Numbered from the stretch's first letter, positions 1 through 64,000 are shown. The stretch: DNA of 64,000 nt from a bacterium (GCA_965207065.1 OZ242260.1:3136001-3200000); one strand, 5' to 3'. The notes: generated by a model from the letters alone, not told the origin. Numbers and translations: made by a program.

Positions 1-149
1 CCTGAAGCCTGAGTAGCGATTCATTGCTCAATTCCTTAAGCCTTGCTTCTCCCCGCCAAGAGGCCGAGCCGGGCGGGGCGAGGGCGAAGCCGGGAAGGTC
101 CGAGAGGGTTCCCGGTACGTTCCTATCTCATCTACAGGAGGATATTCAT

Positions 150-2438
150 ATGGCTCAGGTTGAACCGCTTATCCGCTCCATTCCGTTGAACCGGCTGGAA
201 CTCGCACCGGAGAACGTCAGAAAGACGCCGGCCGACCCGGCCGCCTTCGAGGAGCTCAAGGCCTCCATTGCGGCCCACGACCTGCTGGAGAACCTGCTCG
301 TCAGGGTAGAACACCCCGGCGGTGACCCCGGATCGGGTCCGGGACAGGCTCCGACCGATCGCTGCGCCGTGGTCGCCGGCGGACGCCGCCTCGCCGCCAT
401 GAAGGCCCTCGTGGAAGAGGGCGTCCTCGACCCTGACCACCCCGTGCCCTGCCGGGTGACCGAGGCTCATGAAAACGCAGGAGAACTATCGCTCGCCGAG
501 AACGTGGTGCGTGTCGCCATGCACCCCGCCGACCAGGTCGTCGCGTTCGCCGGTCTCGCCGAAGGGGGGGTCTCCGTATCCGCGATCGCGGCGCGCTTCG
601 GCATGACGGAGCGCCTGGTCGAACAGCGCCTGAGTCTCGGCGGCGCCGCGCCCGAGCTGCTCGACGCCTACCGGGCAGGGGAGATGGACCTGGACACCCT
701 GAAAGCCTTCACCGTCACGACCGACCACGCCCGCCAGAGGATGGTCTGGGAGCAGGTGAAAGCCCAGGGCTACCGCCCGAGCGGCTGGCAGGTGAGGGGC
801 AAGCTGACGGAGGAGAGGGTGCCCGCCGTCGCGGCCGTGGCGCGTTTCGTGGGCGAAGAAGCCTACGAGGCGGCTGGCGGGACGCTCACGCGTGACCTGT
901 TCGCGGAAGAGGACGCCCGGGGAATATGGTTCGACGACCCCGTGCTCCTGAATGAACTCGCGACGGAAAAACTCCGGGAAGCGGCGGAAGAACTCGAGAA
1001 GCGCTGGAATTGGGCCGAGGCGGTGCTCGAGGCCGACTGGAGCGCAGTCTCGACGTTCGGGCGGATAAGCCCCGAGCCGGGCGCTCCCACCAATGAGGAG
1101 AAGAGCGAACGGGAGAGCCTGCGCATCCGCCAAGATGAGTTCGCAGATCTGGATGACGACGAGTGGACCGAGGAACACGCCTGTGAGGCCAAAGGGATCG
1201 AGTCGCGCCTCCGTGCGATCGATGAGGCCGTTAGCGCGCGGGCCGCGTTCCTCCCGGGTGACTACAAGTTGGCGGGCTGTATCGCGACAATCGGCCATGA
1301 CGGCGGGCTTAAGATAGTCGAGGGACTCGTGAGGCCCGAGGACATGCCCGAGCGCACGAACGCGGGCGAGGCGAACGGCGCCGACCCGGGCCGGGTGGAC
1401 GCGCCGCTCGCGGCGCCCCCCGACCCGCGCGTTCAGGCGCGCAAGGAGACCGGGATCGGGGTCGGACTCGCCGACGATTTGCGCGCCGTCCGAACGACGC
1501 TCGTCAAGGCGCACTTGTCGGGGGACTTCGAGGCGGCCTTCGACCTGACGCTCTTCCAGTTCGCCCGTGCCGCCTTCTCGGACGGCTACCGGACCGAAGC
1601 CCTGGATATCGTTTTCAAAGAGACATCCGACCGGCCGCTTGCCCGGATGAACGACGAGGACTTCACCGCCTGGAGCCCTGGCGAAGCCATGCTCGAAGAC
1701 CGCTCGGGCCTCTCCCTCGACTGGATGGAAGTCGAAGACGAGGGCGAGTCCTTCGCGAAGATGCGGGCGCTCCCCCTCGATGAGAAACAGGCCATCTTCG
1801 CGGCGGCGGTCGCGCGGTCGCTCAAGGGCCAGCTCTCCTATGAGTCCGATGCCCGGCCCGAACTCGAGGCCACGGTCGCCAGGCTCGATATCGACTTCGC
1901 GAAACACGTGCGGCCCGGCGCCGCGATGTTCTGGTCGCGCATCACGAAAGACCGCATCCTCGCCGTCGCGCGCGCGACGCTGGGCCCCGTCTGGGCCTCC
2001 GCCCGCGCGAAGTACAAAAAGGCGGACCTGGCCCGCGCGATGGAAGAAGCCTTCGCCGCCGACCCGCCCGAAGGACTGAAAGAAAGGGCGCACGCCGCCG
2101 CACTCGCCTGGACGCCGCCCGGCTTCGCGCCCTTCGATACGGGCCGGGTGGAGGAGGCCGGGGATGACGACCCGCCGGCCGAGGAAACCGGACCGGAAGC
2201 CGTCGATGAAGAGGCCTCCGGTGCAGATGGAGGCAACGCTCCCTCCGACCCCGAATCCGGCCCCGCCGCAGACGATACCGCCGGAGGCGACGCCCCGGCG
2301 GGCGGGGACCTCGCCCAGGTGATCGACGCGATGAACGCGGTCCCCACCGCGGACGGGAACCCGAGGGTGATCGTGCAGGGATTCGACGCCGTGAACGGCG
2401 AAGGGACCGATATCCCGGAGTTCCTGCGCGGGGACTGA
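150..2438 (+). CDS. ParB/Srx N-terminal domain protein (leading-region ParB-like), long acidic C-terminal tail
   Basis: ParB-N motifs ENVRK, ELKASIAAHDLLENLLV, VVAGGRRLAA, SLAENVVR..MHPADQ, then an HTH. RBS AGGAGG precedes ATG 150. Confidence 0.9.
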   Translation: MAQVEPLIRSIPLNRLELAPENVRKTPADPAAFEELKASIAAHDLLENLLVRVEHPGGDPGSGPGQAPTDRCAVVAGGRRLAAMKALVEEGVLDPDHPVPCRVTEAHENAGELSLAENVVRVAMHPADQVVAFAGLAEGGVSVSAIAARFGMTERLVEQRLSLGGAAPELLDAYRAGEMDLDTLKAFTVTTDHARQRMVWEQVKAQGYRPSGWQVRGKLTEERVPAVAAVARFVGEEAYEAAGGTLTRDLFAEEDARGIWFDDPVLLNELATEKLREAAEELEKRWNWAEAVLEADWSAVSTFGRISPEPGAPTNEEKSERESLRIRQDEFADLDDDEWTEEHACEAKGIESRLRAIDEAVSARAAFLPGDYKLAGCIATIGHDGGLKIVEGLVRPEDMPERTNAGEANGADPGRVDAPLAAPPDPRVQARKETGIGVGLADDLRAVRTTLVKAHLSGDFEAAFDLTLFQFARAAFSDGYRTEALDIVFKETSDRPLARMNDEDFTAWSPGEAMLEDRSGLSLDWMEVEDEGESFAKMRALPLDEKQAIFAAAVARSLKGQLSYESDARPELEATVARLDIDFAKHVRPGAAMFWSRITKDRILAVARATLGPVWASARAKYKKADLARAMEEAFAADPPEGLKERAHAAALAWTPPGFAPFDTGRVEEAGDDDPPAEETGPEAVDEEASGADGGNAPSDPESGPAADDTAGGDAPAGGDLAQVIDAMNAVPTADGNPRVIVQGFDAVNGEGTDIPEFLRGD

Positions 2439-2460
2439 CCCGCAAACACGTCCAGAACGG

Positions 2461-2497
2461 CGCCCCGCGGCATTTGCTGCGGGGCGCTTTTTCGTTT
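2461..2497 (+). terminator. Intrinsic terminator-like hairpin after the ParB-like gene
   Basis: CGCCCCGCGGCA-TT-TGCTGCGGGGCG followed by CTTTTTCGTTTT. Confidence 0.65.
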
Positions 2498-2520
2498 TCA
2501 CGTCTAAAGGAGTCCAGGAC

Positions 2521-4230
2521 ATGAACGATACACCGAATGCTACGCCGCACCCCGATCGGATCCGCGCCCGGATCCACGAGGGCGCCCTTCATCGCGTCAC
2601 GAGGATGTACACGGCGCGGCTCGCCGACGTCTTCACCGAGGCGCTCCAGAACAGCCGCCGGTCGGGAGCGACGCGCCTCCGCGTCACCATCGAGGAGACG
2701 TCCGGCGCGCAGGCCGTCACCATCACCGACGACGGGGCCGGGATCGCCGACCCCGCCGTGCTCCTCTCCTTCGGCGAGAACGGCTGGAGCGAGGAACTGG
2801 TGAGGCGCGAGGACGCAGCCGGGATGGGGTTTTTGAGCCTCGCGCGCCGCGGCTGCACGGTCGCGTCGAGGGCGTGCCCGGGCGCCGGCTGGCGCGTCGA
2901 ACTCACGCCCGCCCACTTCCTGGGAGAGGCGGAGGCGATAGTCGTCCCCGATGAGGAGGCGCCCCGCCCCCACGGGACGGCGGTGCGCTTTCATACGGAA
3001 GAGAATCGAGAGGTCATCCGGCGCGCGCTCGAGAACGCGGCCCGGCACTATCCCCTCCCGGTCGCGCTCAACGGCGAGGCCCTCCCGCGCCGGGACTTCT
3101 TCGAAAACGCCGTCCACACCGAGTCCTGGCGAGGCCTCGCCTTCGGCGTCTTCGCGGACAGAAGCCGCTACCGCGACGAACCGGACCTCAACTTCCACGG
3201 CCTGATCCTGCCGGTCCGCCTGCCCACCGTCCATCCGGTCGACGGTCCGGCCTGGTCGGTACGCGCCGATGTCCGGGACTGTCCCGGACTCGAACTCGTC
3301 CTGCCCGCGCGCAAGGAAGCGGTCGAGACGCCCTTCCTGGAGGAGATGCGCGAAGCCGCGCGGATCGCGGTCTACCGGGCGATGGGCAAGGCCGAGACCG
3401 CGCCGGTCATCGGGTTCGGGGAGTGGAAGCGCGCGCGGGCGGCCGGGGTCGAACTGCCGGCGCCGTCGCCCGCGCTCCGCCCCTGGCGGCCTCCCATCGC
3501 CGATATCGACAACTGGCTCGCGGGACCGTCTCCCGAACCCCTGCCCGAAGACGCGCTCGTTATGGATACGGAACTCGAACCCCCAGAAGCGCAGGCGCTC
3601 TGGCGCGCCGCCGAGCGCGGCGGAACGGCGCCGAGGCTCTTCGAGGCCGACCGGAGGTTCGAGGGATACCCCTGGTACGACGCCCTCCCACGCGTCAAGG
3701 ACGTCTGCACCGATGTCGCGGCAGGCGGCGAAGCCCGTCCGCTCGAAGATTTTCAGGCCCCGCCCGAGCGGTCAGGACCGTCCAATGAGCCTTTCCCGAG
3801 GCCGGACGCGATCCGCATGAGCCTGGCCGTCGAGGGCCCGGAAGGTATGAGCGAGACCCTTACGCTCGACGCCGACCTCGCCTTCGCGGGCGAGGCCTGG
3901 GCCTGGCTCGCAGACGTCCGGCCGCTCGTCACGGTAGGGAGCGCCATCGAACCGGCCGAACTCGCCGACGTCCTGCGCGACGCCTGGTTTTCGCCATCGG
4001 ACGAGGCGGACGCCGACAGCTGGGAGACGCAGCGCGCCCGCTTCGAGGAGGAAGCCCTGCACCTGGCCATCGGTCTCCTGTGCTCGGAAGAGGAGGCGCT
4101 CAGGCGCACGATCGCCTGTGCGGTGCGGCGCGAACTGTTCTGGCTCATCCCCAGGGACCGCGCCGTCACCATCACCGTGCGAGGCGGCGCCGTCGGCATC
4201 GACCTGGCCGAAGAGGAGGTATCTCCATGA
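2521..4230 (+). CDS. GHKL (HATPase_c-like) ATP-binding protein
   Basis: Bergerat-fold motifs EALQNSRRSGA, ITDDGAGI, AAGMGF, HGTAVRF. RBS AAGGAG. Confidence 0.8.
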   Translation: MNDTPNATPHPDRIRARIHEGALHRVTRMYTARLADVFTEALQNSRRSGATRLRVTIEETSGAQAVTITDDGAGIADPAVLLSFGENGWSEELVRREDAAGMGFLSLARRGCTVASRACPGAGWRVELTPAHFLGEAEAIVVPDEEAPRPHGTAVRFHTEENREVIRRALENAARHYPLPVALNGEALPRRDFFENAVHTESWRGLAFGVFADRSRYRDEPDLNFHGLILPVRLPTVHPVDGPAWSVRADVRDCPGLELVLPARKEAVETPFLEEMREAARIAVYRAMGKAETAPVIGFGEWKRARAAGVELPAPSPALRPWRPPIADIDNWLAGPSPEPLPEDALVMDTELEPPEAQALWRAAERGGTAPRLFEADRRFEGYPWYDALPRVKDVCTDVAAGGEARPLEDFQAPPERSGPSNEPFPRPDAIRMSLAVEGPEGMSETLTLDADLAFAGEAWAWLADVRPLVTVGSAIEPAELADVLRDAWFSPSDEADADSWETQRARFEEEALHLAIGLLCSEEEALRRTIACAVRRELFWLIPRDRAVTITVRGGAVGIDLAEEEVSP

Positions 4231-4679
4231 AAAAGCCCTGGACCGTCCGGTGCGGATACGCGGCCCGCTTCACAGATACGCTCACCGTGGAGGCGGAGAC
4301 CCTCGAGGAGGCGCTGGAAAAGGCCGTCGAGAACGCCCATGCGGACCGGCGGCCGAACGTTCGTTGCCGCAGGGTTTTCGTGGACGCCGCCTGGGAAGGC
4401 GCCGATCCCCGGGACCCGGACGCGGCGTGGCCGGTTCCCGACCGCTTCAGCGAGCGGGGCGAACCGCCGATCATCACCCTGACCGATCCCGGCGGGGCGG
4501 GCGGCGGCGCCGTCGAGGTGTCACGGGGCCGGGTCCTGCTCCGCTTCGAGACACCTGGCGCCACGCTCACGAGCGAGCTCTCCGATCCGCCCCACCCGCC
4601 CGGCAACAAGCCCCTCGTGACAATCCGCCGCCGCCCAGACGGTGCGCCCGACGTCACCGCTATGGTGAACTCACCATAA
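4227..4679 (+). pseudogene. Hypothetical protein, 3' end split by the RIT insertion (original tail at 8398-8438)
   Basis: RBS GAGGAGG and ATGA overlap with the upstream gene. Joining 4659 to 8398 restores ...PDVT-VTDGRARVRILGF-stop in frame. Confidence 0.75.
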
Positions 4680-4767
4680 CGGTGACTATGGCATGTCACT
4701 GACTATGGAGAGTTGAAGCGCCAAGGCCCTGATATCCTTTGATATCAGGGCCAATCTGCTCTCCATA
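4679..4767 (+). repeat. RIT left inverted repeat (89 bp)
   Basis: Reverse complement of 8310-8398 with one mismatch. Contains the hairpin GGCCCTGATATC-CTTT-GATATCAGGGCC. Confidence 0.95.
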
Positions 4768-4769
4768 AA

Positions 4770-5771
4770 TTACGCTTTCTTGAGTTCGTCCAGCATCGCC
4801 ATCAATTCGTCGGGAACATTCCTGAAGTCGCCCTTCCTGATATTCGGCGGTACCATGCCTGCCAGTATTTCTAGCCGCGTGCTCGGATCTCCCCGAACGT
4901 AGATTTCAGTTGTCTTCGCACTGGAATGTCCCAACCAAAGTGATACTTTGTGCACGCTGCTATTCGTGACCTCGAGGGCGTGCATTGCGCACGAATGGCG
5001 GATGACATGCGGACTAACCCGCTTTCCGACCAGCGATGGTATCGATTGCCTTGCAACAGCGACATGCAAAGCCAATCGATGCGCAAAACCATGTCGGCTC
5101 ATGCCCTTGCCCCGGGCGTTGAGGAAGAGATGATCATGCGTATCGTCCGGGCGGATCTCGAGCCAGTCTCGAAGTAGAGACTGCGTTATTTTCCACAACG
5201 GAAGTATGCGTTGGCGTCGTCCTTTCCCCATAACGTGCACTGTTTCGAGATTATGTCCGAGATCCTGGCACTTCAGGCCAATCGCTTCGGAGACCCTCAA
5301 TCCCGCCGAGTACGTAAGGTAGAGCATTGCTCGATCCCGCACGCCAGTTGTGGTTTTGGTATCGGGTGCGTCGAGAATGGCCTGCAGTTCATCCAACTCC
5401 AGGTAATCGACCAACACTTGGTCAAAGCGCTTAATCGGGATCGCATCGACTCGCTGCGCCAGTTCGAGGCACTGCGGAACCTTGAATTCCAGATAACGGA
5501 AGAAGGACTTGATCGCCACAAGCCGTAAGTTGCGCGTGCGGGCGCTATTGTTCCGTTCTCTCTCGAGTGAATCGAGGAAGTCGAGGATGAGCTGCACGCT
5601 GAGTTGCTCGATTGCGATTCGGCAAGGTCGTTTTCCAAGCTTCTCTGCGGCGAAGCCAACCAGCAACTTAAAGCTGAATGCATAGCTAGCAATCGTATGG
5701 CGGCTAGCCCGTCGGTCGCGGGGCAGATGCTCACAAAGGAACACAGTGACGTGAGGAGCAAGATCGGTCAT
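4770..5771 (-). CDS. Tyrosine recombinase RitC-like
   Basis: AGLRVSE, GKGRRQR, HVIRH, LGH, TEIY catalytic motifs. ATGA overlap with the RitB-like stop. Confidence 0.92.
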   Translation of the reverse strand: MTDLAPHVTVFLCEHLPRDRRASRHTIASYAFSFKLLVGFAAEKLGKRPCRIAIEQLSVQLILDFLDSLERERNNSARTRNLRLVAIKSFFRYLEFKVPQCLELAQRVDAIPIKRFDQVLVDYLELDELQAILDAPDTKTTTGVRDRAMLYLTYSAGLRVSEAIGLKCQDLGHNLETVHVMGKGRRQRILPLWKITQSLLRDWLEIRPDDTHDHLFLNARGKGMSRHGFAHRLALHVAVARQSIPSLVGKRVSPHVIRHSCAMHALEVTNSSVHKVSLWLGHSSAKTTEIYVRGDPSTRLEILAGMVPPNIRKGDFRNVPDELMAMLDELKKA

Positions 5772-6691
5772 TGCCCAACCCTCCTCTGATATCCGCGTTC
5801 CATTGCGTCGGAGATTGACTTGAGGAGGACAGGCGTCGCTTCCAGATACCAGTACGTACTCCATACGTTGGCGTGGCCGAGATAGGTACTCAACCCGAGC
5901 ATGTGTCGGCTCACCGTATCCCGGTCTTTTCCATTTAGTGTTTCCAGTGACCTTACCGCGAAGCTGTGACGCAAGCTGTGAAGAGTAGGACCCTTTGTTC
6001 CCGGTCCGTCCTTGATGCCGACTTTTCGAGCGAGAATTCTGAAGATCTCAGAGATGTACCCGGGGGTAGTCGGCTTGCCGTCTGCCAGAACGAATAGGTG
6101 TTCGTTCGCCCCGCCGATCAGTTTCCTAATCTCCAGATACCGTTCGAGCGCCGTGCGAGCCGTCAGGTGCAACGGTACAAGCCTTGACTTATCAAACTTC
6201 GTTTCTCGAATCACAAGTCCGTCAGAAGTGACATCGGTAAACAGGAGTGATGTTGCCTCACTTACCCGCATGCCCGTCGCCGCGAGAAGCCCGATCATGA
6301 AGTGAAAGGTATACGGATTGATCGAAGCGACTGGCGGAACAGCGAGTGCGGCTTCCATCACTCGTTCTATCTGGTGCGGTGTCAGCAGGCTCGGCGTGGG
6401 CCGTATTCGCATCCTCCGGCCGACAGCATTTCTAGGCAGAACCTCATGGCGTTCGTCCTCAGCACTGAGCCACAAGGAAAACTTCCGAAAGGTCTCTCGA
6501 TGTCTTATCGCTCCCTCGAAGGACCGTTCCCTCGCGGCGCATTCAAGCATTCGGTCACAACGCGTAAATCGGTCTCCGTGATCGTCCGCGAATTCGGCAT
6601 AGCGCTGCAGATACCACTCCTCTTTCTGGTACGAGTAGCCAAGATTTCGTTTCATCTCTAGAAAGCGTTCGATGTGTTGCATCATTGTCAT
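5768..6691 (-). CDS. Tyrosine recombinase RitB-like
   Basis: TGMRVSE, ETKFDKSRLVP, HSLRH, LSTYLGH..TYWYL. Confidence 0.92.
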   Translation of the reverse strand: MTMMQHIERFLEMKRNLGYSYQKEEWYLQRYAEFADDHGDRFTRCDRMLECAARERSFEGAIRHRETFRKFSLWLSAEDERHEVLPRNAVGRRMRIRPTPSLLTPHQIERVMEAALAVPPVASINPYTFHFMIGLLAATGMRVSEATSLLFTDVTSDGLVIRETKFDKSRLVPLHLTARTALERYLEIRKLIGGANEHLFVLADGKPTTPGYISEIFRILARKVGIKDGPGTKGPTLHSLRHSFAVRSLETLNGKDRDTVSRHMLGLSTYLGHANVWSTYWYLEATPVLLKSISDAMERGYQRRVGQ

Positions 6692-8268
6692 CGCGCACCT
6701 CCAATCCAAGGCTGCGCGATCTCTTGCAGCATGGGCACATTCACCTTGGCGTAAATCGCGGTTGTTTCGGCCGATTCGTGTCGGAGCATTGCACCGATGA
6801 ACTCCATCGATGCGCCTGACCGAAGTAGATGCGTCGCGAAGGAGTGGCGGATCAAGTGAGCGCCTCGACCGCCCGGGCTATCCACTCCAGCGCGCTTCAA
6901 TGCACTTTCCACTACGTTGGAGACGGCGGAAGAGTCCGCGAAGGGACGGTTTGGCGCTTTCGCGCGCAGAAAGACGATGTCGGTGTTCACGCGTGGCCGA
7001 GCCTTGCAAATGTACTCAAGAAGCGCATCTCCAACGTCTTGCGGAAGAGGTAGAGCGGCAGGTTGTTTTGATTTCCCATGGACGTAAAGTCGTGCGTTCT
7101 TCCAGTCGATGTTGGTAAATCGCAATTGGTGCACATCACCGGCTCGTAAACCCAACCGTGCCAACAAAAGCAAGATCGCTTTGTCACGCATTCCGACAAA
7201 TCGTTCGGTGTCGCAAGATGCTATCAATCGTTCTACGTCTTCTATGGGAATGTAGCGTGGAAGCGTCGAGAGTCGCCGCCATGGCGATGTCGTAATTGTT
7301 CTGATAAGCCTCGGAGAACAATCTCCTCGGGACGCGAGATATCGGAGATACATTCGCAAGGAACAGGCCAGTTGCTTTGATTTGTGATGGGAAGATCTCT
7401 CGAAGTGATGAAGCAGCACTTCTCGGATTAGAGCCGCGTTGTATTGGCTCGGGTCAGTACCCAGGTCTTGAAGTAGTGAATGAACACTACGTTCGTGATG
7501 TTCAATGGTAGAAGCGCGGATACCACGGTTCTGTTTAAGCCAACGCCGGAATTCGGTCAAATTGGCGTACTTCCGTGGCTTCGAACCGCTCCGGTGACCT
7601 TGCGCTAATCCACGATCCTCAAAGAACTCTGTGACCTTCCGAAGGATGTGGAGAATCTCGGACATGCGTTTCGGGGAGACCTTCCTAGGCTTTTCATAGG
7701 GGCGCGGGCATACGCAGTCATGGGCAAGGAATTTATCCAGGGTGTCAGGTGTTATGGCGCGTATCGGGATCCTTGACCCGTGTAGCCAGACAAGAAAGTG
7801 CTCGGATGTGTTCTTGTAAGAACGGACGGTGTTGTGACTATAACCCGATGCTTCCAGCTCCCCCAGGAACTGCTCCAGGATTTGGTCACCTAGCTGCAAC
7901 TCTCCGGGATGTTCTGTCCGTCCAGTACTCTCAAGGAACCGGATAAAGTCATGAAGTCCCTTCAAATGTTCCCGAAGTGTCAGACGGGTTTGTCTATTCC
8001 ATGGGTGTCGAAGCATTCGCACGACGCAGCCACAATCATGGTCTCGAAAACATCGAAGCGTTGTGTCATCGATCACCTTCAGCAGATAACCGTTTTGATC
8101 CATCCATATTAGGAAGTGTCGGGCGTAATGGACAAATCGTCGAATTAGCTCCTCACGGCCGCGCTTTCTCTTTATCAGGCTCATGGCGAATTCAGACAGG
8201 ATCTGTTCGATTTGGTTATTGTTGGTTGGCCCTGAGCCGCGAATTTTCGTCTTCGGTCGCATCTTCAT
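6688..8268 (-). CDS. Tyrosine recombinase RitA-like with N-terminal extension
   Basis: LARLGLRAGDV, HGKS, HLIRHSFAT, LRH..TTAIYAKV, C-terminal QPW. The N-terminal part has two HDCxC-containing repeats. Confidence 0.9.
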   Translation of the reverse strand: MKMRPKTKIRGSGPTNNNQIEQILSEFAMSLIKRKRGREELIRRFVHYARHFLIWMDQNGYLLKVIDDTTLRCFRDHDCGCVVRMLRHPWNRQTRLTLREHLKGLHDFIRFLESTGRTEHPGELQLGDQILEQFLGELEASGYSHNTVRSYKNTSEHFLVWLHGSRIPIRAITPDTLDKFLAHDCVCPRPYEKPRKVSPKRMSEILHILRKVTEFFEDRGLAQGHRSGSKPRKYANLTEFRRWLKQNRGIRASTIEHHERSVHSLLQDLGTDPSQYNAALIREVLLHHFERSSHHKSKQLACSLRMYLRYLASRGDCSPRLIRTITTSPWRRLSTLPRYIPIEDVERLIASCDTERFVGMRDKAILLLLARLGLRAGDVHQLRFTNIDWKNARLYVHGKSKQPAALPLPQDVGDALLEYICKARPRVNTDIVFLRAKAPNRPFADSSAVSNVVESALKRAGVDSPGGRGAHLIRHSFATHLLRSGASMEFIGAMLRHESAETTAIYAKVNVPMLQEIAQPWIGGAR

Positions 8269-8309
8269 TCTCCTCTGTGAGTGAAGTGAAGCAAGGAGAA
8301 CGTTATCAC

Positions 8310-8398
8310 TATGGAGAGCAGATTGGCCCTGATATCAAAGGATATCAGGGCCTTGGCGCTTCAACTCTCCATAGTCAGTGACTTGCCATAGTCACCGT
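8310..8398 (-). repeat. RIT right inverted repeat (89 bp)
   Basis: Reverse complement of 4679-4767 with one mismatch. Confidence 0.95.
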
Positions 8399-8486
8399 GA
8401 CCGATGGCCGGGCGCGGGTCCGGATTCTCGGCTTCTGAGCCCCACGCAGTCAGATCTTCCCACATCCATCCTGCAAATAGAGGAGA

Positions 8487-8876
8487 ATGCCGATGGAACT
8501 CGTCACACCGGAACAGCGCGAAACGCTGCTCGCAAACGGGGCCAAGCGCGGCGCCGACCACGTCCCCCTGGTCAAGCTCTTCAACCCCTGCGGCGCAGGG
8601 ACCTGGCTCGTGACCGAACTCGACACGGAAGACGCATCCATAGCCTTCGGCTTGGCCGATCTCGGCTTCGGCACACCGGAGATCGGGAGCTTCAGCCTCA
8701 CCGAACTCGAAGCCTTCCAGGGGCCGTTCGGCCTGGGGATCGAGCGCGACCTGTATTTCGAAGGAAAATTCAGCCTCTCCGCCTACGCCGAGGCCGCCCG
8801 CAATGCGGGCCGCATCGTCGAATACGGCCCCGAACTCGACGCCGCCGGGCGCCGGGGCCCGGCCGTCACCCGCTGA
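8487..8876 (+). CDS. DUF2958 family protein
   Basis: PLVKLFNPCGAGTWLVTELD..AFGLADLGFGTPEIGSFSLTEL..GLGIERDLYF. Confidence 0.88.
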   Translation: MPMELVTPEQRETLLANGAKRGADHVPLVKLFNPCGAGTWLVTELDTEDASIAFGLADLGFGTPEIGSFSLTELEAFQGPFGLGIERDLYFEGKFSLSAYAEAARNAGRIVEYGPELDAAGRRGPAVTR

Positions 8877-8911
8877 AATATCCGTTTCCCTTTTTCATTC
8901 TGGAGAGAACC

Positions 8912-9229
8912 ATGCCCGACACCGAATCCCGGACTGCGACCACACACCCCATGGACCCGAGGCGCGGGGAAAGCCTCTCGCCCATGTTTCAGGCCTTCCT
9001 CTGCTGGCTCCTCGACCTGCCGCCCATGACGGAGCCCGCCATCACGGGCGTCGCCCTCGCGGGGGACAGCGTCCTCGCCGCCACGGATGCAGATCCATTC
9101 TTCAACGCGCACCTCGGGAGCCTCGGGGACTTCGAGCGCAACCTCAGGGGCTGGGGCGAGGCGTGCGGCGCCGACGCCGCTACGGTCGAGAGCCTCGTCA
9201 CGAAGCTCCGAAGCGCCGGACGGACCTGA
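8912..9229 (+). CDS. Hypothetical protein
   Basis: RBS GGAGAG, co-oriented with neighbours, GC-rich codon usage like the backbone. Confidence 0.65.
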   Translation: MPDTESRTATTHPMDPRRGESLSPMFQAFLCWLLDLPPMTEPAITGVALAGDSVLAATDADPFFNAHLGSLGDFERNLRGWGEACGADAATVESLVTKLRSAGRT

Positions 9230-9346
9230 CCCGCATTCACACCGGGTAGAGGCCGAGTCCGGTCGGCCCAAGGCGTTCCGGGAGGTCCCGGGGGAGCGAT
9301 CCCCCGGACGGCCTCCCTCATTCCCACGACAAGCGAGGAGAGAGCC

Positions 9347-12300
9347 ATGCCGCAAGCCCTGACGGCGGAGGTGCGTCCGCACGCCGCCCGCTCCACAGCG
9401 CCCACACAAGCAGAGACGCTCCTGGAAGCCGCCCGGACCCTGCTGCCCGTCCTGGCGGCCGGTCGTCCGCTGGATGCGAACGCGCTGCGCGACGCCATGA
9501 CGGGCGCATCAGGCGCCACCGACGCCGCGGGCGCCTGGATCTGGAAGGACGCCTACGAGGCGGCGGAAGCCGCCGTCGTGCTCTTCTTACAGCGCTACGG
9601 CCGGGCCATGAGACAAAGGGCCGGGGCCGGAGCGGGAGGTCCCGCCGCCATGCTGGCCATGCTGGAAAGAATCGCCGCCCTCGAACCCTCCCACACGAAG
9701 CGCTCCGAAGAGCAGGTGCGCCTCCAGCAGTTCTCGACCCCGCTCGGCCTGGCCTACGCCGCGGTACGCGCCGCCGCTATCCGCCCCGGCGACGTCGTCC
9801 TGGAGCCGAGCGCCGGGACCGGGATGCTGGCCGTGATGGCGCAGTGCGCGCTCGGGGGGGAAGGCGCGCTCCACCTGAACGAGATAGCGAGCGTCCGGGC
9901 CGGCCTCCTCGCCCGGCTCTTCCCCGACGCGGGCGTCACCCGCCATGACGCGGAGGCCGTCGCCGACCGCCTCCCCGGGGTTCGGCCGGACGTCGTCCTC
10001 ATGAACCCGCCGTTCTCGGCGACCCCGGGCGTCGCCAGGGTGCGTCATGACGCGGACCTCCGGCACCTGCGCTCGGCGTTTTCGGCGCTGGCCCCTGGTG
10101 GTCGCCTGGTTGCGATAACGTCGGCGGGCTGCGTCCCGGGCGATGCGGCCTGGGAGGCGGCCTTCACGTCCCCGGACTCAGCCGGCCGCGTCGTCTTCAC
10201 GACGGCAATCGACGGACGCGCCTACGCGAGGCGCGGGACCACGTTCGACACGCGCCTCACCGTGATCGAGAAGAGCGACGCGCCTGGTGTCGACATCGAT
10301 CCGCAGTCCCGCGTGATGGACGCCTCAGAACTGCTCGACGCCGTCTCGTCGCGGGTCCCGCCGCGTCCGTCATCGGAAGGCGTAGGCGAGGCGCCGCTCC
10401 GCGATCTTTTCGGGGAGACGACGGCGTCCGGGGGTAAAGCGCGCAAGACCGGGAAGAGGGACAACGGGCGGGAGGCGTCCAGACCGGCCCGCGACCCGGG
10501 TCCCGTCTCGGAACTCGCATACGAGACGGCCCCGCCGTGCGGCGAGGACGAGACGGCAGGCCCCTACGCGCCCTGGAAGCCGGGCGTCGTCCATATCCCG
10601 GGCGCCCGCGCGCATCCCACGCCCCTCGTCCAGTCCGCCGCCATGGCCGCCGTCGCGCACCCTGTACCCAAGCACCGCCCGCTGCTGCCTGAATGCGTCG
10701 TCACCGAGGGTTTGTTGTCCGACGCCCAGCTCGAGAGCGTCGTCCTGGCTGGCGAAGCCCACAACAACCACCTCTCGACCCGCTACCGGGTCGGCGCCGC
10801 CTGGGAGACGGTCCGCCGATATGAGGAGGAAGGCGAACACGCCGTGGAAGACGCCGTCACGGAGGACGGCGAAGTCCTCTCGGCGCCGGTGCGGTTCCGC
10901 CGGGGCTGGATGCTGGGCGACGGCACTGGGTGCGGCAAGGGCCGGCAGGTGGCGGCGGCCATCCTGGACAACATGCTCCGGGGGAGAAAGAGGGCGCTCT
11001 GGCTCTCGGCCTCCGCCAACCTGCTCGAGGACGCGCGCAGGGACTGGTCCGCCCTCGGGGGAAGCGCTGAGGACGTGATCCCGCTGGGCAACTTCCGCCA
11101 GGGGGCCGACATCCCGCACGAGAGCGGGGTCCTGTTCTCGACCTACGCCACGCTCAGGGCGCCGGCACGGGAGGGGAAGGCGTCGCGGCTCGAACAGGTG
11201 GTCGCCTGGCTCGCAGGGAGCCTCGAGGAGGAAGACCTCCACGGGTACGAGGGCGTGATCGTGTTCGACGAGTCCCACGCCATGGCCAACGCGGCGGGTT
11301 CCAGGGGCTCGCGCGGCGCCGTCAAACCCTCCGCCCAGGGACGGGCGGGGCTCAGGCTCCAGAACGCGCTCCCGGGCGCCCGCGTGCTCTACGTCTCGGC
11401 CACGGGCGCCACGACCGTGACCGGCCTGGCCTACGCGAGCCGCCTGGGCCTCTGGGGCGCAGGTGAGACGCCCTTCGAGAACCGGGAGGAATTCGTCTCG
11501 GCGATGGAGGCGGGCGGTGTCGCCGCCATGGAGGTGGTCGCACGGGACTTGAAGGCCTTAGGGCTGTACCAGGCGCGGGCCCTTTCGTATGAGGGGATCG
11601 AGGTCGACATCCTCGAACACCCGCTGAGTCCCGAGCAGCGGCGCATCTACGACGCCTACGCCGGCGCCTTCAAGGTCATCCACGCCAACCTCCAGGACGC
11701 GCTCGAGGCCACGGGCATCATGCAGGGAGAGGAGACGCTGAACAAAAACGCGAAGTCCGCCGCGCTCTCCGCCTTCGAGGGCGCGAAGCAGCGGTTCTTT
11801 GGCCACCTCTTGACCTCCATGAAGTGTCCCTCGCTCATCCGGGCGGTGGAGGCGGACTTGGGCGTGGGCGCCGGCCGCTCGGCCGTGATCCAGCTCGTCT
11901 CCACGGGCGAGGCCCTGATGGAGCGAAGGATCGCGGAGATCCCCTCATCCGAATGGGACGATCTATCCATCGACCTGACACCCAGGGAGTACGTGCTCGA
12001 CTTCCTCTCGCACGCCTTCCCGGTGCAACTGCAGGAGCCCTTCACCGACGATGAGGGGAACCTCATGAGCCGCCCGGCCGTCGATCCCGACGGGAACCCC
12101 GTTCTCTCCCAGGAAGCCCTGGCAAAGCGAGATGCGCTCATTGCGAAGCTGGCATCCTTGCCGCCGGTGCCATCCGCGCTGGACCAGATCGTGCACCGCT
12201 TCGGCCACGACGCCGTGGCCGAGGTCACGGGCCGCTCACGGCGCGTGCTCCGGGTCGAGGACGCGCAGGGCGAGCGGCTCGCCTTGCGGGCGCGCCCGGC

Positions 12301-13783
12301 CTCCGCTTCCCTCGCCGAGACGGCGGCCTTTATGGATGGCGAGAAACGCATCCTGGTTTTCTCGATGGCGGGCGGCACCGGGCGGAGCTACCACGCCGAC
12401 CTCTCCGCCGCCAACACGCAGCGGAGGGTCCACTACCTGCTCGAACCCGGCTGGCGGGCGGACCAGGCGATACAGGGACTGGGCCGCACCCACAGGACGC
12501 ACCAGGCCTCGGCGCCCCTGTTCCGGCCCGTGACCACCGACGTGAAGGGCGAGAAGCGCTTCATCGCCACCATCGCGCGGCGGCTCGACTCCCTGGGCGC
12601 CATCACGCGCGGACAGCGCAATTCCCAGACCGCCATGGCCGGCAGCGAGGCGACGCTCTTCCGCGCGGGCGACAACCTCGAAAGCCCCTACGCCCGGGCG
12701 GCGCTGCGCCAGTTCTACGGCGCCCTGTGGCGGGGCGGATTGCCCGGATGGTCCCTCGATCGCTTCGAGGAGGCGACCGGCTTGAAACTCACCTACGAGG
12801 GATCGCTCAAGGAGGACCTCCCGCCCATGCCGAGGTTCCTGAACCGCCTGCTCGCGCTTCCCATAGCGGAGCAGAACGCGCTGTTCGCTGAACTCGAATC
12901 CCGCGTCGAGTCCAACATCGAGGCGGCCGTCGAGGCGGGGACGTACGAGGTCGGCGTCGAGACCCTGCAAGCGGACTCGCTCACGGCGGCCGGCCGCGAG
13001 ACCCTCTACACCCACCCGGGGACGGGGGCTGCGACCGGCCTCGTCGAGATCCTCCGCCGCGACCGGCTCGTGCCCGTCACGGCGGACGCCGCGCTCGAGA
13101 CGGCCGGGAAGAGCGGCGCGCCCGCGCTCCTCATCAACGCCCGCTCGAAACGGGCGTCCGTCGTCCTGCCCGCGCCCTCAATGCTGTTCGACGACGGGGG
13201 CGTGCAGGAACGCGTAAGGCTCCTGAGGCCTGCCGCGCGGGAGGGGGTGGCGAGAGCCGAACTCGATGCCTCGAACTGGCGCGAAGCGGATGAGGCCGAA
13301 TGGCGCGCCCTCTGGGAGGCCGAAGTTGCCGGCCTGCCGCCCTACACCGAATCGCGCTTCTGGCTCGTCACCGGGCTCCTCCTGCCGGTCTGGGACCGGC
13401 TGGGGGCCGAGAACATGCGGGTGCGGCGCCTCGCCACCGACGAGGGAGAGGCGATGATCGGACGCGCCCTGGACGCAACCGGGATTCGGGCCGTGCGCGC
13501 CGCCTTCGGACTCGACGGTGGACCCTCCCTCGGCGCAGACGAGGCCTTCGACGCCGTCATGGGAAGCGGCGAGGTCCTGACCCTCGCGAACGACTGGCGC
13601 CTCGCGCGCCGCCGCATCATGGGAGCGCAGCGCCTGGAGATCGAAGGCCCCGACGACCGCCACCTCACAGCCCTCAAGCGCGCGGGCTGTACGGTCGAGA
13701 TCGTCTCCTGGAGAGCGCGGGTCTTCGCGCCCGACGCATCCGTCCTCGGCCGCGTCCTCGAGAACCGGCCCCTCGCGAGTTGA
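9347..13783 (+). CDS. Methyltransferase-strawberry notch (SF2 helicase-like) fusion protein
   Basis: LQQFSTP, VLEPSAGTG, MNPPF (MTase). LGDGTGCGKGRQ, FDESH, YVSATGA, GGTGRSYHA, QGLGRTHR (strawberry notch AAA_34/Helicase_C_4-like). Confidence 0.92.
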   Translation: MPQALTAEVRPHAARSTAPTQAETLLEAARTLLPVLAAGRPLDANALRDAMTGASGATDAAGAWIWKDAYEAAEAAVVLFLQRYGRAMRQRAGAGAGGPAAMLAMLERIAALEPSHTKRSEEQVRLQQFSTPLGLAYAAVRAAAIRPGDVVLEPSAGTGMLAVMAQCALGGEGALHLNEIASVRAGLLARLFPDAGVTRHDAEAVADRLPGVRPDVVLMNPPFSATPGVARVRHDADLRHLRSAFSALAPGGRLVAITSAGCVPGDAAWEAAFTSPDSAGRVVFTTAIDGRAYARRGTTFDTRLTVIEKSDAPGVDIDPQSRVMDASELLDAVSSRVPPRPSSEGVGEAPLRDLFGETTASGGKARKTGKRDNGREASRPARDPGPVSELAYETAPPCGEDETAGPYAPWKPGVVHIPGARAHPTPLVQSAAMAAVAHPVPKHRPLLPECVVTEGLLSDAQLESVVLAGEAHNNHLSTRYRVGAAWETVRRYEEEGEHAVEDAVTEDGEVLSAPVRFRRGWMLGDGTGCGKGRQVAAAILDNMLRGRKRALWLSASANLLEDARRDWSALGGSAEDVIPLGNFRQGADIPHESGVLFSTYATLRAPAREGKASRLEQVVAWLAGSLEEEDLHGYEGVIVFDESHAMANAAGSRGSRGAVKPSAQGRAGLRLQNALPGARVLYVSATGATTVTGLAYASRLGLWGAGETPFENREEFVSAMEAGGVAAMEVVARDLKALGLYQARALSYEGIEVDILEHPLSPEQRRIYDAYAGAFKVIHANLQDALEATGIMQGEETLNKNAKSAALSAFEGAKQRFFGHLLTSMKCPSLIRAVEADLGVGAGRSAVIQLVSTGEALMERRIAEIPSSEWDDLSIDLTPREYVLDFLSHAFPVQLQEPFTDDEGNLMSRPAVDPDGNPVLSQEALAKRDALIAKLASLPPVPSALDQIVHRFGHDAVAEVTGRSRRVLRVEDAQGERLALRARPASASLAETAAFMDGEKRILVFSMAGGTGRSYHADLSAANTQRRVHYLLEPGWRADQAIQGLGRTHRTHQASAPLFRPVTTDVKGEKRFIATIARRLDSLGAITRGQRNSQTAMAGSEATLFRAGDNLESPYARAALRQFYGALWRGGLPGWSLDRFEEATGLKLTYEGSLKEDLPPMPRFLNRLLALPIAEQNALFAELESRVESNIEAAVEAGTYEVGVETLQADSLTAAGRETLYTHPGTGAATGLVEILRRDRLVPVTADAALETAGKSGAPALLINARSKRASVVLPAPSMLFDDGGVQERVRLLRPAAREGVARAELDASNWREADEAEWRALWEAEVAGLPPYTESRFWLVTGLLLPVWDRLGAENMRVRRLATDEGEAMIGRALDATGIRAVRAAFGLDGGPSLGADEAFDAVMGSGEVLTLANDWRLARRRIMGAQRLEIEGPDDRHLTALKRAGCTVEIVSWRARVFAPDASVLGRVLENRPLAS

Positions 13784-13916
13784 ACCCGCACGTGCAGCCG
13801 GCCCGCATACGTATGGCCGGGGGGGAGGCGCCGTCCGTATCCATATCGCCGTCCACCCGGCGTCAATCGCCGGGGTGCGGCCTCTGATTCCGACATCACC
13901 CAAGGGAGTCCGTTTC

Positions 13917-14177
13917 ATGACCTCACACACACTGCCGGAAAACCCCGACTTCGCCTTCTGCCCGGCCTACGGTCCGGCCGACGCGCCGCAGGAGATACGG
14001 CTCGTCATCGACGGTATGGCCGGAAACATCCCCACCGCCATTGTCGCTTTGACCCTGGAAGACGCCGAGCGTTTCTGCGATCACCTGAACGCCCGCCTCG
14101 GGATGGACCGGGAGGCCTGGTCCGCCCTGGCCGCGCGAACAATGGGTCCGGCGCAGGACGACGAAGTCGCCGGTTGA
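13917..14177 (+). CDS. Hypothetical protein
   Basis: RBS AAGGGAG, 86 aa, co-oriented with neighbours. Confidence 0.6.
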   Translation: MTSHTLPENPDFAFCPAYGPADAPQEIRLVIDGMAGNIPTAIVALTLEDAERFCDHLNARLGMDREAWSALAARTMGPAQDDEVAG

Positions 14178-14269
14178 GCCGCCCTCATTGCAATGCAGCC
14201 GGCCCGGTGATGCCGGAGGACGCTCACGCGCCGGCTCTTTTTATGCTCATACTCCAGAGGAGGTCCACC

Positions 14270-15244
14270 ATGTCCCGAACACCATCTCCCGCGGCCGGGA
14301 TCGCCGCCGCGCTCGCCTCTCGCGCCGAGGAGGTCTGCCGCCGCTATCTGCCCCGGGGCAAGAAGCAGGGCCGCTACTGGGTCGCGGGCGACGTCGACGG
14401 CTCGCCCGGGCGCTCGCTCTTCGTCCGCCTCGAGCCTCCGGGCGCGCCCGGCAAGTGGAGCGACGCGGCCACCGGGGAGCATGGCGACCTGCTCGATCTC
14501 ATTCGCTGCCGAAGCGCTGCGTCCACGCTCCGCGCGGCCATGGACGAGGCCCGCACCTTCCTCGCCCTGCCTGCCCCTCATCTGCCGGACGGGGGGCCGC
14601 CATACGACGCGAGGGAAGCGGCGCGGCGCATCTGGCGGAGTTGCCGCCCGATTGAGGGCGCCCCGGCCGAGGCCTACCTCCGCGCCCGGGGCATCACGCG
14701 GTTCCGCTTCCCCTCCCTGCGATTCCACCCGGCGCTCTACCACCGCGAAGCTGATCGCCGGCTGCCCGCCCTGGTCGCCGCCGTGACCGACACCGAAGGC
14801 GCGCTCCACGGGGTGCACCGCACCTGGATCGATCCCGGTGCGCAGGCCAAGGCCGGCGTCCTCCCCTCCCGCAAGGCGCTCGGCCGGGTATTCGGGCGCG
14901 CCGTGCGCTTCGGAGTCCACGGGCCCACCCTCCTGGTCGGGGAGGGCGTCGAGACCGTGCTCTCGATCGTCACCGCGACGCCCCGGGTTCCCGCCGCGGC
15001 CGCCCTCTCCGCCGGCAGCCTCGGCGCATTCGTCCCACCCGAGGGGGTCACCCGCCTCGTTATCGCCCGGGACAACGACGTGGAAGGCGAGGTCGCGGCG
15101 GATCGCCTGGCCAAACGCTGCGCACGGGCGAGCGTCGCGGCCACGGTCATCGTCTCCGAGCGCGGCGACTTCAACGACGACCTCGCTGCGCTCGGCGCCG
15201 ACGTCCTCGCCGCACGGCTCGGGCCGTTCTTCCGCTTCGCGTGA
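14270..15244 (+). CDS. TOPRIM-domain primase-like protein (DUF7146-like/Toprim_3)
   Basis: GKWSDAATGEHGDLLDLI, AEAYLRARGI, GVHRTW, LVGEGVET, IARDND, GDFNDDL. Confidence 0.88.
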   Translation: MSRTPSPAAGIAAALASRAEEVCRRYLPRGKKQGRYWVAGDVDGSPGRSLFVRLEPPGAPGKWSDAATGEHGDLLDLIRCRSAASTLRAAMDEARTFLALPAPHLPDGGPPYDAREAARRIWRSCRPIEGAPAEAYLRARGITRFRFPSLRFHPALYHREADRRLPALVAAVTDTEGALHGVHRTWIDPGAQAKAGVLPSRKALGRVFGRAVRFGVHGPTLLVGEGVETVLSIVTATPRVPAAAALSAGSLGAFVPPEGVTRLVIARDNDVEGEVAADRLAKRCARASVAATVIVSERGDFNDDLAALGADVLAARLGPFFRFA

Positions 15245-15316
15245 GTCGGAGAGGAGCGGGCCTGAGCGGGGAGGGATTGTTTGACGACCGCCGCCCTGCT
15301 GCGCAGCCGGCCGGTT

Positions 15317-15676
15317 TCAGTCCGGCTCGGGGAGCCACCACCAAGCCAGCCAGGCCGGGAGGCTGGTCACGACCGCCCAGGCGGCTATCGAGAGCGGGCC
15401 GGGCAGTCCCGCCACCAAGGACGCCGTCACCGCGCCGAGCCCCGTCCCCATCGCCCAGGCGGATCGACGGTAACCCAGCCGCCATATCAGCCGGCATGCC
15501 AGGGCGAGCGGCAGACCGCACGGCGCCAGTGCCGCCGCCGATTCCGGCAACATCGGCGTCCAGGCCTCGGGCGCCGTCCAGAAGAGCACGGCGGCGGTCA
15601 CGAACACCCCGAGCGGCAGCCACAAGAGCGCCGGCGCCCAGAAGCCGCACCCCTCGATGCGTCTGCGGTTGTCCAT
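15317..15676 (-). CDS. Small integral membrane protein
   Basis: Three to four hydrophobic Trp-rich segments. Confidence 0.55.
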   Translation of the reverse strand: MDNRRRIEGCGFWAPALLWLPLGVFVTAAVLFWTAPEAWTPMLPESAAALAPCGLPLALACRLIWRLGYRRSAWAMGTGLGAVTASLVAGLPGPLSIAAWAVVTSLPAWLAWWWLPEPD

Positions 15677-15916
15677 GTCTCATCTGACCCGAATTCCAGA
15701 GCGGGCGCAAGCCGGGGGGTATCCATGTGCGCCTGTGTTAAGGGCAGCCTGGCGGGGACGGTGGCCGCGCAAGGTCCGTGGGCGGTCAGTCACCGGTCGT
15801 GAACCGCCTTCGTAGAGGAAGAGCGAAGCGGGGAGCCGGGCAAATGCCCGGTAGGGAGAGGGAGACGGTCTCCAGCTCCCGCTGCCGGGCACGACAACCC
15901 GAGAGGAGGCTTGGCC

Positions 15917-16048
15917 ATGTACGAGAACGACTACGACGTCGACGTTCCCACCGCGGACGAACTGCTCGCAGAACTCGGACTCGACGCGTACACGATCCGC
16001 CAGCTGCGCGCCGAGGCGGACGGCGAAGTGGAGTTTTGCAGCGTGTAG
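15917..16048 (+). CDS. 43-aa acidic small protein (not in the ORF track)
   Basis: RBS GAGGAGG. Translation MYENDYDVDVPTADELLAELGLDAYTIRQLRAEADGEVEFCSV. GC-rich third positions. Confidence 0.65.
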   Translation: MYENDYDVDVPTADELLAELGLDAYTIRQLRAEADGEVEFCSV

Positions 16049-16124
16049 GGCGAACCGGGGGGCGGAGAGAATGGCTCTCTCCCTCCTGTCACTTTTTCAC
16101 ACTCTCACTACAAGGAGAATCACC

Positions 16125-16556
16125 ATGGCATTCGGACTCAACAGAGCAGAACTGATCGGGCGTCTCGGCGCCGACGTCACCATCAACCATCTCGCGAGTG
16201 GCGGGCGCGTCGCGAATCTCTCGATCGCCACGGACGAGGGCTACGTCGACAAGCAGTCCGGCGACCGGGTGGACAAGACCGAGTGGCACCGGGTCGTGAC
16301 CTTCCAGCCCGGGCTGGTGGACATGTTTGAGAAGCACGCGAAGAAGGGACGCCTGGTCTACGTGGCGGGCAAGCTCCAGACACGCCGCTGGAAGAAGGAC
16401 GAGGAGGACTCGGACCGGTTCTCGACCGAGATCCTCATCGCGCCCGGCGGGCGGGTGCAGTTCCTGGAGAAGATGAACGGGAACGGCAATGGCAACGGCG
16501 CGCACCCCGAAGAGGCTGTGCCCGCAGGCGTAGTGGGCGAAGACATTCCATTCTGA
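16125..16556 (+). CDS. ssb: Single-stranded DNA-binding protein
   Basis: LNRAELIGRLGAD, TEWHRVV, KGRLVYVAGKLQTRRW, C-terminal EDIPF. Confidence 0.95.
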   Translation: MAFGLNRAELIGRLGADVTINHLASGGRVANLSIATDEGYVDKQSGDRVDKTEWHRVVTFQPGLVDMFEKHAKKGRLVYVAGKLQTRRWKKDEEDSDRFSTEILIAPGGRVQFLEKMNGNGNGNGAHPEEAVPAGVVGEDIPF

Positions 16557-16564
16557 TCACCCCG

Positions 16565-16600
16565 GGGGGTCGGCGTTACGGCGCCGGCCCCTTTTTTTGC
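16565..16600 (+). terminator. Terminator after ssb
   Basis: GGGGTCGGCG..CGCCGGCCCC followed by T7. Confidence 0.7.
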
Positions 16601-17163
16601 TTGTTATCCAGAGGAGGTCCGTCATGCCCCGAACACCCTCTCCCGCGTCTTTCCCTCCCTGTCGGCTTCTCTCGTCTACAGGGAACACCCGGAAAATCTC
16701 CGGTTCCGTGAACGGTAAACCATGTTCACGGAAGATCGGCTTGCGCCTGCAATCACCGCATACCCTGGACAGTGGCTCGGTCCACCCCCCGCTGCGGGAA
16801 TTCCGGGCCGGAAAAACGGCCCGAAATGACCCTTTCCGCAGCATGAAGGGATGTTTCCCGATGAGCTTCGCCTTCATCGTGAAACACCAGAGGCTCTTGT
16901 GTCCCGGTGGCGATACTAGTGTCTCTCTCTTAGCGTCCTCATTTTAGCACGAACGCCGAGCGAATAAAGGGTGGCCGCAGGCGGCCATCATTTGCCGGTA
17001 CCCCCCAAAAAACGATGAACCGTGTTTTTCGGGAACCCCCCGGAAAATGACGAGCCCTTGATTCGCCCGCCTACGGGCGCCGGATACACCGACCGGCGCC
17101 CTTACGTGCTGAAAATGGGACGCTAAGAAGCGCATCCGTTAACTCTCTGGAAAGGAGAAAGGC

Positions 17164-17538
17164 ATGGAAACCACCGTGGTGAACCTGAACGAATATGTGG
17201 CGCCCCAGTTCGGAGGCGGCTTGCTGGTGAGGATCGACCGCATGACGAAGTGGGGAAATCCCTTCCGTATCGGCGCCGACGGCGACCGCGACGAAGTCAT
17301 CGAGAAATACCGGCGATGGCTGTGGAAAAAAATCCGGCAGGAGGAGGTGAACCTCTACGAACTCGCCGACCTCCTCGGCTGCGAGCTCGGCTGCCACTGC
17401 CATCCCCTCCCGTGCCACGGCGACGTCCTCGCGCGCGCCGCCGAGTGGGCAGCCAAATATCTCGACGAGATGCCCAAAGAAGTGAAGCGGGACGATCTCG
17501 GCTACGCGCTGCCCCAATACAACCATCCCCTCGCTTGA
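17164..17538 (+). CDS. DUF4326 family protein
   Basis: RIDRMTKWGNPF, RDEVIEKYRRWL, LGCHCHPLPCHGDVL. Confidence 0.88.
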   Translation: METTVVNLNEYVAPQFGGGLLVRIDRMTKWGNPFRIGADGDRDEVIEKYRRWLWKKIRQEEVNLYELADLLGCELGCHCHPLPCHGDVLARAAEWAAKYLDEMPKEVKRDDLGYALPQYNHPLA

Positions 17539-17588
17539 GGACAACCGAACCAACGGCTGAAAAACCCAATCACTGAAAGGAGTGAACG

Positions 17589-18548
17589 ATGACTGCCACC
17601 GCGACTCACGACCACAAGGAGATGAACATGAACGAGCACAGCGAACACGAAGCGCAGAACGAATCCTTCACCGCCATGGTCTGCGAGCAGGCCGCCCTGT
17701 TCGGCGCCACGCCCGGGCCGGACGAGTTCGACAACCGCCCCGTGTGGGGCGAGGGCGAAGCCACCGCCGCCGTCATCAAGGCCTTCTGCGCACTCGCGGA
17801 AGCCGCACCCGACGGCACGCAGCTCGCGGATGAGCGGGCGAACCTCCTCTGGGGATTCGTCAACACCCTCGACGCCCAGACACAGCGGCTCGACCGCGCC
17901 GCCGACAAACTCATCCCCGGGGTCCGCGAACTGCAGCGCGAGCAGGACGGCTCCGAGATCCGCTCGCGCGAACTCGAACTCATGACCGACAGGGCCGAGA
18001 ATCTCACCGCCCGGCGCGATGCGTTCGAGGGGCTCCGTGACGCCGCCGCAGAGGCCTACCGCGCGGAGACCGGCGAGGTATGGCGGCCGAGGCGAGGCTC
18101 CCACGTCTCCCAGACCGGCAAGCTGACTTCCGCCGTCATCGAGGCCCGCGACTTCCAGCGCGCCAGAAAGGACCGCGAGAGCACCGCCCACCTCCCCCAG
18201 GGAACCCTCGTCGCCGTCGCGGGCGGCAAGGAGGCGAGCGACGCCGGCAAAATCATCGCGCATCTCGACAAGGTCAAGGCCAAGTACGCCGACGTCGTCC
18301 TCGTCCACGGCGGCGGCCCCGGTGCTGAGAAGATAGCGGCGGGATGGGCCGAGCGGAACGGCGTCCACCAGGTCGTCTGCAAGCCCGACTGGGACGCCCA
18401 CGGCAGGGCCGCTCCCTTCCGCAGGAACGACGAACTCCTCGCACTCCTGCCCAAGGGCGTGGTCGCGTTCCCCGGGTCGGGCATCACCGACAACCTCGTC
18501 GACAAGGCCCGCACCCTCGGCATCCCCGTCCAGAAAATCGCCGCCTGA
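17589..18548 (+). CDS. DUF2493 / YspA-like SLOG domain protein
   Basis: C-terminal VAVAGG, LVHGG..GAEKIA, PDWDAHGRAAPFRRND, VAFPGSGIT. Confidence 0.88.
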   Translation: MTATATHDHKEMNMNEHSEHEAQNESFTAMVCEQAALFGATPGPDEFDNRPVWGEGEATAAVIKAFCALAEAAPDGTQLADERANLLWGFVNTLDAQTQRLDRAADKLIPGVRELQREQDGSEIRSRELELMTDRAENLTARRDAFEGLRDAAAEAYRAETGEVWRPRRGSHVSQTGKLTSAVIEARDFQRARKDRESTAHLPQGTLVAVAGGKEASDAGKIIAHLDKVKAKYADVVLVHGGGPGAEKIAAGWAERNGVHQVVCKPDWDAHGRAAPFRRNDELLALLPKGVVAFPGSGITDNLVDKARTLGIPVQKIAA

Positions 18549-18859
18549 CGTGAACGCTCCACGGGTCGCGTCGCCGCCCGGCGGCGCGGCCCGTCGCCTC
18601 TCTCCTCGTTCACTCCACCGCACCTCTCCTGATTGCCCCGCTCGTCTTCACCCGCTCACTCGCCGCGGCGGCTCCCGCTCGCCATTCTCTCCGGCGAAAA
18701 TTCCCTCGACTCGCGTTCCCAAGAATCCCTGCGCTAGCCGCCCTTCGGCGTTTCGTTCAGTACACCCGACGCAGCGGGCTGCACCGATTGCTGAGTCTGC
18801 GAAATACCGCGTTCCCCTGCGCCCTGCTGTTATGATTCATCCCCTAGCGCATCCTTGTC

Positions 18860-19060
18860 GTGCCGGTAAAAGTGCGTCGCATTTGCGACGAACCTCGATC
18901 TGGACAACAATATCAATAGGTTAGAGGGAGGTCTGATGCGCTTTTACGGTGCAGGTTCTCCGCCAGATACCAATTGCGTCGCAGACCGGGGTGCGCGTGG
19001 ATATGATCCCTCCTTGCAAGCGTCGCAAATGCGACGCAAGACACAGATGCGCAAGGCCAT
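18860..19060. promoter_or_regulatory. Candidate oriT / relaxosome-protein binding region
   Basis: Non-coding. CGTCGCATTTGCGACG (18875-18890), its exact reverse complement (19021-19036) and a half site at 18974-18983. Lies between the leading-region genes and the RHH gene. Confidence 0.45.
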
Positions 19061-19189
19061 GACCAGTCGGCGAAACCCGGCCTAGGAGTTTGGTGCGCGT
19101 TCGGTGTTTCAGCTTCGAAAAGGTGCCGGCGGGAGTCGAAAACATCTCACATGAACGACCATTCGGTGGATAAAACAGGGGAAAAAGGC

Positions 19190-19531
19190 ATGGGAAAAAC
19201 GATCAACAAGCACATCCGCGTCGACGAAGATCACTGGAAACGAATTGAAAATGCCGCTCATGAGCGGGGGATTTCCCCGAGCCGGTTCATGATCTCGGCG
19301 GCGCTCGAGGCGATCAAGGGACAGGAATGGCCGCGAACTGAGGCGGAAATCCATCTGTTGCGCTCGGCGATGTTCACCGCACAGGCCATCATCCGCGACA
19401 TGGAGAGGGAAGGACGAGAGGAGGAGATCGAACAAATCAGTCGGACTATCTCCGAAGTCGCGCCGGAATTGCCACGCAAATCGAGGAAGGACCCGCAAGA
19501 GCGGACGAATACGGGGAGCGGTAACCCGTGA
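19190..19531 (+). CDS. Ribbon-helix-helix protein, probable relaxosome accessory or regulator
   Basis: KTINKHIRVDEDHWKRIENAAHERGISPSRFMISAALEAI RHH pattern. Alternative start at 19151. Confidence 0.65.
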   Translation: MGKTINKHIRVDEDHWKRIENAAHERGISPSRFMISAALEAIKGQEWPRTEAEIHLLRSAMFTAQAIIRDMEREGREEEIEQISRTISEVAPELPRKSRKDPQERTNTGSGNP

Positions 19532-19610
19532 GTCGATTTCCCCGATCCAGATGTTTAAGCTGAGTCAAGCTACACATATTGATGAAGATAAGATCATGAG
19601 GACGGAATTT

Positions 19611-20141
19611 ATGAATGACACCTCGAACAGACAACGAGTTACCGAGGACTACCGCAAGCGTGTATTGGACGTTCTAGTAGGCAGTTTATGGCACACCACA
19701 CGTCCGGATCGTTTTGTTTCGATACTTGAAGACGGGGCTGTACTGCCAGAACCCGATATCCCGGAATCGGATCGATGGAAGACGTCAAGGGGTCCCGAAT
19801 ACTATCCGTATGTGCGCACTCTGGGTGGCGTGAGCCTTTTCGATTTCAACGATTTTGATCAAGAGAGCTACGACGAGAAATGTCCCCTCAGCACTTGGCG
19901 TGAATTTGTTCCCTTTAGATCAGCTTGGGGATCTGCCGTATGGATCGAGATTGACAGAGAAGCAGTGAAGAACTGTTTGCTCTCTAGTAGTGAACTATTG
20001 GCACGTTTGAAAAAAGAAGGGGCATACCATCATACAATTATGCCACATATTGAAGCTGCCCATATCGGAATGATCCCCACAGAATCGTTTTCCCAGACTC
20101 TATTAGTGAGCGACAGCGCCATCGAAACTATCGACTTCTGA
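19611..20141 (+). CDS. Hypothetical protein, possible ADP-ribosyltransferase-like fold
   Basis: LWHTT..ILEDG.VLP, VSLFD, IEAAHIG.IP. Start uncertain (19551, 19596 or 19611). Confidence 0.6.
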   Translation: MNDTSNRQRVTEDYRKRVLDVLVGSLWHTTRPDRFVSILEDGAVLPEPDIPESDRWKTSRGPEYYPYVRTLGGVSLFDFNDFDQESYDEKCPLSTWREFVPFRSAWGSAVWIEIDREAVKNCLLSSSELLARLKKEGAYHHTIMPHIEAAHIGMIPTESFSQTLLVSDSAIETIDF

Positions 20142-20307
20142 ATGGCCGGGTTCTGTGCAAAGGACCCATGACATACCGATCGAGCGGGACGTTAATCATC
20201 GCGTTTGCTCCGATGATCCCCGTCATGATCCACAGTGCCGAATCCGAAATTCTACTGACTTAAGACAATAGGCGGAAAACATGAAAGTAAGGCGATCACT
20301 GACTAAC

Positions 20308-20474
20308 CACTAACTAAGACGTTCGTATACCAGCAAGGCTTTGGCGCTCGGCAAAATCTAACCATGATCGGAACTCTTTTGGGTGATGCCAAGAACAAAA
20401 CACCACCCAGTATGCCAGCGTTGCCCTCGAAAGCATCCGCTGCCCGAATCGGAAACAGCATCAACAACGATCTG
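20308..20474 (+). pseudogene. Decayed C-terminus of a tyrosine integrase
   Basis: Frameshifted translation H*LRRSYTSKALALG/NLTMIGTLLGD../TTQYASVA/KASAARIGNSI matches the HDLRHS..LGH..TTARYAH integrase box. Confidence 0.7.
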
Positions 20475-20759
20475 AATGCGGTATAGTTCTTGGTTCCAAT
20501 GAGCTATCACTCCTACCGGATGAATTAGTTTTCTCATTTGATCTGGTGCGGGAGTGATTGATCTCTATAAGCATTTTGGGGGGTACTCATTGAACAACGT
20601 TGCAGGCAATTTTTTACTGCATTACATTGAGACCTTGGCAAGGCCCCAGGGATGCATAAAACTTGCAAAACTGACAGTTAACATGGACCGCCCACCTAGA
20701 ACCAACGTTTACTTTGCTGACGAACGAAATCCACTTGAGTCTGGCGGAAGGATGGTGCG

Positions 20760-22952
20760 ATGAGCATCGAACGACGCTTCAATGTTTCCTTAGTCGCCGG
20801 AATGGCGCTTAAAGAGAAACAAATACAGCAGAACTATCGCCCCATTATAGGAGTTCACAAGTGGTTCGCCCGTCGCCCGGGAACCCTGTTTCGAGGCTTG
20901 ATTCTGGCGGAATTCGGAAACGCCCGCTTGGATGAACTTTTTTTTCAATCGAATGATTTTCCCGGACTCCGTATCGCTGACCCTTTCATGGGTGGCGGGA
21001 CGCCACTGATCGAGGCGAATCGGGTAGGATGCGACGTGGAAGGCTACGACATCAACCCAATGTCGGCTTGGATAGTCCGCGAAGAGATCGAGCAACTTGA
21101 TTTACCAACATACGTACGCGCCGCCAATGCTCTTATTGCCACGCTCCGCAACGAGATCGACGGTTATTACCGAACATCCTGCCCACGATATGGTGATTGC
21201 GACGTCCCCGTAAAATCCTTTCTGTGGGTCAAGATGCTCGATTGCGAAGACTGCGGGAGGCCATTCGATCTCTTTCCGGGCTATCTTCTCGCCGAGAACC
21301 GGCGGCATCCCAAAAACATTCTAATCTGTCCGGCGTGCGGCGACTTAAACGAAGTTGAGGACCGCAAGAGCCCCGGAACTTGTATCGCCTGCGGAACCGC
21401 CCTCCACCAGAATGGGCCCGCTCGTCGAGGGCGTTGCGATTGCCCGCATTGCGGACATACCAACGACTACCCGGGGAAAACACGACAACCACTCGTCCAC
21501 CGCTTGTTCGCAATCGAATATTACAATCCGCAACGAAAGGCGGAGCATAAAGGCCGTTTTTTCAAGAAACCCGATGAGGAGGACCTTGCCCGTCTAGCCT
21601 ACGTTGCAGGACGTTGGAATCAGATTGCGCCCCGCTTCGTGCCAGACCAGCAAATCCCGGCAGGTGATGAAACTACTCGTTTACATCGATGGGGTTACAA
21701 TCGCTACCGGGACATGTTCAATCCGCGCCAGCTCCTCGGTCTGGAACTGAGTTGCCGACTGATTGCCGAAATAGAAGACCAGCGTATCCGCTATGCACTC
21801 GCGACCAATCTCTCCGACCTACTTCGTTACCAAAATATGCTCTGCCGGTACGACACCATGGCCCTCAAGTCTCTTGACATTTTCTCTGTTCACGGCTTCC
21901 CTGTCGGACTGGTGCAATGCGAGTCCAACCTGCTGGGCATTGCCAATGGTGCCGGGTCGAATGTCGGCTCCGGCGGTTGGTCCAACATCGTCGGCAAGTA
22001 CGTCAAAGCCAAACGCTATTGCGAGGCGCCCTATGAGGTCCGTCACACGGGCTCGCGCAAGGTACGGGTTTTAATTAGTGGCGAACGGATCGGCGGGAGC
22101 CTCAACGGAACCCGCCGTGGTATCGCCATCCACTGCAAAAGTGCAACCGAAATTACGCTTGACCCAGCCAGCCTCGATGCCGTATTCACTGACCCGCCTT
22201 ATTTTGGCAACGTGCAGTACGGTGAGCTGATGGATTTCTGCTATGTCTGGTTACGTCGCCTTGTCGGGAACGAAGCGGAAGGTTTTGACCGTCCCTCGAC
22301 GCGGTCGCGAAACGAATTAACGGGTAATGTCACCCAAGAACGCGGCTTGGAGCATTTTACCGAAGGGCTGTCCGAGGTCTATTCGCGCATGGCCAATGCC
22401 CTGAAGCCCGGCGCCCCACTGGTGTTCACCTTCCATCACAACAAGCTTGACGCCTATTGCGCTGTCGGCGTAGCGATCCTGGACGCTGGCCTCGTCTGTT
22501 CTGCATCGCTGCCATGCCCCGCAGAAATGAGCGGGTCGATCCACATTCACGGCACGGCGTCGTCTATCATCGACACAGTTTTCGTGTGCCGGGATCAAGG
22601 CTGGACACCGCGGCAGTGGCTGTTTGAGTCGGTCGATGAGCTAGTTGTTATCGTCGCTGACGATCTTGCCCAACTCTCGCAAGGCGGTCGCAAACCGACG
22701 AACGGTGACACGAGGTGTATTATTTTTGGCCATCTCACCAGAATGGCAATCTGGAACCTAAGAAAGGATTGGAATTGCGGCAAGACCGTCGAAGAGAAAC
22801 TGGAACTCTTCGCCGAGGTTGTGGCGCAACTTGCCGATTTTCAACTGGTAGTTGATCGTCTTGAATCGCGCACAGCGCTGCCTGTAGAGGACGGGCCTCT
22901 TTTCGCAGACGCAGAATTGGTACAAAGGAATTGTGATGCCGTCACGTTTTAA
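20760..22952 (+). CDS. Amino (adenine)-DNA methyltransferase with Zn ribbons (DUF1156/COG1743-like)
   Basis: HKWFARRP, DPFMGGG, multiple CxxC pairs, TDPPY. Confidence 0.9.
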   Translation: MSIERRFNVSLVAGMALKEKQIQQNYRPIIGVHKWFARRPGTLFRGLILAEFGNARLDELFFQSNDFPGLRIADPFMGGGTPLIEANRVGCDVEGYDINPMSAWIVREEIEQLDLPTYVRAANALIATLRNEIDGYYRTSCPRYGDCDVPVKSFLWVKMLDCEDCGRPFDLFPGYLLAENRRHPKNILICPACGDLNEVEDRKSPGTCIACGTALHQNGPARRGRCDCPHCGHTNDYPGKTRQPLVHRLFAIEYYNPQRKAEHKGRFFKKPDEEDLARLAYVAGRWNQIAPRFVPDQQIPAGDETTRLHRWGYNRYRDMFNPRQLLGLELSCRLIAEIEDQRIRYALATNLSDLLRYQNMLCRYDTMALKSLDIFSVHGFPVGLVQCESNLLGIANGAGSNVGSGGWSNIVGKYVKAKRYCEAPYEVRHTGSRKVRVLISGERIGGSLNGTRRGIAIHCKSATEITLDPASLDAVFTDPPYFGNVQYGELMDFCYVWLRRLVGNEAEGFDRPSTRSRNELTGNVTQERGLEHFTEGLSEVYSRMANALKPGAPLVFTFHHNKLDAYCAVGVAILDAGLVCSASLPCPAEMSGSIHIHGTASSIIDTVFVCRDQGWTPRQWLFESVDELVVIVADDLAQLSQGGRKPTNGDTRCIIFGHLTRMAIWNLRKDWNCGKTVEEKLELFAEVVAQLADFQLVVDRLESRTALPVEDGPLFADAELVQRNCDAVTF

Positions 22953-23955
22953 TGCTGACTACAGCGATCCGGGTATTGACTGGGAGCCGCTTGTTAATGA
23001 AGTATTCAACGAATTGACGTCCAGTTTTCTCGAGATGCCGAAAGGCGAGGGCTTCATCGACTATTCGATATTCGAGAAAGGTTACCAAGCCCTTAAACGC
23101 CATACTAACGCCTTTGCAGATACGACTGCCGGGAATGTTCTCGCCGCCGTAAGGGAGATACCAATCTCCTTTGTTGTGTTTCGCTGCATTCTCGGTTTTT
23201 CGCCACCGGAATGGGCCTATGTGACGACTGATAGGACGAAGGTTGAGATTGAGCAAAATGCTGCGCGGGCTATTGATCGGAGAATTCGGGTCAAACCGCT
23301 TGAACCGTTGAATGAAGGTAGCAGCATCACGAGCCAGCGTATCCACGCCATGATCAATGCGGGCGTAGCTCTTGTGCGGGAGGGTGCAAACAGCATGCCA
23401 GCCGGGATATTGCACCGGCTTGATAAAGCCGATACCGTCAACGGGATCAATAGCATGCAATCTCTGGCTAATCTAGGTGCGCCTTATCCAGTTCTATTGT
23501 ATGAGCGGTTTCTAGGCCGACCCTACGCGACTCACCGCGATTCCGTAAGTGAACTGGTTGGCGAAGTCGTTGAAACGGCAGTCAAAAACATTTTAACAGA
23601 TGCCAAGGTAAGCATACGTGAGACTAAGCGTGCTGAGCGTATTCCAGGGTTCGACCAAGCTCCGGACTTCATAATTCCAGATGAATTTACCCCAGTTGCG
23701 GTCATTGAGGCAAAACTGACGGAAGATGACGGCACAGCACGAGACAAAGTTTCCCGCGTTCAACGTCTGCGGACTTTGCGGGACGAGATAAGCGGGGATT
23801 ACGACGTAATCGCTTGCATTGCTGGGCGTGGCTTCAAGGTCAGGCGTGAAGATATGAGACGATTATTACAGGCGACAGATGGCAAAGTGTTTACTCTCGC
23901 GACTTTGGACTTACTCATAGATAACACACGGATCCGAGAGTATCGCGTTAGGTGA
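22936..23955 (+). CDS. PD-(D/E)XK nuclease, putative restriction endonuclease
   Basis: APDFIIP..VIEAK motif. Overlaps the MTase 3' end. Confidence 0.75.
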   Translation: MPSRFNADYSDPGIDWEPLVNEVFNELTSSFLEMPKGEGFIDYSIFEKGYQALKRHTNAFADTTAGNVLAAVREIPISFVVFRCILGFSPPEWAYVTTDRTKVEIEQNAARAIDRRIRVKPLEPLNEGSSITSQRIHAMINAGVALVREGANSMPAGILHRLDKADTVNGINSMQSLANLGAPYPVLLYERFLGRPYATHRDSVSELVGEVVETAVKNILTDAKVSIRETKRAERIPGFDQAPDFIIPDEFTPVAVIEAKLTEDDGTARDKVSRVQRLRTLRDEISGDYDVIACIAGRGFKVRREDMRRLLQATDGKVFTLATLDLLIDNTRIREYRVR

Positions 23956-24170
23956 CAAAACGAAATATTGGATTCGTACCGTATCGTGTTCTTGCACGAT
24001 GATGGCGTTGCCAGGATTAGGCGCGTAATGCAGAGTTACTACGTTTTCATTTGCCCAACGAATCGGACGGAACTTGCTTAGTGATCATACAAAATAGATT
24101 GAATTCAGCCTCTAAAAGAGGGTAGTGGAATCTTTTTCCTTGCATGCGTTACTGCACCCCATGACCATCT

Positions 24171-25844
24171 CTAACTTGGCGTCAGGCTCCAGACTTGCAC
24201 AGCTATTTGCGACAGTTCTTGTTGTCGATTCTCAATAGCTTCAGTATCCCAAAATGGTTTATCCACGATCGATCGTGTGATTTCAATCCGGGATTGTTGG
24301 TAAACCGCCTTCTTGTCCTCGAAAGGATCATTATCTGCAGCGACGTTTAAATCACTATCCATGATCGTCAAATTGCCCAGTCTCTTATAGTAATTGGCGG
24401 CATCCTCATCAGATATGTGTCCCCAGTTTTCACTTGGAGTTTGTGGCAAAATGTGCTCCAGATTTACATCATCATGATGTTGATTGATACGTAACTCTTG
24501 GTTGCTGCTCGCGAAAGATTCGATAGTCCGCAAGTAATATCGAGCTAGGTAGTTTTTTGAAACAGTTGCATGCGAAAATACTTCTCCGAAACGTTGGTCA
24601 CTTGGCAGTGACGCACGGTTGAAGTCCAATAGTTGTTGAGCAGAAGTGATTTCTCCCGCAGTAATGTTTTTCGCTGATGTGGAGAACAGAGCCTCTAGTG
24701 ACCCACTACCACCAGAACCGCATATAAGAAAACGAACGGTCCATGAAACTAACATGGGCAGAGATTGTTGTATTTCGGCATCGTCAAACTCTCTAAGTAT
24801 AGCGAGAATAAGGGGGCGGTTTTGAATCACACGAAGCTCCCTAAATGACGATATCGCGTCTTGTACTCTTGCACCAAGATCACGCCATCTCGAATTTGAG
24901 GAGTCATACAGTGCAACATAGTCGGCTGCTGATTGGTTTAAATGGACTGCTAAATCTACGGCTTGTTTTGTTCCTGAAACACGTTCCTTTATTCTGTCGT
25001 ATAGTTCGCGTTCTCTTGTTGTTCCGTACGTCGACGACCACACATGACGAATAAAGGTCTTGATAGCTTGCTCGCGATCAACGCTTTCGATCCGACCCCG
25101 CATGCTGGTCCACGCGTCTTGAACCTCTAGTAGTCTCTGGCCAGACATTCGAAACAAGTAATTCTTCAGCAAATCAGTAATGGACAACTCAATGCCGCGA
25201 TCATTAAGAACTTCGAATATGGTGTAAGCATTTGCTTCGCTACTTACAGTAACTACAATGACTTTGACATTACTTTCGATGTAATCCAGCCAATCATTTA
25301 ATACGTCGATCGGCTCGTGAGATGGCCCGACAATAGTTTGAACAAACTTTTGAACTATCAATTTTGCTTCTCTTATCCTTTTATGTGCCTCGGTGGACAA
25401 ATCGGGGTCGGTATCGTCCACAATCAATGCTTGAAAGAAGGGGTTGTCGCTTTGATTAAGCACTAGATTGGGTTGAGCCTCCAAGGAACGCCGGTCTTGT
25501 TGTGCTATATATTGGGACTGAACTATCTTGGCACGTTCCGAGTCCCCTTTGTATCTAAAATAATTTCTAATTTCGGCGAGAAAGATCGTTATCGACGCTA
25601 AGCGCTGTTGGCCGTCGATAACGTGGAATCTTTGATTGTTCCCAGGAGTTAGAACGATCGTACCTAGAAAGTACTCGGGATCATTTGCCCGTATGGCATC
25701 GCCTATGTCTCTTAGAAGATCAGTGACTTGGTTCTCTTCCCATGCAAAGGAGCGTTGATACGGGGGAGTTTCGATCCTCTTGTCAGATATCAAATGGCCT
25801 ATGCCGTCTAAGCTGGCATCAATGCGGTCGATTGTTTCGGGCAT
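24171..25844 (-). CDS. DUF262-DUF1524 (GmrSD-like) modification-dependent nuclease
   Basis: PPYQRSFAW, IDGQQRL, IFEVLNDRG, LEHILPQ, RLGNLT. Confidence 0.9.
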   Translation of the reverse strand: MPETIDRIDASLDGIGHLISDKRIETPPYQRSFAWEENQVTDLLRDIGDAIRANDPEYFLGTIVLTPGNNQRFHVIDGQQRLASITIFLAEIRNYFRYKGDSERAKIVQSQYIAQQDRRSLEAQPNLVLNQSDNPFFQALIVDDTDPDLSTEAHKRIREAKLIVQKFVQTIVGPSHEPIDVLNDWLDYIESNVKVIVVTVSSEANAYTIFEVLNDRGIELSITDLLKNYLFRMSGQRLLEVQDAWTSMRGRIESVDREQAIKTFIRHVWSSTYGTTRERELYDRIKERVSGTKQAVDLAVHLNQSAADYVALYDSSNSRWRDLGARVQDAISSFRELRVIQNRPLILAILREFDDAEIQQSLPMLVSWTVRFLICGSGGSGSLEALFSTSAKNITAGEITSAQQLLDFNRASLPSDQRFGEVFSHATVSKNYLARYYLRTIESFASSNQELRINQHHDDVNLEHILPQTPSENWGHISDEDAANYYKRLGNLTIMDSDLNVAADNDPFEDKKAVYQQSRIEITRSIVDKPFWDTEAIENRQQELSQIAVQVWSLTPS

Positions 25845-26000
25845 CGCAAATCCCTTTTGTCAAGTAATGAGATTTTGGATCAAACGTCGGCTTAGAAACA
25901 CGAACGTCATGCCAAGAGTTTGCACGTAAGTCAAAGGGACTTGTGGATGCCATCACGGGTTAGATGCCGAGCAGGAGCCTTCTGGGGAAATGCGCTCATA

Positions 26001-29000
26001 TCACGAGGCTAGGGAAATGGAAATCGCGCGAGCACCTCGGCGGTTGAAAGCGAGCGAGCATTTTCCTCGTGCTCTGGTAGACAACTTATCCCACTCACTA
26101 GGGTCACTGTCTGCGCGGGATGCAAAGATAATTTTTGGAAATGGATACAATTTTAGAAATGCATAACCCTCTTCTTTGCGTTCAACGCGACAATCATACA
26201 TGATTGTGATGCCATCTCGTTCAGCAATGGCAGCTGCCTGTGTTCTGAATCGGCCCGGTGCTTTGTCATGAAGAGCTGTAAACAACACGCCCGCTTTGTC
26301 ATACTGGCCTTGAAGAAATAACTCACGAGCATACCAGAATTGGGCTTCGAAATTGTTGTCACCTTTGGTGAAACCCCGTCTTAGATGATCAATTGCTGCG
26401 TCGTTTTCGCCAGAAGCGATGAGGACACGGCCCATCTCGAGATGTGCTAACTTACTGGAGGGGTTAACCTCTAGGCAGGTTTTCAATACACGCTTACAAT
26501 TCTCCACATCTCCTGATTCTTGGTACATACGAGACAACCAGACAGCGAGCCAATCTTGCCTTGGATTAAGATTGAAAGCGCGCTCAAGAGCTGTCTTCGC
26601 TCGATCAGTCTGAGCGATACATTCTCTAAAGGTTGCCTCTGCAGCCAACAATTGAGAGCTTTCTGGGAAAATTTGAAGGCCGCGTTGGATCACAGTTTCA
26701 GTTTCTTTCGCAGCTTTGACGAAGTCGTTAGGAGGTTTTGTATTGTCAGACACAATAAGTGAGTTTGACAGTTCCTTGAACTCATCAATAGCGAGGCGAG
26801 CGCGCGTATATAGGTCGTACTCGCTGGGCTGGCGAATATTTCCACCGAGTTTTTCACGAGTGAACCGTCTTAAGCTTCGCTTCCTTAGTGGGTCATCTGT
26901 ATCATTGGCCATTCGGCGTGCAATTTCTGCTTGGGTATGTTGAATACTACGACTAGTTGAGTTTAGCTTAAATGCGTGTGTGGCCGCTTCTTCAGCTTGC
27001 ACAAGCGATCCGCCACCATGCTGTATCTCAAAAACGGCTCTTTGATGCCAAACGAAAGAGTCGTTAGGCATAGTTTCTTGCGCACGGTCATAGAACAGTC
27101 GCCCGAGTTCGATGCTCGGAAACATGTCGGCAATGCCCCTTCCTTTAATCAATCGAGAGAAAGTCTCAAGGTCTGACGAGTAATCAATGTTCATGGCTTC
27201 AATTAGTCTCGCGAGAAGATCAAACTTGTCTTCTGGGCTGGGCAACATCTGGTTGAAGACTATCTCGGCGACATGTTGATGGCGACTACGGTAGTAAACG
27301 TCACGTCTATGGTTGTCTTTGACGACATGCACGACATTTTCTAAGGGCTGGATCAATTCTTCTTGAAATTCCTCAAACCTAATCCCAGCAGCACGTGAAA
27401 TGAGTCCAACTCGTACGGGTGCATCGAATTGATGGAGGGCGCAAATATCAAGATATAGGTTACGGGCAGCCGCTGGTTCTATGCGTCGGAATTCGTCAAC
27501 GATTATTTCCTCGAAAGGAACTCCTAGAGTCGCTTCATGGAGAGCGACTAATAGCTGACGTTCTGCCCCTTCGATGAATTTTCTGGTCCGATCCTCTGGG
27601 GAGAGATTTTTAAGTAGACCGAGAGCATTGTGGTGTTCTAATAGGTTGAGAAGTGCTTGAATCTCCCGTTCGCTTAGATAACGGACAGGAAACTCTTGGT
27701 GTAAAAATCGTTCGAGATGCTCACAATAGATGTTCCACTCATTGTCTCTCTCGGCCCCAACAATGGTGAGCGGGATGGACTGAGATCGTGAGCTGTCAAG
27801 TAATTTCCGCAGTTCATCTCGGACGAGTGCAACACGATCGACAAATAGAAATATGCGTTTGCCCGTTAGATGATGAATTTCAGCAAGTGGTTCTATGCGC
27901 AATCCAGCCGGAATTTCATTGAATAGAACAAGGTTGTCGTAAGTAACACCTGCTTCCCAAGCGATGCGTTTGAGCGAGACACTCTTGCCATTGCCCCCTG
28001 GCCCTTTCAACATAAAAAATTCAGCTGTATCGCGTTCCTCTTCGGATAGAAGAACAGCGTCAACTAGTACCGAGTCAGAAAACGAACGGTGGGCATCCAA
28101 ATTTTGAAGTATGCAGCCCCAGCCATTGTCGTATCCATGGTAGAACTCACTAGGATTTTGACTAAGAGCTGTCAGTCCTGAGTGAACATGCGTGGTATCG
28201 GTGTCGAGATAACTTTTTAGAGACAACGATTCTGAAGGTTGCGGGATGCGGTAGTGTTTACGGATAGATAGCTCCCCACCACCAATATTTACAGGAATCG
28301 CTCTCGCAAAGTCAGGAACTGCTTGGTCAATTGTCCTTAGGAAATCCTCGAAGGTAGTTTCAACTGCAAACACACGGAGGTTTGCCCAGTATCGCTTTTC
28401 GAAGTCGCTAATTTTCGGAGATAAATAATAGTAAGGTGGCCTATCGATGTCAGAGTCAGTGAGGTCGAACAATAGTTCTTGAATATGTGGATCGGAAATC
28501 GAATAGCCCGAAAAAATGATTGGATATTCAAATCCCAGATCACGAAACCGATTGTAAAGACGAGTTCTTTTCTTCCCGTAACTTGCGTATTGCTCATTGC
28601 CGAGTATTAGTGGGATTTCCAAATCCGCATAGGATTCGATACAACCATGTAGCTTATAGAAACCGACGGGATTTGTTTCCTTATTAAGCCTTGAGTCAAA
28701 GTTGTCACCATCTTTTACTGATTTGACTAGGGTTTGCTGCGATGCTGGCACGCTTGTGTAGGCTCTTTCGATAATGAGATCGAAATTTGTGGTAGCAATG
28801 GCGCGCCACTGGAATGTAGGAATTAACAAATGAAAGTCTGCGGGTTCAAATGGCATGAATAGTTCGGAAATATACCTTTGGAATTCGGTCAGTCCTACTT
28901 CGTTGGCTGCCATAGCTGCTACGGCGTTGAGTGGTTTTTCCATCAGTTCATCGTTCAAAAATTTCTTACAGAGCCGGTAACGAAGTTCGTCGCCTTGCGG

Positions 29001-29111
29001 AATCTGATCTCCATCAGGATGTTTGGCTTTCAGGCTTGCACCCGCACCAAGAAAAAGCACGGTACGTTGCTCTCTAACTGCGTCAATCAGGGATGGAGGA
29101 ATGTCGACCAC
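26001..29111 (-). CDS. SIR2-like NADase + P-loop NTPase + TPR + C-terminal OB/cold-shock-like protein (Avs-like defence)
   Basis: VLFLGAGAS, TTNFD, YKLHG, GYSISD (SIR2_2). GPGGNGKS and FLFVD (Walker A/B). Helical TPR-like repeats. C-terminal EEGYAFLK..LAFNRRGARA. Confidence 0.85.
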   Translation of the reverse strand: MVDIPPSLIDAVREQRTVLFLGAGASLKAKHPDGDQIPQGDELRYRLCKKFLNDELMEKPLNAVAAMAANEVGLTEFQRYISELFMPFEPADFHLLIPTFQWRAIATTNFDLIIERAYTSVPASQQTLVKSVKDGDNFDSRLNKETNPVGFYKLHGCIESYADLEIPLILGNEQYASYGKKRTRLYNRFRDLGFEYPIIFSGYSISDPHIQELLFDLTDSDIDRPPYYYLSPKISDFEKRYWANLRVFAVETTFEDFLRTIDQAVPDFARAIPVNIGGGELSIRKHYRIPQPSESLSLKSYLDTDTTHVHSGLTALSQNPSEFYHGYDNGWGCILQNLDAHRSFSDSVLVDAVLLSEEERDTAEFFMLKGPGGNGKSVSLKRIAWEAGVTYDNLVLFNEIPAGLRIEPLAEIHHLTGKRIFLFVDRVALVRDELRKLLDSSRSQSIPLTIVGAERDNEWNIYCEHLERFLHQEFPVRYLSEREIQALLNLLEHHNALGLLKNLSPEDRTRKFIEGAERQLLVALHEATLGVPFEEIIVDEFRRIEPAAARNLYLDICALHQFDAPVRVGLISRAAGIRFEEFQEELIQPLENVVHVVKDNHRRDVYYRSRHQHVAEIVFNQMLPSPEDKFDLLARLIEAMNIDYSSDLETFSRLIKGRGIADMFPSIELGRLFYDRAQETMPNDSFVWHQRAVFEIQHGGGSLVQAEEAATHAFKLNSTSRSIQHTQAEIARRMANDTDDPLRKRSLRRFTREKLGGNIRQPSEYDLYTRARLAIDEFKELSNSLIVSDNTKPPNDFVKAAKETETVIQRGLQIFPESSQLLAAEATFRECIAQTDRAKTALERAFNLNPRQDWLAVWLSRMYQESGDVENCKRVLKTCLEVNPSSKLAHLEMGRVLIASGENDAAIDHLRRGFTKGDNNFEAQFWYARELFLQGQYDKAGVLFTALHDKAPGRFRTQAAAIAERDGITIMYDCRVERKEEGYAFLKLYPFPKIIFASRADSDPSEWDKLSTRARGKCSLAFNRRGARAISISLAS

Positions 29112-29700
29112 TTTTTTCCTTTCTTTAAGTAAATTACTACCAAAAGTAGTTCAATTTGTGCCTTCTCCTCACCCCCGCTTCCACGTCACGAAAACCAGCC
29201 ACCACGTCTCTCTCACCGCGTTCTCCAGATTGGGCCGCATGGCAACGCTACTAGGCGTACCGTAGGGGCGGCTTTCTCCCAGGCATCCGTGGCCGGGATG
29301 GCGGGGTCTTCCATGTCGTAGAGCGCGATGATACGGCGCGCGCTCGTTTTCGTTTCACTGTGTTACCGTCTCCGCTGTCGTCGTTTTGCCATTCTCCACC
29401 ATACTGGCACATGTTCTTTATAATGAAAACAGAAAAGCTCTAGGACCGAGGGGTTGCCTTTATTCAGTGTCTCATAATTCCTTTCTTCATTCGCCACAGA
29501 CGCGAATCGAGCACTTGCATGGTGTCCTATCCGGTGATTCCTGATCCGACGTTGGATAGCCGGACTCTAGAGAAGCGCTGCACGATAGCCCTACAGAAAT
29601 AAGCGATACCAATTTACTACAGTGTGATGTTGCCGGGAGGGGAGGAGTCCATCTCATCGCTTACCGACAGATACGCTCTAGGATACGCTGGAGTTGTAAC

Positions 29701-29845
29701 TCGTCCGCTTTCGATTTGATTACTTCTTAAAGCAAGCAAATCCTACACGAAACTCGCAAAATACAAATACCCGCAATACTTTCAATAAACTATATAGATT
29801 CCCCGCTCGACGGATATCCCCCACTGTCACTAAACGGGCGAAAAA
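29701..29845 (+). repeat. Cargo-boundary repeat, copy A
   Basis: Gapless alignment to 38442-38581, about 104/140 identical by hand count. Confidence 0.85.
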
Positions 29846-29983
29846 CTCAACAGGGAACTTGAAGAACTCGACCTATACCTGAGTGGGTAGCTTGATTCGT
29901 TTTTCGAAGATGGTCTCAAGGCAAATCCCGGGTTCATTCAGGCGAAAGAAAGCGCACTTATCCTGTGTCAGGGGGTATTCACT

Positions 29984-30529
29984 TCATTCCTTTCCCGAGC
30001 GCCTGAATGACTCGCTCGGGGCACTGAAAACACCCAGAAAATCGGGACTGCTTCCATCTTTCTCGTGAGACCTGATGCTCAGGAACCCGCCTATCACAGG
30101 CGGATTGCCGTCAACATCCCTCAACCCGGAAAAAGAGCCAGCCCAGAATATTCTGGAAACAGATACGGCGTCGCGATCAGGATGCTTGACGCTTATCAAT
30201 TCGGGGTCTCTCGTGAGGAACGTTCCATCCGGATTGTACTGAACCGGCGTTATGTGAATTTCATAGTCTTTCGAATCAGCCTTGAGGGGCACGAAAGGAT
30301 TTCCCTACAACAGTTGTTCATATGCGCTTTTCAGGTGAAGTCTTTGTATGGTGATGTCGCCGACGCATCCCATGCAGCTGCTGAGCGTGCCGGCTTCGAA
30401 GTCGGCCTCGATCATCACGTATGCGGCAAATTCTTCCTGGGAAGTATTCCCCTTGTCTTCACCCCAATCATCTCCGTAACGGTACCGGAACAGGCCACCC
30501 ACCGGGCCGTCATAGGACATTGTCCCCAC
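29984..30529 (-). pseudogene. Fragment of a TbpB-like beta-barrel lipoprotein with an internal stop
   Basis: GTMSYDGPVGG..IEADFEAGT..(TAG 30305-30307, frame continues)..WAGSFSG..VIGGF..FLGVFSA. No 5' part is visible. Confidence 0.55.
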
Positions 30530-30764
30530 CTTCGAGCCTCTCCGCCACCGCGTGAGCCGCCAAAACGCCCGTTTCCAACACCGGGTTTTTCAACAGCCCC
30601 CTTTATGCAAGAGTTGGTTCGTGGTGTGGCGGACGGGCCGATACCAGAGATTGAGGATACGTATCCCGTCGCTGGCCGGCTTTCGTGAGTCATAAGGCAA
30701 AGACAGAAACTACCTCAGGCCAACGCTGACGTCGCCCCCTTCTTAATATTCCCTTAGAAATTGC

Positions 30765-30830
30765 GAAAAATTTTACCAAATCTCCCCATATATAGGGAAG
30801 CGCAGAAACGTGCAATTTTCTATACTTTAA
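30765..30830 (+). promoter_or_regulatory. Duplicated operator/promoter-like sequence, copy 1
   Basis: AAAAATTT..ATCTCCCCATATATAGGGAAGCGCAGA..ATTTTCTATA, similar to 33365-33430. Near-palindrome TCCCCATATATAGGGA. Confidence 0.55.
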
Positions 30831-32150
30831 TTATTGTCAGATTGTTTGGACTCGCAGAATTGAAATGGACCGAAACGATTGCACCGGACGACATAACAGG
30901 TGATTTTGTGTTTCTTATCCTAGGTGGAATCTGCATACTATTGCGTAGCGTTGGGCGAAGCTGCCTAATTGTGGAGGGCTCCCTTTCATACGCGCGTATC
31001 GTGTGGCGGAAGAAATCAGAGTACGGCGCGTTAGTATGCATGGGAGCACATCGACTATGATGGTGGATGAAGGCGGAAGAGCCGTAAATAGTAGGTGGTC
31101 AGATGAAATTTTAGAAGGATATATCACAATCAGGACTCAGGCGATGCGGAAGAGTTCCCCAATCCGCGTTTTGCTCGCCGCTTTATACACCTCCATGAAT
31201 TTTTTTACAGTTTCGTTGCGAAACCCTGATTCAGCACTTACCCAGTTGCGCAATCCGCATGGCGAAGCGTTGGTCATCGGCAAAAAGCACTACAGCCGCC
31301 GAATTATTCCCGACGTTTCGTTCGCTTGCCAAACTACGATGCTTTTCGGCTGTATGTGGAAAACGATCTCGGCTTTCATCCGAAAAACATCAATAAACAT
31401 CGAGAAGCGAGCGCAGTTGCTCTGCACTTTCGGTCGAAATCAAGGCAAGGTGAGCGATCTTCTGGTGAGAATTCTCCCGGACAGTAATCAGAAAGTTGTT
31501 CTCTACAAGCCAGGTCATGGGACAGCGAGCTTGAGAGACGGAAACGGCCGCCTCCTTCCGGCGGATATCTCTCCTCGCGAGGCGCAGGAAGAGGGATTGC
31601 CGCTCGAACTTCTACATTCTGCACCAGGGGATCTCTCGAACACAAAAAGCTTACAGCTGAACCAGAGCGTATGTTTCTCGGGGGCGGGTGATGAAGGCCG
31701 ACTCGTGCACAGTGCCAGTCATGTGATTGTGCGCCCGGCATTGCCAAAGGGTCTGGCGGGAAAGGTGTCGGCGGCCGGACCGGATTGCCGGGATGCAACC
31801 GCGTTGTCGGCTTACATATGGAGTCGTTCCGCTGTAGGGAGCGTAATTCTTCCGTATGAGCGTCGGCATAGCGAAGTGAGTTGCCACCTGCCGTCGATGC
31901 GCACGTTTCAAGATATTCAATTTTCGGTGGCGCCCTTCGTGACCGCTTCCGGAGCTATACTTGTCGAGTCCCGGCGGCGTGCGCATCACGGCGCCCATGT
32001 CGCCTGGCGGCATATGCAACAGTTTGCTCTGGCTTCGGCGAGCTCGGGGTCCATGATCGCAAGGGGGCATATGGTCAATAAAAGAGCGCCCTCGCCGCTC
32101 GATACGATGGGATACGGACTGGCCGGGCTTCCCCAGGGGAGGATGCGAGC

Positions 32151-33317
32151 ATGACAAAACGGGAGGCGTACGAGCGCATTCTGGCATCGTTGCACGAGGC
32201 GGCGCTGGACGATACCCGCTGGTCGAATGTCTCGAAGCTGCTCGACGATACCCTCGGCGTGTACGGCAACACTATTGGGATTGGCGACATACACTCCGGG
32301 GAGGACATCGATTACTACTACACGGGGATGTTCTTCCACGGACAACGGGACCTCGACTTAGAGCGCGAGTACTTCGACGTGTACTACCCCCGGGACGAAC
32401 GGGTCCCCCTCGTGCGGCAACTCCCCGACGGCCAATCGGCCCATATTTCCGATCTCTACACCAAAGAGGAGTTACGGACCTCCGTTGTATACAATGAATT
32501 TTTATACCGTGCGCACGCCCAGAACTGCATCAGCTATCGCCTCGACGGACCCATGGGCTCATCCATCGCCTGGTTTATCCACGACCCCCTCGTAAGTGAC
32601 GACTGGTCGTCCGCCCAACTCGACTTGATCCGGCGTCTTCTGCCCCATATACGCCAATATGTGCGCGTGCGTCAGTCGCTGGTGGGCGCCGGCGCGCTGG
32701 GCGCGTCCCTCACGGGATTGCTCGATTCGATCGGGGTGGGCGTCATCCAGCTCGACCGCCGTGGGCGGATTCTGGAAATGAATGACCACGCCCGGGATTT
32801 GTTGCGCTCCGGAGACGGTCTATTCGACGAGCGCGGGTTCCTGTTCGCCCGAAGGCCGGAGGACGACACGCAACTCCAGCGTTTGCTGAAGCGGGCGCTG
32901 CCGCCGCTCAGGTTCCAGGGCGTCAGCGGCTCGACGACGGTGAGGCGAGCATCGGACTTCCCGCTGATGCTGCACGTCAACCCGTTGGGCGGACAAGAGA
33001 GGGACTTCCGCGTATGGCCGGTCGCGGCGCTCGTGCTGGTCGTGGGCCTGGCGAGCCGTCTCCGCATCGATCCGGCCGTGGCCGAGTCGGTCCTCGGCTT
33101 GACGAAGATGCAGAGCCGGGTGGCGGTCCTGTTGGCCGAAGGCATGAGCGTCCCTGAAATCGCCGCGGCGATGGAACGAAAACCAAGCACGATCCGCACT
33201 CACGTGAAGAACATGTCGGCGAAGCACGGTCTCTCGCGCCAGGCCGAACTGGTGGGGCTTGTACTGCAATTGGCGAACGCTCCAGAAAGTCGAGACAGAA
33301 GGCGGAAGCAGTCCTAA
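32151..33317 (+). CDS. LuxR-family HTH transcriptional regulator with N-terminal sensor and PAS-like region
   Basis: C-terminal GLTKMQSRVAVLLAEGMSVPEIA..STIRTHVKN..KHGLSRQAELV. PAS-like GVIQLDRRGRILEMN. Confidence 0.9.
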   Translation: MTKREAYERILASLHEAALDDTRWSNVSKLLDDTLGVYGNTIGIGDIHSGEDIDYYYTGMFFHGQRDLDLEREYFDVYYPRDERVPLVRQLPDGQSAHISDLYTKEELRTSVVYNEFLYRAHAQNCISYRLDGPMGSSIAWFIHDPLVSDDWSSAQLDLIRRLLPHIRQYVRVRQSLVGAGALGASLTGLLDSIGVGVIQLDRRGRILEMNDHARDLLRSGDGLFDERGFLFARRPEDDTQLQRLLKRALPPLRFQGVSGSTTVRRASDFPLMLHVNPLGGQERDFRVWPVAALVLVVGLASRLRIDPAVAESVLGLTKMQSRVAVLLAEGMSVPEIAAAMERKPSTIRTHVKNMSAKHGLSRQAELVGLVLQLANAPESRDRRRKQS

Positions 33318-33364
33318 ATCAGCGCCGAGGTCGTTCGTTATTCCGAAAATTCCCTGGTTAATTG

Positions 33365-33430
33365 ATAAAAATTTCGCAATATCTCCCCATATCTGGGTAA
33401 GCGAAGACGTGTGTGAATTTTTTATAATTC
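33365..33430 (+). promoter_or_regulatory. Duplicated operator/promoter-like sequence, copy 2
   Basis: AAAAATTT..ATCTCCCCATATCTGGGTAAGCGAAGA..ATTTTTTATA, upstream of the lipoprotein gene. Confidence 0.55.
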
Positions 33431-33714
33431 AAACATCTCATCATCGACGTTGGAAAGGAGCCGGCGTGAAACTTCGTGGTGTTTGTGAGGATGTGCTCGC
33501 ACTCTTGGCGGTTTCAGGTATCAACGGATCCGAGGATTGCGGATTGCAGCAGACGGGAACAAAGCAGCCGTTAAAATATTTATCGTTTTCAAAAATTCGT
33601 TCTCGCTGCTGCGCCTCGTTGTCATGGCAGCCTTCTTGACGACCTACACCCGAGATCAGTTGCGATCAACAACCGTTAGCAATACTGGATATGACCTTTG
33701 ATTGGAGGTTTATA

Positions 33715-34518
33715 ATGAAAACAAGAAACATTATCTTGGTTATTTTCCTGTCCATGATTTTGTCGGCATGTTCCGGTTCATCGAATATGTCTGCTCCGGA
33801 GGAGCCGGCGATTGACCCCTCATCAGGTTTATATAAAGTCGTCGCTCTTTCCAATTCATTAAAAACGACTAATCTATATTTTAATGGTAATCAGATTCCG
33901 CTTGAAAGTTGCGGCGGGTCAATTTGTACTGCCGAGGGCGATATTAATATACCAGTCACATTGGCAGCGAGACGTCTTGCAGATCACGGCTTTGAAACAG
34001 AAGCGGAAATTGGCGGGGTTGAAATTGTCAGAACGGATATAGGTGATAACTGGGCGTTGCTCGGTGGATGGATGGATTATTCCGCATTCTTTGTCGTAAA
34101 AGATTTGTTTAGAAACGATAGTTTCTTGGTTTTTTCTCAATCTATAGGTCGGTTTTATTCGATTGACGATGCTCCTTTGCCCGTAGAAGGAAGTGCTTCT
34201 TATGAAGGCGGGATGGTAGGCACAAACATCATGACAACTGATCGCTATACAGGACAATCATCCTTGACTGCAAATTTCGGAGAAACCCCCACTATTGATA
34301 TTCATTTCACCAACGTTATGAACCTGAATACTGGTGTGGCTCACTCCGATATATCATATGAGGGTGCTCCAATAAGCGAAAGGAAGGGGATTTTTAGCCA
34401 ACCTTCAGACAGAAGTTATGTGAATGGTGAATTTATGGGACCGGATAACGAGGAAGTAGTCGGAGTATTTGAGCATGAAGACCTTGTCGGAGCATTTGGG
34501 GCCAAGCGCACGGAATAG
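33715..34518 (+). CDS. Surface lipoprotein with transferrin-binding-protein-like C-terminal beta-barrel
   Basis: Lipobox LSAC with Ser/Gly linker. GSASYEGGMVG, LTANFG, VNGEFMGPDNEEVVGVF..LVGAFGAKR. Confidence 0.85.
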   Translation: MKTRNIILVIFLSMILSACSGSSNMSAPEEPAIDPSSGLYKVVALSNSLKTTNLYFNGNQIPLESCGGSICTAEGDINIPVTLAARRLADHGFETEAEIGGVEIVRTDIGDNWALLGGWMDYSAFFVVKDLFRNDSFLVFSQSIGRFYSIDDAPLPVEGSASYEGGMVGTNIMTTDRYTGQSSLTANFGETPTIDIHFTNVMNLNTGVAHSDISYEGAPISERKGIFSQPSDRSYVNGEFMGPDNEEVVGVFEHEDLVGAFGAKRTE

Positions 34519-34880
34519 AGCGTGTCAGCGATAAATACCAAGTGTGGCCTTTAATTAATGCCACATTCTTAATTTTCACGACACAATTTGCGGGTGAATC
34601 CGCTACAGAATTATCAGACACATGAAATACTTCAAGATGTTTCGAGACAGCACGAGCAGCGACGTTGATTCTGATTGGCGGCGATCAATTGGAGTTACGG
34701 TCAAATCTGGTGTATGGCCATCCTGAATCCAGCGGCCCTCCCGCCCGTAACTTATTCATTCATCCATCGGCATCAACATCCACAAAGAAGGCAAAGAAAG
34801 CCGCTTACTTGCGAGCGCGCCGCGAAATCGATTTGCTTGAAAGCCCCGCACGACGTGTCCTACCACGGGAGATGCGCCTC

Positions 34881-36035
34881 ATGGAGTTGTTTTTCATAGC
34901 CTTGAAAAGAAAGAAAGCTCCAAGGTGGGCTTTCGTTCTGGCGTGTATCTGCATTGCGTTCATGCTCCCGAGTCCCCCCGCTCACGCCTTCATCGGAGTT
35001 CTCGAGCGTCGTCCCGTCTCATCCGTGGAGAGAGTCCACCGGGCCGTGTGGAAGATTGAAAATGTCGGGGAAGGATATTACGGAACCGCCTTCGCCATCA
35101 GCCGAAAAAACTTCCTGGCGGCCTTTCACACCTGGAACGGTCTTTTGAAAGAGGGAAGAACTCTGGGAGACATCCACCTCGTTCAAGAGGGAAACGGCCG
35201 GACTCACACCGTCTCCAGACTGCTCGCCGTTTCGGCCACCTACGATCTGGCTCTCTTCGAGATCAACGGGAGCGTGGAAGACTACCTGGCTCTGGCGAAG
35301 GGATTTACTCTCGGGCGAGGCGAGCGGCTCTACACTCTGGGCTACCTGGGTGGTGCTTTGTTCAAAGCCGTCCCGGAGTCAAGAGGAGGAGGCTACTATC
35401 AGGACGACTGGGTCTACGGCTTCGCGGCGAATCACGCCGATTTGCGGGGGATGAGCGGCGGACCCGTATTTGATTCGAAAGGGAAAGTGGTTGGGCTTCA
35501 GGCAACGGCTGGTACGAACATGCTATATGGCGTCAGGTCGAGACATTTGCATGGATTGCTCACCTATCGAGTGGGGATTTTGTGTCCGCGGCCTCGTGAA
35601 GCCAAGTCGTGCCTTCGTGCGGGGAAAAAGGACACCAGGAGAATAGCCGGGGCGGGAAACGCCGTTGCCCGGTACCAGTTGGGACACGGGGACAGCTACG
35701 TGAACGAAACCGATAGGGAGCGATTGGCGTCCATCGATCAGCTCAAAGCGTCCGCGCGAAACGGGTTCCCGTTTGCTATGAGAGCATTGGCGAATCTCAA
35801 GGTCCATGGCCAAAGAGGCCTGGAGAAAGACCTGGCATCGGCGGCTTCCTTGTATGAACGCGCGGCGGCGCGAGGCGAGCCCGCCGCCACGCATACGCTC
35901 ATACAGATGTACTATTACGGGATGGGAAAGGTCAAAGACGTGGACAAGGCCCTTGCGATGGCTCAAAAGGGGGTTGCCCGGGATTACGTTCCCATCGTGA
36001 AGTTCCTGAAAAAGATGCGAAGGGAGAATCCCTGA
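34881..36035 (+). CDS. Secreted trypsin-like serine protease with Sel1-like repeats
   Basis: Signal-like AHA. Catalytic triad AAFH / DLAL / GMSGGP. Sel1 repeats GLEKDLASAASLYERAA and YYYGMGKVKDVDKA. Start uncertain. Confidence 0.82.
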   Translation: MELFFIALKRKKAPRWAFVLACICIAFMLPSPPAHAFIGVLERRPVSSVERVHRAVWKIENVGEGYYGTAFAISRKNFLAAFHTWNGLLKEGRTLGDIHLVQEGNGRTHTVSRLLAVSATYDLALFEINGSVEDYLALAKGFTLGRGERLYTLGYLGGALFKAVPESRGGGYYQDDWVYGFAANHADLRGMSGGPVFDSKGKVVGLQATAGTNMLYGVRSRHLHGLLTYRVGILCPRPREAKSCLRAGKKDTRRIAGAGNAVARYQLGHGDSYVNETDRERLASIDQLKASARNGFPFAMRALANLKVHGQRGLEKDLASAASLYERAAARGEPAATHTLIQMYYYGMGKVKDVDKALAMAQKGVARDYVPIVKFLKKMRRENP

Positions 36036-36394
36036 TTGCGTGCGCGTTTTCCAGCAACGGTTTCAACAGCCGTCACAGGCTGCCGCCCATCATAGATGAT
36101 CACGGGTATGCGTCCCGTAACTTCTTGCTCGGAAGATCATCCTCTCTGTAATGAAGGCTGCTCTTCAGTCGCGCGCGGGCTTCGTCTTTGGACATGGGAC
36201 GGTGTAGCTGGATCAAATTCGAAGGCGCTGAAGCATGACCACAGGCAAGCCGCTTAAGGCCGGATATTCTAGGAAAATCCGACCCCGCCCCGCCTGGGTG
36301 CGCAGAAGTTGTAATTCGTCAGCTTTCGCTTTGATTACATGCTGTAGGTGGCGGATTGTGATCGAGATCGGGAGCCACACATATTTCCCAATGA

Positions 36395-36458
36395 GATCAA
36401 TGGGATAATGCAATTCCACTACCGCTGGAAATCCCCCACTGTCTGAAAACGGGCGAAA
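36395..36458 (+). repeat. Cargo-boundary repeat, copy C (core)
   Basis: TGGAAATCCCCCACTGTCTGAAAACGGGCGAAA (36426-36458) matches 38552-38584 at 31/33. Confidence 0.85.
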
Positions 36459-36685
36459 CATTCTCAACGAGTTCGCTATCCTGCTGGTCCACTTCAGGCC
36501 ATGAAATGCCGTACATCTGCAGGTCGTGATCGCTTCCTCTCCCGCGCGGCCACCGTTGATCATCTTCTGACTGCGACGAAACATGTTCCATCTTCCATGG
36601 ATGGTTCGCGCTGTATTTCCTTTTTAGAATCTTGAACAGCGGAAACCAGTCGGCGCCGGACCCCGACGCCTGGGATTTTGTAATT

Positions 36686-36713
36686 TGTCAGAAACTATTA
36701 TATATTTCTGACA
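36686..36713. promoter_or_regulatory. Inverted-repeat operator of the AbiE operon
   Basis: TGTCAGAAA-N10-TTTCTGACA directly upstream of the antitoxin RBS. Confidence 0.75.
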
Positions 36714-36728
36714 GAAAAGGGGTGTCTC

Positions 36729-37322
36729 ATGGAAAAACTGAGCGAAGCGATTCTGCATCACGCAAGAAACAGGCCCGAAGGCGTTCCGTTGAGCGCCAAG
36801 GGGTTGCTGCATCTCGGCAGCCGCGCCGCGGTCGATCAGGCCTTGTCGCGTCTTGCCCGTCGCGGTGACCTGCTTCGCGCGGGACGGGGCCTCTACCTCC
36901 TCCCAGTGAAGAGCCGGTTCGGCAGCCGGGCGCCCTCGCTCCAGAAGACGGTCGAGGCGCTGGCGGCCCAGCGCGGGGAGCGGATCGCTTCCAGCGGCGC
37001 CATGGCGGCGAATACGCTCGGCCTGACGACGCAGGTGCCGGTCAGGCCCGTCTTCCTGACCTCGGGACGCAGCCGTAAACTGAAACTCGGCCGTCAGGAG
37101 GTCGAATTGCGGCACGCGCCGCCATGGCAGCTCGTACTGAGTGGCCGCAAGGCGGGAGACGCCGTCCGGGCGCTCGCCTGGCTCGGACCGGAGAGGGCCG
37201 GGACGGCGCTCGATGTGATCGGGGGATCGCTGAGCCTCGAGGAACGCAGGGAGTTGGCCGATGTCAGTGCGCAAATGCCGGGATGGCTCGCGGGTCCGGT
37301 GAGTCGGTTGACGCATGGCTGA
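36729..37322 (+). CDS. AbiEi-like antitoxin (DUF6088-like wHTH)
   Basis: GSRAAVDQALSRL..LLRAGRGLY, AANTLGLTTQVP. Overlaps the toxin gene. Confidence 0.88.
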   Translation: MEKLSEAILHHARNRPEGVPLSAKGLLHLGSRAAVDQALSRLARRGDLLRAGRGLYLLPVKSRFGSRAPSLQKTVEALAAQRGERIASSGAMAANTLGLTTQVPVRPVFLTSGRSRKLKLGRQEVELRHAPPWQLVLSGRKAGDAVRALAWLGPERAGTALDVIGGSLSLEERRELADVSAQMPGWLAGPVSRLTHG

Positions 37323-38331
37323 GCGCTGGTTGGAACTCCAGCATGGTGATCGTCGGGAAGTGCTCGAAGTCGCCGCCGGCGCGTCCGGAAGGCCGGTGTA
37401 TCTGCTGGAAAAGGACATCTGGGTCGTCTGGGCCATCCAGACGCTCTTTGAAGCGCCCATAGGCGCGCCGCTCGTCTTCAAGGGCGGCACATCCCTGTCC
37501 AAGGCGTATCGCGCCATTGGGCGTTTTTCCGAGGATGTCGACCTGACCTATGACATCCGGGCGCTCGCACCCGACCTCGTCGCCGACAGCCCGGATGCTT
37601 TGCCGACAAGCCGGAGCCAGGAACAGCGATGGACGAGAGAGGTCCGCCGGCGTCTGGCCGCCTGGATGCATGACGAGGCCGTCCCGTTCCTGGAGAAGAG
37701 GCTGCATGCGGTAGAGACGGACGGCGGAATCAGGGTCGAGGATGGCGATCTCTTCATACGCTATTCGCCGCTGAGCGAGGGGACGGGCTATGTTCGACCG
37801 GAGGTGAAGCTGGAATTCGGCGCACGCGCCACGGGGGAGCCGAACTCGCCGATGCCGATCCGCTGCGACGCGGCTGACCATGTGCCGGATGTCGAATTCC
37901 CGACGGCGTTACCGCGGGTCATGCGGGCCGAACGCACCTTCTGGGAGAAGGCGACGGCCGCGCATGTCTACTGCTTGCAGGGGCGATTGCGGAGCGAGCG
38001 CTTCGCCCGGCACTGGTACGATCTCGCGCGGCTCAAGGACGCCGGCCTGGCGCGACGCGCTCTCGCAGACCGGGAAACCGCCAATGCCGTGGCGGCGCAC
38101 AAGGCCATGTTCTTTCGCGAAAAGGATGCGTCGGGAAACTGGATCGACTACGAAGCGGCCGTTACGGGCGGTCTGCAGCTTGTCCCAGCGGGAGACTCCT
38201 TGGCCGCACTGGCGGACGACTACGCTCGGATGGTTGAAGACCGGCTGCTGCTCGAGGAGGCCGAGCCGTTCAATGTCCTGATGGATACCTGTCGGGCAAT
38301 CGCGGAGCAGGCGAACCTGCTCGACTGCTAG
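37315..38331 (+). CDS. abiEii: AbiEii nucleotidyltransferase toxin (type IV TA)
   Basis: EKDIWV, FKGGTSLSKAY..RFSEDVDL, RTFWEK, RHWYDL. Confidence 0.92.
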   Translation: MAERWLELQHGDRREVLEVAAGASGRPVYLLEKDIWVVWAIQTLFEAPIGAPLVFKGGTSLSKAYRAIGRFSEDVDLTYDIRALAPDLVADSPDALPTSRSQEQRWTREVRRRLAAWMHDEAVPFLEKRLHAVETDGGIRVEDGDLFIRYSPLSEGTGYVRPEVKLEFGARATGEPNSPMPIRCDAADHVPDVEFPTALPRVMRAERTFWEKATAAHVYCLQGRLRSERFARHWYDLARLKDAGLARRALADRETANAVAAHKAMFFREKDASGNWIDYEAAVTGGLQLVPAGDSLAALADDYARMVEDRLLLEEAEPFNVLMDTCRAIAEQANLLDC

Positions 38332-38441
38332 ACGACCCACCCACTCTCGGGCAGCGTATCTATGATTCCTGCTCATGAGTAATCCATTTAGGCTGCACGG
38401 TGGCCAGGTAACAACCCGCCCGGACGCGCAGAAGTTAGAAT

Positions 38442-38586
38442 CCGCCCGCTTCCGGTTTGATTGCACCTTGAAGAAAGCGAATCCCCAACGAAACTCCCCA
38501 AAAACAAATACTCAAAATATTTTCAACAAACTACAAAGACTTCACGTCCGTTGGAAATCCCCCACCGTCTGAAAACGAGCGAAATA
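38442..38586 (+). repeat. Cargo-boundary repeat, copy B
   Basis: See copies A and C. Lies about 40 bp from the relaxase stop codon. Confidence 0.85.
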
Positions 38587-38626
38587 CGATTTTCCTACAG
38601 CTTGTAGATTTTCGATAGCTGATTTC

Positions 38627-41434
38627 CTACATTTCCATCGTGCGTGCAGAGCGGATCTTCTTCATCTCCTGCGTCCGCCGCTCCATGGATTGAGCCGCCT
38701 CGTTCGTTCTCCCAGCGTCCCTGGGTCTGTCTCCGAACGCTTCCAGGGCCGCGATACGCTCCCCCGTCGCGGCTTCGAGTCGCTCGCGCAGTGCGTTCGC
38801 ATCGTCGGTCACGAGTTCCGCCCGGTCGCGTGCGCGGCTGATCTCGACGTAGAGCGTCTTCTGGTTGGTGAGATTGGGATGGTTGGCCTCCATGGCGGCG
38901 ATGACGGTATCGACCGTCCGACCCTGGAAGGCGTGCACGGTCGAGGCCCAGGCGCGGTCGACGTGGCGAATCTGCGGGTCGGCGCCGGTCATGTCGAGTG
39001 CGCGCCCGTCCTCGAGACGGAAACTGACGCGGTCTCCCCTGACGCTCGTCACCTCCGCGGTCTGGCTGTTGACCAGGCCCAGGTCCTTGTCGTTACGGGT
39101 CCATCGGACCCGGTCGCCGCTTCGAAACTCCATCTGCTCGACCCGGTAGACCTCGACCCCGCCGCTTCGCGCCGCGAGACGGCCCGGCTCCCAGCGGACT
39201 TCCCTTCCGTCTTTTCCTTCCAGCACGACCGCGCCGCCTTTGTGATCCACGCCCGTCACACGTAGTTCGTCTCCCTTTTCGACGCCGAGGCGCTTGTAGG
39301 GACGGTGGAAGGCGACCACGTCGCCGGGCGCGTAGTTCGCGGAGAGCGATTTCTCGGGGTTGGTGTAGCCGCGCGAGACGAGGCGTTCCGATTCCAGGGC
39401 CGGGCCGTGGACGACGCCGTCCCGGATAAGTCGCTCGCGGACGATGGCGTTGATTTTCTCGCGAATCGCATGGCTCGGCGCCATGAGGCCCGCCCGTTCT
39501 CGCGCCTCGGGCGACAGCGCTATCCAACGCGCGGCGGCGGCGCCCGCGAGGTTGTCGGGCTTGACTTCGGCCACGTTCGAGCCGAGTTTTTCGAAGGCGC
39601 GCTTGACGTCGCCTGCGAGGGTGGCCTCTACGGCGGCTTTGAGATCGGGGTCGCGCTGGCGCATGATCTCCTTCATCACCGCGGTCTTCATGCCCGCCGA
39701 CTGTAGCTGTGCGAATGGTTTGCCGGCGTCTACGGCGCCTAATTGTTTCGCATCGCCCACCAGCACGACCCGGGGCAGGCTTAAGGTCTCCGCGATGCGC
39801 AAGAGTTCGCGCATCTCGCGCGTCGATGCGAGGGAGCCCTCGTCCACCACGAGGGCGGTCTTGCCGTAGTCCGCGCGCATCTGCTTCCGGGCCTTCCTCG
39901 TAAGGCGGCCCTGGGCGACCCCGGCGTTTCGCGCCAGGAAACGCTGCAGCGTCTCGCTCGCTATGCCGGCTTCCGATTCGAGCGTCCTTGCGGCGGAGGC
40001 CGAAGGCGCAAGTCCCCGGACCTCGAAGCCGCGCTTCTCAAAAAGCGCGCGGGCGCGTCTCAGCATCGCGGTCTTTCCGGTTCCTGCGTAGCCCTGCACG
40101 CCGATGACGCGGTCTTTTTCTGAAAGAATCAACTTGACCGCATCGCGCTGGCCCGTTGTCAGCGGACCGTTTCGCAAGGACTTGTCCACGGCGCGTGGGC
40201 GCATGGCGGGCACGCCTCGACCGCATCCGGATTTCAGGAGGGCGATGGTCTCTCGCTCCTCGGCCACCGCCTTGTCCGTCGTGAGCATGTCCTTCCGGCT
40301 CGAAAGGTCCGCCGCGTGCAGGACGCTTGTATTTTCCAGTCTCGCCACCTCGCGCTCGGCGCCTGCCATCGACACCGCGCCCGGCCGCCAGGCGAGTGCG
40401 CCTGCGAGGAGGGCGGAACGGTCGAAGACCGCCTCTCGTTCCGCGAGGTGCGCCACGGCCCACTCCACGGCCTCGCGGGCGGGTTCCGCTTCCCTGGATG
40501 GAGCGCTCCTCGTCATCGCTTCGGCCGCCAGGGTCCCGGCGTCGAAGCCCAGGTCCTTCGCCTGCTTCTCCCAGGCGGCCGTCAAGGCCTCCTTGCCGAC
40601 TTCACGCTTGCGCGCCCTCGTCATGAGCGCCGCACGCTGGGCTGCGCGCTGGTTCTCGGCCGTCGCGCCGAGTCCCCGCTCGGCCATCGCCTTCTCGATC
40701 TCGACACGTCTTGTCGAGAACGCCTCGATCACGTCTCTCGGGACGCCCGCGACCTCGAAGCGCCCGTCGGCATGGGTCTTTTCGATACGATATCCGATGG
40801 CTCCGAGTTCTCTGGCGAGTTCGGTCCGGTACATCGCGCCCGTGAGCATCTTGTGCGCGTAGAGTTTCTCGTTGGACATCGTGCGCCACTTGCCGTCCGC
40901 ACCACGCACCATGTTGGCTACAACTGAGTGCGTGTGGATCATGGGGTCGAGGTTGCGCGACGTATCGTGCCGGAAGGTCGCGACCAGTGTTTTCTGGTCC
41001 CCCAAACGGACCATCTGTCCGGTCTTGGGCTCGCTCATCCTGGTCTCGGCGACGTTTCGATCGACCCAGGCGAGGGTGCGCGATACGGCCGCATCGTGCG
41101 CCCTGATTACGCGCGCGTCGCCGCCCACGAGAGCCAGGAGGGAGACGGATTTGGGCGCCGAGAGGGTGAGGTCGCGGCCGGGACGGTGGTGGAGTTCTCC
41201 GTCCTTGCCCCTTCGTCCGAGCCTTTGTCCCGAACCGTCGGGCACCACGCCTTCGAGCACCGCGCGGAATACGTCCGGGTCGACCGGACCCGAGAGGCCC
41301 AGGTCCTCAGCGCCCCTACCGCGCCAGGCGCTCGCCTCCCGGTGCGCCGGGTCGTCCTTCGCGTAGTAGCCGTCGCGCTCGTAGTAGGACGCCCCCTGCG
41401 CGGGAGCGGCGACGGCGCCGATCGATGCGACCAT
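38627..41434 (-). CDS. traI: MOBF (TrwC/TraI-type) relaxase-helicase
   Basis: SYYERDGYY, DLTLSAPKSVS, HDTSRNLDPMIHTH, QGYAGTGKT, VDEGS, TVHAFQG. Confidence 0.96.
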   Translation of the reverse strand: MVASIGAVAAPAQGASYYERDGYYAKDDPAHREASAWRGRGAEDLGLSGPVDPDVFRAVLEGVVPDGSGQRLGRRGKDGELHHRPGRDLTLSAPKSVSLLALVGGDARVIRAHDAAVSRTLAWVDRNVAETRMSEPKTGQMVRLGDQKTLVATFRHDTSRNLDPMIHTHSVVANMVRGADGKWRTMSNEKLYAHKMLTGAMYRTELARELGAIGYRIEKTHADGRFEVAGVPRDVIEAFSTRRVEIEKAMAERGLGATAENQRAAQRAALMTRARKREVGKEALTAAWEKQAKDLGFDAGTLAAEAMTRSAPSREAEPAREAVEWAVAHLAEREAVFDRSALLAGALAWRPGAVSMAGAEREVARLENTSVLHAADLSSRKDMLTTDKAVAEERETIALLKSGCGRGVPAMRPRAVDKSLRNGPLTTGQRDAVKLILSEKDRVIGVQGYAGTGKTAMLRRARALFEKRGFEVRGLAPSASAARTLESEAGIASETLQRFLARNAGVAQGRLTRKARKQMRADYGKTALVVDEGSLASTREMRELLRIAETLSLPRVVLVGDAKQLGAVDAGKPFAQLQSAGMKTAVMKEIMRQRDPDLKAAVEATLAGDVKRAFEKLGSNVAEVKPDNLAGAAAARWIALSPEARERAGLMAPSHAIREKINAIVRERLIRDGVVHGPALESERLVSRGYTNPEKSLSANYAPGDVVAFHRPYKRLGVEKGDELRVTGVDHKGGAVVLEGKDGREVRWEPGRLAARSGGVEVYRVEQMEFRSGDRVRWTRNDKDLGLVNSQTAEVTSVRGDRVSFRLEDGRALDMTGADPQIRHVDRAWASTVHAFQGRTVDTVIAAMEANHPNLTNQKTLYVEISRARDRAELVTDDANALRERLEAATGERIAALEAFGDRPRDAGRTNEAAQSMERRTQEMKKIRSARTMEM

Positions 41435-41435
41435 T

Positions 41436-43364
41436 TCAGAAGTTCCTCAGGCTATCGCTGTGTGGCTCCCCGGAGCCGTGCGTGTCGTTTCCGATGTTTT
41501 CCGGCAGGAGAGGAGCAGGGCCGCTTTCGTGATCATCGACTTGAGTCGTTTCTTCACCGGAGAGAACGTCCTCGGTTCCGGGCGCTTCGGTTCTCTCGTC
41601 TTCCTTCGGATCGGGAAGCGTCACGCCCTCTCTCGGGATGAAACTCTCGGCCGCCCCGGGCCTTTTCACGTAGTCGAGCCGGATTTGCGCCACGGGCCAG
41701 GGACCGGGGAATTTGAGGTAGCCGTCGAGATTTTCGAGGCGCATGATCTCGGAGGGCAACGCCAGTGGCCGCATCTCCCGGCGCTGCGTGAGCGAGACCC
41801 CGTCCCTCATGGCGCTCGCCCCGTAACTCAGGCCCTCCGCGTATTCGGTGACCTCGCCGCGGCCGAGACTCTCGGCCGACCAGCGCGCCGTCTCCTGGTC
41901 GGGCGCGGCCAGCACCACCCGGGTGCCGCAGAGACCCGATACGGTCTCGGCACCGTTTCGCCCGTACAAATCGCGCAGGGCGGAGATCACCTGGATCCCC
42001 AGCACGAAACACCCCCCGAACTGGCGGGATTCTGCGAGACCGGGTTGTAAGCTCGGCACCTGGTGGAGAGTGGGGAGTTCGTCGAGCACCACCCAGACAC
42101 GGCGCGCGTCGTCCCGGGCGAGGGACAGGAGCGCGTTCACGGCGATCTCGAGCCATGTCGAGATGAGTCCCCGGAGACTCGCGTGCTGGTCCCCCCGCGA
42201 GGTAAGGAACAGGAAGCCGGTCTCGTCCTCCCGCTCCACCCACTCCCTTATCGAAAAAGGCTTTCCCGAGTCGGGCAGGCACTCCAGCGCGCCCAGGTGC
42301 GCGGTCAGCATCGCCCGCACCGAGAGCGCGGTCTTGGGGTTCTCGGGATCCACGATGGACTGCGCCACCGTGCCCTCCATGGCCTCCGCGAGGGCAGTCA
42401 ACTCCGTCTTGAGCAGGTGTTTTACGAGTACGCTGTTCTCCGTCACACCGCGCTTCCAGAGGACGCCCGCGCCGTTCGCGAACAGCTGCCGCGCGGCCGT
42501 CACCCAGAAGGGGTCCACCGTGTCCTTCTGCTGGGGAATGAGCGCAGCCGCCATCGTATCGAAATCCCGCGGCGTCCTGGCTTCCAGGAAAGGCGACCAC
42601 CGCGGCGCCCGGGCGTCTAAGGGATTCATCAGCACGTCGCTGGCGGGGTCGAAGAACGCCCGCGTGTAGCTTCCCATCTTGTCGTAGAGGATGCAGCGCT
42701 CCCCCCGGGCGCGTATCTGCGCGACCAGGTCCGATATCAGAACGGTCTTCCCCGAACCCGTGGTGCCCGAGACGATGGTGTGCTGGGTCTCGGCGCGCTC
42801 GGGCCAGGGGACGCCCGCGATGCAGGGCGTGGACTTGCGCGCGGCCGGGAAGAATCTTCCCGCCAGGCGGGAGAAGAGAGGCGTAACGCGTCTCGCGAGC
42901 GCTCCCGCAGTCGTCATCTCCGCTCCCCGCACCCTGTGCGCCCTCGCCATGCGCCGGCCCAGCAGCCAGAAGAAGAGTGCAAAGAGCACGATGCCGCCCA
43001 GACCGAGCCAGAGGCCCATCCAGGCCCTGGCATGGACGGTATCGAGAATGCGTCTCCTGATCCGCTCGATCCTGGGATCACTTGCGATGAGAGATATCCG
43101 CTCCAGCGTCTTCTCGCCCTCGCTCCACTCGTAGGTCTGGCGCGAATCGGGGTCGAATTTCAGGCCGAGCTTGAACTCGGCGAGGGTTCCCATGCCCAGG
43201 ACGCGCCATTCATGCGCGCTCGTCGTCGTGAAGAGGCTCACCGCAGGGGTCAGGACGATGCTCAGGACGAGTCCTAAAATCCCCCAGCGGACCAATTGGC
43301 CCCACATGCGAGCGTCGTGGAGCAGCGTCTGGCCGCCGCGAAGGGTGGCGTTTCCAATGGTCAT
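41436..43364 (-). CDS. traD: Type IV coupling protein
   Basis: Two TM segments, SGTTGSGKT, LDELPTL, ESRQFGG. RBS AAGGAG before 43364. Confidence 0.94.
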   Translation of the reverse strand: MTIGNATLRGGQTLLHDARMWGQLVRWGILGLVLSIVLTPAVSLFTTTSAHEWRVLGMGTLAEFKLGLKFDPDSRQTYEWSEGEKTLERISLIASDPRIERIRRRILDTVHARAWMGLWLGLGGIVLFALFFWLLGRRMARAHRVRGAEMTTAGALARRVTPLFSRLAGRFFPAARKSTPCIAGVPWPERAETQHTIVSGTTGSGKTVLISDLVAQIRARGERCILYDKMGSYTRAFFDPASDVLMNPLDARAPRWSPFLEARTPRDFDTMAAALIPQQKDTVDPFWVTAARQLFANGAGVLWKRGVTENSVLVKHLLKTELTALAEAMEGTVAQSIVDPENPKTALSVRAMLTAHLGALECLPDSGKPFSIREWVEREDETGFLFLTSRGDQHASLRGLISTWLEIAVNALLSLARDDARRVWVVLDELPTLHQVPSLQPGLAESRQFGGCFVLGIQVISALRDLYGRNGAETVSGLCGTRVVLAAPDQETARWSAESLGRGEVTEYAEGLSYGASAMRDGVSLTQRREMRPLALPSEIMRLENLDGYLKFPGPWPVAQIRLDYVKRPGAAESFIPREGVTLPDPKEDERTEAPGTEDVLSGEETTQVDDHESGPAPLLPENIGNDTHGSGEPHSDSLRNF

Positions 43365-43530
43365 ACGATTCTCCTTTTTCATACTGTCTGCATGGTTGTG
43401 CTGCCGGCGTCTTGGCCTCGCGATGCGCCGCGCGGAGGCCGGGGAGAGAAGCCCGAGGGCGCGGGTGGAGGATCGAGAGAGAGGCTGCCGCGCCCGCATT
43501 CAGTCAACCCAAAACCAGGGAGGAACACCC

Positions 43531-43878
43531 ATGAAAAACCAAAAACCATCCACCAAGGTACGGATAATCGTCCTCTGTGGACCCCTCCTGGCGTTCATCT
43601 TCACCCTCCATGTCCTCGCGGGCGGAGGCGGCGCGGGTTTTCTCCCTGAAATCTGGTTCTGGACCGTCCTCTGGACCTTTCTCGCGGCGCTTGCGGGCGC
43701 CCTGTGGCGGGCGTACCGGGGGGACCGATCCGCCTTCGCCGGCTACGAGCTCCCCGAAGGGGACGGCGATCGTTTCGACTGGGGCACCCGTACCGGCCGC
43801 CACGCCTGGCGACGGGAATACGAGGAGGAAGGGCTTTATGACGGCGACGATTTCTCCGGTCACGGTCCCATCACCTGA
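43531..43878 (+). CDS. Small membrane protein convergent with traG (candidate entry exclusion)
   Basis: RBS GGGAGG, two hydrophobic helices, acidic tail. Overlaps the traG 3' end. Confidence 0.65.
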   Translation: MKNQKPSTKVRIIVLCGPLLAFIFTLHVLAGGGGAGFLPEIWFWTVLWTFLAALAGALWRAYRGDRSAFAGYELPEGDGDRFDWGTRTGRHAWRREYEEEGLYDGDDFSGHGPIT

Positions 43879-46787
43879 TCGCCAGAAAACCCGCTCCCGC
43901 CTCCGCTTTCCTTCTTCCTCTCCGGTTCGGGCACGGATTTCCTCTCATCCACTCCAGGCGCCGCGTTCCGCGCGGTGCCGTATAGATTCCCGCCCAGCCA
44001 TTCGCCGACGACGGGCAAGTCCTCCACGACGTGCTCCGCGAAGGGTTTCTCTGTCTCGGCTGCCACCTTGGGACGCCCCTGTTGGATGGACTCTCCCGTC
44101 ACGCCCCTGCGGGCTGCACGACCGGCTTCGCGGATGTCGAGTTCGGTCTCGATCTCCGCACGCCCGCGCGCAGCCCGTTCACCGGCGCCGCCCGGCCCGG
44201 GAGCGCCTGCGCCCCGCGCGCGTTCGCGCACCGATCCCGACCAGTCCGACCAGGCCGCGTCCGTCCCCCCCGCTTCGCGCAACCCTTGCCTCGCATGATC
44301 GAATCCTGCTCGACCCGGCGCCGGGTCAGGTCCTCCGCCTGCCGGAAAACGCTCGGCGATGAAGGCGGCGGCGTGAGAGCGAAGCACTTCCGCGTCTTCG
44401 GCCGTCTGCGGCGAGGCCAGGCGCATCGCGCCCGCTACGCCTATCTCGCGCCCGTCCGCTCCCTCCCGCTCGCTGAGCCATGTGAAAAAAGGCTGTCCGA
44501 GTTCGCTCTCGATAGCACGGGAGTTGCCGCGCACCTCCGCCGCCTGGCTCGACCAGTTCTCGGCTTCGCGCCTGCTCACCGCCTCCTGCTCGGAGAAGCG
44601 GCGCATCCGCGTGAGGTTCGCGCCCAGACTCTCATCCAGGCTCTTCATTTCGCTCTCGCCCGACGCCGCCGCGTAGCGTCTCGAGGCGTCTGAGACACGC
44701 GACCAGAGGTCGAGCAATCCATGCTGTCCCGCGTAGTCGGTCATCCGGTTCCATGCCTCGCGACCGATAGTCTGTCCCCGCCAGCTCGCAGACCCGTCGG
44801 CGCCTACCTTGACGATGAAGTCGAACCCCCCGCCCATCCTGGCCTCGCCCGTGAGGACGGCGGCCTGTTCCTTCGTGATGCCGCCGGCTTGCGAGAGTTT
44901 TTCGAGGTGTGATTCGAGTCGCTGCGCGCCCTGGTTCTCGCTCTCCGTCACGCCACGCGCGTGGGTGATGCCGCTCCGCACGTCGCTTGAGAATCGTTCG
45001 ACCATGGCGGCCGAATCCGTTGCGGCGGCCGTCCGCGCGTCAGCCGCTTCCGCCGAGAAGTGACGGGCCTGCTCGACAGCTTCGCCCGCCCGGACCTCGT
45101 GGCTCTGCGCGAGGGATTCCGAGAGCCTGACGCCCGCCGCAGGCACCCGGCTCGTGGCGGAACCCGCGTCCATCACGGCCGCGCCGTCGCCGGTCACGGT
45201 GTAGGCGGCGCCGCCCGGGGCGAAGCCCGTGTATCTCCCTGAGTCCACGTTCGCCGAGGTGCGAAGCTGGTGTCCCTCCATCGTCGCGAAGCGGTGCGTA
45301 TCCGCGCTCGTGTTTCCGAGCGAAATGTTGCCCGTTGCGCCTTCCTGGGCGGCGGACGAGGCCGCGTCCTGGCCGACCGACAGGACTGAGGTCGCCAGGC
45401 TCGTCGCCCGGCCCACCCCGTAGGCGAGGGCGGCGGCGAGAAAGGGCACCGACATCGAGAGGTAGCCCGACATCACCGCCACGTCGGCGGCCACGGCCCG
45501 GATCCCCGCCTGTGCGACGAGCGAGACGCCTATGTCCCCGCCCGGCATGAGCGCGCCCGCGCTCATGCGCTCCGCCGCCTCGCCCATGGCGACACGGTGC
45601 AGGATCGCGTAGAGCGGACCCCAGCTCTGGAGCCAGACGAGGCCCGAGAAGTAGGAGCGGAATATCGCCCCGCCCGCAGGCGTCAGCATCAGCAGGACCG
45701 CCATCGGGAACGCGCCCACGTAGAGGCACTCGAACACGACCCTGAGCATCGGCACCCAGGTCTCGGCCTGCCTGCCGATGGCCCGGTAGGCGGATACGGT
45801 CTGGGCCTCGGCGCGAGCCTCGGTATAGGATCTCAGCGCCGCTGCGTTCCCGGCCTCTGCGCTCCACTGCTCGCCCGCGTCGTGCATGGCGTTCAGCACC
45901 ATTTGCTGGCGCAGGACTTGGGCCGCGCTCCGCGATGCCCCGATCAGGTAGTCGTGCGCGGCGGGAAGCGCGGCCATCAGTTCCGCCTGGGCAAGCGCCT
46001 CGCTCGCAGCCCCCGGGAAGAGCCTCATCCCGAAGACGCCGGACGCCCTCGTGATCTCCGCCCCCCAAAGCGCGTTCAGGCGGGATGCGGCCGTGGCGCA
46101 GGTCACGATTTCGCGGTCCAGCGTCGTGGCGCCCGTGCCCGAGGCCGCGCCACGGGAGACGTATTCCACCATGCGCGCGGGCGAGGCGCCCGCCGAGGGC
46201 GAACCCGAAGCGGTGACTAGCGTCCAGAGGTCCGTGCTCTCGCGCAGGTCGTCGGCCGTTATGTGGCCCAGGAGCAGCGCGTGGAACACGCACTGTCTCG
46301 CGTAGGCCCTCATGTTCCTGGCGAAGACGGCGTCCGTCACCTCCATGCGGGTTACGGCGGCGGCGAGCCTCGCGCCGAAGATGAGCCCGTGGCGGCGGTA
46401 GGCGAGGTCGGCCGGAAGCGAGAAGGCCTGTTCGCTCAGTCGCGTGAGCCCGTCGCCCACCCGGCTCGTGAGCGATGCGAACAGAGCCAGGCCCAGCGGC
46501 ACGTTCGCCACCACGGCGGGCGCCAGGGCGGGGTCGAGCCTGTCCACCACGCGCACCGTTCCCTTCGGAACCACCAGCGCGCCCCACACGACGGTGAACA
46601 GCAGGAGCCATTTCGCGTTGTCCTTCCACGACCCCCCGAACGCGGTTCGGAACAGCGCCCAGGCGAGTCCCGTGACGCCCGCGATCTGCGCCAGCGTTAT
46701 AAAGGCGCCCCCGCCCGTGATGGCGGCGACCGCGTTCAGGAGGTCGACCAGGTAGGTCCCCCCGCCCAGGGTGAAGATTTCATACAT
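43860..46787 (-). CDS. traG: F-type mating-pair stabilisation protein TraG
   Basis: MYEIFTLGGG..LNAVA, VANVPLGLA, WLQSWGPLYAIL. Follows traH. Confidence 0.93.
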   Translation of the reverse strand: MYEIFTLGGGTYLVDLLNAVAAITGGGAFITLAQIAGVTGLAWALFRTAFGGSWKDNAKWLLLFTVVWGALVVPKGTVRVVDRLDPALAPAVVANVPLGLALFASLTSRVGDGLTRLSEQAFSLPADLAYRRHGLIFGARLAAAVTRMEVTDAVFARNMRAYARQCVFHALLLGHITADDLRESTDLWTLVTASGSPSAGASPARMVEYVSRGAASGTGATTLDREIVTCATAASRLNALWGAEITRASGVFGMRLFPGAASEALAQAELMAALPAAHDYLIGASRSAAQVLRQQMVLNAMHDAGEQWSAEAGNAAALRSYTEARAEAQTVSAYRAIGRQAETWVPMLRVVFECLYVGAFPMAVLLMLTPAGGAIFRSYFSGLVWLQSWGPLYAILHRVAMGEAAERMSAGALMPGGDIGVSLVAQAGIRAVAADVAVMSGYLSMSVPFLAAALAYGVGRATSLATSVLSVGQDAASSAAQEGATGNISLGNTSADTHRFATMEGHQLRTSANVDSGRYTGFAPGGAAYTVTGDGAAVMDAGSATSRVPAAGVRLSESLAQSHEVRAGEAVEQARHFSAEAADARTAAATDSAAMVERFSSDVRSGITHARGVTESENQGAQRLESHLEKLSQAGGITKEQAAVLTGEARMGGGFDFIVKVGADGSASWRGQTIGREAWNRMTDYAGQHGLLDLWSRVSDASRRYAAASGESEMKSLDESLGANLTRMRRFSEQEAVSRREAENWSSQAAEVRGNSRAIESELGQPFFTWLSEREGADGREIGVAGAMRLASPQTAEDAEVLRSHAAAFIAERFPAGGGPDPAPGRAGFDHARQGLREAGGTDAAWSDWSGSVRERARGAGAPGPGGAGERAARGRAEIETELDIREAGRAARRGVTGESIQQGRPKVAAETEKPFAEHVVEDLPVVGEWLGGNLYGTARNAAPGVDERKSVPEPERKKESGGGSGFSGDQVMGP

Positions 46788-46808
46788 GGATGGTCTCCCT
46801 CGCCGTCG

Positions 46809-48221
46809 CTATCGTGAGGCCCCGGCGCCGCGCGAGAAGGAGAGCGCAGCGCGCAGATCGGCCGAGAGAGCGCCGGCGAGTTCGGTCTCGATGAGACGGA
46901 GTTTTTCGACCACGGCGAGAGCGGTGTTGAAGCGTTTCAGACCCTCGTTCCGGTGGCGCGCGAGAGCGGTGCGGTTTCTTCTCAAACCCTCGCGCCAGCG
47001 CGTGAGACGCTCGCCGTCGGCGACGTCCATGGATCCCGCGCGCTCCTCGATCGCCCGGTGAAGGTCCGATATCCATACCTGGAGCACGTCGAGCGCCACC
47101 GCTTCGGCGAGCGCTTCCACCTCCTGTTCCACCACGGCGCCCCGGTAGGCGGCGGCCGCGTTCACGAGCCGGTAGACGGGCAATGTGGTGAGGTTGACGA
47201 GTCCCAGGGCGTCGGGCGGCGGCGCCGTGTCCGTCCGCACCGCGTCGACCAGGCGGCGGAGCAGTTCCGCGACCCGGTTCCGGAAGCCCCGCGCCGCAGG
47301 GACCGTGAGGCGTCCGAGCGTGGGGTTGAGACACTCGACGGGAGTGTCACAGCGGTAGACCGGCAGGTCGCCGGCGCCTTCCATCAACACCTCGGTCACT
47401 CTCCTGTCGAGCGCCAGGGGTTCGAGCACGCGTACGCGGGGACCGGAAGAATCAGCATCGGTGACAGGGGCGGTCACGATGATGGAACCGGATACGGACA
47501 TGGCGAACTCGCCCAGGTCTCGGTCCGAGGCCAGGAAGCCCGAGGCCCTGACTGCGCGCCAGGCGTAGTTCACGTTGACCGGCGCCTGTTCCTTGAGCGG
47601 CCCCGTGGCCGCGGCAAGGGTCGAATTGCGTTTCCCGTCCGCGCCGCAGCCGTGGCGGGCGGCGGCGTAGTCCGAAAAAATCCCCTGCCTGGTCCCTATC
47701 GCGGCGCAGATGGCCGCGCTCGCCCGGTCGTTCTTCGACCACACCGCGCCGACGAGCGCCTGGGCCGTCTCGCAGGAGTTTACGTTCTGGTTGTTCACCC
47801 ACTGGGCGAGCGCCCTCAGCTTCGACATGGTCTCGGCGATCACGGGCGAGATGGTCTCGAGCGCGAGTTCGAAGGCGAAGCCCGCCGCGTTCTGCGCGAC
47901 GGCGCGCGCGAAGGCGATCATCTGGTCCGAATCGATGAAGGAAAAAGCACCCGCGAACGCGTCGATGCCCCCGCAGCCCGCGCGGTATGAGGGTAGGCTC
48001 ACCGTCGCGATCGACTCGGAACGCACCGGCGCGCGTAGATACAAATTCCCGAGTGTCCAGTGGCCCGAAGCCTGGCCGTCGAAGGCGGTGGGTCCGGTGG
48101 TGTTCACGGCCGCGCCCCGCCAGAAGCTCTCCATCTCCGATAAAACGTCCGCGCGCGCCGGCGCGGCAAAAAGTAACGCGGCGCCCAGGATGAGCAGTAT
48201 GAAATTTCGTTTAGTAGTCAC
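46809..48221 (-). CDS. traH: F-type pilus assembly protein TraH
   Basis: NTTGP, LPSYRAGCGGIDAFAGAFSFI, NSCETAQALV. Confidence 0.94.
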   Translation of the reverse strand: MTTKRNFILLILGAALLFAAPARADVLSEMESFWRGAAVNTTGPTAFDGQASGHWTLGNLYLRAPVRSESIATVSLPSYRAGCGGIDAFAGAFSFIDSDQMIAFARAVAQNAAGFAFELALETISPVIAETMSKLRALAQWVNNQNVNSCETAQALVGAVWSKNDRASAAICAAIGTRQGIFSDYAAARHGCGADGKRNSTLAAATGPLKEQAPVNVNYAWRAVRASGFLASDRDLGEFAMSVSGSIIVTAPVTDADSSGPRVRVLEPLALDRRVTEVLMEGAGDLPVYRCDTPVECLNPTLGRLTVPAARGFRNRVAELLRRLVDAVRTDTAPPPDALGLVNLTTLPVYRLVNAAAAYRGAVVEQEVEALAEAVALDVLQVWISDLHRAIEERAGSMDVADGERLTRWREGLRRNRTALARHRNEGLKRFNTALAVVEKLRLIETELAGALSADLRAALSFSRGAGASR

Positions 48222-49008
48222 TTCCGACCTCCCTGGCGGTGAGGGCGAAGATGCGCTCGGCCAGCTGGTCTTCGGCGACGACGCCGTACGAGACCGGAAG
48301 CGCCTGACGGGTCTGCGTGTCGTAGAGGACGACGGCGGGCAGGACGGGAGCCTTAATGCCCAGCCGCGCGGCGCGGCCCTGGTCGGGGACCGCTTCGGGC
48401 CAGCCTTCGAGCGCCCCTCCCGTCATCGAGACGGCGAGCACCTCGAGCCCGTGGCGCTGCGCGAAGGCGCGAAGGAGGGGCCCGAAGACGCGGCATCCCG
48501 GACAGCGCTCGGATCCCAGGTAGATGAGGCCGTAACGCTCCCCGAGCTCCGCCAATGCCGCATTGCGCTCCGCCCGGCGCTCTTCCGTCCAGAGCCTCTT
48601 GGCGAGCGCGCCCACCGGGCGTCTCAGCGTGTAGTCGAGGGCGGGGTTCGCCCAGACCGCGCGGCGGAAGGCGTCCGAGAAGCTCGCCGCGCTCTGCAGC
48701 GTCTCCTGCTGGAGGCGCATGTAGGCCGTGACGTTGGCCGGTGTCGGCTCCAGGATCGCTTGCGCGCGGGCTTCTTCCAGCGCCCGGCGTGTCGCCATGA
48801 TGCGTTCGGTGGCGCTGGTAACCGGCGGCGCCTTCGTCGCCTGTGCTTCCTCTTCCGTTTCCTCCTCGATGCGGTCACAATAAAAATGCCAGCCGAGGGG
48901 AGAAGTCACCTTCGCGCCGCACCAGGAGCGCCATTCCCGAGCGTCTGCGGAGGCGGCGGAGAAGACGTAAAAAAGGCAGGCGAGTATGAGTGCGTACGTG
49001 TTGATCAT
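48211..49008 (-). CDS. traF: F-type pilus assembly thioredoxin-like TraF
   Basis: GWHFY, AILEPTPANV, CPGC, PVSYGVVAEDQL. Confidence 0.92.
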   Translation of the reverse strand: MINTYALILACLFYVFSAASADAREWRSWCGAKVTSPLGWHFYCDRIEEETEEEAQATKAPPVTSATERIMATRRALEEARAQAILEPTPANVTAYMRLQQETLQSAASFSDAFRRAVWANPALDYTLRRPVGALAKRLWTEERRAERNAALAELGERYGLIYLGSERCPGCRVFGPLLRAFAQRHGLEVLAVSMTGGALEGWPEAVPDQGRAARLGIKAPVLPAVVLYDTQTRQALPVSYGVVAEDQLAERIFALTAREVGSDY

Positions 49009-49017
49009 GGTCTCCCC

Positions 49018-50088
49018 TCACTGGTTCCTCGTATAGAAATTGCGTATGCGCTCCCTCATCAAGGAGCCGGTATCCCCGGAGTCGGGGAGCGCAATGGATG
49101 GTTCGCTCGCGCCGTCCATGAGGTTTGATGTGAACTCCGACAGGTCCACGGCCTCGAAGTCGATTCGTTCCATCTCCTCTACGGTGAAGCCCCGGCAATT
49201 GCCCCAGCCGATTCCGAGCTGCGCCCGCGCCGCTTCCTGCAGGATGCGGCCGAGCTTCGAGCCGAAGACGCACCAGACACGTTTCCGTCGGATACAGACC
49301 CCGAATATCCGCCTGGCGCACCGGACTCCGAGGTAATGGGTATTGCCCGCGTGGCGCTCCTGCGCCAGGAGGCGTTCGGCCTCGGTGCAGTTTCCCAGAC
49401 CGATGAAAAGGCCCGAGTTCTTGCAGCAGTTCGCCAGTCCGCCCCACCTGATCCGGCACGATCTACGTTCGCCCCGGAAGAAGAGCAGGTTCCCGCGGTC
49501 GAATTCCTCGCCGCCCAGTTCCAGCACCATGTTGAGTTTCGCCGCCGCGTCCACGAACCCGGTGCCCGCCTGTGAGGTTGCCGTCCCGCAGTCCGCGCCG
49601 GCGCACCACCTGACGCCACCGCAGGCGCCGCCCGATTCGGCCCGGTCGAGACCCGACGCGCAGTCCGAGATCGACCCCGAGGCCAGGCCCGAGGCGCCGA
49701 AGCGCGAAGCGCCGGGGTCGCTCTGGATTTCTCCGGCGCGCCCTGCGATGGGATCCTCAGCCTCGAGCGAAGCATCCGGTCGCGCGGTTACGCCCTCGAT
49801 CACGGTGCGCCCGGCGCGTCCACCGGGATCTCCGGGATCGGCGAGCGCACGGGCAGCGGCGTTTTCCAGATCGGCCGCATTCAGGTCACGCTCGGGCCGG
49901 TTCGTTCCCGCGTAGCCCGGAACCCCGGATGCCGAAGCGGGGTCTTTCGCGACGGCGGCCGCCGCCGACCGTCCAGCGCTACCCATCGCGCGGGCGGCCG
50001 CCTTGGGGTCTTCGGCCAAGGCGTTGGTGATACTTAAGTGCGCGAGGAGGAAAAGGGTGATCGTTCTCAGCCATAAATTCCGGTTCAT
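49018..50088 (-). CDS. traN: Short TraN mating-pair stabilisation protein (356 aa)
   Basis: FRGERRSC..NCC, C.FGSKLGRILQE, CRGFTVEEMERIDFEAVDLSEF. Confidence 0.88.
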   Translation of the reverse strand: MNRNLWLRTITLFLLAHLSITNALAEDPKAAARAMGSAGRSAAAAVAKDPASASGVPGYAGTNRPERDLNAADLENAAARALADPGDPGGRAGRTVIEGVTARPDASLEAEDPIAGRAGEIQSDPGASRFGASGLASGSISDCASGLDRAESGGACGGVRWCAGADCGTATSQAGTGFVDAAAKLNMVLELGGEEFDRGNLLFFRGERRSCRIRWGGLANCCKNSGLFIGLGNCTEAERLLAQERHAGNTHYLGVRCARRIFGVCIRRKRVWCVFGSKLGRILQEAARAQLGIGWGNCRGFTVEEMERIDFEAVDLSEFTSNLMDGASEPSIALPDSGDTGSLMRERIRNFYTRNQ

Positions 50089-50798
50089 GGGTGTTCTCCC
50101 CTGAGTTTCCCGAGATGATGCCGCGCCGTCTCGCGGCCCGGTCCGCCCTCAAGTGCGATGATCGAAAGCGCGGCGTCGAGACCGGTGTTTCCTTTAATAC
50201 GGTCGTGGGGAGGTGACGGATCCGATGCACAGCCCCTGCTCTTACACGCCGGCACGCCGCCCGGGACGACGACGACGGCGGGCACGGCGGTGACCTCGAA
50301 CAGCCGGAAAAGGCGCGGGTCGATCGCCGCGCCCGCGCCTTCCGCGAGATGCGCCCCGACGCGTTTCACCGTGGCCCTGAGTCCTCCCCGCGCGACGCCG
50401 CGCAGCACCAGCGGCGCGCCGATCCTCGTCGCCTCGGCGCTCCATTCACGCCAAACCGATGCGGGAATCGATAGACTCATGAAAACAATGACTTTGGAAC
50501 CTTTAGGAGGCGCTGACAGATTCTCCGCCAGGCTCCCCGCGAGGTTCTCGGCCGGGAGGGAGGAGGGAGATTTGGGGGCGTTTTTGCCCGCTTGTTCCAA
50601 GGCTCGCTCCAATACCGAGCGCGACCAGGAGCCGAGGTCGCCGTGTGGAGATTCCGGCGTTTTGCGGAGCGCATCTTCCACCATCTCGCGCGCGGCTTTT
50701 TCAGCTGTATCTTGCGAAAAAACCGGAGTGTTCCATGCCGCGAGAAGGAAGGAACAAAAAAGCGCCATAACAGTCATATTGATCACTTTGCAGCCCAT
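50085..50798 (-). CDS. trbC: F-type pilin assembly protein TrbC
   Basis: IVFMSLSIP, LVLRG, IDPRLFRLFEVTAVPAVV, DRIKGN. Start uncertain. Confidence 0.88.
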   Translation of the reverse strand: MGCKVINMTVMALFCSFLLAAWNTPVFSQDTAEKAAREMVEDALRKTPESPHGDLGSWSRSVLERALEQAGKNAPKSPSSLPAENLAGSLAENLSAPPKGSKVIVFMSLSIPASVWREWSAEATRIGAPLVLRGVARGGLRATVKRVGAHLAEGAGAAIDPRLFRLFEVTAVPAVVVVPGGVPACKSRGCASDPSPPHDRIKGNTGLDAALSIIALEGGPGRETARHHLGKLRGEHP

Positions 50799-50809
50799 TA
50801 TAAAAATAA

Positions 50810-51811
50810 TCAGAGGAGGCAGCAGTTGCGCTTGCGCCAGAGCAGGAAGCCGAAATTCTCCCCCGCGACCGGAAGCTCGCGGAGCGTCTCCCAGAGCACG
50901 GTGGAGCGGCCCGTGGGGTTGCAGCCGGTAAGCGCCGAGGTGGCCGGGACGGGCTGGGTCATCTGCCAGCGGTACTGTGATTTCTTCATGATCGGCATGG
51001 GGTAGCGTCCGCACAGGGCGGCGGATCCCAACGTGCCCCAGGCGAGAAGCATGCGGTGCAGGCGGAAGACGAGACGCTGCGCGGCGAGGAGAGACGCCTG
51101 CACGCCGCCCACGTGCGCGCCCACGTTGCCCGTCAGGGGATACATTGAGCCCTGGCACCCCGCGCACCAGTACAGTGGATCGAGCGGGAGTCCCGCGGAA
51201 GCCGCCGCGCAGTCGGCGGCGCACGCCGCCTGGGCGGGGAGATCCGCGAAGAGCGCGGCTTCGGGGTTCAGAAGAAACGAGAGCTCATCGTCGCGCCAGG
51301 CCGGATCGAGTTCGGATATCCAGGCGATGTCGAGACCGCCGCCTTCGAGACAGCCGAGATCGATCAGCGCCCCGATCCACGAGAGCAGGGGATAGACGTA
51401 GTAGTGGACGTGCCAGGTGGATCCCTGAGCTCCGTCCCCGCCGGAAGTTCCCGTGCGCCCGCGTCCCGCCGGCAAACCCCCGTCGATGGTCAATCCACCG
51501 AGATTCGGAAAACACCAGGGCGCGCGGCTCGCGTCGATAAGACGCGCGGGTTCCCAGACGCCGAGCGAAAGACCGATCCGGGGGATGGGACTCCCGCAGA
51601 AGCAGATCGGGGACCCCGGGTTGGGCGTATCCGGCGCACCGGCGGCCGAGCCTATCCGGATGGGTCCTATCGAAATCGGAAACAGGCACTCCCAGCACAC
51701 GTCCGTCACGGGGTTCACGAAACGACCCGAGCAGGACTGTGCAGAGACACTCTGTGTCGAGAGAATGCAGGAGAGAAAAATGACTGTAGTGAGGAAAATC
51801 AGGCGCCTCAT
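50810..51811 (-). CDS. traU: TraU
   Basis: CSGRFVNPVTDVCWECLFPI, WEPAR, WCAGCQG, WRKRNCC. Confidence 0.95.
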   Translation of the reverse strand: MRRLIFLTTVIFLSCILSTQSVSAQSCSGRFVNPVTDVCWECLFPISIGPIRIGSAAGAPDTPNPGSPICFCGSPIPRIGLSLGVWEPARLIDASRAPWCFPNLGGLTIDGGLPAGRGRTGTSGGDGAQGSTWHVHYYVYPLLSWIGALIDLGCLEGGGLDIAWISELDPAWRDDELSFLLNPEAALFADLPAQAACAADCAAASAGLPLDPLYWCAGCQGSMYPLTGNVGAHVGGVQASLLAAQRLVFRLHRMLLAWGTLGSAALCGRYPMPIMKKSQYRWQMTQPVPATSALTGCNPTGRSTVLWETLRELPVAGENFGFLLWRKRNCCLL

Positions 51812-52479
51812 GAGCGATCTCCTTCGCTCCCGGCCTTCTCTTCGTCTTCCAGGGGGACTTCCGTAATCCGCAAGAATGCTCCCTCGGCTTCGAGCACCGA
51901 CGGCGTGGCGGCAAGGCCGAACCGCCTCGCGAGCCGCCCGCCCTGGTCGAAGAAAAACGCCCGCCCGTGCGCTCTCATCAACTCCAGCGGACGGCCCGCG
52001 AGCAAAACGATCACGGAGGGTTTTTCACGGGCAATCGCCCAGTCGACCTCGACCGGGCGCGTACCGTCGATGAACAGGAGGTCGCGGGTCAGGGGGTGTT
52101 TTTCGAGGGGATTGATCCGCGTCCCCCGGGCAGCGAGCAACGCTCCGTCCGGCGCAAGGATGTCCCGTTCGACCTCGACCGATGGATCGAAAAGCCGGGT
52201 GCGGCGTTCGCGCGCAGGCCGGACGCCGGCAACGCGTGGAGGCGCCTCGATCCGCTCCCGGGCGCGTTCCACCACCTCGCGCCTCATGCGGTCCGCCTCG
52301 CCCGTGTTCTCCATTTCCTGGAACCTTGCCTCAATCTCGCGCAAAAGGTCAGGCTCCTCGATGCGCCAGACGGCGCCGCGAACGCCCAGGTCCTTCGCCG
52401 AAGCTGTTCCCACCAGCAGGACGAGGGCGCATCCCATCACGGACTTCGCGAGACGTGAATGAAGCAGGAACTTCCTCAT
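51808..52479 (-). CDS. traW: TraW
   Basis: KDLGVRGAVWRIEEPDLL, FDPS, GTRINPL, FFDQGG. Confidence 0.93.
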   Translation of the reverse strand: MRKFLLHSRLAKSVMGCALVLLVGTASAKDLGVRGAVWRIEEPDLLREIEARFQEMENTGEADRMRREVVERARERIEAPPRVAGVRPARERRTRLFDPSVEVERDILAPDGALLAARGTRINPLEKHPLTRDLLFIDGTRPVEVDWAIAREKPSVIVLLAGRPLELMRAHGRAFFFDQGGRLARRFGLAATPSVLEAEGAFLRITEVPLEDEEKAGSEGDRS

Positions 52480-53030
52480 GGCCGCGCTTCCCCTCGTTTC
52501 GCGAGGGGTCCTTCGATACCCAGCCAGGGGATGTCGGGAAGCGGGAGGGCGCGGGCCCGGATGCGCTCGCGCGGCACGAGCCCGATCTCCCGGTACCGGC
52601 TGTCGTGGCTGTCCGCGTGATCGGCGTGTACGTAGTAGTGTCCCGGCGGAATCACGCCGGGCCCTATCGTTTCCAGGGCGCGGCCGTCGAGCGCATGCCT
52701 CTTGGCGATCCCGGTGAAATCTCCCCTGACGAAGACGCGGCGTTCTGAATCCACCGCCACGCTGTCTCCCGGCAGGCCGATAACACGCTTCATGTAGGGT
52801 ATGTTGGAACCCGCGGCTTCGGGCGGGTCGAAAAGGACGAGGTCGCCGCGTTTCGGCATCGCCATCATCGGCAGCGCGAAATACCCCCACGCACCGTCCG
52901 ACCAACTCGCGTTCACGTGGACGCGCGAAGCAGCGACGAGCCACAGCCCCGAGAGCACGGCCATACAGACCAGCAGTCTGAAACCCCGGGGGTTGGTTCG
53001 GCCCGGCGTGATGTCATCGGTCATCATCAT
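52476..53030 (-). CDS. Conjugative S26 signal peptidase (TrhF-like pilin processing)
   Basis: NASWS, RGDLVLF, KRVIGLPGD, SHDSRY. Confidence 0.88.
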   Translation of the reverse strand: MMMTDDITPGRTNPRGFRLLVCMAVLSGLWLVAASRVHVNASWSDGAWGYFALPMMAMPKRGDLVLFDPPEAAGSNIPYMKRVIGLPGDSVAVDSERRVFVRGDFTGIAKRHALDGRALETIGPGVIPPGHYYVHADHADSHDSRYREIGLVPRERIRARALPLPDIPWLGIEGPLAKRGEARP

Positions 53031-53407
53031 TTGTTGTTTTCCTCCTTTTTCGGGAAATGCTTCCGGGTCGCGAGTTCCGCCATCGCCGCCTCGACCTCCG
53101 CCGTCAGGTCCTCCCCACCCGCTGCGACGGCGCCCGCCGTGAGCAGGACGACGCCCCGGCGCGCCGCTGTTCGCGCGAGCGCAACTTCGAGCCGTCTCGC
53201 CCATTCGCGGGCGGCGTCCAGGGCTTTCTTGGAATCGCCGCCCTCGCGGAGCGACCTGGTCACGTAGTCCGCCGTAAGGCCTGAGAGACGCACGCTCGCG
53301 ATACGCGGGGGTTTTTCCAGAGAAATCCTTACGGTCACGGCCGATACGGCGGCGGCGACGCCGACTGCGAGCAGGAGAGCGGCCGCGAACGCGGAAAACC
53401 CGCTCAT
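53027..53407 (-). CDS. trbI: TrbI-like protein
   Basis: N-terminal TM, AVAAGGEDLT motif, position between traC and traW. Confidence 0.7.
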   Translation of the reverse strand: MSGFSAFAAALLLAVGVAAAVSAVTVRISLEKPPRIASVRLSGLTADYVTRSLREGGDSKKALDAAREWARRLEVALARTAARRGVVLLTAGAVAAGGEDLTAEVEAAMAELATRKHFPKKEENNK

Positions 53408-53655
53408 TACCGCTCCCCCGAGACGCGCCGCTCGGCGTCCATCGAGACCCAGGCCTTCCGGTCGCAGCGCCTGAACCAGGCCGTCCCGTCCTCGTCGTGG
53501 AACATGTAGCGGTACAGGCCCGCGTAGAGCCGGTCCCCGGGGTCGTCCGAGAGCACGCCCGCCGCGATCGCCGCGCGGAAGACGCTCTCGGTGTCCTCGT
53601 ATACCCGGATGGAGCGCCTCCCCCGCTCAGGCCGTCGCCTGCGCCTAGGCCGCAT
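53407..53655 (-). CDS. Hypothetical protein
   Basis: Coupled to both neighbours. FRAAIAAGVLSDDP..YAGLYRYM. Confidence 0.55.
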   Translation of the reverse strand: MRPRRRRRPERGRRSIRVYEDTESVFRAAIAAGVLSDDPGDRLYAGLYRYMFHDEDGTAWFRRCDRKAWVSMDAERRVSGER

Positions 53656-54358
53656 CGCGCGAGCCTCTGTCCGCCTGCGTCCCGGTGTCCTCTTCCGCCG
53701 CTCGTATGCGCATGTCATGAGGGTTCTCCTCTGTGTTTTCGCCGGACGCCTCAGGGTGTGGACCGGATGCGCTCCCTCCCGGGACGGGCGGTCTCTTGAG
53801 ATCGTTCAAGCGCTCGAGCCAGAGCCTGGCCGCGCGCGCGGGATCGAGGGGCCGGATGCGCCTGTCGAGCGGCGGGAAGAGGACGGCGACCGCGTTATCG
53901 CCCGCACCCGGCACGTCGCGCGCTTCCGCCGCATCGGCCATCCGGGCGATGAAGCGCAGGAGCTCGGCCTGCTCCGCCGCGGGTTCCGTCTCGATACCCG
54001 CCGCCTCGCGTAAGGCGCGGTCGACGCGTGCGCCCAGGCGTCTCAGCCTGTCCGTCTTCCGCCGCGAGGGAGCGGCGTCGGGACCGAGCCACGCGACGCT
54101 CGCCTCGAACAGCAGGGCATGGAGCGCCGCCTCGCGCATGTCGCTGCCCAGACCCTCTATCGCCTCGCTCATCGTCACCGCGTGGGCGGCGAGCGAATGG
54201 AAGCGCCTCATCCGCCCGTCCCGGCGGCAGGTGTTGGCGAGCACGTGGGCCAGGGCCTCGAAGTCGACGGATTCGGCCGTCAGCGATTCGGGGTTTCCCG
54301 GCCACTCCAGCGATCTCTCCTCCGCTTCGCCCCCGTGCGCTCTTCTTCTCACGTTCAT
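53645..54358 (-). CDS. Degenerate HD-family (YfbR/YfdR-like) protein lacking the HD motif
   Basis: DFEALAHVLANTCR..FHSLAAHAV..ALHALLFEASVAWLG. RBS AAAGGA. Confidence 0.7.
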   Translation of the reverse strand: MNVRRRAHGGEAEERSLEWPGNPESLTAESVDFEALAHVLANTCRRDGRMRRFHSLAAHAVTMSEAIEGLGSDMREAALHALLFEASVAWLGPDAAPSRRKTDRLRRLGARVDRALREAAGIETEPAAEQAELLRFIARMADAAEARDVPGAGDNAVAVLFPPLDRRIRPLDPARAARLWLERLNDLKRPPVPGGSASGPHPEASGENTEENPHDMRIRAAEEDTGTQADRGSRDAA

Positions 54359-54411
54359 GTGGTTTCCTTTCCGTTGATGATTTGTTTGCAGCTGTCGGTT
54401 GGAATGGAGCC

Positions 54412-56913
54412 TCAGGGCGCGCCCTCTTCGGCGACCCGCGCGACGGCCTCCTCGGTGGTGAGACCCTCGCTTTTCAGTTTCTCGATCGCCGCGAAGGCGG
54501 GCCCGCGCGATGAGTAGAGCGCCTGAGACCAGCGGTCCAGCGCGAGCCGCGCTACCCGCCAGCCGTCCGGGCCGTGCAGCACGAGTTCGGCGTGGCGTCC
54601 GTCCACGGTGGCCAGGCTCTTGAGCGCGCGCTCCATCCCGGGGTCGCAGTGGATGCGCTTCTCCTGCTTCAGGAGTTCGACGGACTCGTCCTTTTGCGCC
54701 AGGAATATCGTCCAGTCCGAGTTGTCCCAGGCCGCCCGCGCCGCGGGGTTGGCGTAGTAGTCGTTCACGCTCTGGGTGCCGGTGACGAGCGCGCCCCGGT
54801 ATTTTCTCGCGCGGCGGGCGGCGCCCTCCAAGAACGCCTTGCTGTCCTCGCCCGACAACAAATCCCAGGCCTCGTCGATCACGATAGCCTTGGGCCGCGT
54901 CCTCGGGCCGTGGTACATGCGCTGCGTGGCGAGGAATACGACCAGCATGAGCACGACGCCCTGGAGGTCGCCGCGTCCCTTGAGCTCGGCGAGTTCGAAC
55001 ACGGTGAGCGCGGCGTCCAGGTCCGGCGTCCCGCCGCCCTCGAAGAGGCGTCCCATCTCGCCGCCCGGACACCATGGGCCGAGCGCTACGCTCAGGTCGG
55101 ACGCGCGCCTGTCGCCCGCGGCCCCGAGTCCTTTCTGCACTCGGCCTAAGTCCGCGTCGTTTCCGGCTTCCTCCCAGGCGCGCGCGATGGCCTCGTCTAT
55201 CAGCGCCGCCTCGATGTCGTCGATCCGGCCGCGTCTCCTGCACATGCGGCCGACCACCGAGGCCAGCATGGCGAAGCACTCCTCCCGGTAGTCGCCGTCT
55301 CTCGCGGCGGTATCGGCGTCGATCATGGCGAAGGGGTTGAGCCTCGCGGGGTCCTTCCCGAAGGCGATGAAGGCGCCGCCGAGCGCTTCCGCCGTGTGCT
55401 GGAACGAGCGTCCGTCGTCGATGACTACGGCCTCTCCGCCCGCGCCCGCGATCCCCGCGACGAGTTCCTGCATCAACACGGATTTGCCCGATCCCGACTT
55501 GCCGGTCACGGCCACGTTGTAGTTCCCCGCTTCGTTCGCGAAAGGAGACCAGGGGGCGGGCTGCCCGCGTCTTCCCAGGAGAAGAAGCGCGGGCGGTGCG
55601 TCCGGCCGCGCCCTCTGGCCGCGCCACTCGCCGTGCACGGGCGCCAGGTTGACGGCGGATGAGGTGAGCAGCGTCTTCATCCGGCCCATCCGGGCGAGGT
55701 CGGCGTCGAGTCCGCCTGCTGCGACCATGGGCAGGCAGGAGAGCCAGGTAGGGAGGTGCGCGTAGCGCTCCGCCCCCAGCCGCCAGCCCTGTCCGTGGTA
55801 TATGGCGCGCACCGCCTGTTCGGCTTCGTCTATCGCGTCGAGCGGCGCGTAGACCGCCGTCATGTAGGAGGCCCGCACCAGGCGCTCGCCTTCCTTGAGC
55901 CGCTCGGTCACGAAGCGCCAGTCGCGCGCCTTCTCCGGAAGGCCGGGCAGGTAGCGCGCGATGCCCGTCCCCGCCTGCTGCGTCGCGCGGGCGGACTTCA
56001 AGAACGCGCGCTCTCCGTCGGCCGCCTCGCCCATCATCACGGTGAGCGCGGTCAGAACCGGTGCGCCGGGTTGCAGGAAATCTCGATAGAAATCCCCGAT
56101 CAGGGCATTGCCCCGCCAGCCGGGCCAGACTTCCGGATATGCGCGGGCGGAGAGCACGCGCACGGCAACGTCCGCCCCGTCCGGGTGGTGGAAGACCAGG
56201 CCCGCCGGCGCAACGCTCATCGCGCGTCCGGGCGCCGCGCACTGTAAGTGGATCGGATCGCGCGGCGACCAGCGCCTCCCGGGACGTACGAGTCCGCCGT
56301 CATGGACGCCTTCCGTATCGGGCGCGGCGAGCTCCGCTGCCAGCGAGAGCAGCGCGTCGGGCTCCATCCGCCGGGACCAGGTCCCGATCGAGGCGAACGC
56401 GCCCTCGATCGCGCGGCGGAAGCCGCCGAGCGCGGTCTCAGAAGCCGGTCCCGGACGCCCCGGCAGACTCGCCGCGAGGAACACCCGGCAGTCGTTCATC
56501 GTAAAGGTTGGCCCGCCCGCGTGGAGCGGCCGCCAGCCCGCTCCCGTGAACAGCGCCGAGCGGCGTTTCGCCATCACCGCCTGCAGGCCGCCCGCCGCCT
56601 CCCTCGGCCCGGACCATTCCGCGATCGCGGCCCCGTAGCGCGGGCTCGTCCAGTGGATCACCTGCACCACGGAACGATCGGGTGCGGAGTCCGCGAGCGT
56701 TCCCGCGAGGGCGTCCAGCGTCCCCTCGTCCACCCCCGCGAAAGGCGGGAGTTCCAGGACGAAGCCGAGGCTGCCTGCGTTCACGTAGAACTCGCCCGAC
56801 TCGTCCCAGGCGCGCCAGGGGAGGAGGTCCACGAGCGGGGCCGGGACGGCCGGGAGCGTCCAGGGCGCAAGCGCGTCGGCGCCGCCGAAGATGTCCTTCA
56901 GTCGCTCGATCAC
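54412..56913 (-). CDS. traC: VirB4-like ATPase TraC
   Basis: NYNVAVTGKSGSGKS, IDDGRS, IDEAW, RRARKYRG. GTG start overlaps the traV stop. Confidence 0.95.
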   Translation of the reverse strand: MIERLKDIFGGADALAPWTLPAVPAPLVDLLPWRAWDESGEFYVNAGSLGFVLELPPFAGVDEGTLDALAGTLADSAPDRSVVQVIHWTSPRYGAAIAEWSGPREAAGGLQAVMAKRRSALFTGAGWRPLHAGGPTFTMNDCRVFLAASLPGRPGPASETALGGFRRAIEGAFASIGTWSRRMEPDALLSLAAELAAPDTEGVHDGGLVRPGRRWSPRDPIHLQCAAPGRAMSVAPAGLVFHHPDGADVAVRVLSARAYPEVWPGWRGNALIGDFYRDFLQPGAPVLTALTVMMGEAADGERAFLKSARATQQAGTGIARYLPGLPEKARDWRFVTERLKEGERLVRASYMTAVYAPLDAIDEAEQAVRAIYHGQGWRLGAERYAHLPTWLSCLPMVAAGGLDADLARMGRMKTLLTSSAVNLAPVHGEWRGQRARPDAPPALLLLGRRGQPAPWSPFANEAGNYNVAVTGKSGSGKSVLMQELVAGIAGAGGEAVVIDDGRSFQHTAEALGGAFIAFGKDPARLNPFAMIDADTAARDGDYREECFAMLASVVGRMCRRRGRIDDIEAALIDEAIARAWEEAGNDADLGRVQKGLGAAGDRRASDLSVALGPWCPGGEMGRLFEGGGTPDLDAALTVFELAELKGRGDLQGVVLMLVVFLATQRMYHGPRTRPKAIVIDEAWDLLSGEDSKAFLEGAARRARKYRGALVTGTQSVNDYYANPAARAAWDNSDWTIFLAQKDESVELLKQEKRIHCDPGMERALKSLATVDGRHAELVLHGPDGWRVARLALDRWSQALYSSRGPAFAAIEKLKSEGLTTEEAVARVAEEGAP

Positions 56914-57407
56914 GGCAGCCTCCAGCCCGCTGGCCTTATCACCGCGCGTACCCAATTGCCCTCGCGATATATTCCTTTCGCGTCCACGTAGGGTGCGATC
57001 CAGATCCGCGCGATCCGCTCCTTCGTACGGAGGTTTTCATTCGGCTCGGCCGGAGTCTCATCCGAAACCCGTGGAACGACCAGCGGCTCGGCCGTGGCCA
57101 CCTCCTCGTCCTCTTCGGCTGAAAAGAGTTCCGCGAACCAGGCGATGATGCCGCTCAGGAACGGGGTCCCGGTGGTTTCGATGGAACGAACCGGGGAGAG
57201 GGGAGTCGTTTCCCGTGCTTTTTCTGTTGTCGCAACGGCGGGGTCCGCCTCCGAAACGCTCGCGCACGCCGCCCCCTGCGCGATGGGGCATTGCCAGCTC
57301 TCGCCCACGTGGCTTCCCCCCGCACAGCCCGCGAGGAACATGACGGTCAACAGCATCGCCGGCAAATGAAATCTTCCTGTCGATGATGGATGGATATTCG
57401 TTCTCAT
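56910..57407 (-). CDS. traV: TraV lipoprotein
   Basis: Lipobox LAGC, WQC..GAACAS, RIWIAPYVD. Confidence 0.9.
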   Translation of the reverse strand: MRTNIHPSSTGRFHLPAMLLTVMFLAGCAGGSHVGESWQCPIAQGAACASVSEADPAVATTEKARETTPLSPVRSIETTGTPFLSGIIAWFAELFSAEEDEEVATAEPLVVPRVSDETPAEPNENLRTKERIARIWIAPYVDAKGIYREGNWVRAVIRPAGWRLP

Positions 57408-58627
57408 CTGTTCCTCCCGTGTTTGTTGCTCTTCCTGTCTTCGCTCCCGTCGATCCGGGCGCCCTCGATGAACACGACCGTGACCCTCGTTCCCGTCTGG
57501 AGCTGGATCACCGGCTGGTACTGCTCGGCACGGCGGATCAGGTAGTCCGCCACCCGGCGGCCGGCCGATCCCGCGCCCGCTCCCAGGCCCGCGCGTCCCA
57601 GGTCGCTCAGGCTCGCCGCGTTCTCCGCCCCCGCCGTCCCGGCAGGCGCCTGGAGCACGTTGGCGGCGGTCTCGCCCACGCCCGACACCAGGCCCGCGAG
57701 AAAGGCCTTTTCCACGAGCGCACCCTCGCGGCTCACCACGGGACCCCGCACGCCGGCCTTGCCGCCGCCCGCCACGAAGCCCGAGACCTCGGTCTCGATC
57801 ACGGTCGCCGCCTCGGCGCCGGCGCAGGTCATGGTCTGAAGCCGCACGTAGACTTTCTCGGACGAGAGGTCCCCGTAGGCCGCGCCCGTCAGCGTGCAGC
57901 CCTCGACGTCGGCTTCCATCGCCGCTCCACCCGCCGCCGCACTCCGTGCCTTGCCCGTGAGTCGAAGCAGCACCGGGCGCGGGTCGCCCTGGGAGGAGAC
58001 GCCCGCCGAGGCGTCCACGCCCGCCAGAACCACCGCTTCCGCGTAGGCGCCCGCGGGCAGCCAGGAGGAAAGGGGGCGTGGGCCCGTATCAGGGGCGTTC
58101 GTACCCTCGACTCCCGTGCCGGTATGAAATTCCCGGATCATGGGCGCATTCGCCGTAGAGGCTCTCCCGCCGGGTGGCGTGCGATCCCCCTTCGCGCCCG
58201 GCGCAGGCCGCTTCGACCGGACGGGCGCGGCGGGGCGGGTCTCCAGTTTTTTGCGCAGTTCGTCGATCGCCGCCGCCTGGCGGTCGATCACCATCCGTCC
58301 GTCCGCCGCGCCCTTGTCGAGACGCGCCCTGAGCCGCGCGTTCTCCTCCTCCGAGCGCCGGTTCTTCGTCTCCATCTCGCGGAGCCGCGCCTCCATCTGT
58401 CCGATCCGGGCCTCCGATCGCCTGACCCAGACGGCTTCCGCAGACCCTGCGCCCGCGAGCTTCGCCCGGACCCCGCCCCGTGGCGGCGGCGCTTCGCTCC
58501 CTCCCGCCGAGAACCAGGCCGCGAAAGCGACGAGCACGGCAGCGGCCAGGCTTGATAACAGGAGCATCTGGCGACTCCTGATCTTCCGGCTCTCGGGGTC
58601 CATCGGGGTTTTCTCCTGCCCGCTCAT
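57404..58627 (-). CDS. traB: TraB (VirB10-like)
   Basis: LPAGAYAEAVVLAGVDA, AYGDLSSEKV, GVRGPVVSREG, AEQYQPVI. Confidence 0.93.
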   Translation of the reverse strand: MSGQEKTPMDPESRKIRSRQMLLLSSLAAAVLVAFAAWFSAGGSEAPPPRGGVRAKLAGAGSAEAVWVRRSEARIGQMEARLREMETKNRRSEEENARLRARLDKGAADGRMVIDRQAAAIDELRKKLETRPAAPVRSKRPAPGAKGDRTPPGGRASTANAPMIREFHTGTGVEGTNAPDTGPRPLSSWLPAGAYAEAVVLAGVDASAGVSSQGDPRPVLLRLTGKARSAAAGGAAMEADVEGCTLTGAAYGDLSSEKVYVRLQTMTCAGAEAATVIETEVSGFVAGGGKAGVRGPVVSREGALVEKAFLAGLVSGVGETAANVLQAPAGTAGAENAASLSDLGRAGLGAGAGSAGRRVADYLIRRAEQYQPVIQLQTGTRVTVVFIEGARIDGSEDRKSNKHGRNR

Positions 58628-59370
58628 TGCGCGGCCCTCAATCGCGAGGTTTCGAGCACCGCCACGACGATTCGTCCGCCCGAGGGACCGCTCGCAGACT
58701 CCGCCGCCCAGAACGCGGCCGCGCCCGGTGCGAGGTGTTGCATCATGGCTTGGTTGTCGTCCCCAGGGATGGAATCCATCTCGTACACGCGCGCCGTGAA
58801 CCGCCGCCCGCGCCAGGTTTCCAGGAGCGCCGAGGCCTCTGAACGTGACGTTTCGGATGGCGTGTGAATCACATAGCCCGGCAAGACTTCACGCAGCGCC
58901 ACAGCGCGCACCAGCGCCACGAGCGCGCCCACGCGGCCTTCGCGGGGAGCGGGGCTTTCCGCCCGGGGCGCCGCGGCGGCGTTTCTGATCAGTATCTGCG
59001 CCGAGCCCCGCGCGGCGGTCCGGAGCCTCAGCCGGTAGGTGAAGCCCTTCGCCGTCCCGATGAAGAGCGTAAGCGCCTCCCGCGCAGGGGCGGTTGATTC
59101 CAGGGGCCGCAGGTAGAGGTCCCCGCGCGACTTGTCGTGTTCGAGCGCAAAACCGTCCGGCCCCCGGACCACGCGCGCCACCCGATCATCGGCCAGCGTT
59201 ACCCGGCTCACCGAACGGTCCGATATCTCGGCTTCGAGTTCCGCGCCGTCTGCGGCGACCAGTATCTGCATTGCGGACGCCGGCGCCGCCCAGATAAAGA
59301 TCGCGGCCAGGAGCAGCGTCCGAATCAGCGCGCGAGGGATGGCGTTCCCCCTTCTCGTCAATTGCGTCAT
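58624..59370 (-). CDS. traK: TraK (secretin-like)
   Basis: Signal peptide, GDLYLRP, TLFIGT.KGFTY. Lies between traE and traB. Confidence 0.85.
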   Translation of the reverse strand: MTQLTRRGNAIPRALIRTLLLAAIFIWAAPASAMQILVAADGAELEAEISDRSVSRVTLADDRVARVVRGPDGFALEHDKSRGDLYLRPLESTAPAREALTLFIGTAKGFTYRLRLRTAARGSAQILIRNAAAAPRAESPAPREGRVGALVALVRAVALREVLPGYVIHTPSETSRSEASALLETWRGRRFTARVYEMDSIPGDDNQAMMQHLAPGAAAFWAAESASGPSGGRIVVAVLETSRLRAAQ

Positions 59371-59924
59371 TTCTTCTCCTCCAGTTCCTCGAAACGAAGC
59401 AGGCCGATCCGGCCCGCGTCCACGCGGAAGGACAACCGGTAGCGCTTCCGCTCGCGCGAGACCGGCTCGCGCCCCACCCAGGTCGCGAGTTCCCCGCCCA
59501 CGACGACCGTCAGCCTCCCCGGGTCCGCCTCGATCCGCCCGGGGTAGAACGCCGTCGAAAGGTCGCGCCGCGCCATGCGCCCGGCCTCGGCCGCGACCCA
59601 GGCGCCGATGGCGCCCCGCGCGGAGGCGTGGGCGAGCCGCGCCGCCGCTTCGCGGGCGTGCTCCGCGTTCTCGGGCGTGAGCGTAAGCAGCGTCACCGCC
59701 ACGGTCCGTCCCATGTCCTCGAGGTAGCGGAGCCCCGCCCGCCCGCCGCCGACCTCCCATGCCGGTCCCGCGACCGCGGGCACCAGCACCGTCATGCGCT
59801 CCACCGAGGCGAGGCCTATGCTCAGAGCGAGGTTGGCCAGGAGCGAGAGGCCGAGCAGCGCCGCCAGCGCCGCGCGCGCGTCCCGAACGCGCCTGCGCTC
59901 GGTTTCCATCAATTCCCGTCTCAT
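59367..59924 (-). CDS. traE: TraE
   Basis: TVLVP, YLEDMG..LTLTPEN, STAFYP. Confidence 0.88.
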   Translation of the reverse strand: MRRELMETERRRVRDARAALAALLGLSLLANLALSIGLASVERMTVLVPAVAGPAWEVGGGRAGLRYLEDMGRTVAVTLLTLTPENAEHAREAAARLAHASARGAIGAWVAAEAGRMARRDLSTAFYPGRIEADPGRLTVVVGGELATWVGREPVSRERKRYRLSFRVDAGRIGLLRFEELEEKK

Positions 59925-59934
59925 CAAAACCTCC

Positions 59935-60228
59935 TCATCCGATGAAGCGGCGCAGGTGGCTCGCCGGCGCGCCCCTGAACCCGAGCGCGAAACCGGGCAG
60001 GAACCAGTAGAGCGCGCAGATCGCGACATCCGCCCCGCCGCCCCGCTTGGCCCGGCGCAGGAGCGCCCAGCCCGCAAGTCCGGTCAACAACCCCGTCAGG
60101 AAGGCGTTCGCCGCCAGTCCCAGCAATGCCGGTCCCAGGAGCGCCGCCGCCTCGTCCAGGGTCCAGAACAGCCAGCGTTCCGGGTCGTCGAGGCGCGAGG
60201 GGATCGCGTGCTTGGCCTGATCGCTCAT
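59935..60228 (-). CDS. traL: TraL
   Basis: IPSRLDDPER..WTLDE, LYWFLP, PASHLRRFIG. Confidence 0.92.
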   Translation of the reverse strand: MSDQAKHAIPSRLDDPERWLFWTLDEAAALLGPALLGLAANAFLTGLLTGLAGWALLRRAKRGGGADVAICALYWFLPGFALGFRGAPASHLRRFIG

Positions 60229-60237
60229 ACGTCCCCC

Positions 60238-60537
60238 TCATATGATCGCCGTGCCGACGAGCCCGGTGACGATGCCGGTGCCCGCGCCCGCCGCGATGCC
60301 CACGCCGACGGCGCCCGCGAGCTGGGCTGCGTTGAAGCGAAGCACCGAACCCACAAGGGCGGCGCCCACGGCGAGCGCTGCCGCGAGCTGTCCGCCCGTG
60401 CCCGAGACCATCCCGGTCACCGTGCCGAGCGGACCCGAGAACGTCGTGTCCGTCGTCGCCCAGGCGGCGTCGAATCCCCACAGCGCCCAGAGGAGCGCGG
60501 CGAGGGCGCACCTGCTCAGGAAAGAAACTCTCTTCAT
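60238..60537 (-). CDS. traA: Conjugative pilin TraA
   Basis: Leader ending AWA, two hydrophobic helices, directly upstream of traL. Confidence 0.75.
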   Translation of the reverse strand: MKRVSFLSRCALAALLWALWGFDAAWATTDTTFSGPLGTVTGMVSGTGGQLAAALAVGAALVGSVLRFNAAQLAGAVGVGIAAGAGTGIVTGLVGTAII

Positions 60538-60752
60538 CGCGCGACCCTCCCTCCGTCGTCGGACGTCGATTTCCGCCGACGCGCCGAGGCCCACGCCTCG
60601 AGGTCTGCGAGCAGGTAGCGCACCCGGGCGCCGAAGCGGTGGAAGACCGGCCCGTCGCCGGTCACGCGGTAGCGGTCCAGCGTCCTCGGCGAAAGGCCGA
60701 GCCACTCCGCCGCCTGCCGCGTGCTCAGGTAGTTCCTGGCGTTCTCGTTCAT
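60534..60752 (-). CDS. AlpA/excisionase-like HTH protein
   Basis: YLSTRQAAEWLGLSPRTLDRYR..GPVFHRFGARVRY. Confidence 0.88.
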   Translation of the reverse strand: MNENARNYLSTRQAAEWLGLSPRTLDRYRVTGDGPVFHRFGARVRYLLADLEAWASARRRKSTSDDGGRVAR

Positions 60753-61179
60753 GCGAATCTCTCCTTTTTCGTGATCGGCCCCGCCGTCCGGGGCCCTTGT
60801 GTTGAATGCGCCGGGCGCCTCGTCCCGGCGAGTGGTTTCGGATCCGGGCGTCACAAGCCGCGAAAGAAGTCGACGCCGCATCCCGTTCGTCTTTCCAATG
60901 TCGTTTGTCCGGGTAAGTGAAATCTTCATGGCGAGCGAACATAAAGCAAAAACAACAGCGCTTCAATCATCAAGGTTTGTGCTCCAGTAACGTTCTCACC
61001 GGGTTCGCGCCCGCCTCCACGAAACGCTGCGCAGTGATGCGACAATAAAAAAATTCAGGTTTCCCCCGCGAAGGAGGGAAGGAATGGAGAGCGGTAGGAC
61101 TTGCTGCGGAAAGCGTTGGAAAATCGACCGGGAACGTGCGAACGGGCGCGTCCGTTCTGGACCAGGCTCAATAATCTCC

Positions 61180-61893
61180 CTACCGCCCCTTCTTCTTCCG
61201 GGCGGCTCTCTCCTCGGACAGGGAAGTCCACCTCCGGGCGGAGGCCCACGCTTCGAGGTCTTCGAGGAGGTAGCGCACCCGTGCGCCGACGCGGCGGAAC
61301 TCCGGCCCCTCGCCGCTCAGGCGGTAGCGAGCGATCGTCTTGGGCGAGAGTCCCAGCCAGGCGGCCGCCTCCCGCGTGTCGAGACCCCGCGCGGCGGGCG
61401 GTTCTTCCAAGGCTGCGGGCGGGTCTCCCCTGGCGTCCCACGTCCCGTCGAAGGGGTCGTCAAGGTCCGCGAGCCTCTCGCGAACCGCGGGGATCTCCCC
61501 TTCCATCGCGTTGGCCGCCATCCAGGCGCGCACCCGGTCGAAGCTCCGAAGGTAGGGCGAGACGCCCCGGCGCAGGTTCCCCACGAAGGCGGGGTTCCTC
61601 ACCGCCTCCTCGCCCAGTATCGTGACCTTCGTCCCGCTCACTTCGATGAACACCTCGATCTCGGCCCGGAGGAGCGGTCCCAGGGGCGGGTACCCCATGA
61701 ACGCGAGCACCCGGTCCGCCGTGTCGACGCGCAGGGGCCGCCCCCGCGCCTGCAGGCCCACGAAGCCGGGAATGCCCAGCGCGCCCACCCCGAAGCGCCT
61801 CGCGCTCATCCCGCGGCGCTCGCGCCAGAGCGCGATGCTCCGGCGCATCCGCTCGTCCAGGGGCAAGGCGGTATCGTCGCCGAACGCGGTCAC
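61180..61893 (-). CDS. Regulator with two Cro-like repeats plus a C-terminal AlpA-like HTH
   Basis: Repeats MSARRFG..PGFV..RGR...DTADRV and TILGEEA..PAFV..LRRG...RSFDRV. C-terminus is paralogous to 60534-60752. Confidence 0.75.
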   Translation of the reverse strand: MTAFGDDTALPLDERMRRSIALWRERRGMSARRFGVGALGIPGFVGLQARGRPLRVDTADRVLAFMGYPPLGPLLRAEIEVFIEVSGTKVTILGEEAVRNPAFVGNLRRGVSPYLRSFDRVRAWMAANAMEGEIPAVRERLADLDDPFDGTWDARGDPPAALEEPPAARGLDTREAAAWLGLSPKTIARYRLSGEGPEFRRVGARVRYLLEDLEAWASARRWTSLSEERAARKKKGR

Positions 61894-61903
61894 GGCGCGC
61901 CCA

Positions 61904-63373
61904 TCAGAACAGCCGCCGCAACCCGACCCGGAACTGGAACAGATTCCGGTCGTAGAGCGGGATGGTCGAATCGGTCCGCGACCAGTCCAGCATCAGCACC
62001 GGCTGGTAGCCCTCCCAGGAGAGCTTGCGGTGGGAGAGCGTCAGGCCGGCGCTCAGCGTCTCGTCCTCGCGCCGGACGAGGAACGCCGCATCCTCCTCGT
62101 CGAACCGGAGGCCGCTCATCCCGAGCCGGACCGACCCGCTCCAGTCCTCCCCGATATCCGCCGCGTATTCGAGGTTTAGCCCACGCGAGCGCCAGCTCTG
62201 GCTGCGCAGGTCCGCGCTCGCGCGCGAGATCGTCCCGCGCGCCGTCAGCCGGCCGGGCCCGGCGCGGCGCGAGACGGAGAGCTCCAGGGACCGCCCGGCG
62301 GGGTCGGCCTCATCGGCCCGGTCGTCGTAGCGCGTGACCCAGAGGCGGGGCGAGACGCCCACGCGCCAGTCCGCGTCCAGCACCTGGTCCACCCGGACAC
62401 CGCCCCACCAGGTCGTCGACTCGCCGGATCCGCCCTGCATGCGCCGCTCCACCCCGACGTCCGCGCCGACCCGCCCGGGCCGGGGACGGCCGCCGAGCGG
62501 CGCCGCGTAGCCGACCCGCGGCCCGGCCGAGAGGCTGAGCCAGGTCCGGTCGTACTCGCTCGCGCCGATCGCCGTGTTGCGCGCCGCAGCCGCGCGCGCC
62601 TCGAACTGCACGCGCCCGTCCGCCGTCACCGTCTCCCGCCAGCCCACGCGCGCGCCCGTGCGCGCCACCCAGGCGGCGACCGGCCGCTCGTTCAGCCGGA
62701 ACTCCAGGTTGCCGAAGGCGGGTATCTGCACCGTATCGACCTCGGCGGCGTTGTTCACGTTGCCGTCGCGCCAGAATCCCAGATCGAGGTCGACCCGCAG
62801 GCGCTGGCGGGCGAGGATGCGGGAGAGGAACACTTCCACCTTGCGCCGCGCGTCGGCGGGGAGTTCCGGCGCGCGGCGCGCTTCGCGGAACAGCGCCCCC
62901 GCCTCGTCGTCCCGCCTCAGGGCGAACAGCGCCAGCGCGCGGTCGAGCCGGACCCGCAGGTTGTCCGGCCGCTCCTCGGCGAGCCGCGCCAGCACCCGCT
63001 CGGCCTGGGCGTGGCGCCCGCCCGCCAGCAAGGCCTGGGCGATCCCGAAGCGGAGATCCGCGTCGTCCGCGCCCTCGGGCAGCGCCTCCATGGCCCCCAT
63101 GAGCACCGCGAAGGCCGCGACGGGCTCTCCCGCCACTATCAGGCGCTCGGCCTGCGCCAGGGCCGCCTCGACGGGGTAGACTTGCGTTTCTTTCGGTGAT
63201 TTTTCCGGGGGAGACTCCGCCGCCTGCGCGCCGCTCCCCGGCCCGGCGCAGAAAAGCGCGACGGCGAGCGCCGCCGCGAACGCGGCGTACAACGCCTGGC
63301 GGCGCGGCAGGGCGGGGGCGCTTAAAAAGTCACCAGAGCACCGGAATGGGTTTCCCGACGTCATACGCGCCAT
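61904..63373 (-). CDS. Slam-family (type XI secretion) outer-membrane protein: TPR + beta-barrel
   Basis: Signal peptide, TPRs with PDNLRVRLDRA, DGNVNNA, alternating beta strands, STIPLYD..GLRRLF C-terminus. Confidence 0.85.
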   Translation of the reverse strand: MARMTSGNPFRCSGDFLSAPALPRRQALYAAFAAALAVALFCAGPGSGAQAAESPPEKSPKETQVYPVEAALAQAERLIVAGEPVAAFAVLMGAMEALPEGADDADLRFGIAQALLAGGRHAQAERVLARLAEERPDNLRVRLDRALALFALRRDDEAGALFREARRAPELPADARRKVEVFLSRILARQRLRVDLDLGFWRDGNVNNAAEVDTVQIPAFGNLEFRLNERPVAAWVARTGARVGWRETVTADGRVQFEARAAAARNTAIGASEYDRTWLSLSAGPRVGYAAPLGGRPRPGRVGADVGVERRMQGGSGESTTWWGGVRVDQVLDADWRVGVSPRLWVTRYDDRADEADPAGRSLELSVSRRAGPGRLTARGTISRASADLRSQSWRSRGLNLEYAADIGEDWSGSVRLGMSGLRFDEEDAAFLVRREDETLSAGLTLSHRKLSWEGYQPVLMLDWSRTDSTIPLYDRNLFQFRVGLRRLF

Positions 63374-63578
63374 CAGACCACTCCCTCCCCGAGGGGGTTG
63401 TTGAAAACCCTCAAGGGAGGAGGGTATTCCGATCATCGAATCGTTCACCGCAGCGGACAGGCCCCCGCGCCTGTCCGAGGCCGCGACCTGTCCCTACAAT
63501 TGGCGGGGCGGTTTTGTTCGCCTGTTCCGGCGGCGCAATCGCTCTCTCCGGTCGGGTTTGACAAGTGAAACGCTTCCC

Positions 63579-64000
63579 TTACTTGGTGGCGACGAAGCCG
63601 CCCGTAAATTTCGAGGCCCTGTCGCTCCCGTTGATCTCGAACACCGCGCCGACCGTGTCGACGATGTCCGTGTTGGCGTCGTTGTCGTTGTCCTGCTTGC
63701 GGAACTGTCCCTGGATCTTGCGCGTGGTGGTGGTTTCCGAAAAGCTGCCGCCCGAGACCGTCAGTCCGGTCCATGACTGGTTCGTGAAGGTGACCGGCCC
63801 GAAACCATCATCATTTGAGTGATCTGATCCTTGGGTAAGCGTCGTGGCTTTGAGGTTGGTGAGCGACACGGCCGCCGTTACCGCGCCCCCACTGAGCGTG
63901 GCGGTCACGCTCGCGTCGCCGCCGATCAACTCTCCCCGAACCGCGATGTCGTTCACGTCGTCCGCGGCCGCGATGACCTTGCCTGTGAACGTGGCCGTCA
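63579..64000 (-). CDS. TbpB-like beta-barrel surface protein, 5' part outside the window
   Basis: ATFTG..., IQGQF..TVGAVFEI..FTGGFVATK. Directly upstream of Slam. Confidence 0.65.
   Translation of the reverse strand, partial: TATFTGKVIAAADDVNDIAVRGELIGGDASVTATLSGGAVTAAVSLTNLKATTLTQGSDHSNDDGFGPVTFTNQSWTGLTVSGGSFSETTTTRKIQGQFRKQDNDNDANTDIVDTVGAVFEINGSDRASKFTGGFVATK

Follow-up and report, generated by a model that had tools for sequence, protein, structure and literature searches.

A genus-wide family of ~200-bp repeats marks where unrelated gene blocks join and most likely provides docking sites for a cassette-swapping enzyme

The window, by which we mean the whole 64,000-bp stretch of bacterial DNA that was analyzed (GCA_965207065.1, OZ242260.1:3136001-3200000), contains three copies of a non-coding repeat, A, B, and C, all in the same orientation. 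Copies A and B flank a block with LuxR-type and lipoprotein genes, copies B and C flank an AbiE gene pair, and copy C lies beside a relaxase gene. The features, counted from the first letter of the window, are as follows.

18755..18783, minus strand: rival oriT candidate on the element backbone (covarying hairpin, 9 nt, GTGT/A)
29642..29848, plus strand: copy A, arm and core (profile E 8.8e-53; repeat search)
29695..29723, plus strand: left block of copy A, putatively promoter-like (TGTAAC, 17 nt, GATTAC)
29811..29843, plus strand: core of copy A; putative exchange window 29829-29832, between GTCA+CT and AAAC
29849..36254, plus strand: block between A and B (Pfam), with an IS-end fragment (30536-30606), ORFs of 383 aa and 388 aa (LuxR-type HTH), a TbpB-like lipoprotein, and a trypsin-like protease with Sel1
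36255..36465, plus strand: copy B (profile E 1.1e-45)
36426..36458, plus strand: core of copy B; putative exchange window 36444-36447
36447..38572, plus strand: candidate AbiE cassette, consisting of leader, promoter-like site, AbiEi-like gene, AbiEii, and the arm of copy C
36678-36706: promoter-like site of the AbiE cassette (promoter scan)
36729-37322: AbiEi-like gene (DUF6088; Pfam)
37315-38331: AbiEii (Pfam)
38396..38592, plus strand: copy C (profile E 1.4e-53)
38552..38584, plus strand: core of copy C; putative exchange window 38570-38573
38627..41434, minus strand: TrwC-type relaxase-helicase, the less likely candidate catalyst (Pfam TrwC, 1e-82)

The repetition of these three non-coding stretches is real. 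Segments 29701-29840 and 38442-38581 were identical at 104 of 140 ungapped positions, exactly the count given in the original prediction, while random 140-mers from the window matched copy A at a mean of 33.9/140 positions. The predicted 31/33 identity of the 33-bp cores of B and C was recovered as well (A-B, 28/33; A-C, 26/33), as was the TCAA that starts 29 bp before each core (at 29782, 36397, and 38523). The loss of similarity just after the core held over 546 colinear copy pairs, in which the quartiles of the right alignment ends were -3/-1/+1 around the base following GGGCGAAA. A repeat search of the window returned a single three-copy family (29681-29846, 36296-36461, and 38422-38587), and a family profile built from 83 copies matched the window at the same three places (E of 9e-53, 1e-45, and 1e-53), with no fourth significant site, the next match having an E of 0.35. 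The repeat unit reaches ~40-60 bp further left than 29701, where it had been thought to start. No recombinase or transfer domain was detected by Pfam between A, B, and C.

The repeat had been described as a feature of this element present in three copies; it is instead a genus-wide family with dozens of copies per genome. The profile matched this genome 42 times at E<=0.01, with 19 matches of full length, and among other genomes the family was present in 15 of 22 from the genus and in none of 18 from outside it. Copies are ~200 bp long, 60-80% alike, and ~45% G+C in a genome of 68% G+C. They occur mostly clustered and co-oriented in accessory DNA (by a hand count of the list for this genome, 13/18 pairs of neighboring copies <=20 kb apart shared their orientation), and they occupy >12 loci or arrays per genome, with unrelated flanks. 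The arrays have no common target gene; the core, and with it any core-like attB, was absent from five repeat-free genomes of the genus when <=3 mismatches in 28 bases were allowed. Searches by blastn found no plasmid relatives.

Comparison of 85 copies in 15 genomes yielded 26 pairs with a shared flank (80-98% identity), of which 12 shared only the left flank, 14 only the right, and none both. Thus the copies always coincide with synteny breaks in relatives, as the original prediction had it. The breakpoint is fixed within the core; we infer that an enzyme made these breaks. The ancestry switch falls within a few bases of the 33-bp core, between ...CCCCCACYGTCT and AAACGGGCGAAA. In six independent groups with a common right flank, near-identity begins at AA(A/G)CGGGCG, and rare variants of those 12 bases go with the right flank, while the remainder of the copy is only paralog-like (0.55-0.82 identity). 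All six of these groups and one left-flank group break inside the same 5-base window. For instance, genomes G000, G022, and G008 have in common a cassette with a 671-aa gene as far as ...CCCCCACTGTCT, and they diverge at the base that follows; in G003 the left end of this cassette abuts the right end of another copy. Likewise, the core and right flank of copy C are common to genome position 1320212 and a relaxase locus of G013, and from the AAAC of its core onward copy B is shared with genome positions 790160-790358. The breakpoints are not entirely uniform: those of L139/L140 and of an X5 contig of the AbiE block lie at the right edge, and that of L082/L112 at the left boundary.

Between copies B and C, the gene block behaves as predicted. 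It travels as a unit whose limits are core B and the right edge of copy C, being ~99.9% identical in runs X4 and X5 (metagenomes of two other studies), at a depth ~10x that of the left flank; the contigs start at 36443 (X5) and 36450 (X4), and the alignments run to 38583/38584. The same had been proposed for the LuxR/lipoprotein block, and here the proposal did not carry over: its sole recent duplicate (window 30600-34679, 97.9% identical to genome 1320514-1324595) starts at the IS-end fragment and stops at 34679, so that neither edge lies at copy A or B. The expected position of copy C at the relaxase end was borne out, 40 bp from the stop codon, and copies are arranged likewise at the 3' ends of two more relaxase genes (genome 1320 kb; G013). 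Across the family, cassettes measure 2-10 kb and have their own promoters, as predicted by a promoter scan. A tRNA-derived att site was rejected as an explanation: the window has no tRNA, nor is the 64-71-bp repeat at 30536-30606 a tRNA.

The analysis turned up no excised circle, no empty site, and no insertion polymorphism. The loci around genome positions 194686 and 181484 were compared with five relatives each; one of the two flanks is missing from the relatives, so that no empty site could be defined there. Two contig joints were considered and set aside. One, in X4, joins 38398 to 36433 (back 1966), and was read as a different array and not as a circle because its short side has 47 letters and its other part is 92% alike. 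The other, in X5, joins 38546 to 29825 with 18 extra letters and is merely another family copy.

Read from left to right on the plus strand, the site would comprise an arm, a left half-site, and a center with a right half-site. The arm, conserved over ~150 bp, opens with a promoter-like layout of TTGAWK, 17 nt, and GATTAC, and carries the motif TCAAYAAACTA 29 bp before the core (T1 77/83, C2 74/83, A3 81/83, A4 75/83), which we take to be IHF-like from its resemblance to the IHF consensus. The arm may act as a promoter and bind IHF. In an att site of a lambda/P4-type arm-binding tyrosine integrase, one would expect two half-sites around a 6-8 bp overlap that holds the ancestry switch, and an arm with repeated arm-type sites and IHF sites. 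Across the 83 copies, two well-conserved blocks flank a 7-base center with four polymorphic positions. The left block of the core, GGAAATCCCCCAC, would be the left half-site; strand exchange would occur in the short, partly variable center (YGYCTSW), after which the right half-site, AAACGGGCGAAA, follows. The two half-sites do not form an inverted repeat, and the left edge of the copies is fuzzy and has no terminal inverted repeat. The center bases S and W track neither flank consistently, and one right flank is preceded by differing centers, which is odd for a recombinase that depends on identical overlaps.

It is literally true, as originally stated, that no cognate recombinase is adjacent; there are, however, candidates. 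A tandem pair of arm-binding tyrosine integrases, both with Arm-DNA-bind_3 and catalytic domains, lies 5.4-7.8 kb beyond the left end of the window, and such a pair also lies beside each sister element. The pair occurs in 18 of 23 genomes of the genus, including all 16 that bear the repeat, a co-occurrence that may reflect only the load of mobile DNA, the related genomes not being independent. The pairs are not adjacent to copies (in G000, by reading, 1-2 of 10 have a copy facing them), and the elements that carry them seem to end at a different sequence, one with a 14-bp direct repeat unrelated to the core, the one significant 14-mer among the ends of eight elements. Two different integrase subunits would suit two unlike half-sites. 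The three tyrosine recombinases within the window (4770-8268; a RIT-type trio) were excluded because they are present in only 3 of 23 genomes.

Could the junctions have formed with no dedicated enzyme at all? The repeat would then be passive, a portable promoter and leader, and its junctions would stem from homologous recombination or gene conversion. Several observations suit this explanation: GATTAC is exact in 62/83 copies, the TTGAWK-17-GATTAC layout also stands directly before the ribosome-binding site of 10/10 integrase pairs, and five partial, core-less copies lie ~110-200 nt upstream of lipoprotein operons in sense orientation. Gene conversion does occur, since copy C is 96% identical to genome 181509-181677 over 169 bp, a stretch confined exactly to the repeat, and the right half has been replaced in three copies. 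However, by reading, 12/19 full copies point at the 3' end of a gene convergent with them and 7 lie between convergent genes, and a sigma-70 scan, in which the second hexamer has to end in T, found no promoter common to A, B, and C. At 60-80% likeness, the copies would also be a poor substrate for homologous recombination. Were homologous recombination acting alone, breakpoints should be spread across the 60-bp conserved core; such scatter is not seen, and the concentration of breaks in one 5-base window favors a dedicated enzyme. We therefore regard a purely passive repeat as unlikely.

Another explanation holds that the copies are nic-type, oriT-like sites of a TrwC-family relaxase, the cassette being a nick-to-nick strand. 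Such a strand would be released or transferred when the relaxase initiates at one copy and terminates at the following one, and the strand-transfer activity known for the relaxase would re-insert it into a further copy. The relaxase 40 bp from copy C has R388 TrwC as the closest solved structure to its N-terminal domain (2e-62) and retains the tyrosine pairs and histidine motif, and copies abut relaxase genes at the three loci named above. According to PMC3264647, TrwC, aided by TrwA and IHF, can recombine one oriT copy with another and can also insert incoming DNA at an oriT copy. The long conserved region 5' of the breakpoint is oriT-like, and the eight bases before the breakpoint, CACTGTCT, match the R388 pre-nick sequence, TATTGTCT, at 6/8 (PMC4814116, Table 1). 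The bases directly before the breakpoint (G45 75/83, C47 79/83, T48 73/83) agree with the MOBF rule of GTCT/GTGT directly 5' of the cleavage point, as given in PMC4176350. Yet GTCT is followed by C in 32 of 83 copies (G in 44, A in 7), where R388 needs a purine, and the 12 strongly conserved bases 3' of the breakpoint are unneeded by a relaxase. A MOBF-type oriT would be expected to have a recognition hairpin ~8 nt 5' of nic, and there is no covarying hairpin among the copies, although some HUH relaxase sites lack the repeat (PMC4176350).

A better oriT candidate lies on the other strand at 18755-18783, with a hairpin that covaries among paralogs (GCAGC/GCTGC, GCACC/GGTGC, GCATC/GATGC), followed by 9 nt and GTGT/A; its eight bases match the repeat core at only 3/8. 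This site adjoins SSB-type leading-region genes. Leading-region genes enter the recipient first, and the SSB, DUF4326, and YAcAr genes are on the plus strand, pointing toward the variable region; a minus T-strand is therefore predicted, while the copies are of plus polarity. A complete sister element (genome 2319848-2365170) is without a full copy, and the relaxase occurs in 13 of the 16 repeat-bearing genomes as against 16 for the integrases. Because the canonical oriT-like hairpin lies elsewhere and with opposite polarity, the TrwC-type relaxase is a weaker candidate than the tandem integrases, and nic-type sites appear distinctly improbable. A 119-aa ORF before the coupling protein had no Pfam match and is not supported as an accessory relaxosome protein.

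Finally, MITE or IS fragments, decayed coding sequence, or small RNA genes are very improbable, dispersed, AT-rich, short, and multi-copy as the repeats are: none of the 26 flank-sharing pairs keeps both flanks, hence there is no simple insertion polymorphism, a single pair within G000 is >90% identical, the left end is not sharp and has no terminal inverted repeat, few transposases lie near the copies (neighbors at 32/60 relatives' loci, 102/201 ORFs) with no Y1 transposase found, gap lengths vary among aligned copies that share no ORF, the window has no Rfam 15 match at gathering score, and the fold energy of 16 copies against mononucleotide shuffles is unremarkable (z of -0.5 on the plus strand and -1.1 on the minus strand).

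In conclusion, the ~200-bp family marks exactly where unrelated gene blocks join, and its copies are therefore most likely docking sites for a cassette-swapping enzyme. Specifically, we put at about 50% the probability that the copies are att-type site-specific recombination sites of ~200 bp that delimit integrase-less cassettes, with the tandem integrase pair as the most likely enzyme. Of the res/att-like site first proposed, the behavior as a recombination junction stands, while its restriction to one element does not. A cassette would begin at a right half-site, continue through its cargo, and close with the arm and left half-site that come next, and the AbiE pair (36447-38572) would be one such integrase-less cassette. 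A recombinase acting in trans on two co-oriented copies would excise, insert, or replace cassettes, and cargo would therefore accumulate as arrays, both within the conjugative elements of the genus and next to them. The enzyme would most probably be the tandem arm-binding tyrosine integrases, a pair found with every element of this family.

A wider picture is possible, and we hold it only tentatively: a chromosome-wide cassette system in sponge-associated Nitrospinota, neither an integron nor a single-attB array, in which each cassette has a 200-bp site, an outward promoter-like block, and an asymmetric core. Heteromeric arm-binding integrases from conjugative elements (or, less likely, the TrwC relaxase acting as an integrase) would act in trans, moving defense and host-interaction genes around the dozens of sites in each genome and from one element to another. 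If an enzyme runs the system, it would explain how defense systems (AbiE, SIR2-STAND, GmrSD, Druantia-type genes) are assembled and exchanged in uncultured symbionts, and how genes for eukaryote-like surface proteins likewise move in small portable units without a recombinase of their own; bench work would have a defined 33-bp target, a mapped exchange point, and two concrete candidate enzymes. If homologous recombination alone is responsible, the family is a lineage-specific repeat with a promoter-like block, ordinary but still useful for annotation. The family profile is a practical marker of cassette boundaries for annotating these genomes.

Among known systems, the pdif modules to which the site had been likened are 28-bp XerC/XerD sites of Acinetobacter plasmids in alternating orientation. 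In both cases sites bound small accessory modules with no recombinase encoded beside them, but the sites here are ~200 bp, directly oriented, and without a dif-like layout, so the analogy fails on orientation and sequence. With oriT recombination by R388 TrwC the family shares a TrwC-like relaxase beside a copy, a TGTCT motif at the breakpoint, a long conserved 5' side with an IHF-like motif, and defense genes clustered nearby; it differs in that its copies form no hairpin, have the wrong polarity for the leading-region genes, and carry conserved bases 3' of the breakpoint, and in that a better oriT candidate lies elsewhere. The available part of the iOriT preprint (bioRxiv 10.64898/2026.01.13.699239) describes oriT-only islands with <=2 oriT per element (R6K, ICEclc) and mentions no arrays. 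As with integron cassettes and attC, a site stands at the 3' end of each cassette, arrays are co-oriented, and ancestry switches a few bases before the site end, the last bases belonging to the next cassette. Unlike integrons, the family has no folded attC-like structure, no GTTRRRY core, no integron integrase above cut-off (TIGR02249; best 83.7 bits vs 265), and no single attI and Pc platform, and its 2-10 kb cassettes carry their own promoters.

The tandem-accretion paradigm of ICESt1/ICESt3, with which the works of Pavlovic 2004 and Bellanger 2011 are reportedly associated, comes closest. In CIME accretion, as outlined in PMC5704250, the units have neither integrase nor transfer genes of their own and are set apart by co-oriented att-type sites; arrays accompany related conjugative elements, and units can be reshuffled and captured, much as here. 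CIME arrays grow at one chromosomal attB, usually a gene end that forms the repeated core. In this genus, by contrast, each genome contains >12 arrays that have no target gene in common, and genomes free of the element lack the core. The sites here are also ~200 bp long with 60-80% likeness, and the elements that bear integrases seem to terminate at a different sequence. With these differences, the system is best read as a variant of tandem accretion/CIME arrays.

Three co-oriented copies of a non-coding site (A, B and C) were compared with one another and with the rest of the genome. The ungapped likeness originally predicted between A and C was recovered in full: 29701-29840 and 38442-38581 agree at 104/140 positions, while random 140-mers from the window average 33.9. 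The 33-bp core is likewise shared as claimed (B-C 31/33, A-B 28/33, A-C 26/33), and the TCAA motif starts at 29782, 36397 and 38523. A repeat search of the window returned a single three-copy family of 166 nt. A profile built from 83 copies matched the window solely at A, B and C, the next match having an E value of 0.35. The surrounding gene content, assigned from Pfam domains, agrees with what had been guessed from the sequence:

26001-29111, minus strand: SIR2-STAND-TPR gene, left of copy A
Left of copy A: GmrSD gene
29642-29848: copy A (E 9e-53)
Between A and B: LuxR-type regulator, TbpB-like lipoprotein and trypsin-like protease
36255-36465: copy B (E 1e-45)
Between B and C: AbiEi-like and AbiEii genes (the AbiE block)
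38396-38592: copy C (E 1e-53)
Right of copy C: TrwC relaxase, TrwB coupling protein and TraG_N

A fourth, weaker copy in the same orientation (genome 3203107-3203279, E 5e-19) stands about 3.1 kb past the window end, on the far side of the Slam cassette that heads the transfer operon.

In the whole 4.48-Mb genome, the profile search found 42 family places at E<=0.01; 19 are full length, and 25 contain the core. The unit spans about 200-250 bp, with a fuzzy left edge and a sharp right edge. Among 546 colinear pairs from 49 copies, the right alignment ends fell at -3, -1 and +1 (quartiles) relative to the base that follows GGGCGAAA, confirming that likeness is lost just past the core. By BLAST, 15/22 other genomes of the genus have the family, and those of about 3 Mb lack it; outside the genus (other genera, families and classes) the count is 0/18. 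The copies are intergenic, within accessory DNA of low G+C content, and 13 of the 18 neighbouring pairs no more than 20 kb apart in this genome are co-oriented (counted by hand from the copy list). Their neighbours are diverse, including defence genes (AbiE, Druantia DruA, reverse transcriptase, Mrr, Schlafen-Fic, Cas3, NERD), eukaryote-like repeat proteins, autotransporters, a Tle1-like lipase, transporters and a few IS transposases. No recombinase regularly adjoined the copies in this genome or among the 102 of the relatives' 201 ORFs that were scanned.

Next, 85 copies from this genome and 14 relatives were compared together with 2.3 kb on either side. The left flank was common to 12 copy pairs and the right flank to 14 pairs, at 80-98% identity, while not one pair shared both. 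Since no pair keeps both flanks, synteny ends at every comparable copy, and the expectation that copies lie at module boundaries in relatives is borne out by all 26 flank-sharing pairs. It is thus well supported, from comparative sequence data, that the copies act as junctions between gene blocks. This comparison upholds the junction role proposed in the original prediction, in which the copies would be sites of a putative site-specific recombinase.

The position of the junction could be narrowed further. Near-identity starts at AA(A/G)CGGGCG in six independent right-flank groups (loci L088/L128, L099/L106, L103/L132, L086/L095/L118, L131/L138/L122/L139 and L090/L105). Rare variants in the last 12 bases go with the right flank, the remainder of the paired copies being merely paralog-like. 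A block consisting of a 671-aa gene and its copy, common to five genomes at 93-97%, is identical in the genome under study (G000), G022 and G008 through ...CCCCCACTGTCT and differs from the next base; in G003, the left end of this block adjoins the right end of another copy. Because both the right-flank groups and the 671-aa-gene block change there, ancestry switches between GTCT and AAAC, while the two bases in between (S, W) follow neither flank. In the 83 copies, two conserved blocks, GGAAATCCCCCAC and AAACGGGCGAAA, surround the centre YGYCTSW, of which four positions are polymorphic. Within the window the switch falls at the following positions:

29829-29832: copy A
36444-36447: copy B
38570-38573: copy C

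Some loci depart from this pattern: the break is at the right edge in L139/L140 and at the left boundary in L082/L112, and the right halves of L133, L134 and L119 have been replaced. Gene conversion between copies is shown by copy C, which matches genome 181509-181677 at 96% across exactly 169 bp.

The claim that the copies bound modules within the window stood for the AbiE block, while the A-B block spoke against a strict reading of it. The AbiE block recurs, with 1-3 letters changed in each contig, in two sequencing runs of other studies (X4 and X5); its contigs begin at 36450 (X4) and 36443 (X5) and align to 38583 and 38584, although contig ends at repeats are expected on technical grounds. 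These contigs are about ten times deeper than the protease gene to the left, and this step in depth means that the block has a different context in both runs. The A-B block has just one recent duplicate, 30600-34679, which matches genome 1320514-1324595 at 97.9%. It starts at an IS-like end fragment and ends at the protease start; matching neither copy A nor B, these ends weaken a strict copy-bounded rule. The fragment itself (30536-30606) is a 64-71-bp end of a multi-copy IS-like element, with copies at genome 963276, 444455, 1981842, 2085080 and 104132, and the 207-aa ORF spanning it (30065-30688) may be spurious.

The left block of the long conserved arm before the core has a layout of its own: TTGAWK, 17 nt, then GATTAC, the last exact in 62/83 copies. 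The same layout lies directly 5' of the ribosome-binding site in 10/10 integrase pairs of this genome, and the left block would be a promoter-type element. Five core-less partial copies, comprising the left and middle parts (genome 43794, 61722, 108345, 121739 and 4476738), lie 110-200 nt ahead of lipoprotein operons in sense orientation. Behind them are paired genes, both of about 570 aa, the first of which has a lipoprotein-type signal (LAGC), and these partial copies look like a promoter-leader region conserved across a family of paralogous operons. A sigma-70 scan, which requires a final T, found no promoter common to A, B and C; it placed AbiE's own promoter-like site at 36678-36706. A hand reading of the copy list shows 12 of the 19 full copies pointing at the end of a convergent gene, so their role must go beyond driving the next gene.

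Which enzyme might act on the copies? Tandem tyrosine integrases form about ten pairs in this genome, with a pair next to every sister element that is conjugative or mobilizable, and 20-26 matches occur per large genome of the genus. The nearest pair (genome 3128236-3130585; L141:4237-6595) lies 5.4-7.8 kb left of the window start, and there are nine more. Between it and the window stands a CBASS-type pair (genome 3132560-3135373; L141:8561-11374), in which a SMODS/DncV-like nucleotidyltransferase bearing an AGS_C domain precedes a SAVED-2TM effector. Both members of an integrase pair, 59% identical to each other, carry arm-DNA-binding and catalytic domains, and an arm-binding integrase of two subunits would fit the long arm, with its IHF-like motif, and the two unlike half-sites of the core. 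The pair is present in 18/23 genomes of the genus, including 16/16 with the repeat; it occurs in one of the seven repeat-free genomes, another gives a single weak match, and the other five give none. However, the pairs sit at the ends of sister elements that finish in a different sequence, in one case with a 14-bp direct repeat that does not resemble the core, few pairs adjoin a copy, and no naive attB with the family core was found in five repeat-free genomes of the genus.

The TrwC-type relaxase is another candidate. The nearest match of its N-domain is R388 TrwC (2e-62), an enzyme that catalyses recombination between oriT copies and the integration of DNA into one of them (PMC3264647); moreover, 6/8 bases before the breakpoint are those before the R388 nick (Table 1 of PMC4814116; PMC4176350). 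Yet a far better oriT candidate exists on the backbone at 18755-18783, minus strand, and the family copies have the opposite polarity and no hairpin. C follows GTCT in 32/83 copies, 12 bases are conserved 3' of the breakpoint, and the relaxase is found in 13/16 repeat-bearing genomes. The backbone candidate comprises a 5-bp hairpin covarying among paralogs (GCAGC/GCTGC, GCACC/GGTGC, GCATC/GATGC), 9 nt and GTGT/A, and adjoins SSB, DUF4326 and YAcAr genes at the conserved end of the element backbone; its paralogs lie at genome 23789, 79856, 1187009, 1545666, 1939034, 2319848 and 4452168. It is likely a MOBF-type oriT downstream of the relaxase gene, with variable cargo inserted between them. A complete sister conjugative element (genome 2319848-2365170) has the same blocks as window 42-60800 in another order, the relaxase-T4SS block preceding the equivalent of 42-18776, and its ends correspond to 18776 and 38630, the borders of the variable region. 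At the start of that region the palindrome GTCGCA-3 nt-TGCGAC occurs twice (18874-18890 and 19022-19040), and 19208-19548, which overlaps a 126-aa ORF lacking Pfam matches, is a multi-copy segment present at 13 places in the genome at 73-88% identity.

A recombinase trio inside the window (4770-8268) was set aside, being present in only 3/23 genomes. At least four copies of this type of element occur in the genome with identical scores (genome 33665, 904721, 1152996 and 2325539), and two sit where relaxase paralogs are interrupted (homology gap, window 40086/40087).

Other identities found no support: the copies had no Rfam match, an unremarkable fold on both strands (z -0.5 and -1.1, 16 copies), no covarying hairpin in the core and no common ORF, and the searches found no tRNA, integron integrase, IS200-type transposase or plasmid-borne relatives, the IS91-type search having run without a working control. 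Integron attC, MOBF oriT and MITE each failed at least one defining test. The predicted likeness to pdif modules is probably poor: pdif sites are 28-bp XerC/XerD sites in alternating orientation, and the copies here are about 200 bp long and directly oriented.

The closest known kind of arrangement is the tandem accretion of integrative elements with integrase-less CIMEs, as described in PMC5704250. Unlike in CIME accretion, the family here occurs in many arrays per genome and without a common attB, its sites are long and diverged with a promoter-like block, and its core is asymmetric. The copies may thus represent a variant of this kind of junction array, with a putative enzyme and putative catalysis.
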